From Geosiphon pyriformis uo1 (taxonomy: Eukaryota > Fungi > Glomeromycota), in assembly GCA_016748015.1 (NCBI GenBank), contig JAAOMT010000771.1, forward strand, positions 98,290-162,289: 64,000 bases of DNA, in the 5' to 3' direction. Both the position numbers and the translations under genes were made by a program. Under the pieces are notes generated by a model. That model ran no database searches. It saw only the letters and a list, made by a program, of their open reading frames with translations, and was not told the origin of the DNA. Shown here one piece after another: positions 1-64,000 of the stretch (its first letter is position 1; each line of letters starts with the position of its first letter).

Positions 1-1400
1 GCACAAATCTCAGTAGGATCAGCAACTTCCCTTATAGAAGGAACTGCTATTTTACAATCTATTGGTTCTAATGACAAAAAAAAACACCCAGAACTAGCAC
101 CAGGAGAACCCTCTAAAATGTGGACACCAATTCCCTCAAACCTTCTGCCCATCAACCAGAACATGGCTTACCAAGATATCACAAAATTGGAAAAATTTTC
201 TAGAGAAGAAGACAACACATACTTGTGAATTCCAGAAGCTGAAAAAGTGGTTACTGCAAACAATTGGGATGATGACAGAACTATTCAAGCACTGCCATTC
301 TTCCTAATAAGAACTGCAGACTCATGATATTAAAGTCTAACAGAAAAACCAACTGACTTTGCCACCTTCAAGCTTGTTTTTCCATAATACTTTTACAACT
401 CTAATACTCTAATCCGATTGCAGAATCAATTCAGCATAATTAAACAAAAAGATTATGAAGCAGTAATTACTTATTTCGGACAATTCAATCAAATTCTTTG
501 TCAAATATTGGCTATCAAAAGAGACTACTATACCATAGCACAAGTTCTTAATTAATTTATTAAAGAATTATGGAGTAGTATTTTAAGATTTGTAAAACCC
601 TATTATCTGACCAATCTACAAGACACCATTGCTTTTACTCGCAATTTTGAGTCTGCAAAACAAGAAGTGAATTATATTCAAGTCATTAATTTAGCCATCA
701 ATAAAATCTCTAATACCAACACAAAGATCATCTAATTAAGTGAGAAATTAACTCAGAAAATTAAGAGATTCTTAGCCAGAACTGCAAGAACCTACCAACT
801 ACCACAATAAAGAGAAAATAACAATAACAGCAGATACCCACAGCATTAGAACTGTCAGCAACAACAACAACCTTAGGGATCCAATTCTCATAACTGTTAC
901 TACTGCCAGAAACCTGAACATATTATCTGGGATTGCTAACAGAAATTAGTGGGCCAGAACTAAGAAAATCAATATTAACAACCAAAATATTCTTAGGCTA
1001 TAAGACCACAATACCTATCCCAATATCAACTGCTTCAATACACACAACAAATCCAGTACATTCAACAACTATTACAGAATTATTATCAACCCTTTTCAAT
1101 AATCCAAGTGGTTCTGCACTATTCAGCTTCTATATATAACCAACTCCAACCCTAAGTTATTAACTATAATTAGGGATGAAAAAATCACAGCAACAATCAG
1201 ATACAAACTAACAGTAAACTATCTTGACCCATTAATTACAGTTATGTTCCATCTTAACTAATACCAACCAGATACCCAAATCAAGCCTTATATCTTAATC
1301 TTACTGAAAACCAGAATTTTGATAATTCCTTACTCTTAGAAAAAAAGAGTGTAAGAAAAATTTTTAATCCTTTAATAAGAAATCAAATCAACAATATCAT
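1..1400 (+). pseudogene. gag: gag of Gypsy element 1 (capsid-like region and CCHC zinc knuckle)
   Basis: Interrupted frame reads ...KLEKFSREEDN...ANNWDDDRTIQALPFFL...; CYYCQKPEHIIWDC at 895-936; Q/N-rich tail. Confidence 0.85.
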
Positions 1401-1518
1401 TCTACCCATCATTATTATAGAAGACACTACTCTTATTACTATCTTCACCTTTGACATTAATAATCTAAATACTACTAGTCTTTTCAGTGAAGCCGCCATT
1501 AACCAGAATAAACCCATA

Positions 1519-1815
1519 ATGGCACTGTACACTGATGCTAAAGTTGGAAACATAGACATTAAATTAATCTTTGATAGTGAATCAACAGGTAGTATAATCA
1601 CGAAACAACTTATAAATTAATTACATCAACAAATGAACTGTGCAGTGACTGCTTGAATCATCACTGCTAATGGCAATACCAAAACTTTTATTAGAAAAAT
1701 TGATAATTTCTCCTTTGAGATCAATAAAATCCAAATTCTTACTAAAATCCTGGTCATAGAAGCCACACAATATTAAGCTCTTGTCAAAAATGACTGGTTA
1801 GTCAAAGCCATGGAC
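1519..1815 (+). pseudogene. Retroviral-type aspartic protease of element 1
   Basis: MALYTDAKVGNIDIKLIFDSESTGSII (degenerate DSG) followed by ...ALVKNDWL (degenerate GNDWL motif). Confidence 0.8.
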
Positions 1816-2197
1816 ACCTGAATACAATAGATCTGATTATATTGTCGAGAATTTTTTTACTGATGACCCAGATGCATTTCAAGATTGTTACCAAGAATTG
1901 GCCCTGACCCAAGAAGAACAAGAACAGAAACTAACTGACTTAAACACAAAATTATGTGATCATTGTCTAATCTCTTGCCATTTCTAGTACTGCGACAAAT
2001 GTGATCTTATGTTCAATCCACTACCAAGAACATTATACCCTATTAACAAACTACCAAAACCTAAAGAAGAAACTGAGTTAATAGTTAAAAACATGCTGGT
2101 TCAAAAGCCAAATAAGACTACTGAAACAAAGCAGTACTTTTCATATTCCAACCTCTTCAAAAAATTAGAATTGAAATAATATAGCAATAATAATAAG

Positions 2198-2592
2198 GGA
2201 ATCTGTCCCAAAAAAGCACATAACATCAATGCTGGTTTCGATTTACAATATCCTGGACAATCATTTCTAGTCATAGCCCTGCATTTCCTAGTAAGCATAG
2301 ATCTTAAAATAGCATTAAAAATTTCTGTTAGTACTATGATACAAGTAGCATTTAGATCTAGCCTCACAAAGAAAAGAATCAATGTAAAAAGAGGAATCAT
2401 TAATGCCAATATACTAAAAATATTATTGTGATGCTACAGAACAATTTGAATAGGTCTTACAAAATAGAATCTCACAAAAAGATTGCCCAAGCCTTCTTCT
2501 AGTCCTTAGTCAAATTACCACAACTAACTCTGATTATGACCCAAACAGAATTAAGCCTTACTGCCCAAGGAATCAGTGGGTTCAGATCAAGT
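2198..2592 (+). pseudogene. dut: Trimeric dUTPase domain within pol, between PR and RT
   Basis: All five dUTPase motifs in order, degenerate: AGFDL (~2232), RSSL (~2354), GIINA..Y (~2393), KIAQ (~2479), AQGISGFRSS (~2563-2592). Confidence 0.85.
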
Positions 2593-2999
2593 AAAAGAGG
2601 AAATGTACCAGTTAATTTTACAAAAAAAAACAGTAATCAGGTAAAACTTATCTATACTGACACTGTCATTTCCATCTCTCCTTATTGACAATATATCCTC
2701 AAAATAAATCAAAAAATCTAAGACCAAGCTCTGCTATTTGAAGCCAACCCAGAAATCTGTTCACTAGCTGATGTCACTAACTTATACCTACTAGCAAAGA
2801 CTCATAAACACTTCAAAATCCTTATTTACAACCTGACTGAAGACATTGTAGAAATTCTGAAAAGAACTCTTGTTGGTTCTATATTCCCAGATATTCAGAA
2901 TCCAAATAAACCCCAGCCTATTCTAGATTTTGCACAATTGTTCTTATTCTGTGACATTACTTTACAAGTATAGAATCTGTCAAAGGAAAGCTACTTGTT

Positions 3000-5800
3000 C
3001 ATACCAAAAAAAATCAATAAACTCAATTTAAGAAACTTGAGCACTTTACAACAAATACAATTTAAGGTTCTATTGAACCAATATGCTAATGTTTTTGTCA
3101 GCAAAAATAAGTTCGGATGTACTAACATCATGAAACATCAGATTGACACAAAAGATGCTTGACTTATTAAGCAGCAGGCTTACCAAGTATCTCTAACTGG
3201 TGACAATTTAATTAAGCAAGAAGTACAATGAATGCTTGATAACGGCTTAATTAGAGAATTGTTAAGTTCTTGGTCCTCCCCAGTAGTCCTAGTTATTAAG
3301 AAAAACGAAAAAGTATGATTCTGCATAGATTACTGAAAATTATATAGTGTTACTCAAGGGGATAGTTATCCCACTCCCTTCATTCAAGAAATCCTGAACA
3401 ACTTAGGCAAAAAAAAATGGTTCTCATTATTGGATCTAGCCAGTGAATATTGGCAAGTAGAAATAAACCCCAAAGACAAAAAAAAAATGGCATTTACCAC
3501 CTGAGACAGCAATTTTAAATTTAATGTAATGTCTTTTAGACTTTGTAATACTCCTGCCACTTTTCAATGCCTTATGGATATAGAATACAAAGAAATCCTT
3601 TAAAAATCAGTCATAGTCTATCTAGATAACACAAACATGTTCTTTAAAACATTCAATGATTACCTGCTCCACCTTCAACAAGTCTTTGAATGTTTTTGAA
3701 ATACTGGATTAAAACTCAATCCTGATAAATGCTTTTTTGGGAAAACTGAATTAAAATTCCTAGGGCATGTGATTAGCAAAGACGGAATTAAACCTGATCC
3801 AAACAAAATCCAAAAAGTCAAAGACTTCCCAGTCCCAATCAATCTATGAGAATTATAAGAATTTTTAAGATTAGTGGAATACTATTAGAGATTTGTCAAA
3901 GAATTCTCAACTATTGTAAAACTCCTTCACCACTTATTGTTTAAATATGTACTATACCTATAGAAAAAAGACCAACAAAAAGCATTCAACTATCTCAAAC
4001 AGTGCTTGATCACATCTCCAATATTAATCTATCTAAATTTTACCAAATGTTTTATTGTCACTACAAACACCTCAAAAAATGCATTAAGAGCTGTCCTATT
4101 ACAAATAGATCCTGATAACAGAGAACATTCAATCACATATGCTAGTTGTAACACAAGTCCAGTCAAGAAGATATATAGTACAATAGACTTGGAATGTCTC
4201 GCCATTTATTGGGTCATACAGACTTGGAAATATTATCTTAGTCAACCATTTGACCTATATACCGACCACAAAGAACTTATTTGGTTACTTAATAATCCAC
4301 AATTAAAAAAAAAATATGTGAGATGGAGTACTTATCTACAACAATTTTTACTCAAAGTTCATTACAAAAAAAGATCTAAGAATACTAATGCTGACAGTTT
4401 GTCAAGAATACCACAAATCTAATTCCAGATCTATAAACACAACTACCTATTAACTATTGTATCAGTATTTATCGACACTTCAGTTCAAGAAAATATTACC
4501 TCAACAGAAACAAAGTGCCATATAGAAACAAGTGTAAAACTACTTTATTTAAAACAATCAACTCTATTGTCGAGAACAATGAAACCATCCCACTCTACAA
4601 TAATTGATTAAGAACAATGAAAAAGAAACTATATTATATAGCATGCACTCAAATACAACTGCAGAACACTTTAACAAAGATACTACTTTGGAAAGAACAA
4701 TTAATCTATACTATTGGCCAATGATATATAAGAATATCTTCAAGTATATTCTTAATTGTAATTCATGCCAAAGAAGAGGAAGATCAAATTCAACAGAACT
4801 ATTTTGACCCATTCCAGTTGGAAATTTATTTGATAGAATTGGGATTGATTTGGTTGGTTCTCTCTTCATAACATCCAAAAAAAATTGTTACATTGCCATA
4901 GCAGTAGAATATCTTACAAAATAGCCAGAAGCCAGAGCAATTCAGGTAGCCAATGCTAAAACAGTAGTAGAATTCGTGCATCAAGATCTAATTTGCCAAC
5001 ATAGATGTCTAAAAGAATTGCTATCTGACCAAGGAATACATTTTATTAATAGTACACTGACCAAATTAAGCCAACAGTTTGGAATAAAGCAACTCCTCTT
5101 GTCACCATATTACCCATAAACAAATAGATTAGTAGAACAATTTAACTGAACATTGTATGAAGTATTAGTAAAAATAAGCTACAAAAACACACAAGAATGG
5201 GACTTATTTATATTTTCTGTATTATTAGCATACCAAACATTAAAGCAAAATATGACTCAGTTTATGCTATTTGAACTAGTTTATAAAAAAAAAGCAATGT
5301 TACTTATTGAACAAAAAATACAGTCATACTCAACTGAAATAATCACAGAAGAAAATTTTGAAGCCACCTTATATTAAAAAACATACTAGCTAATAGAAAT
5401 ATTATAAGACAATCATAGAATAACAGTTGACAATATTAATAATGCATAAGAATGACAGAAAAAAAAACATAATAACCCCTCTACCTAAGCAACCAATAGA
5501 ATTTAGGATTAGAGACCAAGTATTGTTACATTGTACAAAAGCTAAGAAACAATGAAGTAGAAAATTCGACCCAAAATGAGATGATTCATTCCATATACAC
5601 AAAGCTTTAGGAAATAGAGCTTACAAACTATGATTGGAAGACAGGATTTTAAAAAAAGTAGCTTATGGGAACTGATTAAAAATTTATTATGTAAAACAGC
5701 AGTTATTGTCATCAGTACCTTAACTAGAAACACAAATTTCATTAATCAGGCCAAAAGATATATTATGAGATTTGGAACCAATCATCATCATCAAAACATA
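3000..5800 (+). pseudogene. pol: RT-RNase H-integrase of element 1
   Basis: WSSPVVLV, FCIDY, LDLASEYWQV, VYLDN (YLDD with D>N), KFLGHVIS; RH TNTSKNALRAVL...DLECLAIYW...YTDHK...NADSLSR; IN H...H...CNSCQR, GIDLVG, LSDQGIHF; ends ...LEPIIII near 5790. Confidence 0.93.
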
Positions 5801-6592
5801 AACAATAGATAGCAAATTAAATTAGGGAATTCAAGTATATATAGCATCTGAAAAAACAACAAGAACAATAGAATTTTTAATATAAACTTTTTAGATTAAA
5901 TTCTACAATTCTTAAAACAACTATTTGAAGTGATCCAACAATTTACATCTCAAATAGAGATTATAATTAATAAAAAAGAGATAAAATATAGAGAAAAGAG
6001 GAAGAAAGGGATGGACAAGAGTTCAACTAGAACTAACCGTTCTCATTCCTATGTACCACTCAAAAAGGAAAAAAAAGAATTAGAAAAAAAAAAATATACT
6101 TCTCAAGCAGGACAGGAAAGAAAAAAAGTTTATAAAAAAAAATACTTGGTCCCTGAGCTTAAAAAAATTAAAGAAGCTTTAACTTGTGGAACTGATCTTC
6201 CCAAAACAAAAGAATGGATGCTAAACAATGTCCAAAAATGAAAAGAAAGACTTTCTTCAGTATATTGGTTCTACAAAATCAGTAAACAGCTAGATTTGAA
6301 GACACTATATGATGATCTTAATCAGAAAACTTTTAACAAAGAAGCAATACAACAAGTAAAAAAATTTTTAGGAAGAAGCAACCTAATGCTGCATTACAAA
6401 GCAGCATACTAACTGTATGCCACTTTTCAACATTGTTCAAACATACTGTTGTACAAATCTATGAAGACTATAATAAGACAAACAACCAATCAATAGTTCA
6501 AAAACCTACAAAAAACAATACTCAACACAATAATCAAACATTACACGAAAAAAGCCATATTAACAAATACCTACAATTTTGCAAAAGCTTAA
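5800..6592 (+). pseudogene. Extra ORF (ORF3) of unknown function between pol and PPT
   Basis: The frame of ORF 5930-6241 continues to ~6592, broken only by single stop codons (TGA 6239, TAA ~6410, TAG ~6494): ...SSVYWFYKISKQLDL...LHYKAAY*LYATFQHC... Start position uncertain. Confidence 0.6.
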
Positions 6593-6596
6593 TTCT

Positions 6597-6611
6597 AAAA
6601 AGGAGAGATAA
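6597..6611 (+). promoter_or_regulatory. Polypurine tract (plus-strand primer)
   Basis: AAAAAGGAGAGATAA immediately before the LTR start TGTTAT at 6612. Confidence 0.75.
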
Positions 6612-6660
6612 TGTTATCTGAGTAGAAAAACCGATTCAAAGTTATGAGAAAAAGTGACCA

Positions 6661-6870
6661 AAAACATGACATAACACAGAATAGCATAGAATAATATTGG
6701 ATAATATGTTATAACTTAGGATAATGCAGAATAATGTGTCATAATGTAGGATAACACAAAATAACATATAATAATACCAGATAACATATTATAATATAAG
6801 ATAACACAGAATAACATGTAATAATACCAGATAACATGTTATAACATAGGATAACTAGCAATAACATAGA
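6661..6870 (+). repeat. 10-bp-period tandem array in U3 (~21 units, consensus ~ATAACAYAGR)
   Basis: ataacacaga/atagcataga/ataatattgg/ataatatgtt/ataacttagg... in exact 10-nt register. Confidence 0.9.
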
Positions 6871-7224
6871 AAAGCAAAGCAATAGCTAGCAATAGTGAGA
6901 CAATTAAAAGCAAGCCTATAAAACCAAAAGAATATATAAAAGCAAATAGTTGTAGAAGTTGGAAAAAACAGACAGTTAGTTAGTAATCAATTTTTCTTTG
7001 TATTATATTTTTTATATATCTATAGTCTGAAATACAATAATTATTAAAAAAAAGAAACAAAAATCCAAATTACCAATTCATGTTCTCCAAATCTTATGAA
7101 TTTTAATTGAAATTAAAATCAGTGTTTTCTACTTCTGTTCTAAGACAGATGCTATTAGCATAAATGTCTCAAATCTTTAATAATTTGGACCAATCCCTCT
7201 TGATCATGGCAATTGATGGGAACT

Positions 7225-7226
<2 letters not shown>

Positions 7227-7258
<32 letters not shown>

Positions 7259-7283
7259 CTTTTTTTATTTTTTTTATTTTTTT
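7227..7283 (+). repeat. Poly-T tract inside the LTR
   Basis: About 32 uninterrupted T, then an interrupted T run. Confidence 0.95.
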
Positions 7284-7662
7284 GTTTGGAGTAACAACAT
7301 AAGAAAATTGACTGTTTTAGAATAGACTTTGTAATAGCCTGATAAAAGAGAAAAGCTTCTCTTAGGTTTTTGGATATTAATGTTATCTTGTTAGCTTACT
7401 AGAAGAGTGAAAAGACAATGCCAAACTTTAATGACTGTGCTTATAAGCTCAAAAAAAAAAGTTCACATTTATAGAAAAATATTGCAATCAATGAAAAACA
7501 AACTCTGTGTCTTATAACCAAAGAACTCAATAGGTAAATTCACATTCAGAAATAGACTTTTAGAGACTAATAACATTGATACTGTGAAAAACATACAACC
7601 TCGGAACACTAAATTAGAGCACCAAATGTTATCACCATACTCCACCAAGTTTATCCATAACA

Positions 7663-10600
7663 CTGTAAACAGAATGATCATTAAAAATTGTTCCAGATTA
7701 ATCTTTAAGAATATAAGAACCATTGTTTAAAACTTTGTTGACTATAAAGAGTCTTTTCCACTAATTAAAGAATTTATCACCATAAACATTGTCTTTGTCT
7801 GAATAGTATTCTAATACCAAGTTACCAATACTTAATGAAAGTGTTTTATATGGTTTCTTTTTTTTAAGCTTTTCTTGGAACTGTTTTATCTTTTCAAAGG
7901 CAATTATTCGTGTCTTTACCAATGTGTCAAGAATGGTACCAAGTTTTTTTTGCAGAATGTCTTTATAATTTTCTATTGTAATTTCTTTAAAGGGTATTGT
8001 TTTAATATTAGTTTCTATTGATATTGTTGCCATACATCTATAGAGCAGATAAAAAGGTTTATAATTTGTTATATCATGATTTACAGTTCTATAAGCAAAC
8101 AAAGCTGAAGGAAGTACTTTGTACCATAAGTTTGTTTTTTTACTGGTTTTGGTTAAGGTTTTACATAGTGTTCTATTAAAACGTTCTACTAGACTATTTG
8201 TTTGAGGGTGATAAAAAGAAAAAAGTTTATGACATATTCCCATTTTTCTACAAAGTTCTTTAACCAGTGTACTAAGAAAAGCTCTTTTTCTATCAGATAA
8301 AAGTTCTTTGGAGCAGCTGTGATAACAAATAATATCTTTATAAATGAAATTGGCAATAGAGCCTGCTGTTTGATCTGGAGTGGCTCTTGCTTCTACCCAC
8401 TTTATAAGATAGTTAGTAGTTGTGATAATGTATCTATTGCCATCAGGAGTTATTATTAAAGATCTAATAACATCTATACCAATTTTGTTAAATGATTGGC
8501 CAATAGAAATTGGATGAATATCTTCTTTGTGATTTGGTTTTTCTCTTCTTTGGCAGGTGTTACAGGTTTTAATGTATTCAGCAATGTCTTTTTCCAAAGT
8601 AGACCAATAATAGTGAACTAAAGTTTTCTGGATTGTTTTTGTTTTTCCAAAGTGTTCAGTTAATAAATTAATGTGTATATTATAGATTACAATTTTTCTT
8701 TCTTCAAATCTTATAACTCTTTGGAGGTGGTCAGAATCTTTTTTGTTTCTTTTGTATAACTGGTTCTAATAGATCAAATAGAAATTTGATTGTTTGTGTA
8801 AATGTTCTCTTTGCTGTTGAGTGTAGTCTGGTGAGTATTGTCTTTTATCCAGAAATTCTATTAAGGCAGAGTAGTTGTCCAAGTCCATTATCGTGTTTGT
8901 TTGTAGGAAAGTTACTAATAATTAGGTTGGTTTGGTTTGAAAAGATTGTACTGTTACTGAATAGTAAGTCTAAAGAGAACATTGGCATTTTGATAATTAG
9001 CTTCTTTATAATGTTGAATGTCATAATTGAATTCATCCAAGTGAAGTATTCAGCAAGTTATCTATTTGTGTTCCAGTTTTTTTTTGTTGCATAGCCAAAC
9101 CAAAGCTTGGTGATCTGTTACCACCAAAAACTTCATACCAAGAAGATATTTGTTCTAGTAACTTGTAATCCAAACTACTGCTAAGCATTTCTGCTTAATA
9201 ACTAAGTAGTTTTGTTTTGCTGGTGTGAGAGTTCTATTGGTATATGCTATGGCATGTTCTTTGTCATCTTCATCTTTTTGGGAAAGTACTGTACCAAGTT
9301 CATAGCCAGATGTATCAATATAAAGGATAAAAGATCAATTTAAATTAGGTTGTATAAAAATAGATTCTGTAACCAGTTTTTTCTTTAAAATTTCAAAAGC
9401 TTTTTGTTGATAAGTGTTCCAGTGATAATTGACATTTTTTCTCAGTAGCTAATTGAAAAGAGTGGCAATTTTAGAGAAATCCTTAACAAATTTGTGGTAA
9501 TAAAAGGCCAAACCAAAGAAAGAGTGTAGTTTATGAACATTCATTAGTTGTCTAATGTTCTGAACTTTTCCAACTTTGGCTGGATCAGAGAAGATTTCAT
9601 CTTTTGTAATAAAATGGCCAAAGAACTAGGTAAACTGGTGTCCAAAGAAAGATTTGATTGAGTTGATCTTAAGGCCAATATTTCTGAGCAGATCAAAAAC
9701 CTTTTGCAAATGTTCAAGGTGTTTATTTCAGGTTTTTGAGTATACTATTATATCATCTAAGTAGACCAGAACAAAGTTTTCTGTTACTGATTCAAACACT
9801 TTGTTTATTAGGCATTAAAAGATGGGAGGAGCATTGGTGAGACCAAAAAACATGACTGTAAATTTGTAAGTACCATACTTAGTAATGAAAACAGTTTTCT
9901 TTCTGCTTTCTGGATTCATTTCTACTTGCCAGAATCCAGCAGTTAGATCAATGGTTGAAAAGAAAACAGCACCATTGAATTGGTTTAGCATTGCATTAAT
10001 CTTAAGAAGTGAGTACATGTCTCTTTTAGTGATGGCATTTAATTGGCAGTAGTCAACACAGAAGCATAAAATTCCACTTTTTTTAGCTGCCACTACAACT
10101 GAGAATGCTTATTTACTCTTGGTTTCTTGTGTGAATCCAAGATTTTTTATCTGGTTTATTTCTTTCTTAATGAATTTATTATTGTGACAATTGAACTAAT
10201 AAGGCTTCAAATAAATGGGGCGAGTTTTTCTGGTGGTGATAGTGTGTTGTATTACATGTGTCTGTCCAAGAGCATCACTTTTTTTTGATATAACTGGGCT
10301 GTTTTTAGTCAATAGATTTTCAATGTCCACTTTTCTTTCTTCTGAAGAGGGTTTTTTTTATTCTACTATTAGTAATTTAATCTCAGATGGTTCACTTTTA
10401 AAGGACTTTGGACTTTTTTTATTTCTTTGTGGGGTATCAAGCTGATTGGTTCCTAATTTTTGTAATAGATTAGACAGAACATGCATTCATTACTAGGAAA
10501 ATACAATGATTTGTTACACTAGTACTAAGCACAAGGATCATGTTACCAATAACTGTATTTTGCTTTCTTGCCAGATTTTCTGTCAAAGGTTCTTCTGAGT

Positions 10601-11620
10601 ATGGGATAATAAGGCCAGCAGATCAATTTGCCATTGACAATGATTTCCTTTTTGTTTGCTTTGACATTATCCAATAGCTTGTCATTACTGGTAAAAATAA
10701 TATAGGCCAGTTTAGCAGTTTCTTTTTGTTTTTCTTGTTTTTCTTGTTTTTCACTTTTTTTATTATCTGATTTATCTGATTGTTCTTCTTTTTGGCTCTG
10801 CTTGGGTGCTGAAGGAGTTGTCCAATGATGACACTTAACCATAATGAGTTTTTTATTACATTTGATAGTCAGTTTACAAAATTTATAATCAAGTAGAGCT
10901 TTTGCTTTTTTGAGCCATTTATTACCAACAATGGTGATGTATTTTTTAGCTTTAAATATTTCCATGTCAGTTTCAATTCTAATGCCATTAATGTGAACAG
11001 AAACAGCTTTGGCTATACTCAGATCTTTTTTCTTATCACTATGCATATTGGTCATTGGTCATGTAGATGGTTCATCAATCTTTCTGCCAATTGCTTCAAA
11101 GAAGTGTTTGGCAATAACACTGACAGATAATCTACTGTTTAAGATCAAGTCAATAAAATAGCCAGCTACTTGAGCTTTGCAAAGATCTTTTCTGAATTGT
11201 GAATAGGTTATTAACTGGCCAAAGATGATGTGAGCTGGAGTTTTCATGAGATCTTTTACAACAGAATAGGTGCCAGATTTTTGTACACTTTCTGGGGATT
11301 TTAACTTTGAAAAATTCTTGAAAACTTTGGCTTTAGGTGGCTTATTGTTATTAGCAGTTAATATGGATGCTTTGTTTGGGTTCAAAACGAAATCAATCTT
11401 GGCTTTTTTCTTCTTTCTTGTTGTTTCTGAGGTGTTGATTGCTAGTTCATCCATGTCATAGTCATTATTAGTTAGATTAAAAGTGTAAAAGAGGTTTTTT
11501 TCTGGTTGGCTTGCACTCTCACCTTTTGGAGGTGCACTTACTAGTTTAAAGGCTGATAAACAGTGGCTTCAGCCAGGGGATCCTCTCCAAAGAAATTAAT
11601 GTTGGCATGCTTAACTACTG
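7663..11620 (-). mobile_element. pol: Degenerate Ty3/Gypsy element 2 (end of gag, PR-RT-RH-IN); 5' part missing, 3' end interrupted by element 1
   Basis: ORF 11059-11454 (LILNSRLSVSVI = degenerate DSG protease), RT ORF 9815-10093 (FCVDYCQLN, IDLTAGFWQV), VYLDD ~9750, RH ~9400-8990, integrase ORF 7761-8597 (CNTCQRR, GIDVI, YHPQTNSLVERFNRTL), WKRLF (GPF-like) ~7750. Confidence 0.93.
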
Positions 11621-12154
11621 TTAAAACTCCCTTTTAGGAAGAATTATATGCTTTTTAGAGTAATATTACATAATCATTCTTTCAGGGTCTTTGATTGGAA
11701 GGAAACATAAAAACACATTTTCCGAGGAATTATAGCTAATAAGTTTAGAAACAGCTTTGAATGGCATTTTACTCGAAACACATGTGCATTAAGTACCTAT
11801 GCATGATTCGAAAAATGTTAAATTTATAAATTTCATTATCTGTAAGAAGTGAGCTAATCTTTGAAATTAATAAGGATGAACTGCAAAAATATCAAAATAT
11901 TAATACATTTCCAGGGGACGAAAATTTAATGCAAAAACATTTAACACAAACGATTAAAATAAATGAATATATGCGTATGTCATAGCCATAGACATTGCCA
12001 TTGCCTTGAAATTTTCAAGATTAAAAAGCCACAAGAAATTATAACTTGGGCTTCGAAAAATTTACTCTGAGGTTTACGTAAAAACTAATTTTGTTAAAGA
12101 ATAAAAACGGCTCAATATGTTTAACGACCTTGAATGTGTTAGAATCGTTCTAAA

Positions 12155-15100
12155 TATCTATGAAATTTGAATCCAAGGATATGATAATCGAATAACAATA
12201 TGATTTCAAAAGAGAAGTAATAATGAATATTGATATTGAATTATTCATATATATCCCGTACAACAGAGTAGAAAATGGAATAAAAATCCAAAAAAGATTT
12301 CTTATTACTGTAGCTTAAATATTTAAATGCATGAACATAGCATGCATAGAATTGCAAACTTCAAAATATACGGATGATATGGTTATCGAAAAGCATTATA
12401 TTATTAAAATTTATTTCTAAATTTAGTAAAAGGAAAAAGAAGAGTTTTTATGATTATTTGTGATATTTTTTACACATGGGCATAAATTACGAAGATTTTT
12501 TTTTAAATTAAGATGGACACATTGAAAATTCTCTTTTGATGTGGAAGAATGAAGACTCGTTGACTTGGGCTTGATATGTTTTCTAATGATTAGAAAAAGG
12601 AAGGGAATGGCTGGTTGGAGCATGTAAAATAGTCTTTGGATGGTGATGCCACCAAAGAAATGTGTGGTGTTGGCAACGATATGTCCGGTTTATTAGTGAT
12701 CAATTGAATTGACATTTGATTTCTTGGAGGACTTGAACTGGTTGTTGATAAGTTGTGAATTTGTAGAGGTGAGGAATGACGTAGATGCTGATATTTTTCA
12801 ATATCTATGATGATGGTTTAGATTGCTTCTTGTGCCAGCTGATAATTTTCATTTGATAAAACAACTGTTGAATTATGGAGATTTTATTGATTTTCTGAAC
12901 ATGGGTCATTCGGAACAATTGTGTTCGATACTTATTACTGTTTTTGAACTCATTGCGCTTTCTTAAAGCAAACGCCGAAGTTTTTATTTAGGTAACCTTT
13001 TCGCGATTGGTGAGGGTTGAAAGTCATAGAAGAGGCATTGGAGGTTCAACCCGTTTACTCGTAACTTTTCCAATGAATTATGAAATAATAGTTTATCAAC
13101 TTTTGAAAAATTGACATAACGAAAAGCACATCTTTGAGTTAACAAGCGCGAAGTTTTCATTTGATAAGTATTTTTAATCGTTTCAAAATCATAAAAAATT
13201 TTTACAAACATGAGATAACAGAGCATTTTCGCTGAATTGATTTCGTATGCATGCTTCTTCTTCGCAGAGCATGAGACGAATGGTTTCAAGAGAATTTTTA
13301 GAATTTGCTAGCTGATTACTAAAATTGAAAATTCTACAAGTATCATGTCGACGATAAAATTTGGAGCTGGATTGATCATTATTGAGTGATTGAACATAAC
13401 AATTTACAATCAAGAAAGTATCTTGTCCCTTATTGCTGAAAAAATGAAGTTATAACTGATAAAGAATTCTGGAACAGCTCAAGACCATTGGTTAATCATA
13501 ACGATGATATGAAAATTGCGAGAGATCGATCAAAAGCTTGTTTCGCGGCGAGTAAGTTAACTTGCGACTGTTGGCAAATTATGTTTAGAATAAATTAAAA
13601 GAAAAATATGGGTGTAAAATTTGAAAGATTGAAAACCAGGTCAAAATGTAAGCTTTATTTTATCAATTTTAACCGTTGAAAATCAAGAAAGACGAGACCT
13701 TAATACCCTTTGTTTGAGATATTCTCTATTAAAAAGTTTCAACGGGATCTGAAAGCAAAGTTCACAGAAGAACTAAAGTTTTTGTGTGTCTGAAACTAAA
13801 AGAGATTATGGTGAAGACCTATGATTTACATTTCCAGAATTTCTGAATATTCTAAATTAAGCATGTATTTAAAAAATTTTAACCCACTATTCCCATTGTC
13901 CTCCCAATAAATTTTTGTGATCTAAATACTGCTTATAAACAATTTTATATATGGGCATTCATTTACTTTAAAGTATTAGGATGGTTTTTTAAATGCCTAA
14001 TATCAAACAATTTTTAGTTCAATGTACATTTATATATTAAAACAAGTTTAATTTTTGTTGTTGTTGAAATAAACTTTCAGGTTTCATTCAATCGAAAATA
14101 TGAAGCAATTGAATTTTGAATTTGAACTTTGTCAAAAGTCGGGAATGTTTGACAACGATACGAGAATGTGTTTTTGTGGTCTAATACAGATATACTGGAA
14201 ATACAATGATCTTGAATTAATGTTGAGATGACGGAATTCCAAAATTTTCTGATGAAACTCAAAGTATTCGAAAAATAGAAGCTGTCAGATTTCCTTTTAA
14301 TTAAACTATGGTCTTTATTAGGAACACGATATTTACAATAAAAGCATCATGCCATATTTTTCTACGATAAAAATTCAACAATTAGAAAACTTGAATTGAA
14401 TCAGTCAGTTTCCTTTTGAGATGATTTCTCAAATTGACAAAAAATTAACATCATCCATTTATGCCAGATATTAACTTTCCTTAATTTTTTTTATGTCACC
14501 CATAACATCATTAGATGTAAAATCTAAATTTCCTAGAGAATTTGAATTAACACTTTGAGGAAACGTTTCTCGGTATAGTTTGCATGACTGCATCCCATTA
14601 TTATGAGGCAGGGATTTTTTATTGGGGCTTTGATTGATCCAATTCTATTGAATTCTGTAGGAACCGGACAAAGTGTAATTTAATAATTCCAAGAATGGTG
14701 TAATGGAAAAATCTATTTTTTAGAGCTCTTGGGCCACCATTATCTGTGAATAAACTTAAATTTTATTTTCACTAACTTTAAAAATTCATTTAAATATATA
14801 ACATAATGAAACGAAGTATTGATTGAGTTGCCATTGTAACATGTACAAGCAATTAAAAAATATAATGACAAATTGAGTTCACACATTCAAGAAAATCATA
14901 AAAATGTTTCTGATTTTTAATAAACAAATATGAAAACCCAAGTTTAAACAAAATATTTCCTTTTTAAATATCTTAATGAGAGCAATTACCTTGATAAGAA
15001 TTTTTTATTTTAGAATTCTGATTTTTCATTCTTGAAATGATTTAGTATTGAGTCGATTGATATCAATGTATTATCAGTAAATTTTACAAAGGAACAATTG

Positions 15101-16259
15101 TTTAGAATTTGCATTTTTTTTTTTGATGGTAAAAAAATGGGATAAAAAGCTTTAACAATAATAATCATGATGATGAAATTTAAAGACTTTTCTATAAAAA
15201 ATTCATTATTTTTTAAGGAGACTAAAAGGAAGCTAATTTAAATTTTCTTTATTTCCATAGAAATTGATATTAAGAATAGTATATTAATTTAGATTTTAAC
15301 AATTTAAACTATTTGGAAAGATGCTGCTTGATGAAGTTTTTCTATTCAAACATTTGGTATTAAATGAAATCTAATTTTTATCTCCCCGGACTTTCTTACT
15401 TGGATTGATTTATTCATTGATTATTAATACGCGATTTAAAATTTTAAATCCATTATTATTTTTTTCTAGTGCATATATATGTTAGAAAAATCTGCCTTTG
15501 TAAAACCTATTGGAATAATAATTATCATAAATTAATAAATGTTCAATTGAGTGATCAGATAAACATGACATAAGCAGGGCGTTTATTCTCAAAAATTTCA
15601 TAATCTTATACTTTAACACAATAATTTTGGTTTCATTGGCAGTGATCCTAATATTTCTAATATAAACTCTTTCTCGCAAAACCATGAATTTTTTATACCA
15701 TTCAATATTAGCCCAAGTAATAATAGACTAAATGCCACTTTGTCATCAAACTATGGTGAATCCCATGGAAACCAGACATTTAATCTACAATAACATTTCA
15801 ATTACCTTCAAAAAAGTCCAAATTTGGGTGGGAGTATGAATCATTTGTCCTAAATACTCAAACAACAACATAAACCAAAATTTCAACAAGAACAACAATA
15901 GCAACAGCAACAACAACACCATAAATCATATTCCTTATAACAACATAACCCAAATTTTTATTTAATGTTAATTCTCAGTTTGCAATTGTAGAACAAGAAT
16001 AAGCATTTCTTAAGCTTATCCTTTTTCATCTTACCTTTTCCTTTGAAACTTAAAATCTAAAAAAATTTGAATAATTCTTCCTTATTAATAGTTCATACCT
16101 TTTATTACAAAGTTATATCATTTTAATTCATTATGAAAATTTAAGTAATAGGTCTATCCAATAAGTAGCAAACCATTAAGAATATATTTTCTATCGTATT
16201 CAAATCTGTTTAATAGTTGATTACAGTAAAAAAAAAAATGTTATTTGACTTTTAGGTTA
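12155..16259. repeat. Segmental duplication copy A1 (paralog of 37770-41611), containing degraded genes of unknown function
   Basis: Collinear similarity by eye: 12250-13555 vs 38230-39515, 13990-14545 vs 39550-40025, 15665-16259 vs 40850-41611. Confidence 0.9.
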
Positions 16260-16509
16260 ACAAATTAGTTTTTTAGAAATGATAATGATCTATAAGAATG
16301 AGCTTAGTTTAACTTTAATATTAAATTAATAACATATAAAATATTACAAATTTAATAAATTTTGATAGAGTAATTATATTAACATGAAATATAAAACATC
16401 AAATGGGCTAATAATTAACATAAAGAGCTAATAGGCATTTTCAAATCCAGTAAAAAGTCAATGTTCTACGAATTGTTGAATCATGTTGCCTTTTATTAGG
16501 CTGCATCCA

Positions 16510-17011
16510 AAGATAAGTCTTTCAAAAATACTTGCGTCTGTAGGACTTGAAAATTAGGAACTTACTTTGTCAGACCAGATTATCTGCTTCCAGTCTTCAA
16601 TAGTCTAATTTTTATGTTTTTGGTGCAAAAATAATTCGTTGTTTTTGATATATATATTTTTTAGGTAAGGTTTTTTTAAATTCTTACTTGTAAACCATTA
16701 GGCTACGAACGGTCTCAACACTTAAATTAATGTTATTGTTGATTTCATTCTTTTTTTGAATTTCCATTGCTGTTGAATATTCTTGAGTAGAAAAATAAGA
16801 TGAACAAATTTTCGTTGATCACGTTTAGTCAAAAGTTGTAGACGTCCAGATCTATGTTTATTTATGAAACTAACAGTTTCATTTTCTAAGTTTTTTATGC
16901 GTATTAGCGTAGATTGTGTTAAACCTTCACGAGAAGCAATTTTTTGGTAGAATATCCTTCTTCAATAAGGGTATATATTCTTAAGCATTTTTCTATAGAA
17001 ATACGGTTCAT
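16510..17011 (-). mobile_element. Tc1/mariner transposase relic (N-terminal HTH to first catalytic Asp)
   Basis: MNRISIEKCLRIYTLIEEGYSTKK...HRSGRLQLLTKRDQR...SVETVR...KKPYL...WKQIIWSD; truncated after the WSD(E) motif. Confidence 0.8.
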
Positions 17012-17810
17012 AATAATTTTTTTTATGACAAAAAGATTGTTAATTCATTTCTGAGAACTCTCTTCCAGGTTATCTATATATAATCAAAGAAAAAATTCTT
17101 CTCTTGAATCATTTATATTTTTATGCATAACATATAGTTTTGGAATTTTTATCTTTTTTTTTTAGTTTTGCATCTCAACTTTTAATCACCAATCTCTAAT
17201 TTTCGGTACGTTCCAATTGTTTGGTTTCTCTGATATGTTATAGTTTTTGATATCAATAGACTATTTCTCAAAGAACAATTGCAAAAAATTAAATTAAAAA
17301 TAAAAGCTCAAGATTTTCAAAGTAAAAGTGGATGAATTTTACATTTATATTATTGTTAAAACGGGAAAGTTAGATAATTATGAGCATCATATTATTGTTT
17401 TTGTAAAATCCAAATACATGCATATCCCAAATGATTAAATTCTTTATAATGTTTCCAAAAAATCTTATAAATTGCTTAAAAACTCCCTTTTTGATAAAAG
17501 ATTAATATTTAATGAATTATTATTCTTTGAAATAAAAATTTGAAAAATGCAATTAGTAGTTTATTATTTTTTATAAAAATATGTCAATAAATACTTGAAA
17601 CATTAATATATGAGTTTTCATATTAATTGGTTATGTTACAGTTGAAAACTGGTGGGTTTCAAAAACATATTGAATATCTAATGAAAATAAAAATAATTCA
17701 TAAAGTTACAATATCAAGACACAGGTTTTTAAATAAGTTAAATACCTAATAGAAACAGAAATCTTTCTTGTTATTAACGTTGCAAACTGAGTTAAAATTC
17801 ATTCACATAA

Positions 17811-19983
17811 TTAAAAAATGTTGGTATAATATCATCATTCTCTTTGTCCCATGTGGTGACTGTAATCTCCTCCTTGTTAAATGTAAGTCCAAATTCAACA
17901 GCCCTATTTAATCCTAAATGGACATTGGGTAAACTTTCGGGACATTAAAAGAAATTAAAAGTGTTTTCAGCAAATATGTTGGAAAAAATTATTTATTTAT
18001 CAAGATACCTTATCGTCATTTCACCTACTAGCTTCATATCAGGGTCATCACAATAATAACCATTTTTTTTAGAGTATAATATATTTAAAGTTAATATGTT
18101 CTTGATTAGCTCTAACAGGATATCAACCGGTGCTGTTACTCTACGTGCGACTAAACGATCAAATTTTAAAATACAACCCTCCGGAGTTTTATGTTTATTT
18201 GGATCAACTCCTTCTTTCCAAACGGTTGAGATTTGAATTTCATAAGTATATTTCAATACACGCGATTTCACCAGTGGTTTATCAAGTCCCCAATGAATTT
18301 CATCACAATTTATTAAAAACATAAAACCGCCACCTTTAATGAAATTAAGCTCTTGAAACTTACATAATGTACGGCACCACGTAAAATCGCAGCGAGAGGA
18401 TTCTGTGGTACGACTATTATACCAATTTCTTGACTAAATATTTTTTTGATTCTTGCGATCAGATAGGGACTTTCGGCAAATCATCCAACCACAAAAATTG
18501 CTGAACATTTATCCTCTCTATTGGCGTTGATTTGATTTCGAATCAATCTAATAATTTTATCTACAACTGGATCAAACATGGCCTTAATATCCTCAAATTG
18601 AAGTTCAACCATCCATTCATCTTCCTCCATTTGTTTCTTAACGTTAGTGTTGATATATTGTTTTAAGGCTAGACAAAAGTGTTCGATATAAAGTTCAATT
18701 GGTCGAAAGGTGGAAGAATCATCGTGAAACCAGTGTTTCACATGTTGACAGAAAAATTTATTAACTAAATATTGATATCAGCCATAATATCTTTCTTTAA
18801 AGACTTTCATTGCTTTTATGCCAAACCATCGTCCAAGAAATAGAATAAAATTCAGTGTCAACATAGGTACTACCACAAAGATAGCCAGTGCGCTCGGTAA
18901 TTTCACCCAATTTGTTTTCTGCCAGCAATTTTCGCGTGGTCAAGTCAACTGATCCTCTTCCACAGTCACAAACCATAAACGATGCTAATAATGATACAAG
19001 AAAAAATTAGCGTTTCAACTAACATACACCTCATGTTAATTTATTAATGATTCGAAAAACCAACCTCCAACGTCTAATTGATCTTCTTTTAAAATTTGCA
19101 TGCAATAAATAACTGCTGCTTTGGCTGTTAGCCAAGATAGTAAAATAGAAGTGTTTAGATAAATGAAAAATCATGCCAAATTGGAATAAGTCATTTTAAG
19201 AATTTACGTTCTGATATAAATTCGAAATTGGTTGCATGCTTTGTGGCCAAGAAACCAGCCTTGAATATACAATCCCGAAAAATTCCTTTAGTTCCGGGTA
19301 CCTATGCAAAAAAAAATAGCAATGATTCGGTTTAAGTAAATTAGGCATAAAATTCTCGAATCTTATCTACAGAAATATAGAAACTAGTGGAAAGTCGTAA
19401 TCTACCCATTTGGCTAGAACAGTGAAGACAAACAGGACTTGAGGGAAAATTATACCAAGCCATTGTTTTTCCAGAGTTTCTTTTATCAACTTAAAGCAAC
19501 TCAAATAAATATTATGTGATCTCATAGAGTTATAAAATTACAGCAATTGTAAACCTTTTGCATTTCACATAGGAAATCAGTGATTGCAGTCCTAAAATTT
19601 AAACCGATCGGCATTTTTGGCTTTTTTTCTTCGCTCATATCAGCCAAATGAAGTTTAAAAAACTCAACGGGAGGAGGATCAATAAATTTTTTATCTCTTT
19701 TGGATGGTTCTTTAGCAATGACCGCGTAGCCCCACAACTTCACTTTTCAATCATTATCATATTGAAGAACCGTATTTGTTTTTGGGGAGATGTGTCTGAG
19801 AAATGAGTCGTGAACCATGACATCATGATTAATTTTGTGACTATAAGCAAAACCTAAAAAAACCAAGATATTTCTTTTATTTTTGATTCTAACACATAAA
19901 AAACTGTTGAAAACTTTTGAAGAAGCATTTCTACCGCTGTAAGTCGTGCCAAAATCAATGGCTACAACAACTCGAAGATCTAT
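17811..19983 (-). pseudogene. HSP70-12A-like (actin-like ATPase) multi-exon pseudogene
   Basis: DLRVVVAIDFGTTYSG/FAYSH...KTNTVLQYD...WGY...VEFFKLHL...AITDFL; FMVCDCGRGSVDLTT; CGSTYVD; IKAMFDPVVDKIIRLI...AIFVVG*FAESPYL. In-frame stops and frameshifts; presumed start reads ATA. Confidence 0.88.
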
Positions 19984-20799
19984 TGCAAACCTAAGTAATT
20001 TATTCACAAAGTTTAAAGCTCTTGTTTTTTCACAAAAAAAAAGAAAAAAGAATTTATGCAAAATCCCAAATAGAGAATGCTAAAATTCAGATCTTTGGTC
20101 CAACCAAGCTAGTTTGTTTTTCGTACAAATACTACGTGTAGTCAAGAATAAATGGGCTAAGCTTAGAATGGCTATGCCTATTTGTTTATCGGTTGCAAAA
20201 ACTTTTAAAACAAGTTTGAGCCCAAAATTGAACAAGGAAAACGTCGTAGAATGACAATAGCAATCTCTTCGGCTTATTATTTTCCCAATATTTAGAATTG
20301 AAGGCTGATTGTAACTACTGGTCAGCGGCTTTTCCTTTCTTCACTTTCTTAACCATGTTAAAATATAAATTTGAAAATAAATAAAAAAAATATGAATTTT
20401 TTTCTAAAACGTTTCAATATTGTATAAAAATAAAAATAATGTAAATTTTAAATATTTTATTTAAATATCGGTTTTTATAAAAAAAAATTTTAGCAATAAT
20501 TGCAAAATTATTTTTAAATAATAAAATATTCAAAAAAATACAATATAAAAAAACATTATATGCCAAAAAATATGAACATTTACCAATTAAATCATCAGTA
20601 TTATTATTATTAATTATTTCCACTTTTGTATATAACTTAAGTCTTTAAATTAAATAACTAAGTTTTGGTTTTATAATTAATTATCAAAAAATAATATTTT
20701 TACTGATTTTTTAAACAAATTTTTTAAAACAAATTTCTTAGTTAAGACTGTATACAAACCCCAAATTTTTGTTCAAATTACATATAATTTACAAAATAG

Positions 20800-23700
20800 C
20801 CAAGTTATTGAATATTTCTTCTAATTTCTAAATTCTTTAAATATAATCTGAAATTTTTATGACACCACATTTGCTGTAAACTGAGCTAAAATCTTAAAGT
20901 TATAAATCTTTTTTTAACACTGTTGACAATTTATTATGTACAATCTTCATTATATGTATATGTAAATTTGCAAATTTAAACTGGATTTAATATTTAAATC
21001 AGGAATTTTATATAATATTTAAACTCTTTTTAACCAAATGTATTTACACATTTTAAAACAAGCTTTGCCTTTTAGCAGAAACAATCAACATTTTTATATA
21101 AGTGTTTTATTACATATTGTGCATTCACAAATATTATTGACCCTATTTTTGCTTTTTAAATATAAGTTTATCAAATTTAAACACAACAAAGGCCGAAAAT
21201 TTACAGTTTTATTAGCCAAAAATCTGGTTTTAAAACACTTACATGTTCTCTGATCTTAATTTAATTTATAGTTAAATTTTTTTTCTTAATTAATGTTATA
21301 ATTCTGCATTTTTCAACCCAATATTTGCTTCGAGAATCAGATCAATTTTTTTTCAATTCAATTTTACACCATTTAATTATCTGTTAATATTGTTGATTTT
21401 TTGTAAACAGAAATTATTTCTATTATTAATACAATTGCTTATAATTTTGTAATATTAATAACATTATGGAAACTTTTAATTTTTAGTTATATTAATTATC
21501 CACGCATATTGATTTAGTTATTAACTCGATTATTAATCTGATTATTGACTGAATTATTAATGTGATTACAAATTTAATAATTGATCCCTTTTCAAAAGTA
21601 TATAAGTAAAACTCTCCAAAGTTATAAAAAAGTATTCACACATGGATCAATTAAATTTTGATAAAGATCAAAACAATGATATCAACTTCTTTAAATTTCT
21701 TTTTACTATTTCTTTTTTTTTCTTTTCTTGATTTGTATATTGTTAGCTTTTGTGAAGAATATTGAATAAAGATTTATTGAAAAGTACAAACAATACCTGT
21801 TATTGAATTATAAAAGCAAAAACATAAGGCATATAATTATAACAGATGTATTTTTTTTTGTTGACAGTACAAACTATTCCTTAACTTTCAGATTCTCTTG
21901 TTACTTTTGTGAATAATAATAACTGAAATATTAATGAAACTGATCTTGTACATTGAATTCTTACAAATTTAATTCACTTATTAAAGTTGAATTTCTCTTT
22001 TATCATTTTTCACCATACAATATTTTGTTTTACTTTGCTATCTGTTAATTTGTTATTTCAATCTGTAATAATATCATTATTTTCAACTTTAATTCTCATG
22101 TTTAAACTTTCAAAGCACATTATACTATCTTTTTTACTGATTTAAATTCCAGGTTTTTAATTGAATCATTAATAAAAATAAAAATACTACAATTTTTACT
22201 CTTTTTTAATTTGTTTTATTACCAGCATTCTTTATTTTTTCAAATTTTACGTATTAATAAACTAATTAAAAACAAATATATATAACCAAAAGTTTGAATG
22301 CATTTAAACTTATATTACAAGTATTTAGTTTGCACTTAATCAAATTCTTATTATTTTAGCCAAAAAATTATTCAATGAATTAATTTTAAGCCTTATAAAA
22401 CAAATAACAGAATTTTTAAATCTATATTTGAAAAGTCTATTAAGTATTTTATCGAAATTAGAAAACTTAATAAAAACTGCTATTTTAATTTTTGTTTGCA
22501 CTTACTTAAATGTTTTGATTCTATATAGCAAAAAATAATAAATAACTTTACTAAAAAATCTTTAAACAATTTGCTTTAGATTTTAGATTGCTTCTAATAA
22601 AATGCTTCCATTTTTTACAAATTTTTTTGTTAACAAAACTTATTTGCATTCAAAAATTAATAATTGAAAATAGAATTATTGAAACCAAGTAATAATATTG
22701 TTTGTCTAAAATAGCTTTTCTAAGCATTTTGTTTGCAAAATATTTAATATTAGCATAAATTTTTTTAAGTTAGTTTACTCCAATCCTTTGTTCAAAGCAT
22801 AATATCAAGCTATTAATAAAATTCTTTTGGTTTTATGACAGAAATATTTTTTTACTAATAATCAATATTGTTTTCAAATTTTATAATTAATTAATATACT
22901 ACTGTTTTTTTATTATCTATCAAAATATTATTAATCATAAAAAATTTATTTGCAATATTCAAAATATATTAGATAGTTGTATGACTATAGCTAATTTATA
23001 TTGTGCTATCAACAAAAGCACATTGCAAAAAATAATGTTCAGTTTGTTTTAACTTCAAAATGTCTAGTTTTAGAAATAAGTTTTAAGTCAATATAATATT
23101 ATAACATACTTTGTTTTTTTTACACAAATTTAGTTTTAAAAAAATTCAACTTATTAAGTTATATGTTTTATGTATATTCTGCAAAAACCATTTACAATTC
23201 TTTGTTTTTTTTGTGTATTCTCAATTACTAATCCAACAGTAAAAATAGAAATTCAAATGAATGTATCTTTTAACATTAAAAAACTATTACCATAAAGCAA
23301 AAACTTATAATTACAGTCTGTAGAGATGAGTTTAATAATAATTTTAAAAGTATTTTTTTAACAGTTTTAATTAGTGTAATAGATTTAGTACTTGTTAACA
23401 AAATTTTCTATTTACATGGTTTAGAAGTTATTATTATTTATTTATTTAATAAGCAATGATTAAATATATTTAATAAAAACCCCAAAATAAATAAATTACT
23501 GCATTTGCAAATTTATTTAGAATTTTAAAAAAGCCTGTAGCTTTATTGTTAAGCAAATGTTTTGACACTTTTAAGAATTCATCTATTCTAATATAATTCA
23601 TAATTTTAACAAAACTATTATCTTTTATGTATTCCATAAACTTATATTAATTTTTTCAAACTACAAACATATTGTTTATAATATTTCTTTTAAGTTTATT

Positions 23701-24300
23701 ATTTTATAATTGTATCAACTCTAGATCTAATCTCCTGAAGATTCAAAATAGTCTAACATTATCTTTTTAAATGGCTATTTTAAAATGCTTTTTATGATGT
23801 GCTTTTTATTTGTCTCTAAATTTTTTATTTTTTTATGAATTACTTTTTAAATTTGCATTTTTTTAGCATTTTTACTTTCTGTATTTTAAAACAGCAGTAA
23901 GATTTTCTAATTCTGGTCATTAAAATTTCTATTCTATTTAAGTTTTAACTTAAAACATCTTTTATCTTATCAATATTTTTTCTATTTAACTTATCTTATT
24001 ATGTTAAGAGCTTTATTTAATTTTTTAACGCTATTTAATTCAAGAATCTTGAAAATTTTAGAAACAAGTAATTTAATTTATAAAACTTTAAAAACATTTG
24101 TTTATTGCAGAATTCTTATTTTTGAACCAATATTTTTTAAAATCTTTATTTTTAACTTGTATATTATATTTTTAAGAATATTTTACATAATATTTAAGTT
24201 ATTATTTACTTTAATTTCATTACAATTAGGCAAATTGTCAATTGTATTTATCAATATTTCCAGAATTAAACTGTTTTTACTTTTGGTTTTTAGTATTCTT
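20800..24300 (-). mobile_element. Heavily AT-mutated MULE/Mutator transposase relic
   Basis: Minus strand remnants STDCNYKFL (~23300-23325), CKWFLQNI (~23180-23198), TRHF (~23065) and SWIM-like CFCFYNSITGIVC (~21786-21824), in the expected order. Boundaries approximate. Confidence 0.55.
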
Positions 24301-27300
24301 TAATCTATATTTTCATTACTTTTTATTGCTTGTTTGCAAATTGCATTTGTTTTGAAATTAATTAGATTTTTTAGCCTTATAAAATTGAAAATATTTTATA
24401 ATTTGCATTAAAACATTTACCTATTTATAAACTTTCTTATTAATTATTGTGCCAAATATTTTAGCATGAAAGCATATATAATTAATTAGTTTTAAGTGTT
24501 TATGAAATTATTTTAAATTTATTTTTTTGACATAAAATTATTTGGTAATATATACTAAAACCAAAACTTTTAAATTACAACAAATTAGCCACTCTTTAAA
24601 TTATTTTTATTAAGATCTCTTTTAACCAAAAGAAAAAAAAGTTCAAAAACATAGAAAAATTTGTATAAAAAAGAGCTTTTATTATGTAGAAAATGTATCT
24701 TATATTAAATATTTTAAGCAAAATACTACTTCCAACACTTAAAATAAAAACAATTCATTGAAAAAAAATTCTTTTAACTACTAACTATAGATATATTAGT
24801 TTATCAATAGACCCAAAATTAGTTATTATAATTGTTTTTATAAAATTAATTCGAATTGAGTTTTAAAATCGGGATAATTCATTATAAGTTTGAATACTTT
24901 AAAAAAAATACTTAAGATTTATTAAAAATTAGACTTGATTGAATTTATAAACTGGTTAATAACTTCTTAAAACATAAGTTATTACATTGAAGATTTTCTT
25001 CTGCTGAAAATGAAAAGCAATTACTGAAAACTTGGATTTAGCTATTAGCTTATAATATTTTCCTACACAAAAAAAAATAGTGTAATAACAGAATTAGGCC
25101 AAAATTTTGACAGCAATATATCTATTAGAATTAAAATAATTTTGCAATAGAATAAACATAATCAAAAAATAAAATCTTTAATAATCTTGTGATAATAAAA
25201 TTAAATTATTTATATGCTTATGTCATCTTATAATGTTTTTTGTTTAGCAAAATTGCTTATTTTTTGTATTAAATGTTGCTACTTTCTATATTAATTTATT
25301 TATAATAAAATAATATCATTTAAAGTTTATACAGTTTTTAAAAATTTTAACTTAGCTATTAAATTCATAACAATATTTGAAAATTCTTGAAAACTTTGCT
25401 TTATCCTATTTATTCTCTTTATTATATAGATATTAGCATTATAAACAACCGCTAACAAGTTTTTATTACACTATTTATTAATGAATTTTGCTTAAAAACT
25501 ACTATTAAAAACTAATATTAATAAATTTTTAAGAAAAATCTGAAAAAAATCTTTGTTAATAGTAATTAGCATAATTAAACTTTGTTCTGTTTTGGTTATT
25601 TATAACTCAAATTCTTTAAACATTCTTATTTTTAATATTTCTTAAATTAAAGTTTATTTTTTATTACAAAATCTGTAATTAAATATTTTATTTTTGAATA
25701 TCTTTTATAAAATTCATTTTAATACTTTTTTACTTTTATTTTTGGCTGAAAGTATTTACAGTGCCAGCTTTTAAACAAAAAAACTACTTGAAAAATAATT
25801 ATTATTAATTAAATAAACAATATATAAAAATTTGTAAAAAAAATATATAAAGAACTTCAAAACAATGAAACTTTTACTATGTAAAAATGTTTTCTAGCTT
25901 TTTTCAATTAAGAAATTAATCCATTTTTTAATAAATATCAGTGAATATATTTTGAAAAACGTTTTAAAATTTGTTTTTTTATGTTTTAATTAAGTATAAT
26001 CTTATCAAAATTTATAATGTTTTTATTTTTAAAAGTTAAACTATACAGTTAACTTATGTTTTTTATAATATATAATTAATTATTCAAATTTAAATTAATA
26101 AATATTATTTATCTTTTAAACTAAATATATTTAATGTTTCTATTTTTCAGTCTTCTTTTTACAAAACATTATTTTTTTTCTAAATATATACTACATATAT
26201 TATAAATTTTTTTATAACTTAAATAACAGCAGACAAATTTCCAAAATTATGCTCATTAAAAAAATAGGTTTTTTTTCTATTCTTAAACTGGCTAGAGTTT
26301 TTAAGCAAATAAAAAATTAACTTAAATATACCTTTAATTTAAAAATTTGATAAAACAAATTTAATTTCAATATTTATAGCAAAATTTATTTGGTTTAACA
26401 ACAATAAACTCAACCAATTTTGACAAGTTTTAAAGTTTTAACTTAAATAAGTTAATCTTAGAATTATAATTAGCATTGACAAAATCAATAGAAGAAATAA
26501 TATTATAAATTTTTGAAAAAACAACAACTTTAACATAAAACACAAATTAATAAATCAATTAACAAAAATTTTAAATATGACAAAAAACTTAAAAACTGCT
26601 TAAAAACAACAACAAAAATAGTATTATAAATACACATCAAATAATTTTTATACAAAGTATTAATTTATTAAAAGGTTTTCTAAACTTGAAAATAATAATA
26701 AAAAATTATTAATAATAATTAATATTAAAAAATTAAAGAATAAAACAAGTTTATTTACCAATTTGAAAAACCAAATTACTAATTTTAAAGACTGTACAAT
26801 TATAAAAAAAGTTGATTGATTTGGTTTTAAAATATTATAAAAAATAATAACTTCTTTTTAATTGACAAAAAAAGTTTAAATATTATTTTTAATTATTAAA
26901 ACTAACTAATAAATAAAAATAGCATAAACAACTTCAAAAAACTTAAAATATATAACAACATATTAAAAACCAATAGATTTTAGTTTAATACTCACAAAAT
27001 TATTAAAAATACTTGATCTTTTTAAAAATAATATTCAAAAAAATTATATAAAGTTACAATAACAAAAGCAAAAACAGACTTATAAAAATTTTATAATTTT
27101 AAAAGAAATAAAAAAAAGAATCAGAAAGCTTAATTTAATTTAAGAAAACTTGAAATACAAACTTTATACAAAAAACTTTGTTATTGTTCTTTATAATTAA
27201 CTTCAAACCAAAAAAACTTATATAAATTCAAAAGCAAACTTAATATAAACTATTTTAATTTTAGCAATTTTACCAGACATTTAAATAAAAACCACTTATT

Positions 27301-27739
27301 TAAAAATATTTTAATAATTTGCATTAATTTTTTAGTTATTACCAAAAACAATATTTGCAAAAAAAATTATTTTTATTTAATTAATTCAGTTTTAAAATTA
27401 GGTAACTTAATAAAATACTATTGTTTATAATCAGATTTAGAATAAGCACTGTAATTAGTATAGTTATAACAAAAAAACAAGCTTTAAAGTAAAAATAGTG
27501 TTCTTAAAAACACTAATAAAAATAGCTTTTTTTAGATATTATTAAATTAACTTTTTTAGATAAAAAAAGTTGTACTCAAAGCCAAAAACAATATTTTAAT
27601 AGTAGTTTTTTTTTATTAAAGTTTAACAAGTGGAATTCAAACACCACTTAGTGCTATATATCATATAAATGATTTAAACTAAGCAAGAATCATGTCTTTG
27701 CTACACATGACCAGACATTCAGACTAGTCAGAACAACAC

Positions 27740-30700
27740 TATGTACTTATATGAACTGAAGCCATGTCACCAACACCTGCATAAAACAAACAACACTTAT
27801 AATACCCAAAACTAATGCCAAGTGCATTAGCAACACTCAACAACCTAATTACTCTAGCCGATCATGTGGAATCAACTTATTCTTCTTCATAATGGCCCGG
27901 TGTTTCACATGGACCAGCCAGATATTATTACGAAATGCAAGACAAAACTTCCATATAAAATTTACAACATTGACCACTACCATCTTAGGATCCTTGTAAA
28001 CAGAAACAAACTCACAATACCAATTGCCAAAAACAAAACCCTTACACAGAATTGTACTGACAATCACATCCAAAATACAAGTCAACAACAACTGCAATAT
28101 GTACGAAAAAGAATGAAACAGACCAGAATGCACCTCCCAGGCAGCTACATAAGTGTCTAACAAATTGGCGCAATTATCAGCATCAGAAAAGCAAGAAAAG
28201 ACATGGTTTGAGACTTCTACCTCACCACAAAACAAACAAATTACACTGGAATAACCCCTATCATACAGATGCTTTCGCACAGCAACAGGAAAGTGATGAT
28301 AAAGAGCTTTCATAAAATATGTACAAAAGCCAGCCATCCAAATACTAGTAAAACCAGTCACCATGTGAGAATTCAGGTGCCACACCAGAGAGGACCTCAA
28401 CCAGTCAATATCAGCATGCAAACAACCTGGAACAACTCAGGAACCAGAACCAATCTCCCAATGCGCACGATGGATTGACCTGAATATGTCATGAACAAAA
28501 TGCCTCAAATTACCAAAAACTGTATTAACACCAGCCTTCAAAAACCTCTCACTGACCAAGTGGGGCAAATGCCAGGCAGAAAGGGCAGCATTCTTAGCCA
28601 GCGCATCAGCACACTCGTTGCCTGAGACACTCAAATGGCCTTTAACCTTAATCCAATTAACATCCAAATTTTTGTGATAAATAACATTGGTGATGTGACG
28701 ATGCTCAATTCAACAACAATTCTTGAAATCAGGGCCAACCAATAAAGACTTCGACCTGCAAGCATTGATAGCCACCTGGCTGTTCAAGAACAAATCAACT
28801 GAATGAAAAGAAGAAACACACTCAAAAACCAAAGCAATGGTCTGCAACTCTGCCAAAGTAGAAAAAACCAAACCAGAAACCCCTACACTCAGACCCAAAT
28901 TAATGTTTTCAAAGAAAACTGCAGCACCAGCCAATATGTCAACAGTGTCTAAGTTACTCAGAGACCCATCTGTGTACACAGAGAGGCAGGCGGCACCTAC
29001 ACTCAACAGATCATTACAAATAACACCAAAACCAAGAGACTGACAGATGTCAGAAGAACCACCAACACTCTCATAAGGGAAATGACAAGAAGGAAAAGCT
29101 ACACCACTAAAAAAACATACAGAGAAATCAAACTAAAAGGGGACCAGGCCATGAGAGTTCAGTCTTTTCCAACACTTGAAAGTCTTCCAATCAAAAACAA
29201 TGCCATTCCAGTCACAAAGCTGTTCTACAAAAGCAATACCATAATGCCTAAGGGAGGAGACACATTTGAAGAAAATTGTCTTACTGAGTACTAGAGACAT
29301 AGAAGTACCATACCAAAGACAAAAAGCATCAGCCAGAGATCTACCCAAAGACAAATCACACCCAGAAAAAATACAAACCACACCTGCCAAAAAGTTGTTT
29401 GAAGGGCTGACTTTAACACGAACAGAAAACAACAAAGAGTGACGAGAACACCAGTTAAGAACCTGGAGATTGTGAGACCTATAAGAAAACAAGCAACCCA
29501 AAACACCAACCGAATTTGCAAAAGCAATAACAGAAGCCAACTTGCTCTCAGCCTGAATTTGCTCAAAAGTCTTTAAATTGTACAAGAAAGAATAATAAAG
29601 TGCATCATTGGGAAAGTCCAAAGACAGCCCAGATTTGAATTTCAGGACCTTGTGAATTAAAGCATTCCATTTATTACACATACTGAGAGGAATAAAACTG
29701 AACTGAGTTTTGTAGCTAACAATATGAAAGAGAACTGAAGACACCAAATAAGCAAACTGTTTATCTGAAATAATTTTTTTCAGAATAAAATTGACAAAAA
29801 ACCGAATATCTGAATGTGCCTTAACCAAGCTAGACTTTGAAAGACCATTAGAAGATAAAAAAATACCCAGATAATGATGAGATTCACCTCTTTTAGTGAT
29901 GGAAATTGGCATATCACTGATAGTTAAGTAAAGAGCAGTGACCTGACAGTTGATAGAAATGGCCACAGTTTTGTCATTGTTTATCGAAATGTCATTTAAA
30001 TAAAAGAACTCACTAGCAACATTGAGGATGTGTTGTGTAGCAGCTTGGCTGCTACCGACCCAGATAGTATTATCAACAAAAGCACTAGTGGCCAGAAATG
30101 ATGTTAGCCCAGCTTGAGATTCTACTTGGCCAGTCTTAGAAACAAAATGAGAAATCAACCTGTAACCACAAATGCTCTTCTGTTTCTTAACCTTACACAA
30201 AAGCAAATCATAAAATATGCACTAGAGAAGTGGTGAAAAAACCTCTCCCTGATCTAATCCATCGTGAACATGATATCTATTAGTCAAACCAAAATCTGTC
30301 ATCACTCTGTTAGTGCAACCATTATGAATGCTACCAAAAAATCTGATAAATTTGTCACATATTTTGATCCTGATCAAACTCCTCTTGAGATGTTCCCAAC
30401 CAACAGAATCATAAGCTTTGCGCATATCCTGTAAAACCAGCCACAACTTTCAGTTTTTTTCCAAAGCATCATCGATCACTGAACCAATAACAAAGATAGG
30501 CGATTGAGTAGACATATTTTTCAGAACAGAGAAATTGTCCCCACAGAGAACATTAAAAGTGCTACAAGCCAGAGAGATCTGATTTGAAAGAATCTTGGAA
30601 AGGATCTTGCAAGCTGTTTCAATCAAAACAATAGGGTGAGTATTTGTAAGAACCTCTTCTCACTCGTAAGATTTAAGAATTATTAAGACCCAGGTTTCCC

Positions 30701-32384
30701 TCCAAGATCCAAGTACTGACTAACAACCCAAACAAAAATTTAAGAGCACTAAAAGCATATCCAAGACTGACTTGTAACAGTGTTTCTAAAGTTTATTAAG
30801 GATACCAGAAAGACCAGCTGCTTTCTCATCGGGCAAATTTGAAATAATACCAAACATCTCATCAAAACCAATTGAATACATTATATCAGAGAAGGCACCA
30901 TTGAAAACATGATCCAAAAGCAGAAATTGCCTTGTCCAATCACCAAAAATATCAGAAGCCACCACACATTTTCTAGTCCAACTCTCCATGATTCCATCTA
31001 CCTTAGATTTAACCAACTTAGGCTCCAGGACTAACTCTCTACCATCTACCAAATGATCCAACACTACTTTACAAAAAGGATGCTCCAAAACACTTTTAAT
31101 AGTGTGACTCTTATCCACCTCAAAACTCTCTATTCTCCTCTTAATAGCCTGCCTTATACTAGATTCTTCAGCACACTTAGATTCCAACAACTTAGAAGAG
31201 CGGTAAGACTTTCTTGTCTTAGCCAGCCCAGAATGGATTGCATCAAAACCAGCACCAGAAAAAAACAGAAATCTCACTGGTGAAGTGCTCACAGAATTAA
31301 GCCTGTTCCAAATATCCAACAACAAGACGAAATCTTCACCAAAAACCAACTGAAAAGCCTTCACCAGTTTAGACACAAGTAGCTCCAGTTTATGAAACCA
31401 GGAAGATACCTTATTAAAAACACAATCAAAACTCCTAAACCATTTTTTCTTGAACATTCCACCAGCCAAAAGAATTATAACTTTATAAACAATGTCCCAC
31501 ATTGCATCCAGATCAGAAAACTGCTTAGTTACAACAAACTCATCTAAGAACATAACAGCATTAGCAGCTGTAGCATTCCTGAATTCTGACCACTTAATCT
31601 TATTGGTATTTTTGACATCATACTTCCAACAATCTCTATTAGCTTGTTTGTGCAGTGAATTCAGCTGGACATTGAGCAGGCCATCCAGTCCCACAAAAAC
31701 ATAAACAGTCTTGTGATTAGTATCAAAATATTCCTCAACACCATCCACACCACAATCCACCACCACACCAACCAAATTAGAAGAAACAAACATGTAGTCA
31801 ATTGTCTTAGTAATACCACAAGAATTGTACCAAGTAGGTGACTTTACAAAAGAGCTCCCCCTCAGAGAGTTAATCAAACCCAAATCAAAACATTTTTTGA
31901 AACTGGCACATTTGTGCAAACCATCTTTATTAAAATCACTACCAAGAATAACAAAAGAAGACTCATTAATGGCTTTAGCAATAAGAGAGTTGATCTCACC
32001 AGCCTAAGAAAACTGAGCTACTGATGAAGCACCAGCATAGAGCCCCAAAATAGACACTGAAAGTTTATTTTTGAAAAGCAACTTTATGGATAAGAGCTGA
32101 CCAAGCACTTCAGAGATCTTGTAGATGTGCTTTGCTAAAGAAGAATTCATGACGATTAACACCCCAGCATCCAAAAAACCAGAATCCAGACCAGAAGTAA
32201 AAACCTGAACACCATCAAATTTGTTGGCCAACCATGAGTGAACTTTCCCTTTAAGCTTTGACTCTGTGAAAATAGAAACCAAATTGTCCATATCTTTGTG
32301 CCAACAAATGATATCATCTTGCTTTGCAGGATTGTTCAATCCATGAACATTACATGTAGCAATTTTCCATACCAGACCACTAAT
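27740..32384 (-). pseudogene. LINE ORF2: AP endonuclease, reverse transcriptase, RNase H, C-terminal zinc finger
   Basis: KIATCNVHGLN...FTESKL...ILGSDFN...TIDYMFVS...TNH (APE); QDMRKAYDSV, QGEVFSPLL, AFVDNT (RT); VYTDGSL...AELQTI...IKVKGH...GNECADALAK (RNase H); CLFCGEVEVSNHVFSC. Confidence 0.93.
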
Positions 32385-34081
32385 TGAGAAAGAGGTAGAG
32401 GAAGAGCACCACCTGCCAAAGCCAAACTGTCTAAGCATGCTGATAGGCTCATGACCGAAGCAGAGAGACCTTCCAACATGTTTTCCAATTTCACAACCTC
32501 AGGTGAGGCAGTTAAACCAAGAATGGCAGCAGTCTTGTCACTAGTGGCATCACCTGAACTCACTTTCATTATTATATCCTTCCTTTAATTCTGCGATGGG
32601 GGGGTCACTGGCAGCTGACATCCAGAGCTAGGCTGGGAAACTGCCAGCATGAATGAGTCTAACCTCTTAGTTAACTTACCAATTTGTCTCACAAGGCTAA
32701 CAAGACTGCTTTCAATATTCTTCAAACAGTTTTCCAATTCACCATTAACAGTCAGAAAAGCCAAAGAATGAGAAACAGAGGCAAATTTTTTTTCATATAT
32801 CTTTACCAGACAGAACTGATCCTGAGCTAAGAGAGGAGCTCTCTTGCTCCTAGGACTTGAGAACACACCAGCAATACGACAAGCAAGAGAAGTATGACCA
32901 GAAGTTTTGCAAATTAAGCACAGTACAGCAGTTAAATGAGACCATTGGAGACCAACACTTTTTATAACAGGAGTGTTTGCCATTGCCTGAATAAGACTAC
33001 CTTCAGAATTGAAGCACACAGTGGTACAGCATGCTCAGACATAACTGACAGAACTGTATTCAATAACACATGTTTTCCCACTGACTGAACCAATGAAGTC
33101 CCAAAGATCATAAGTGTTGGTGCCCATGGGGAGAGTATAAAGCAAAGCCCTAAATTCATCTCTGGCATTCCATGTTTGTTTGTCAACATCGGCCTGAGCC
33201 ACACACACTGCATTTTTTCCAATAAGGATGGACCACTTAGCTGCCAAGAGATCAGCCTGAATTTGATCCTCTAATTCAATGATTGCTTTTTGCCATAGAC
33301 CTACCAACTGCATCTTGATTGACTTAATACACCCAAATTCAGAAATGGCTGCATGCACTTCCTCAATGGAAGTTTCCACAGGAATTTTTTTCAACATAAT
33401 TGCCCAATTCATATGATTGTTGATGGGGTGCTTAAGATTGGTGTTTACCACAACACCACAATTATTTGCCAATTGTGCAGCTGCCATCATTGTCTTTTCA
33501 GAAGTGAAAAATGCCTGGATGATTCCCCCAAATTTTGAGGGGGTAGAGGCCCTCCCAAAACCATTTACACTTAAAAAGATTTTTCTGACAAAATTGACTT
33601 TTTCCTGAGAAGATTTTCCAGCCACCACTACCAGATCAATATCTAAAGTGAAGGATTTGCAAACAGGCACTTGAATAGACAGTTTGACTGGAAGAGAAGA
33701 TAAGAGAAATAGAGAATCATCCAATATATCATCTTCTGTATCAACAGTATCATAATCAATTACACCCAGTGGCTTCCCTAACACTTTCTTGGTCTTCACA
33801 CACAAATCTTTTGGTGTTTGATCAAGATCCCCTCCTGCAAAAGTACCATATTCATTATAGTCCACACTGGTTTCTTCGACCAAACATTCTTCTTTCATGT
33901 CAATACTCTCAGATTCCATAGTATTACCAGTCTCAAAACCCCATGAACAAACACCAAGAGCTTTGGCAACAACGCCTTTATTATCAATACTCTCTTCCAA
34001 TACACTTCCCTTCCTTTTCTTCCTTGATACAACAGTCTTGAAACCACCCTCAGAACCAGAAACTTTAATGGTCTTTTTCAT
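32381..34081 (-). pseudogene. LINE ORF1 (RRM-like region and CCHC knuckle)
   Basis: ORFs 33035-34081, 32585-33019 and 32336-32569; CLICKTSGHTSLAC knuckle; predicted coiled-coil C-terminus. Confidence 0.8.
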
Positions 34082-37000
34082 AACAGCAATAACAAAGCCA
34101 ACAGTGGCCTCGTAATCAAAGAATGGTTTTAATTTATCATACTGAATGGTAAAAAACTTCTTTCGAAAAAATTATAGACTCTTTTTTGGGATTTTTGGAT
34201 GAAAGAGAGAAAGAAGTTTTTTTTTAATAGTAATTAAAGACTGTTTTGTTTTTATATTATTTAAAAAAAGCATTATTTAGTTGTTTCTACTTTAAAAAGA
34301 GCTTTTTAAGTATTAAAACTGGTAAAAACATTATTAGAAATAAAAGTTATAACTAATATACTTTTTGTTTTAGATGTATTTGTAAATTTAAGAAAGAAAA
34401 AAATAAATTTTCTAATAAATTTTAAAAATAGTTTATCTTTAAATAATTTAAATAATGCAAAAATATTTTAAATTTGTATAACACAAATTTTTTTATAATA
34501 TAAAAAAAAATGTACTAAAAACAAATTATTTTATTAAGTTTTTAAATTGTTTAAAGAATTTAATTTTTATAATAATAATTTTTAAGTGTCTTTATATTAA
34601 TTTGTTTATAATTTTAATAATATTATATTACTTTAAAAAATAACAATAAAAAATTAATTTGGTTCAAAAGTTAAATTAATTTGAATGGAAATTTATTTTT
34701 AAAAGTTATTATTGTTTTTATTAAATTGTATTTATTTCAAATTTAAAATTTTCAACTAATAATTAATATATTTTTTTAAAAAAGATATTTTTTTTTTTAA
34801 ATATATTACTTTAAATTTTAATATTATTATTTCACTATATTTGAGAAATTTTATTAAAAATAACAATTGAAATAAAATAAATAAATATAAATAATAATGT
34901 AATAATAGTACAATAATAAATTAATAGTAAAATTTAAATATTTATTTATTAATAAATTTCACAATTAATAACAAATATTAATAAATTTATAAAACACATT
35001 TAAAATTGTAAAAATAAATAAGCTAAACAATATAATATGTGCCAATAATATATTTGCAAATAAAATAATTTCCATTTTAGTGTTTAAACTAAAAACAATT
35101 TTAACAAACTGTCAAATAATTAAACATATATATTTTTAACAAATATTGGAAATAATATTATAGAAAATAAAAAAAATACTTAAAGTGTTATATGATAAAT
35201 GTATTTAAAAAGCTTGACCTTTCTTGATTTTAAAATTATAATATAAATTATATATATGTATAGCAGTTTTTAACCATAAAATAATATTTCATGATTAAAT
35301 TGTGTTTTAATAAATAAATTTTTATATTAATATCTTAAAAATAAAATTAAATTAAGATTATTACCAATAATACAATTTAAAAAAAAGAAAAAAAAGAAAA
35401 AAGTTTGATTTTAATTTAAAGATAAGATAATTTAAAATTAAATGATGTTTTGAAAAATTTGTTTATATAGTTAATAAAAAAACAAATATCAAATTTAACA
35501 ATCAAGTAATAACTAAATTAATAATTAAATTAACTCTTCCAGTTATCAAAAGTGTGAACCAAATTAAAAACTTGTTTGAAGTTTTATCTTTAATTTGGGA
35601 TCATTTCTTATTTTTCAAGATCCATAGTTTTATTTTCTTGATTTTAGCAATTCTAGCATCCAAAGATGAGAAATTTCGGATCCCCAAATTTATAAATTTA
35701 TTTTAATGAATCATTTGCCGAATAAAATTATGTTGATTCAAAAATAAATCCTTCGAAAGATGGTAAACTTAAATCTTATTGTATAGATTGCACTTAGAAA
35801 TCAAAATTTTTATTAGTCAGCCAATTATTCTTGGCTAAATAGGCATTGATTTTCTTTCCAAATTTATGACCATGTGACGAATAAAAATAACTAATCAATT
35901 CACATCCCATTAAGTTGGTTGGTCTCACGCCGGATTATTCACGTTGATATCTTTCTAGTTTTCATGACCGATTTGATTATTATAAATTTTCCTTGATTTA
36001 AATTTATTCCTTGATTTAAATTTATTCCTTGCAAATGATCAAGCTATAATAGGTGAAAGAAATTGTTAGAATCTGTTGAATATTTGAAAAAATTTAAGGA
36101 ATTATTTTTATAACTTTCGGAATTGAAAAAAGCTGGACTGATAGGATTATATTTTGAAATTTAAACTAAAGAATTTATATTAAAATTTATATATTGCTTT
36201 GATAAGTAGTTTTTTTTCACAGATTCTAAGCATAACTTTGATGCGCAATAAAATCATATTAATCACTAGTGGATTAATTTTTTCTGCTATAGAACCATAT
36301 TTATTATTATTATTAATGTTTAACTCTAACAGATAAAACAAAAATACTTTCTTTTCATGTTTTTTCCTTTGTAAAAATTAATATAAAAACAAGCTAAGTT
36401 TTTGAATTTTTATGCAGCAGCTTAAAAACTATAAATCTGTAAGATCTCTCAATGAGGGCTTGTTTCATTCAATTTAAAACTAAGAATACAAATCATTTTT
36501 TTTAAAAAAAGCTTTCTAATCAGTCATTCACAATGATAATATCTATCAAAGAAAGCATCAAACTAAAAATTACTTTCAAAAAGTTAATCGGCAAAAAATC
36601 TTTTTATCGTTTTTCATTGTATTTTTTTTAGATTTAATTGCGCATGCAAACTCTATATCTATCACAAGTATTGTTAAAAGGGAGGATTTATTTGAACCAT
36701 TTTCTTTGAACGATAATATTAATTTAAACTTGGATCCTTCGAACGATAATATTAATTTAAACTCAAATCCTTTTTCCCTATCTAGTAATCCTTTTTTTAG
36801 ATAATAATAGCCAAAATACTAACCCATGAAATGGAATCCCCAGTTCACAAGAGATAGGCAACTTGGCATTTTTGCCATCTATAGATAATAGTGAGTTAAA
36901 TAATATACCAGGATCCTCAGCTGAAACCTCCGAATTATCTGTTCAAACGGATCCACTTCAAATAGCTTCAAATAATTTCTTTTATTACTTTTTAGTTTAA

Positions 37001-37769
37001 TTTTTGATAATCAATAAATATTTACATGTTATTACATTTTTTTAATATTTGTTTTATACTTTGTCTTTAATAAAATATGGAAATAAACAATTAAATTTAA
37101 GAAATTCATGCAATAACTTTAATTTTTTGTTAATTCAAAAGATTTTTTATTTTTAAATATTGGGGGGTTTTTTTTTGCAGATTTTTTATTATTTTATCAG
37201 CACATATTGTTTTTAATAATTGAAATGAGGCTTTAAAATTTTTTTTGTATAGATTCATTTGTGAAGTTTATGTTCTTAATTAAATAACATAAAGTTTCAT
37301 GTATACATTATTTTAATTTAATATTTAACAATCTTAAAATGATTAGTTTCGTTCTGACTTCAATTTAATCTTCCAATTAATTTTATTTTTTTGAATTTAA
37401 AGTTTTAATATTTGAATACAAATTCTTTATTGAAAGATTAATCTTTATAATTCTTTAATATATATAGATATCTGTAATCGACATTTTTATGTAAGCAAAT
37501 AATATTAATACTTAGAATTCTAATTTTTAATTTTTTGATCGAATTCGTGTAAATTTTTAACCATGTGTTAAATAAACAAAAGAAATTGTGTAATCAATGG
37601 TTTCACCCTTTGAACTGCATGTTTCAAACTCTTATTTCCCCAGGTTTAGTTTGGTTTGCTTTTTCATACATTAGATCTAAAATTTCCTTTTTTTATACAT
37701 TACATGACATTTGTATCAATAAAACAATAAAAACCAGTCTTGAGATGATTAATTAAGATCAATAAAGTT

Positions 37770-40700
37770 TGAAATTTGAAGCTAAAAATGTGATAATCAA
37801 ATGATAATATGATTTCGAGAAAAAATCACCTTGCCCACATGCAATAGAAACAAATTTCCCAGAATTTTACATCCAAAAAAAAAAGTTATATCAGAAAAAT
37901 TTTTATTAAATAAAAGAGAGAAGACTCTTGTTAAATTTTCAAAAAAGTATATACAAAGAAAGACAGTATGCTATTTAAAGAAATAGAAGCGAAAATGATG
38001 ATACTTTGAAACAGAACTAAAAATGTAAAACAGAACTTTGATGCGATAAGAATAGTTAAGAAATGGAATCTAAAAGAAAAACCACTAAATAAAAAAAGGT
38101 TCAAAAAGTATTTTAAACCAATCCTAAGATTAAAAAACAAAACAGTGAAGTGAAAAATAAAAGAATGAGGAAATTAAAGAAGCCAAACTCAAAAAATGCA
38201 AAGTCCAAAAGCCCTAAAATTAATATGCCCCGTACAAGAGAGTAGAAAATGGAATAAAAAATTTTGAAAATACAAAAAAGATTTTTTATTATTCTAGCTT
38301 AAAGATTAAAATAAATGAACATACCATGCATAGTATCGCAAACTTCAAAATAAACAGATAATGTGGTTATCGAAAAGCATTATATTAATTAAATTTATTT
38401 CCAAATTTAGTAAAGGGAAAAAGATTATTTGTGATATTTTTTACACATGGGCATAAATTACGAAGATTTCTTTTTAAATTAGGATGGACACATTGAAAAT
38501 CCTCTTTTGATGTGGAAGAATGAGGACTCATTGACTTTGGGCTTTATATGTTTTCCAATAATTAGAAAAAGGAAGGGAATGGCTGGTTGGAGCATGTAAA
38601 ATAGTCTTTGGATGATGACGCTACCAAGGAAATGGGTGATGTTGGCAACGATATGTTCAGTTTATTAGTGATCGATTGAATTGACATTAGATTTCTTGGA
38701 GGACTTGAACTGGTTGTTGATAAGTTGTGAATTTGTAGAGGTGAGAGCATTAAAGATGAACGACGTGAACGCTGATATCTATGATGGGTGGTTTTTGTTC
38801 TTTGGCTTCTTTTTGTGCTAGCTGATGATTTTCATTTGATAATACAACTGTTGAATGATGAGTTTTTACCGATTGCTTGAACGTGGGTGATTCGGAGTAA
38901 TCGCTTTCGATACTTAGTACTGTTTTTGAACACATTGGGCTTTATTAAAGCAAACGCTGAGGTTTTTCTTTGGGTGACTTTTCGCCAGTGGTGAGGGTTA
39001 AGAGGCATTGGACCTGCACTTGTAACTTTTCCGGTGAATTCTGAATCAAGTTCATCAACTTTTGAAAAATTAACATGACGAAAGCACATATTTGAGTTAT
39101 CTAGCTCGAAGTTTTCTTTTTTTAACCGTTTCCAAATCATTCAATTAAAATTAAGAGATTTTTATAAACACGACGTATTAAAGCATTTTCGCTGTATCAA
39201 TTTCGTATGCATGCTTTTTCCCCGGAGATATGGAACGAATGGTTTCAAGAGAATTGTTGGTATTTGCTAGCTGATTATTAAAATTGAAAATTCCACAAGT
39301 ATCATGTTGACGATAAAATTCGGAGCTGAAATGATCATTATTGAGTGATTGAATTCAGGAATTTACAATCAAGAAAATATCTTGTCCCTTTATTGCTGAA
39401 ACAATGAATTTATAACCGATAAAGTATTCTGGAACAGCTCAAGACCATTGGGTAATCATAACGATGACATGAAAATCGCGAGAGATCGATCAAAAAATTT
39501 TATTTCGCGGCGAGTTGATTAATTATGTAAAATTTTATATTGAGCATTATCTAAATGCATAATATCAGAGAAACTTAGTTCCAATGTACATTTATATATT
39601 AAAACAAGTTTAGTTTTTTTTTTATTGAAATAAAGCTTTCAGATTTCATTCAATTGTTGAAAATATGAAGCAATTGAATTTTGAATTTAGATTTGGTCAG
39701 AAGTCTGGAGAAATTCTAAAATTTTTTGATGAAACACAATGCATTGGTAAAATTGAAGCTCCCCGATTTGCTTTTTAATTGAACTATGAAGTTTATCCGG
39801 AACGTGATATTTACAATGACAGCATCATGAAATTTTTTTCTACTGTAGAAATCTAACAATAAAAATCTAGAATTGAACCAATCGGTTTCCTTTTGAAATG
39901 ATTCCTGAAATTGATAAAAATTTAACATTATTTATTCATGCCAAATATCGACTTCTTTTTAATTGTGTTTATTTCACCCATGAACTCATTAAATATAGCA
40001 TCTAAGTTTCTAGAGAATTTAAATGACAACTAGTATAGATCTTTGCATGGATTGTTTGTTAAAAAGAAAATGGCGAAAAGTGGTGTAATATTTTTCTGTG
40101 TATCCTACTATTTAGTCTGATATTAAATTTTTTGGAATACTTAAAATAGGATGGTACTAATAAAGATAAGCTGGTAAAAGGGACATGATCATGCAAAGGT
40201 TAAAACTATCTTATATTTAAAAATATTGGTCTATCAAAAAGCTAGAAGAAACAAAAATCGCCAAGAATTAGAGCAATTTATCGGGGACGAGTGGCGTGAT
40301 TTTGTCCGATTTACACTAATCAGGTTATAGGAATCAAATAAAATATATAAATAAGGAAGCTTGTGCTAAATTAGAAGGAAATGGCAATAAAAAACTCTAG
40401 TTTTTTAGTTTTAAAATAAGATATTTTTTGTTAATTGAGATATAATAGCCATTTAATTAATTTCGATTCTTTTATCCCAAACTGTATTTCTCCTATTTTA
40501 ATTTAAAATTATTATTTTTGAAAAATTTTGGTTACCTGAAATCGTTTAAACTATTTATAATTTGCTTAATGAGTTCAAATTCTTTTTCGAGTTGTTGATT
40601 AATACTTTGAATGCATTATTAATTTTTTGACACACTCGGGGATATATTACCAGATCAATTGGAAATTGAATTTATGTAAAAATAAAAAATTTTAAACTTA

Positions 40701-41611
40701 TGAAAGATAATACAAGAAATATTCACAGATAAAACACGTATATAAGTATGGCGTTGAGTCTCGAAACTTTATACTTTAAAAATGACCCGGCCACTTACTA
40801 ACAATAATTATCTTGGATCTGTTAGTGGTAATCCGAATATTCCTACTATGAGCTCTTTCTCGCAAAACCATGAATTTTCTATACCATTCAATAATGAAGA
40901 ATTTGGCCATCATAGACTAAATGCCACTTTGTCATCCAACTACGATGAATACCATGAAAACCAGTGATTTAATCCACAACAACATTTCAATTACCTTCAA
41001 CAAAGTTCAAATTCGGGTGGGAGTATGAATCATTTGTCCCAAATACTCCAAAAACAACATAATCCAAATTCCCAACAACAACAACAACAAAATCAAGACC
41101 CAAATTCCCAACAACAAGAACATCAACATCAACATCAACAACAAGAACAACAACAGCAACAACAACACCATAGCCCAAATTCCCAACAACAACAACATCA
41201 AGACCCAAATTCCCAACAACGAGAACAGCAACAACAACAGCAACGGCAACAACAAAGACGTAATAACTGAAATTATCAACAAAACTTTTATTCGGTTGTC
41301 AACAATTTCAATTTTAGAACGAGAATAAGCGTCTTCTTTTTGGTTATTAACTTCAAATGTATGATCCTTTTTTCATCTTACTTTTCCCTTACAAACTTAA
41401 ATTCTAACAAAATTTAAATGATTCTTCCCTTATTAATAGTTCATAGCTTTTATTTATAGAACCATATCATTTTAATTCATCATGAAAATTTAAGTAATAG
41501 GTGTATAAAATAAGTGTCAAGCCATTATGAATACATTTTTCTATTGTATTCAAATCTGTTTAATAGTTGATTATAGTAGTAAGAGAAAAATGTTATTTGA
41601 CTTTTAGGTTA
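37770..41611. repeat. Segmental duplication copy A2
   Basis: Same-orientation paralog of 12155-16259; shared 3' end ...TGTTATTTGACTTTTAGGTTA. Confidence 0.9.
40782..41270 (+). pseudogene. Gln/Asn-rich terminal exon with PNSQQ repeats, interrupted by TGA at 40965
   Basis: ORFs 40782-40967 and 41025-41270 are in one frame; four CCAAATTCCCAACAAC units; shorter paralog at ~15670-15960. Confidence 0.55.
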
Positions 41612-41617
41612 CCAATA

Positions 41618-41755
41618 TTCTAGAAAAACAACATTTCAGCTCACAAGTACAAGCTTATGAAAGAAGTCTAAAATAATTTTGGAATTGTGACTTTAACATG
41701 GCCTCCATAATCACCAGATCTTAGCCCAATTAAAAATATGTGGAAATATATCAAG
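41618..41755 (+). mobile_element. Tc1/mariner DDE fragment
   Basis: F*KNNISAHK...LTWPP*SPDLSPIKNMWKYIK matches QDNAPxH...WPPxSPDLxPIENxW. Confidence 0.8.
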
Positions 41756-41863
41756 TAAAAATAATTTTCCTAATTTTGTGCCACTCCTCTGTATATTCAT
41801 GCAAAGAGTGCCTTTACATTGCCCAAAACTTCACTATAGTTACATAAATTCCTAAGCGGATAA

Positions 41864-42310
41864 NNNNNNNNNNNNNNNNNNNNNNNNNNNNNNNNNNNNN
41901 NNNNNNNNNNNNNNNNNNNNNNNNNNNNNNNNNNNNNNNNNNNNNNNNNNNNNNNNNNNNNNNNNNNNNNNNNNNNNNNNNNNNNNNNNNNNNNNNNNNN
42001 NNNNNNNNNNNNNNNNNNNNNNNNNNNNNNNNNNNNNNNNNNNNNNNNNNNNNNNNNNNNNNNNNNNNNNNNNNNNNNNNNNNNNNNNNNNNNNNNNNNN
42101 NNNNNNNNNNNNNNNNNNNNNNNNNNNNNNNNNNNNNNNNNNNNNNNNNNNNNNNNNNNNNNNNNNNNNNNNNNNNNNNNNNNNNNNNNNNNNNNNNNNN
42201 NNNNNNNNNNNNNNNNNNNNNNNNNNNNNNNNNNNNNNNNNNNNNNNNNNNNNNNNNNNNNNNNNNNNNNNNNNNNNNNNNNNNNNNNNNNNNNNNNNNN
42301 NNNNNNNNNN
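41864..42310. other. Assembly gap (N run)
   Basis: Run of N. Confidence 1.
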
Positions 42311-42311
42311 T

Positions 42312-42752
42312 ATATACAGCTTTGCTATCATTTCATGTGAAATTATATCGGGAGAAAGACCTTTGAATAATACACATCCTATTCATGTACGCTTTGACGT
42401 GATTGATGGAAAACGCCCTATAATCAAACAACATACACCTCAATGTATTCGGGAAATGATTGAAAAAAATTGGCAATATGATCCGTATTGTCGTGATACA
42501 GCAGAACAATTCCAACAAAGTGTTATTGCTGCTCGTGATCATTGTAACTTAAATCAACCTATACGTGAAAAAATACTTCAACCTGAAGAGACACAAGATG
42601 CTATTCGAGATAGGACAAGATATAGAAGCCTGTTAATTTCAAAACCTAAATTTTCTACAAATGGTAAGTGTTTCATTTATTATATTTATTATTTAAAAAC
42701 TTGAGTCTAAACACCTTTTTTAGAGTTGGATTTGGATTTGGGAATTGATTAA
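42312..42752 (+). CDS. C-terminal part of a tyrosine-kinase-like protein kinase (5' part lost in the gap); intron 42664-42723
   Basis: IYSFAIISCEIISGERP...VIDGKRPII...PQCIREMIEKNWQYDPYCR (subdomains IX-XI); GTAAG...TTTTAG intron; last exon ELDLDLGID*. Confidence 0.8.
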
Positions 42753-43939
42753 ATTAGCAATGATGGATTAATACGTTTGCGTCCTAGTTAAACTAACGAA
42801 ATCAGTAAGCACTTTAATAATGAAACAGATGAAAAATTTGAGGAGGAATTGGTTCTTTATTTATATTTAGCTTTATATATAGTATAGACTATCGTATATA
42901 GTTTTATTTTTAAAAGAAGTTTTACATTTATTTTCAAATGTGAGGAATATTGACTGTAAAGCGTTTCCTTTTCAAAAATTTTATGTATAAACATGTTTGA
43001 TAGAAAATTTGATATTTCGTATAAACTAATAGATTTTGCTTCTGTAAACTTCAATCTATAAAATTTATTTTTCAAATTATTTGTAAACTTATAACATTAT
43101 GCTTTCACTCATAGGGTTGAGAATATTCTCATCATTGATCAAATAAATAAGAATGAATGTGAACTTTATCATATTGTTATGGTTGAATCTTTTACTTTTT
43201 AGCTTTTTATTATTTACAAAATTATTATACTATCAAGATTGATTTTTATTTGGGGCTTCTATTCGGGGATTAATATTGAAGCATTCATTTTAAGATACTA
43301 ATATAAAATTTTTCATTTTATATTAAATAAATAAAGCTTATCAGCCATTGATGAAAGTAAAATCAAGCGTCAAGAAGTATATTGAGTAAATTTAGGCAAG
43401 ATAGTTAGCATATAATTTAAACGTTAGCTTATTAATTGTGAATCGAAATATATTATTCAGCTTTAATGAAGACAACATAAATAATTTATGAAGAATACTC
43501 TTATGCTCAAATAAATATTTTTGTTCCATAAAATTGAAAAAATTATTAGTTAATAAGGAAATTTTTGTCATATAATTTCTTTCTACATTTTCTACAGAAT
43601 GTTCAAAATTCAACTGGAATTTTTAATTTGTGTCAAAGTATCGGTTCAATAATTAATTATTAGTCTCTTATTTTTTATAAAAGAAAATACCAAAAATATG
43701 AAAGAGAACAATTAAATAAATTATTGATAAAAATTATTGAATTAAAATTATAAGAATATATTAATAAAAATTTATAAAAAAAATTTTTACAGAAAAAATG
43801 TAACGTTATTTATTGTAATAAATTAATTTTAAACTAATAAATTAATTTTAAACTAATAAAATTAAATTATATAACCAAAAAAATGTTATTTGTAATATAA
43901 ATATTAAAATTAAAATGAAAAATCTTGAAAATTAATATT

Positions 43940-44300
43940 AACGAGCGCCACCTAATAAAAGTTCTAAATTAGACGCAACTTACGCGTTATTCTACATGTG
44001 ACCAGCCACCCGAGCTAATCAAGGCTACACTACACAGACAAGACGAAAGAACAGCACGAACAGACTCACCTTCCTAAAATACAATTCGGAACAAAATGGC
44101 TACGTTTCATAAAACCAAAACAAATCAACCGACCCCTATCAAACACTACTCTAAAAAAGCTCCTCCTTAGGCGATAGACTCAAAGCACCCCTAACTTCAA
44201 CGACCACAAACCCTTCCGACTGGATCAACCCTCTCCTCCCACATTCAGCACGAAACTCTGAATTGGGCAACCACACGCGACTCCTGTGGCTGGTCAAAGC
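43940..44300 (-). mobile_element. 5'-truncated 3' fragment of a related LINE
   Basis: GC-richer island. CTACATGTGACCAGCCACCCGAGCTAATCAAGGCTACACT resembles the 3' UTR of the full LINE (CTACACATGACCAGACATTCAGACTAGTCAGAACAACACT). Minus-strand CFGFMKRSHF resembles the ORF2 tail SFGYYKCCLFY. Confidence 0.65.
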
Positions 44301-44759
44301 AAATTAACTTTTTGATATTTATTATCACAATTGCAATTTTATTCTTTAATCTTACAATTTTAGTAATTATACATTTTGAATTTTTTGATTCTTTAAATGA
44401 TATTATATTAACTACAATTTTTGGATATGTAAGCTTTGTTTTGAATAATAATATCAACTCTTAATTTTTTGGTCTTGGTAATCAAATATTGTTAAAAGTA
44501 ATAATAATCTGTTTCATATACTTAGATATAGTTTCACTTATTAATTTTGCAATAATAGAAAAGCTTGCCATCCAAAATTATCTTGTAAAAAACAAACTAC
44601 TTATTATTATTATGTCTTGAAATGAAAAACTATAAAGCATGTTTATTATTATTTAGGCTTATAAAAATATGTAATAAGCATTAATAGATTATTTCAGATA
44701 TTTCATAGTTTTGGTTGTTTATTTAAAAAAAAGCTATTTATAAGTGTATATAAAAAAAA

Positions 44760-45345
44760 AAGAAATAGCGGGGAAGGTGTGGTAACCAAAAATAACATTT
44801 ATACATCAACCTTTTTCTACAAGAAGGTTAGTAGCGTGATAAATTTCGCTAATGGTATTACCGCCATCACTTTTCACCAGATTGTAAAACTGACATAAAA
44901 TTAAAAAAATTAATAGCAAAAAAAACTGTTGCAATTTCAAAATTCAAATTTTATACCAGAAAATTTTTAGAAAATAGGAGTGTGTGACTTTGAATTGAAA
45001 AACCTTCAATGCATGTACTGGTTAAAATTGACAAAAAAAATTAATAAAATCGTTCAAGACACTAAAACTTTTTTTTAAGAGCTATATACTAAAACGGTTG
45101 CTTACAGTTCCGTGGCAAAAAAAAACAGTGCTTCAAAAGGTTTTTATTGGGCTAGTAAAAAGAATGGAAAAACTTTGCAGAGGAGGTGGCACTTGCTAAT
45201 ATTCGTAGCATGTTTGCCTGTATTCAAGCTCGTTTAAATGCAGGAGGCGATACTACATATCAATTTTTATATATATTATAGCATTGATATTAAGGTATTT
45301 TGAATAAAAAAATCTTTTGGGGCTGTGTCTAAAAAATTGTACTAT
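44760..45345 (+). mobile_element. Internally deleted Tc1/mariner relic (C-terminus and possible 3' TIR)
   Basis: KEWKNFAEEVALANIRSMFACIQARLNAGGDTTY (~45160-45262) matches the Tc1 end SMPxRxxAxxxAxGGxTxY. 5' limit uncertain. Confidence 0.6.
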
Positions 45346-48300
45346 ATTTTAAATAACTAGGCTTGAAAGGAAATTATTTAATATTGGTACCACACATTAT
45401 TTAATTAATGAAATAATTTCAATTTTGTCGTAGTTCGACGTCACGCCTCTTTTGACCAATTTCAAACCAAACTTTCGGACTAAATAAATTAAGTATAAAT
45501 TCAAATTAAGAATTTAACAATCCCAAAAATACCAATAAAAATGCCAGAAATTTTAGCAATAACTTAAAAAAATTGTAAAAATATTAAAAAATTTGTATTC
45601 TAAAAATTTATATATATATAGCAGAAGTATCTAAAGCAAAAAAAACAAACAAATTAAATTAAAAACAAGTTTAGTTCTATTTTTATAAAATAATTTCTAT
45701 GATTAGCAATTTAATATTTAAATTTACAATTATTTAATAAATTCATTATTTATTTTATTTAAAACTTTATTTTATAAATTTAAACTTATATTATTGGAAT
45801 TTAATTACTTTTCTATTAATGCCAATAGTATTAATACAATATTATTAATCATACTAAAATAATATGACTATTAACAAAATATTAATTTTTTATTTTCTTT
45901 TTTTGTTTTGTTTTGTGTTTATTAATTAATTAAAAAAAAGTACTAAGATTATAATAACAAAAATTATTTGATAAAAAATACCAAAAAAATTATGATACTG
46001 TTAAAAAACTAGAATTGTTTATCAAAAAAATAAAAAGCACCAAAATATATAAATTAATAATAATAATTAAAAAATATGTTATTGTAAAATTAGATATATT
46101 AAATATTACTATTAATATTTTGTATATTAAGAAAAATTTTAAGCTAATTTATTTTTTTTGTGAATTTTAAATAAATAATTTTACAATTATGTAATAAAAA
46201 TTTTATTTAAATTTAGTTTTCTATATACATATATTAAATAAGTAATATATATATTTTATTTTTTTATTAATATTTGTTTTATAAAACAATAAAAACTATA
46301 TTTTTTTACATTTTGACTTTTATAGTTAAAATAATTATTGTTTTTTTATTATAATTTAAAGTTTTTTTTTTGAAAAATAATCTATTAATAATCTATTATA
46401 ATCAGTTTTTTTTTAAAAATCACAAATCTAATAATATAAAAAAATTTATTATCAAATTAGTTAACATATTTTAATCAATATAAATTCAATTATATTTTTT
46501 TAATTTTGAATTAACTTAAATTGAACTTTTTTATATTGTTAAATAGCAAAACAGACCTAATTTAAATTTGAACAAAAAATTTCAGCCTTTTAAATAAAAT
46601 AAAAACAAAAATAAAATAATTCAAATAAAAAACAAAACTAAATCAAGAATAATTTATTTATAATAAAATATTTTTTTATTAAATTTTACTAATATAATTA
46701 TACTAAATTTTAAAATAAGTGTGGTCTATGTTTTTTTATACATGACTGATTATAAAATATAACATATTATTATTTAAGTTATAAGCTAAAATCATAAAAA
46801 AACTAATTTTAAATAAAGTTTGCACTTATATTTATAAACTTAAATTTTGTTCAATATATTTTTGATTATTAATTTCAGTACTATTAAAACTGACTAATTA
46901 ATCAGTTTAAAAATATAAATTAAACACAAAAGATAATCAATTGTTAATGTTAAACATTTTCAATCTATCAAATTTATTTAATATTAGATTGCTTTTTTGT
47001 AATATTGCAAATTTGATTTAAAGTTGTATTTCTCTCAATATATCAATTCTTGTCATTCAAAATTAATTCTTTTTTTGATACAAATAAAAACATGAAAATT
47101 TATCTGATATTTTATAAATCTATCTGATCATTAAAGTTTCTAAATATTTTTTGCCTAAATTTGAAAATGTGCAGATTGAATTTTTATGCCAAGTTTACGT
47201 TTAAAATTTTGAATATTCGATTATGCCTACTTTTTTTATGGTTAGCTGGACAAAAAATAAGAATGTAATTAATTATAACTGAAAGTTTAGATCTTTACAT
47301 TATATTGTTCCTAAACAAAAGAACCAATAAAGTACTTTTAATTTGTCAATATTTTTACTGTGATTACACTTTATTGAAAAATTTATATTATCAAAATGAT
47401 ATATAACCTTCCGAATAATAAGATGCATATGTATTGTAAATAGCCATGTTTTCTTGCTTTTAACATTAAAACTATTGACTCAAAATGGTTGTTCTTTATT
47501 AAGCAACCCAAAATTTTTTATTTTTAAATCTTTTATTTCTGATTCCCAATTTTTGCTGCTTTTCCGCTTTCCCATTTGAATTAATTATACTGAATTCCAC
47601 TAGAATTAAGTTGTTTAATATCTCGTGCATTTCACCTGCGATGTACTTGATTTTAAGAAGTAGTTATTTCGAATTTATTTTAGGCCTTCAATTTCCAGAA
47701 TTTGCAAAAACTCTGTTTTTAATTAAACTTTTTGTTGGATTTTATGTGTAAATGATTCAAATTTTTATTTAGAACAGAATATTTTGCTTCAAAGGTCCCT
47801 TTTTTTTTATTTTTCAAGCTCTTTAAAAGATTTGTTTGTCAATTTTTTAATCGATTAAGTGTTTTTTGATCGATTGATTTTAAAGGCTAATGTCTTGATT
47901 TTCAATTGCTAGTTTTCTAATGAATCTTAAATTAATAAAATGGTTTTTAATTTTTATTTAGCCGGTAAAATGTAATTTTATTAATAACGCTCAAAACTAA
48001 GTTGAAATGGTGAATAAATATATTTTAGAAATATACAAAAAGTGTTTAGTCTATTATAAATGTTAAAAAGTTTTCATGTATTAAGTTTTATTTCTAGAAT
48101 GTAAAGGCATTAAGCTAATTTTTTTTATCCATCAGAACTGATAATTGATAAAATAATTGTTAAAAATATAGCATAATTCTTATTAATTAAATATTTATTA
48201 AAGGTGTTTTTAGATCCAACTTTTATAACAACTCTTATAAAAAAATTATAGCTGATTATTATTTTTATATTAAAAATAACAATGAAATCTTTTAAATATT

Positions 48301-49577
48301 CTTATATTTTTATCATTTCATAATTTATTATACTTTATTGTATTTTTTGTTGCGTAAAATAATTAGTTATATCATTACATTAATTATATAATTAAGTAGT
48401 TATTTAAGTAATATAAAATAGAAGATTGAATTTTTTGTAAAATAATTCAATAATAACAAATTGATTTTAAAATATTCGGCTAAAAAAATTATACATAATT
48501 TAATTAATATTTTATTTTTTTATTCTTATAGTTCTTTAGTTTTTACAAATAAAATTATTCACATACGTGTTTTTTATGATATAGAATAATAGAATAAATA
48601 TAATTTTTTATTTAAAAATTCTATAAGGTTTTTAAGTATTAATTTTACAAAAATTATTATTAATTTATTAAACTGTTTTTTACTATCTTTCATTTGGCAA
48701 TTTTTTGTTTAATAATCTTTAGTTTTGATATATTAACTTCATTATTAATAACTTAGAATAAATTTTATTTTTTAACATAGAAGCGAATTCCAATAAAAAC
48801 AAAAATTAAAAGTGTTAAAAGTTATATTATATTATAATCGAGAATAAAAAAAGTCTTAGTCGTCATAAAAATCTCGGTTATAAATTTTTTGATAGTTCCA
48901 AGCGTTTTAGGAAAAAAAATTAAATAATTTAGCAAGAATTGTGGAGCTTTTGGATTTTGTGTTCTATAAGATTCATTGAATTTTTTATCTCCATGAAATA
49001 ATAAAAGAATCAATGAAAACAATTATAATAGAATCAATCAATTTTATTCAAAAAAATTGCTTATTGCGAATACAAATATTTCAATACTCTAAAAAAAGAT
49101 AAAACTTTGTATGATTCAAATGTTTATAATTAAAATTTGAGGAATAAAAGTAAAAATTTTATCATTAACTTTTTATTATAGATAAAAAATTTGTTAGCAA
49201 AATATTTTCTCTTTTAATTAAAAAAATACTTTAACATTAAACAATCTAAAATATTTGGAAAGATGATGTAAGCATGGGAAAATGACCAAAATTCACCAAT
49301 TTTTGAATAACTTATTTTAAATGAAAAGATATTCAAATTAATTTCAAAAATGGTTTGATGGTTTGAGAATAAAATAGAATAAAGAAAAAGTTTCAGTCAA
49401 GAATAATCTGAATTTAAATCAACAGCTTAGAAATTTCATGCTTTTCAAATAGAGGCTCTGATAATGAGAATTAATTGATCAGTCGATAAAGTGCAGATTA
49501 ACATGTGACTTAAGTATACAGCAATGTGTTAATAGCATAGGGAAAAAGACCGCACACAGACTTCTCATATTTTACCA

Positions 49578-51082
49578 ATGTCACCCCAACAACACTTTCA
49601 CGCTTTATCCAATGATTTTGGGAATTTATTTAACAGTCAGAAGTTCTCTGATATTAGAATTACAGTTGGCGAAGCGCCAAATATTACAACTTTTCGTGCT
49701 CATTCCCAAATTTTAGCAGCAAGATTACCATATTTTACTGTTGCATTCTCTAACAAATGGGTTAAAAGGGAAAATAATACCATTATTTTTGCTAAACCTA
49801 ATATTTCAACTGATATTTTTGAAAAAATTATCAGGTAAGGATTTTCTTTTACTTCAAAGTTTTTTAAAAAACATCAAATTCACATGTCTTATTTTCCTGC
49901 AGATACATTTATAATGGCGAGATCTCTCTTGATGAACATGGAGTACCTATTATTTTAGAATTGCTTGTTGTCGCTAACGAACTCATTCTAGAGAATCTTA
50001 TTGATCACCTTGAAGACTATTTGATTGAATACCATGCAAAAGATCTAGAAGAAAATTTTGCCATATTGCACAAAATTTCATATATGCATGATTCTTTCAA
50101 AAAGTTACAAAACTTCCGCACCGAAATAGCTGCTATGAATCCAGCTATAGTTTTCAACTCGCAAGATTTCACCTCCCTTAGTGAAAATGCTCTTTCCTCA
50201 ATTTTAAACCGGGATGACGTAAATATAGAAGAATCTAAGATCTGGGAAAAGATTGTGGAATGGGGAGTTGCTAAATTGGATAATAATATTCAGATCAAAA
50301 AAGTTCTTAGCTGGACAAATGAAAACTTTAACGCCTTTAAGGAATCTTTTGAAATGCTTCTACCTTTAATCCACTTTTTTAACATATCTTCAGTTGACTT
50401 TTATCACAAAGTAAAACCATTTGCAAGAATCTTACCTGGAACTTTATATGAAGATTTTTTACATCATTATCTTGTACTGGGTAGTCATCAAAAGTCTGTA
50501 GATGGTCAGCCATTACATTGCTCTCGATTAAATATTGATTCAAAGCTTCTTCGATCGTATAATATAAGACAGCTTGATCATTGGATTCAAGGCAAAGATA
50601 AAAATACTCCTTTTGAAGATCGACTTGGAAATGATTTTCAATTGTTACTGCGAAGCAGTTAAGACGAATTCACTCCAGCCGATTTTCATTGATTATGCGA
50701 TAATAAAGGAGCAATAGTCAGCGTAATCAAAGTGAAAGGAACTGGTCAGCTAATTGGTGACTATAACCCACAATCGTGGCATTCTAGGGATGAATTTTCA
50801 GAGGGAAAAGGAAGCTTTATTTTTTCCCTTGGAGATGGTAAAGCTGAATATGTTCAACTTAGCAAATTTATTGGAGGATATGGACCTTTATGTGGGCCAC
50901 ATACTGGACCCCACTTTGCAGGTGGCAGTATTTTCTTGTTTAGCAATGATTTTCAAAATAGCCCATTGTGCTATTGTGGAAAGACAAAATATTATGAGTA
51001 TGCTATAATGCCTGGATCAGAAAATCTACCAGTGAATTTCTCTTTCGAGGAGTATGAAGTTTTCCAAATTATAAAAAGATAA
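49578..51082 (+). pseudogene. BTB/POZ-BACK-TLDc domain protein; intron 49835-49902; two premature stops
   Basis: FSDIRITVG...FRAHSQILAAR (BTB), ESKIWEKIVEWG (BACK), LLLRSS*DEFTPADFH*LCDNKG...LIGDYNP...EYEVFQI (TLDc). Stops at 50660 and ~50690 replace conserved Arg codons. Confidence 0.92.
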
Positions 51083-54000
51083 ATTTGTTTTATTTGATTT
51101 GATTCTACATATTCTGAAGACTGTAATATCTAAAAAAAATTTACTGGCAGAGTATTCTATAGCTTACTATATGAACTTCACAATAAAATTCAAATAATAT
51201 CATTTGATCATTTTAAACATGAAAAATACTTTAGAACTTAAAATTGGTTTTAAATAAAGTTATCTCTGAATTCTAAAGTTTTATCGCAGGCTAAAATCAC
51301 AAAGATAAAACGCTTTTTATCTGAGTAGCATTAAAAGATAACTTTTAAATGCATAATTTTGTTTTCCCGCCAATTAAAAATGTTCGTGTTTAGTTTTTTA
51401 TTGGACAATGAAATAAAAAAATGTACTTTGGCATATATTCAATATGGAAACTTTGAGAGCATGAAGGTTTTTAATTAAATATAACCTCGGCTTGGAGACA
51501 ACTTTTTAATAAAAATATTGTCTAAACAATATTTTTTAAATTGGGTTTATTTTTTAATAAGCTCAAAATAATTAATTTTGCTTCCCTCTTATTTTATTTA
51601 TAAATTCAATCAAAATCCAATATTCAAAATTATCAGTTTGCTTTTGAAACAAAAAATTTCTTAATACAAATTTAACAAATAAAAGTTCTTAACACATGGA
51701 GATTATTCAAAATATTTTTAATTAAAAGAATCAAGTTCATTATCTATTAAAATATTATAGAAAATCTTTTTTGATGATTAAAAAAAATATTTTTATGCTC
51801 TTTTTATATATAATATATTCTGAAGTATGAAAAAAATTCAATTGAACCAAAAAGCTGAATATTGCGTGGTAATTGTATTACTAAGCTTTTTTATGATAAT
51901 TTAATATTTAATCAGTAATTAATTACAATATTAATTTTAATAATAAATAATTATGTTTTAAACATAATTTTTTTAAGCTTGAAAAAAGAGTTTTTCAAGT
52001 AAATAGAATTCAACAAATTTAAAGTTCAATTCTTCCAATTCTTTATTTTTCAATTAATTTTTTTGTTAATAATCGAATTATAAGCATTCTTTTTGATAAC
52101 AGTGCTGATTTATTTGTATTTAACACAAAATCTCATATTTAATTTTTAAAAATTATAACTTGTAGATGGAATTCTGTATGCCTACTGTTAAATTGATAAG
52201 GCGTTTTTGGTATAAATACAACGTTGGAGGAAATCAATTTTTTAAATTATCATTATTTGGCAAAAAATATTTGCATAGAAAGTTTTTGAATAATAGAGAA
52301 GTAATTGTTTTTTAAAGGAAATAACTTATTTTGAAAAATATCGCTATAAATTATCTCTATCTAATGTTGAATTCTTGAAAATATTAGAAATTTACAATTA
52401 AATGTTTTTGGGATATCTGTTTATATAAGTAATAGCAAATTCAGAGAAATATAGGCTTTTGGTACATTCTAAAAATTTAATTGTAACTTTCCAAAGTACT
52501 TTCAAAATCTGATGTTTTTTATTTGAAGATTGAGAACTGTATTTACCAAAACAATCAAACGGTCAATAAAACTAAATTATTAGGTTTTATATTTACTAAT
52601 GTCTAACTATTTATGTTTTTAAACCAATTATAGACCCAAAAATAGATAAATAACTTATACAATTGTAAAATGACTTAATAGTTTTATCTCAAAGCATTAT
52701 TTTAATGTCTTCAATACGTTTAACATTTAAAAGTCTTTTTTTAACATTAATTTTTTTACTGGCTAGTAAAAATTTAGAAGTCATTTGGATAATTGCTTTT
52801 AAAGATATTTCTAAATTGATTTTTAAATCAATACTTGTTAATAATTATAATGATAAAACAAAGAAGTTGCTGTTCTGAAAATTGAAATCTTACAACAATT
52901 TTATGTGGCTTTTTTGATTCGATTTTTAATCTAGTATTAATAAATTATTTGAACTGAATGTCCGAGTAGTTTTGTTCAAATAATAAATATAATTAACAAT
53001 TCTTTTTTTATTTAATTTTGTTTTGGTTTTTTATAAGTAATAATATGTAGATAGCATAACATTCCGAATCCTATATTGGTTATTATAAAAAATAATTCAT
53101 TTCTGGCAAAGTTTGTTTTAATCGATCTTGTTGTTTTTTTAAGAGTTAATATAACTTGCATTTTATAAAACATTATATTTATCTAAATAAAACAGATAAA
53201 AATTTGAGCAAAGAATGATTTTTTATTGATTTTAAAAATATCATTATTAACTATTATAAATAGTATTATTTTTATATCTTTTTTAAACAAGATTTTTAAG
53301 TATAAAAGTTATGAACTATAAAGCAATTTCTTTACAATAAAATTTATATATAAATATATATTGGAATATTAAATAATCATTATAATTATATGAAAAATTT
53401 TAAACTAATAAATTTTGCCTCTGCAAACTTTATGCATATTTTATAAAATTTTGAGTTTATTAATTTATGTCATGATAAAAAATTTTTAAAAAATAAAATA
53501 AGTATTTAAAATTTCAAAAAAACAAATATTTTTAATTATACTTAATAAATTATGAAGGGCTGAATATATATTTATTGAGTTTAAATATATTATCTATGAA
53601 GAAACATTTTTATTATTAGCTATTATACTTAGAGCAAAATACCAAAACACTAAATATAATTTTCAATTTTTTTATCATAAATTTAAAATGCATAATTTAG
53701 TTGCAACTACAAATATTTTATTACTGTTTTTACAATAATTATTTTGAAAATGATATTTTTAAGATGCTTCTAATTTACAAAGTAAAATTATTAATGATTA
53801 TAATTTTTAGTCAAAGCCATTTTTAATAAACTCAAATATTAATTGAGAAATTAAGACAATATGTAATGTAAAAAGCAACACAAACTTGACTTGTTTAGAA
53901 AATTGTTTGAAATTTTCATATATTGGGGATATAAAACCCGTATCAAAAGACCACTTCTTTCTGGTAGGTGCGAAAAGATACGTATTTTGATTAGCCACGT

Positions 54001-55665
54001 TAAATAGGAAAGAGAACTTGGGTCTAAATTATTTGATAATTTGTGCCATAAGCACACCCGAAATCTCTCTCAATGGAGAGGAGACAGATATAAATGGATG
54101 CAGAAAGAAAAAACCATAGGTAAGTAATTATCACAAAATAACACACTTATTTTCGGTTGAGAATAGATATTTTTTTGCAAATGCTAATAATCTTGTTTTT
54201 CCAATAAATTAATATATGACAAAAAAGTAATTTTAAATTAAAATTCTGATAGCAAAGCAAAAACAAAAAATTGTTAGTTTATTAAAAATATAAACTTATT
54301 AAAAAAAAATTTGTTCCGTTTTTGTACATCAAAAGCTAACAACAGCTATTATAGGTTCTTTAGGAAACATAAAAATTGATTTATGTTTTTTTTGATTGAT
54401 CACTCGTTTAACCAAGTAAAATTTTTTCTCGATAGTTCGACTATTTGAAATAATTCATTTCTGTTTTTCAAAAACGGAAACTTTCATCTTTTTGCTTATT
54501 TTTTACCTTTTGATATTAGTTCAGTCAGTTTTTGACTATAGATTAAATTTTTCATGCTATACAGAAAAAAATGCTATGCATCTATTTTTTAAATATTCAA
54601 AGAAAATACGCGTTGCTTTCAAGTATTTAGAAGAGCATTTAATGATGCTTTTTCTCTCAAATTTTTGCTTTTATTTTGACTGATTCCGAGACCTTTGGCA
54701 ATTTGATGTAAATATTATCAAGCTTTCTTTTAAGATTGATAAAAACATGAGAAATACTCAATGCTTTATTCTTTGGAGTTACCAAAAAACTTCCAATTAG
54801 AACGGTTTTGTGTTGAGAATATTTATTTAATTCTCTAAATTACAGAGTTTTAGCCTATTTTTTTAATGTCATTATTTAATTACCGGTTTCTTTATGCCCT
54901 TTAAATTTTGAGATTTCTAAAATGACTATATAGATTATCAGAATTTCAAATGCTTAAATTTCATTATGATTTTTCCATATCCCACATGCCAATTTAATTT
55001 CAATCGAAATAACAATATCATTTAAAAAAAGTTCATTCATTTGGAAGAGAATTACCTTTACTCGTAAGAAAATGTCAAAATAGAATTTTAATGGCAATAT
55101 ATTTCATTAAAAAATACTGTTTTAACATGTAAGAACAATGCTTAATATATTTTATATAAATAATAATAATAATAATAGTAATAAATTTACAGTTTTATTT
55201 ATTTTATTATTTATTTGCCCTAATATTTTTTAAAATAATTTGCTAAATTAATTATTTATTCAGTTATTGACTTAACTGTTAATCACTTGTTAAATTAGTT
55301 TATTATAAATAAAAATTTTTTAAGTTCTAAAAAGTATTAAACAAGTCTTTCTTAAATACTTTCAGTTTAAGATCAAAAAAATTTGGTTTTTGTTAAAATT
55401 AGTTTAAAAAATAAATGTATTTTTTTTAATTTTAATAAAATTGTTTATTATTACTTTTAAATAAGAGTGTGTTTGTTAATTTAAATAACTTTGAAAAACT
55501 AATTCAAATATATTTTTTAAAGAAATTATTTTTAATTATATTTATATTGAATTTAATTTTGTGTTTTTTGCTGGGTCAAGTGAAATTTGATTACTAACAG
55601 GAATTTATTAAAGTTAAATATATTTGCAAATGGATTTTCTCAAAATGGGGAATTAAGCTCTAGCC

Positions 55666-56766
55666 ATGTCAGCTATTGCAACCAAAATTGTTGAAAAAAT
55701 ACAATCTTAATTTAAAGATAAGTAGATCCAAATTTATTCAGTATACTTTTAAGTTGCTTAATGAACTTACAGATGATAGAAAGAGGAATCAAGCACGAAG
55801 ATGCCTCAAAGATGATTTCAAATTTAGTAATGAGCAGATAAGTATATTGATTCCTATGCAAAAAAGTGGCTGGCGAAAAGACATAAATTTTACAACTCTA
55901 AGTAAGGTTTCACATAGTGAAGCTGGACACTCCGACTCTATGCCAAATTCAGAAGAAACCATCAAAGAACTGGCTCAGTATATTTTGCACAATAATTTCA
56001 GCATAAAAGATGTGAAAGCTGAAACTCATAATTTGGCTAAATCAGTACCAAATGCTAATGTCACTTCATCACGCCTTTCTCGATTCAGAAGAGAATTACA
56101 AAATCTCAGTGCTTTATCCGACATTATTGAGGCAACAAGATTTCCTAATATTATGAAAAATCCAATGAAATTCAGAGAAATCAGTGAAGAAAAGCTAAAG
56201 AACTTAAGAGAATCGATTATCTGGACCATTTCACATTAGAATCAGTAAAAGAGGAATTGAATAGTTATGTTGTATCTAATTATCAAGTCTTCACTGATAT
56301 TATGATAATGCTTAGTATGTGCTCTGCTGAAGTTAGAACTTTACGTATTACAAATAAAGGCATAATCGACTATGTAAAAAATTAGAGTCAGCAAGATATC
56401 CCACGAACATTTAGGTCTCTTGAGAAAAATCGAAAACCTGCTAAAAAATTATTAACCTGGATACAAAATGCCATATCTTCTAAAAAACTCGGGGATTCAG
56501 GGATCTCAGAGACTAAATGGTTCAATGCATTCTTAAAAAACTATAATCTTATTCCTCGCTACTTACAAAAAATGGGTGCAGTCTATGCTGTTGTGGTACA
56601 TGGGGCAAAAAATTTAGTCCATGCTATGGCAATCACCCAAAAAGCCTTAAGGCATTCACCTGAAAATAATACTTTTCCAACACAAAACTATGTTTTAGTC
56701 AATTACAGAAAGAGAGGCACCTCACCTGAGAAAGTAAGACCATTCTGACTATATGGTGAAAATTAA
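55666..56766 (+). pseudogene. Protelomerase/telomere-resolvase-like tyrosine recombinase, frameshifted
   Basis: ATG at 55666, frameshifts in A-runs (~55697, ~56157). Joined translation ...SSRLSRFRREL...IMLSM[C]SAEV...DYVKN*...PRYL[Q]KMGAVYA...ALRHS...TQNY follows the R-K-R-H-Y order. Confidence 0.65.
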
Positions 56767-59580
56767 GAGTCAGAGACTCACCCCTTACAGGCCTCACACT
56801 CTTTACTTTTGTTACGTGTACACTAGAGTTCATCACTCGACTAAAGTTGAAAACATAAATTTCATTTATAATTGACAAAAAAGATTATTATTTTATTTAA
56901 AGCTTGAATCTTATTTTTTTTGGATTTTTAACTGTTTAATTTGATTTTTGTGACTGTTTTCAAGTAAATTTTTACTAGTAGTTTTTCTTTTTTGTTAAAT
57001 GGATTCAAATAAGTTGTAAAAACTAATAAAATTTTTTATTTTTAAAAAACAGTTTAAAGATAATTTTGGAGTTTAAGCTTAAGTTAAAGATGCTAAAAAT
57101 AATATAATAATAAGTGGTGTTTTGCTAAAATCTGCTTCTGGTGTTTGCATATTTTTGGCAGCCAGTTTTGGTGTATTAGGTACTGTTTTTGTAAACTTTA
57201 GAATTATATAATCCAGAAAAATGTGGACCAACCACTGGTGTGATATATCAACGCCGATTTATAATACAGGAAAAATGTTCGCAGATCGCTCAGAAGTCAC
57301 GGAACTACAAGATATATTTGATCTTGGAAAATTTTTGACTTGCGCGTGACAGGCTACTCGTTATCCTTATCTACTTCGTGCTATCAGTTCCACAATTTGA
57401 AATTTCGCGCAGTAAAGAAACCATAGTATTTTCGAGATGACGAAGCATGAATGGCATAGATATTTCGACAACAATGAAATTAATTTTAAACAAATAAAAA
57501 TAAAATAAAATAAAATAGAAATTTAATATTTTGTTTATAGTCATATATTAAAATTAGCAATTTAAGTTGCTACTAAAATTATGATTTTTAATATTTGTTA
57601 ATAAATAAAAAATATTAAAAGTTTTGATTTATTACAATAATAATGTGTTTTAAATAAAATAAAATAAATTTATTTAAATACAAAATAACTTTATAAAAAT
57701 ATTCATTTTATATATTAAATTTATATATATTTAATTTGTTTTTTATTAAAATTCTTTTTATATTATTTTAATTCATATATATTAAAAAACTTTTTTTATT
57801 TAACTAATAAAAAAATTAATAATTATATTAATAATTATATTAATATTTCAAATTATTTATAAATTATGTTTTAGTTTTTTTATATAAATATTTTTATTAC
57901 TTTTTGGTTTTTTGGTTTTACATATTATAATATAACAAAACTTAATAAGATATTTATTATTTATATAATTATTAAATTTAAAATAAATACTATAAAAAAA
58001 AGTTTAATTAAAAATAAAAACATTTCAATTTTTAATTTTGTAAAAAATCTTATTAAAAAATTGATTGTAAGTAACAATAAGATATTTAATTAAAACATAA
58101 ATTTACATATAAAAAACATATAAGTTGTATTTAATATAAAATATTTTATTGTTAAATTTATTTAAATAATGGTTAAATTATATTATATGCAAATAAATAA
58201 AGAATAAATAGAGCATAATTTACTAAATTTATTATTTATTTTTTAAAAATTTAGTTTTATTGTATATAAATTCAATTATTTTGTTGATAATTGACAAACT
58301 ATTACAGATATTACTTTAAAATTTAATTAACATGTTTAGTTTTAATTTTTAATTTAAAAATGAAACTCATAATCCAAAACTATTTATTTGAAAAACTATA
58401 AAGTTTAATAATATTTTGGAAAACTAATTGAACAATATTTTTAAAGATTAACGTTTTTGTATATATTATTATAGTTAACCAATTGATTATTATAAAAATC
58501 GAAATTTTTTTATTATTTTAAAAACATTAATTAACTTAATTTTGTGTTTTTTAATTAATTATTAAATTATGCAACTACATCCAAAAAACTTAAAAATAAC
58601 AACATAAAATGAACTTTTTATAATATTAAAAATTAATTAATAAGTTTTTTATTTAATATTCTCAAAAATAATAAATTGATTATTAATAATTTTTAATAAT
58701 ATAAAATAAAATAATTTATTTATAATCAATATATTTTAATTTATTAATAAAACAAAAAATAATATTAAAATTAATTAAAATTATTATAATTACATTAAAA
58801 TTTGATTTAAATATTTAAATCTTTACAAAAAATTAAAATCCTAATAAAAAGTTTTGTTTTTATTAGAATTAAAACCAAAACAAAACTGGTTAATCAACAT
58901 TTTCTTTTTTCAATTTACATTAATAAAATTTTTAAATAACAAAAAAACATGTTTAATTAAAAGAACAAATTAAATAAAACCTATTTTTGTAAAAAAAAAC
59001 ACCAATAATTCTTATTTAATTTATATTAATTAAATAATAAGTTAAATTTAATTAATAAACCTTAAACCTTTGAATAATTACTATTTCATTTTCTAGACAA
59101 ATTAATTTTAAATTTTAAATTTATAAATTAAAATGAAATAGCTTAATCAACTTGTAATTAAGCAAAAAAAATTTTAAATAAGTATTTTTTAGCTGAATTA
59201 TCTAAAAAGCTTAAAAATTTAAATAAGATAAATTTATTTTATAAAAATAATAAAATTCATATATATAATACAGCAAAACAAATAAATAATTAATTAATCC
59301 AAAAAGTATTTAATAATTAATGTTTAATCTACTTAAAAACCAAAAATTAGTTTAATTTTTTATATATATTTGAATATTTTTTTTAAATCTTATTATTAAT
59401 TAACCAAATTAGTAAGTTAATTAAATATTCCAAAATATCTAATGAATTTTCTTAGTATATTATAGCTTATAAGAAATAACATAAAACTTTTTTCACAATA
59501 AGCCTATATTTAATTATATTATAATTATATTATAAATAAACACTCTATCAAAAATTTATATTAAATAAGTTAAATTAAAA

Positions 59581-60555
59581 NNNNNNNNNNNNNNNNNNNN
59601 NNNNNNNNNNNNNNNNNNNNNNNNNNNNNNNNNNNNNNNNNNNNNNNNNNNNNNNNNNNNNNNNNNNNNNNNNNNNNNNNNNNNNNNNNNNNNNNNNNNN
59701 NNNNNNNNNNNNNNNNNNNNNNNNNNNNNNNNNNNNNNNNNNNNNNNNNNNNNNNNNNNNNNNNNNNNNNNNNNNNNNNNNNNNNNNNNNNNNNNNNNNN
59801 NNNNNNNNNNNNNNNNNNNNNNNNNNNNNNNNNNNNNNNNNNNNNNNNNNNNNNNNNNNNNNNNNNNNNNNNNNNNNNNNNNNNNNNNNNNNNNNNNNNN
59901 NNNNNNNNNNNNNNNNNNNNNNNNNNNNNNNNNNNNNNNNNNNNNNNNNNNNNNNNNNNNNNNNNNNNNNNNNNNNNNNNNNNNNNNNNNNNNNNNNNNN
60001 NNNNNNNNNNNNNNNNNNNNNNNNNNNNNNNNNNNNNNNNNNNNNNNNNNNNNNNNNNNNNNNNNNNNNNNNNNNNNNNNNNNNNNNNNNNNNNNNNNNN
60101 NNNNNNNNNNNNNNNNNNNNNNNNNNNNNNNNNNNNNNNNNNNNNNNNNNNNNNNNNNNNNNNNNNNNNNNNNNNNNNNNNNNNNNNNNNNNNNNNNNNN
60201 NNNNNNNNNNNNNNNNNNNNNNNNNNNNNNNNNNNNNNNNNNNNNNNNNNNNNNNNNNNNNNNNNNNNNNNNNNNNNNNNNNNNNNNNNNNNNNNNNNNN
60301 NNNNNNNNNNNNNNNNNNNNNNNNNNNNNNNNNNNNNNNNNNNNNNNNNNNNNNNNNNNNNNNNNNNNNNNNNNNNNNNNNNNNNNNNNNNNNNNNNNNN
60401 NNNNNNNNNNNNNNNNNNNNNNNNNNNNNNNNNNNNNNNNNNNNNNNNNNNNNNNNNNNNNNNNNNNNNNNNNNNNNNNNNNNNNNNNNNNNNNNNNNNN
60501 NNNNNNNNNNNNNNNNNNNNNNNNNNNNNNNNNNNNNNNNNNNNNNNNNNNNNNN
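59581..60555. other. Assembly gap (N run)
   Basis: Run of N. Confidence 1.
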
Positions 60556-61873
60556 AAACGGACCGACCCTCTCAAAGCGGAAGAAGTTACAACGACATGC
60601 CAAGAAGGCGAAGGTCGAGATTTTCTACAATCCGGTTAAAGTAAGTTAAATTATATAGTTAATATTTTTTAGCGGCTTCGAGATACATTGCATATATTGT
60701 TCGACAGTTGAACTTGAAGTATAGGGGCAATCATTCGCCTTTCGAGGCAAAGTCTAGGGGCTGATTGAACCCTCCCTCGCAAAGTTTTACTTTATATATT
60801 TTACCTTCAAGAATGGGTTACCAAATTATTATTGTCCTTTAGCAAGGAGAGAAAGATCCGATACGCTTTCTAAAACCTCCGAGCTATCTATAGGATGAGA
60901 AATTTTTTGTGTGTATCCTTCTTATTCTTTTTGAAATCTATAACTCTTTGAAATATATTACCCCTTTAATATCTACATATATTCATATCTATTATATTTT
61001 TTTTTCTTTGCACAAAACACAAGCGGAGACTTGCAGGCTTACAAAAAAGAAATCCGTGATTATATTCGGTCATGTTGGGTTTATGAGGACTTTAAACCTG
61101 ACGATCTTATCGAAAAACTTTTAGAAGATAAATTTCAAAGACATATTACCGAAATAAATTCAACCGATTTGATTTCCAATGACAATAAAGAATTCTCGGT
61201 ACCCACTCAATATTTAGAGTTGTTGGAATATGAAATTTTTCACGCTAAAGACCCTTTTAGATCAAACCTCTTCAGAACTGTGGGAAAAGTTTGAACAGTG
61301 GGCAGGTTTTGAAAAAACTAAAAATTTCGACATCTTTGCTATCACTTATGAAAAAAAAAAACAAAGCACGCGTACGAACTACATATAGAAGCCCAAAAAA
61401 GTCCTATGGAACTTTATGATATCCCGAATGTGTTCCTATGCCGTCCGAACGATAAACTTTTTATAGCGAATGAAGCAACTAAGAAGATTGCGGGTGACGT
61501 TCATCTAGACGGTTACAAGTATGTTTTAAAAATGCAATTGGTGAAACGATGATAGATTTCTTCGATCTCAACAACCACCTGGCCGTAAAGACTGCACGAG
61601 TGATAGTAGATCAACATTATAAACAAACCTTAGTGAGCCTTCTCATCGATCTAACCAATTCATCAAGGATTTAATAGAACATTTCGGTTGTTTTACCAAT
61701 AATAATAATATACCATATGTCACTTCGAATCCTGCTTTTACACATTCCCAGGAGCATCGTAAGTGTGTTCAGGATTTGATCCGAGGACTTCAGCCACTTT
61801 CTGACGCAGTAAACGATTATCTTAACAACGCATATCCGGCATTATACATTAAAATGAAAAAACTCAACTTAGG
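60556..61873 (+). pseudogene. N-terminal part of a putative 2OG-Fe(II) dioxygenase (TET/JBP-like family), truncated before the HxD core
   Basis: Exon ...KRKKLQRHAKKAKVEIFYNPVK then GTAAG (60641); acceptor ~61036; frameshifted reading to ...EHFGCF...PYVTSNPAFTH...LQPLSDAVNDYLNNAYPALYIKMKKLNLG. Family assignment is from recalled similarity; the catalytic motif is not in the window. Confidence 0.45.
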
Positions 61874-62238
61874 AGGTCAGTCTCAGACTCAGATAAGGAT
61901 GAAGATGAGGATGATGAACTACTAAGATTGATCTTTCTTTTCACCTTACATCGAATGCATTTATGTCGAGAAATGTTTGGGTTTGTTATTGTGTTTATGA
62001 TTTCTTGACAAACCTCAGGTTTCACTATCTTCAGTAATTGGTGGAGAGAAATCTGAATTGTTTTATTTAACATTTGAGATCTAAGACTAGATATCACTTT
62101 ACTAGTAGAACTATACGCAAGCATGTTGTTATTCCGAGACTCGTGGTTGTTATCCGATGTAATCTGTTGCTTTATCAAAGTCGCGAGCACTGTTCCAATA
62201 TTTTTATGGGACTCAATGTTGTTGTTAGCTTCAGTCAT
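61874..62238 (-). pseudogene. 3'-truncated hypothetical protein with Ser-rich linker
   Basis: ORF 61864-62238; QISLHQLLKIVKPEVCQEI followed by poly-Ser, ending abruptly at the junction with the convergent gene. Confidence 0.5.
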
Positions 62239-62544
62239 TGTATGAGTTGGATTATTATTTATTTATACGCATTAAAAAAACTATTAAAGATATTTGGATA
62301 TTCGTGAAAACATACTAATCATGGGAATAGGAAGTCACCTCGAAGTGAGAGGGCTAAACGCATTGGAAAGTCTTTCCAGTTGAGATAAGTAAAGGGAGTG
62401 AACAATTATTCATCTCGACTAAAGTCGAGTTGGTTATAATATACTTTGCGATGTCACGGCTTAATATTTTTAATATACTCTATAACAACATATCTTACGT
62501 TTTGTAGCAATCGACCTACTTAACAGAATATGATTTTTTTCCAA

Positions 62545-63730
62545 TTATAAAGTGGATGGTATTGTATAATACCCACCTATTTCGAGATCAGGATCTAATG
62601 CGTCTAATGCCCCTTTGCTGACATTTACACAATGTTTTAACCCGAGGTATTTTAGACCGGATAAATGGTGTGCGATATTTTTGATAGTCATGTCAGTGAG
62701 AAGTCTACAATATTCCAATTCGAGATCTTGAATATAAGAACACTTTTTGGCTATTTTAGAAATAGATGAATTAGTAATAGATTCTGACCCGTAGAGATTG
62801 AGGCATTCCATATTGCGGCATAAATTCGCTATTGCTTCTACTGCAGTATCGGTGACATAGCAAAATTCCAGGCTGAGATAACAAATATTTGGACATAATT
62901 GCACAACAATACATATCGTTTCATTGTTAAGAAATTCCAGGGATTTAAATGCGAGGTGTTCCAGATTATGACATTGTGCGATTTGTCTGATGCCTATGTC
63001 AGTTACTTTATTACAATCACTAAGATTTAATTTTCCCAGATCTGAGTACGAACCTACAAGAGCATGGATTATGGCATCGGTAAGCATTCTGCAGTCATTA
63101 AAATTTAAAGATTGGATATTGGGATTGGATCGTGTAATTTCACGTATAGATTTATCAGTAATACAACCGTTTATTCCTAGATGCCTTAAGCTGTAACACG
63201 ATCTTGGAATTTTATAGATAAACTTATCAGTGATATATCCGCCCCAACTAATTTCCAAATACTGTAATTTAGGACATCTTCTTGCGAGTTCGATAATAGA
63301 AAAATCAGTCAACCCTCCGTTGCCAAAAACATTAAGATAAATTAAGTTAGGATATGCCCGAGAAATCTTGATTAATGCTGTATCATCGAACCCACAACTT
63401 CGTTCAAAATCAAGGTAATGATTTTTTCGATTACCTTATTTGAGAGTTCAAAGTAGTGCGTAAGTTTGAGATATCGCACACATGAAGCATAAAATGATCT
63501 TGTGTTTATATCAAACAGTCCAATAAACTTTTTCAGTTATATTTCATATTTCATGTCGAAGGCAGCCCCATGTCCTATCAATTTAATGCGATGCCATAAA
63601 ATTGGACCGGAACACATGGACCAGAGCCTGAAAACGAATAAAGCAGAATATAGCGATTCGTCTTCGACTAGGAAATCAAAAATTTTTTCTAGTTATTCAG
63701 GCCATAGTAAATACAGTATATAATGAGGTA
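62545..63730 (-). pseudogene. F-box/LRR (RNI-like, FBXL-type) protein; 5' part frameshifted
   Basis: F-box PE*LEKIFDFLVEDESLYSALFVFRLWSMCSGPILW (~63590-63705); 255-aa LRR ORF 62545-63312 with repeated CxxLxxLxLxxCxxxTD units. Confidence 0.88.
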
Positions 63731-64000
63731 ATAAAAAATACTTATCTTTAATTTAGGGAGGCTTAGCCTCGTTGCTCCGCAACCCCGAAATCTCTCGCGA
63801 TTCTTGCTCTAACACGCGTGTTATATATGCTAATTTATTCGCTTTACGGAATCGGAGATAAGTCAGCGACTCCCGAAACCTTTGATTTCTCTCCTTATAC
63901 CAATTTATTTTTGTATATGTCCCTTCGAGTAAATAAAATACTGCTAAACCCGAGTTTCTGTGAAACAGATCTCATGTGCTACAGATATTGTGAATAGTGC

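Follow-up and report, generated by a model that had tools for sequence, protein, structure and literature searches.

A decayed gene of predicted protelomerase fold in Geosiphon pyriformis and its apparently undescribed, multi-copy family across Glomeromycotina

Hairpin telomere resolvases and how the fungal locus compares

Known protelomerases come from bacteria and phage-plasmids, with a few more in giant viruses of algae. The closest described systems are the hairpin telomere resolvases TelA (Agrobacterium), TelK (phage phiKO2), TelN (phage N15) and ResT (Borrelia), represented in Pfam by PF16684. In the accessible text of one report, a His three residues before the second catalytic Arg (HxxR) characterizes classical recombinases and not protelomerases, and the linker-helix residues of TelA that act in hairpin refolding (Y201 and R205) are poorly conserved among protelomerases (PMC3558466). 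Endogenous phaeovirus elements are described, in the available part of another, as carrying an integrase and a telomere resolvase together with a telRL-like linearisation site (PMC13236599). For AM fungi, the portions of the literature at hand report Mavericks or Maverick-type ATPases from Glomus/Rhizophagus (bioRxiv 10.64898/2026.06.19.733378; PMC11075540; PMC7805220) and giant-virus genes from Rhizophagus irregularis (PMC5294986), and place two-thirds of AM-fungal transposable elements among the unclassified (PMC11075540). Within the literature covered, no protelomerase or telomere resolvase was described for fungi, Rhizophagus or Polintons, and no hairpin-ended linear lifestyle was found described for fungi.

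We analysed a 64,000-nt stretch of a Geosiphon pyriformis contig (JAAOMT010000771.1; hereafter the window), which holds a decayed gene of a family resembling these enzymes. As in the hairpin telomere resolvases, a helical N-terminal domain, a long linker helix and a catalytic domain are predicted to form a two-domain clamp, the R-K-R-H-Y residues stand in matching motifs and the HxxR His is missing. However, the fungal enzyme is shorter (380 aa vs 631 for TelN), has no Pfam match, bears an extra N-terminal helical unit of ~60 residues and sits in fungal nuclear repeats. Like the N15 replicon (RepA, TelN and telRL), the fungal element places its protelomerase-fold gene close to one for a large Herpes_ori_bp-type replication protein, and it contains a CGCGCG-cored palindrome. 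This palindrome is 18 bp long and ~3 kb downstream, whereas that of N15 is 56 bp long and 165 bp upstream; the helicases share no detectable BLASTP similarity, and the fungal element has a eukaryotic host, an A32 ATPase and a probable integrase where N15 has tailed-phage genes.

Among eukaryotic systems, the phaeovirus elements of Ectocarpus (EsV-1, FsV-158, EVEc) and EhV-86 offer, as far as their accessible descriptions go, the parallel of an integrating virus with a telomere resolvase; phaeoviruses are algal giant viruses that integrate by a tyrosine recombinase, whereas the fungal element is apparently small and multi-copy, with a probable integrase of retroviral type. The Maverick/Polinton elements of Glomus/Rhizophagus share with it an A32-like ATPase, a probable integrase with a chromo-like tail and an AM-fungal host according to the available text, which does not mention a telomere resolvase. 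Whereas a protein-primed polymerase is what defines classical Mavericks, the genes seen here are a primase-helicase and one of protelomerase fold. Finally, the Glomhoppers (DUF3504 CryptonA) of Glomeromycota are described in the accessible part of their report as having a tyrosine-recombinase-class enzyme and being numerous in these fungi, for the most part as decayed copies (PMC13465315); unlike them, the present family shows no DUF3504 match (0/20 members), has a predicted protelomerase fold and lies beside replication genes.

A dead copy in the window

The pseudogene occupies 55666..56766 on the forward strand. From an ATG at 55666 to a TAA at 56764-56766, its path of 366 codon positions shifts frame twice and meets three in-frame stops. 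A preliminary description of this DNA, made from its letters alone, had joined a protein of ~365 aa across two A-runs and named five catalytic codons, all of which were recovered here. The A-runs lie at 55694..55699 and, within the predicted linker helix, at 56156..56160. The first catalytic Arg site is occupied by TGC (Cys, 56320..56322; RPAE in the family, GRRxxE in protelomerases) and the second by CAA (Gln, 56566..56568; family LRK, aligning to TelN R383), while the catalytic Lys position reads AAA (56377..56379; family GYAKNR, protelomerase GQxKKR), the catalytic His position CAT (56653..56655; family LRH, aligning to TelN H416) and the likely nucleophile Tyr TAT (56689..56691; family QNY). 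The single stop noted in the motif IIDYVKN* is present as a TAG at 56383..56385, but two others had been missed, a TGA at 56185..56187 and a TGA close to the C-terminus at 56746..56748. The helix SSRLSRFRREL in the N-terminal helical domain (56066..56098), also pointed out there, is conserved across the family alignment (for example, Arg at position 151 of the intact homolog P0012 in 67 of 90 rows, 15 others being gaps).

P0012, of 380 aa, spans the whole path in three tblastn pieces (100%, 52% and 55% identity, E 2e-107), and the frameshifted reading is therefore not due to chance. Each of the three stops stands opposite an Arg in most intact homologs. The window copy, which has lost both catalytic Arg residues, is a dead gene, itself a fossil; a Pfam scan of its pieces gave no significant match, and the window contains no second copy. 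Its His-to-Tyr spacing is 12 codons (TelN 9, TelA 11), and the Tyr at 56689 is probably the counterpart of the protelomerase Tyr, from which hhalign offsets it by three residues.

We then compared dinucleotide decay with that of relatives. CpG observed/expected (O/E) was 0.43 in the window copy and 0.64–0.92 in the genes of nine relatives. Aligned with the gene of L001, a soil-metagenome locus described below, the window copy keeps 8 of 38 CpG, and 21 now read TG, CA or TA; of 50 GpC sites serving as a control, 20 were kept, so that the excess of CpG loss is real but moderate. At the DNA level, the first Arg codon of motif-matched loci was CGT or CGC in 51 of 69, CAT in 11 and TGC in 6. These variants fit CpG transitions, implying that TGC and CAA in the window are decay products, and the lesions of the window copy do concentrate on Arg codons, where CpG decay would be expected to strike. 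Ratios of dN/dS were 0.13–0.24 in all seven pairs, including pairs with the window copy, a sign of purifying selection which indicates that the gene was functional through most of its history.

The pseudogene is an isolated GC island (32–37% GC within DNA of 8–27% GC) in a window whose eukaryotic DNA is rich in AT and in repeats and includes decayed ORFs that look like those of retroelements, element types being assigned by eye. No helicase, ATPase or integrase was found near it in the window, which speaks against the explanation favoured below. A search for terminal repeats around it returned AT-rich chance matches only, and the 100–300 nt that are conserved upstream of intact genes were barely alignable. 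Homologs of two genes that lie downstream of intact enzymes do occur further along, across an assembly gap (N 59581-60555). One, at 61864..62262 (reverse strand; 5 kb from the pseudogene), corresponds to the small gene that immediately follows the enzyme in the intact elements L001, L002 and L018 (44% over 116 aa, E 2e-17). The other, an F-box/LRR gene at 62545..63752 (reverse strand), matches cargo genes found downstream of the enzyme in five loci (L015, L029, L048, L062 and L076), its link to the pseudogene being uncertain. Given the intervening gap and undepleted CpG (O/E 1.10 for the first homolog), these less decayed genes, 5–7 kb off, possibly belong to another, younger copy.

Other parts of the window differ in composition. 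Positions 60556-64000 have 35% GC, a CpG O/E of 1.10 and element-type genes, and are possibly part of a related but younger element copy, the rest of which would be in the gap or outside the window. Retroelements of Gypsy-like and LINE-like appearance, decayed and assigned by eye, are present in 1-14000 and 27849-34171 (CpG O/E 0.23 and 0.15), a BTB/TLD-type host gene typical of AM fungi (also by eye) lies at 49468-51082 on the forward strand, and a small higher-GC island with short broken frames at 57050-57450 had no match among the fetched loci.

A Pfam-invisible family with a predicted protelomerase fold

The C-terminal half of the window copy retrieved 23 longer proteins (42–60% identity), and one intact member used as query gave 356 matches. 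Among the 120 of these that were listed, Gigaspora, Diversispora, Entrophospora, Cetraspora, Dentiscutata, Paraglomus and Rhizophagus were represented, often by several proteins per species. Every relative with a named source belongs to Glomeromycotina. A profile search of 1.84 billion representatives returned 560 matches at E ≤ 0.001; ten distant members looked up among the 150 listed comprised three Glomeromycotina and seven environmental proteins, six of the latter keeping the full five-residue catalytic set. A further homolog search seeded with the distant members returned only three of themselves. The family is apparently an undescribed one of protelomerase fold, present in multiple copies across Glomeromycotina. 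Public names on its members include "hypothetical", "integrase" and "D5-like helicase-primase", and the last two appear to have been mis-propagated. The extra N-terminal helical unit is duplicated in some members (P0005-P0009, P0013 and P0016 have a second copy).

Catalytic residues were tallied in a 90-row alignment, its sequences picked from the fetched proteins because they span the catalytic half. The first Arg site holds 78 R, 6 C, 4 H and 2 gaps, and the second 75 R, 4 H, 3 C, 1 K and 7 gaps; intact homologs therefore carry Arg at both sites where the preliminary description had reconstructed it. The His and Tyr it had singled out are likewise kept (74/90 and 71/90), as is the Lys (80/90), so that the R-K-R-H-Y set is present in the family. 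Three positions ahead of the second Arg, all 20 rows compared have K, R or S, and none has His. In a quick tree, the window copy fell within an L001-type clade near Paraglomus copies and gave no donor or direction; its row is under half filled, and long branches meet in the tree. Nor do the paralogs, many and divergent within a species, group by host genus in it.

Structure prediction brought the family closest to protelomerases. A first full-length model was poor in its catalytic half (pLDDT 66.9), with Foldseek tying Cre with TelA, and in a wide search with the full-length model the only long alignments were to TelA/TelK. With a deeper alignment, a 278-residue intact core was modelled at pLDDT 90.8 and pTM 0.81. 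Against 48,161 chains, this predicted core reached Z 14.2 with TelA (256 aligned, rmsd 4.7; Z 13.7 for a second TelA chain), 12.9 with TelK (257 aligned, rmsd 4.9) and 8.8 with the ResT catalytic domain (141 aligned, rmsd 4.1), and no other chain had Z ≥ 8. Recombinases scored lower (lambda Int 7.5, XerA 6.9, Cre 6.5), as did topoisomerase IB (also ≤ 7.5). The whole two-domain core of the model, linker included, superposes on TelA/TelK, at a structural identity to protelomerases of 13–16%. In Foldseek, TelA/TelK took ranks 1–5 (TM 0.46–0.53, compared with 0.35–0.42 for most Cre rows) and the EhV-86 telomere resolvase ranked second among viral models, every E-value against PDB and viral models exceeding 0.001. 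The protelomerase likeness first read from motifs is accordingly matched by the best structural hits, and intact members are shown computationally to combine R-K-R-H-Y with what is, in the predicted models, a protelomerase fold. A predicted linker helix (P0012 170-190) has near-invariant T173, N177 and Q180.

At the sequence level, ties to protelomerases are weak. PF16684 was found in none of 27 members scanned (20 + 7, E up to 1), while the positive controls, TelN and a Leptolyngbya protein, both matched; a sequence search of PDB with family members also gave no match. Language-model searching with a distant member does reach PF16684, the ESM Atlas returning ResT-TelK_cat clusters at 0.97–0.98 (193–195 of 256 features). 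A profile aligned with seven known protelomerases placed R, K, R and H in register (E 5e-5; hhalign probability 62–67%, without a recombinase control), pairing RPAE with RRxxE, GYAKNR with GQxKKR, LRK with SRA and LRH with LGH. Against TelN alone, the probability was 0.12, which is not significant. By fold and residues, the family may be called telomere resolvase-like. A CryptonA/Glomhopper enzyme or a Starship captain, alternatives raised at the outset, was rejected, as neither DUF3504 nor DUF3435 had a match in 20 of 20 members.

The element, its palindrome and competing readings

To place the enzyme in its genomic setting, we used the best 80 of 124 soil-metagenome loci, counting upstream context on the 26 with at least 500 nt upstream. 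In four of these, which are near-identical copies of one element, the enzyme gene lies just downstream of a Herpes_ori_bp primase-helicase gene of 1,084 codons (E 8e-12), which presumably carries N-terminal primase motifs. N15 RepA matches the same Pfam family, but BLASTP detects no similarity between the two (E 0.07). A second helicase-like gene is upstream in seven of the 26 (DUF5906 in L064). Gene models in named genomes fuse the enzyme with the same neighbours as in the metagenome loci; the Cetraspora model P0017, for example, joins the first-type helicase to it. The upstream ORF ends of L015, L024, L029 and L078 look like helicase tails by eye, had no BLASTP or Pfam match and were left out of these counts. 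The large primase-helicase gene of L001 (396-3650) contains two TGA stops, and in contigs of two runs a C replaces the T of the second, so other copies are open there.

Downstream of the enzyme are small conserved genes, aspartic proteases, and F-box/LRR or RING genes. L018, 99.7% identical to L001 over 6.7 kb, extends this order: 8–9 kb downstream of the enzyme it holds a Pox_A32 packaging ATPase (E 7e-8, above the cut-off; one in-frame stop) and an integrase-like gene. The C-terminal part of the latter has Atlas neighbours named "transposon-derived F54H12.3 family" (0.97) and Chromo/rve (0.90). F54H12.3 is, we assume, the nematode Maverick integrase, and the fragment is a probable Maverick-type integrase; Pfam rve had no match in this C-terminal part. 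A zinc-ribbon and nuclease stretch fused behind it (L018:9834-10420, reverse strand) has no Pfam support, and its nuclease portion contains what we take to be a PD-(D/E)XK-like motif. An ATPase or integrase was seen in 1 of 80 loci, most of which are too short to reach that far. This linkage rests on one contig that carries a hAT insertion, and nesting of unrelated elements is possible. The hAT transposon (zf-BED transposase) lies within the enzyme gene near codon 218 (L007:2757-5956 and L018:1-521), an arrangement that suggests residence in a chromosome; L007 and L018 resemble opposite sides of such an insertion.

Read data agree with integrated copies. Depth was fairly even along 12.8 kb of L001 in four of four soil runs, and variants were mostly transitions, as expected of several similar integrated copies. 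Sixteen soil runs contained 81–91% of the words sampled from the 10 kb between the enzyme end and the integrase, ~38% of which lies beyond L001. Within a 16.6-kb composite, Pfam recognised no capsid gene, no protein-primed DNA polymerase B was found among the ORFs (the element is incomplete, and 3.9 kb of the L018 contig is outside the composite) and no element end was seen, the contigs stopping before the termini. No RNA datasets with the element were listed, and neither prokaryote genome contigs, which thus lend no support to an endobacterial source, nor a phage collection gave a match. No locus came back from viral contigs, whether the query was the palindrome, the ATPase, the helicase, the family itself or its distant members; one relative was confirmed there without its DNA.

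A GC-rich palindrome of 18 bp, intergenic after the RING gene (L001:9597-9614, L018:4008-4025, L002:5515-5532), has the same CGCGCG core as N15 telRL and the TelK target. Located ~3 kb downstream of the intact enzyme gene, it is the strongest centred palindrome of the element, perfect in L001 and L018 and with one mismatch in L002, and CGCGCG occurs nowhere else in the 80 loci. Any perfect 18-bp palindrome arose in 69–70 of 400 shuffles and a GC-rich one in none, GC-richness being a criterion chosen afterwards. The palindrome is absent from the 5.2 kb covered of the sister locus L004, contigs of three of four runs read straight through it and in two runs a variant joint skips it. As a candidate cut site of the enzyme it is a weak lead, and it may instead be no more than a hairpin formed in RNA past the RING gene. 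No palindrome rose above shuffles in the other loci scanned or in the window, and the conserved 100–300 nt upstream of intact genes have none; the conserved palindromic targets envisaged in the preliminary description were nowhere convincing across eight loci or locus parts. No strand-change (fold-back) joint appeared on L001 in four of four soil runs, a weak result in that the data were assembled contigs. As a separate observation, L077 begins with a perfect 32-bp palindrome (positions 1-32), within a repeat-rich insert standing where the 5' part of the gene would be; a transposon end or a turn in the assembly is its probable origin.

The copy number, the CpG decay and the conservation of neighbouring genes support the earlier view of a decayed copy of a mobile element or virus. 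With moderate confidence, we favour reading the window copy as a relic of a Maverick/Polinton-type endogenous virus, the free DNA of which would be linear, with covalently closed hairpin ends made by the protelomerase-fold enzyme; the hairpin-ended linear state is what we infer from the enzyme and its setting. In such a cycle, the element would leave the chromosome, and the primase-helicase with host polymerases would copy it from an internal origin. An enzyme dimer would make a staggered cut in the palindromic junction via a phosphotyrosine bond and refold each cut end into a hairpin, as TelN does beside RepA in N15. This mechanism would stand in for the protein-primed polymerase with which classical Mavericks handle their ends. 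The integrase would then insert copies, which the host methylates and erodes into relics like the window copy. More tentatively, and short of even belief, this could be a recently active AM-fungal Maverick-like lineage that alternates between an integrated state and a hairpin-ended linear episome, having an N15-style replicon (origin-binding primase-helicase plus protelomerase) in place of protein-primed replication, with the CGCGCG palindrome as cut site and an enzyme family extending to environmental elements.

If true, Maverick-like viruses would have a second way to solve the end-replication problem, fungal nuclei would harbour a large Pfam-invisible protelomerase family, some of the repeats now unclassified in AM-fungal genomes would gain a name, and a DNA virus of AM-fungal plant symbionts would be indicated. 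A eukaryote-adapted hairpin-forming enzyme might also be of use in making closed linear DNA.

The main rival is that a protelomerase descendant acts as a site-specific recombinase on a circular element, in integration, excision or dimer resolution, without hairpin ends. Two substitutions turn TelA into a Cre-like recombinase according to the accessible text of one study (PMC13221069), and fold alone therefore does not fix the reaction. Helicase-primase Polinton-like viruses are described, in the available parts of two sources, as typically integrating by tyrosine recombinase (bioRxiv 10.64898/2026.06.19.733378; PMC7805220), and both the missing fold-back joints on L001 and the missing convincing conserved palindrome would suit such a role. 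However, the two-domain core and linker fit TelA/TelK far better than any recombinase in the predicted models, the HxxR His is absent and one element already has a separate integrase-like gene, so that we consider this reading unlikely, if a serious one.

More doubtful still is a hairpin-maker serving a capsid-less linear plasmid or replicative transposon (primase-helicase, protelomerase and cargo), with the ATPase and integrase of L018 coming from a neighbouring Maverick. The single locus in which either gene was reached, the capsid gene that was not found and the at least one nested transposon in L018 are all compatible with it. Against it, the sampled words from enzyme end to integrase recur in the 16 soil runs, and Maverick-related A32 ATPases are reported from Glomus/Rhizophagus assemblies in the accessible text (bioRxiv 10.64898/2026.06.19.733378).

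Compared with the favoured Maverick-type virus, debris of an endogenous giant virus (Nucleocytoviricota), as the telomere resolvases of phaeoviruses and EhV-86 might suggest, is very improbable. The second rank of the EhV-86 resolvase among viral structural matches, an asfarvirus-like polymerase noted in the available part of an R. irregularis report (PMC5294986) and the occurrence of A32 ATPases and primase-helicases in giant viruses too would fit. Nevertheless, the scanned neighbour proteins include no giant-virus core genes beyond those shared ones, and the compact repeated module (protease, F-box, RING cargo, integrase) fits a small element. An enzyme domesticated by the host for fungal chromosomes or telomeres would agree with purifying selection and presence across Glomeromycotina, but is hardly credible given many divergent paralogs per species unsorted by host genus in the quick tree, the numerous broken copies whose catalytic Arg codons bear CpG-type lesions, and neighbours that are mobile-element genes.
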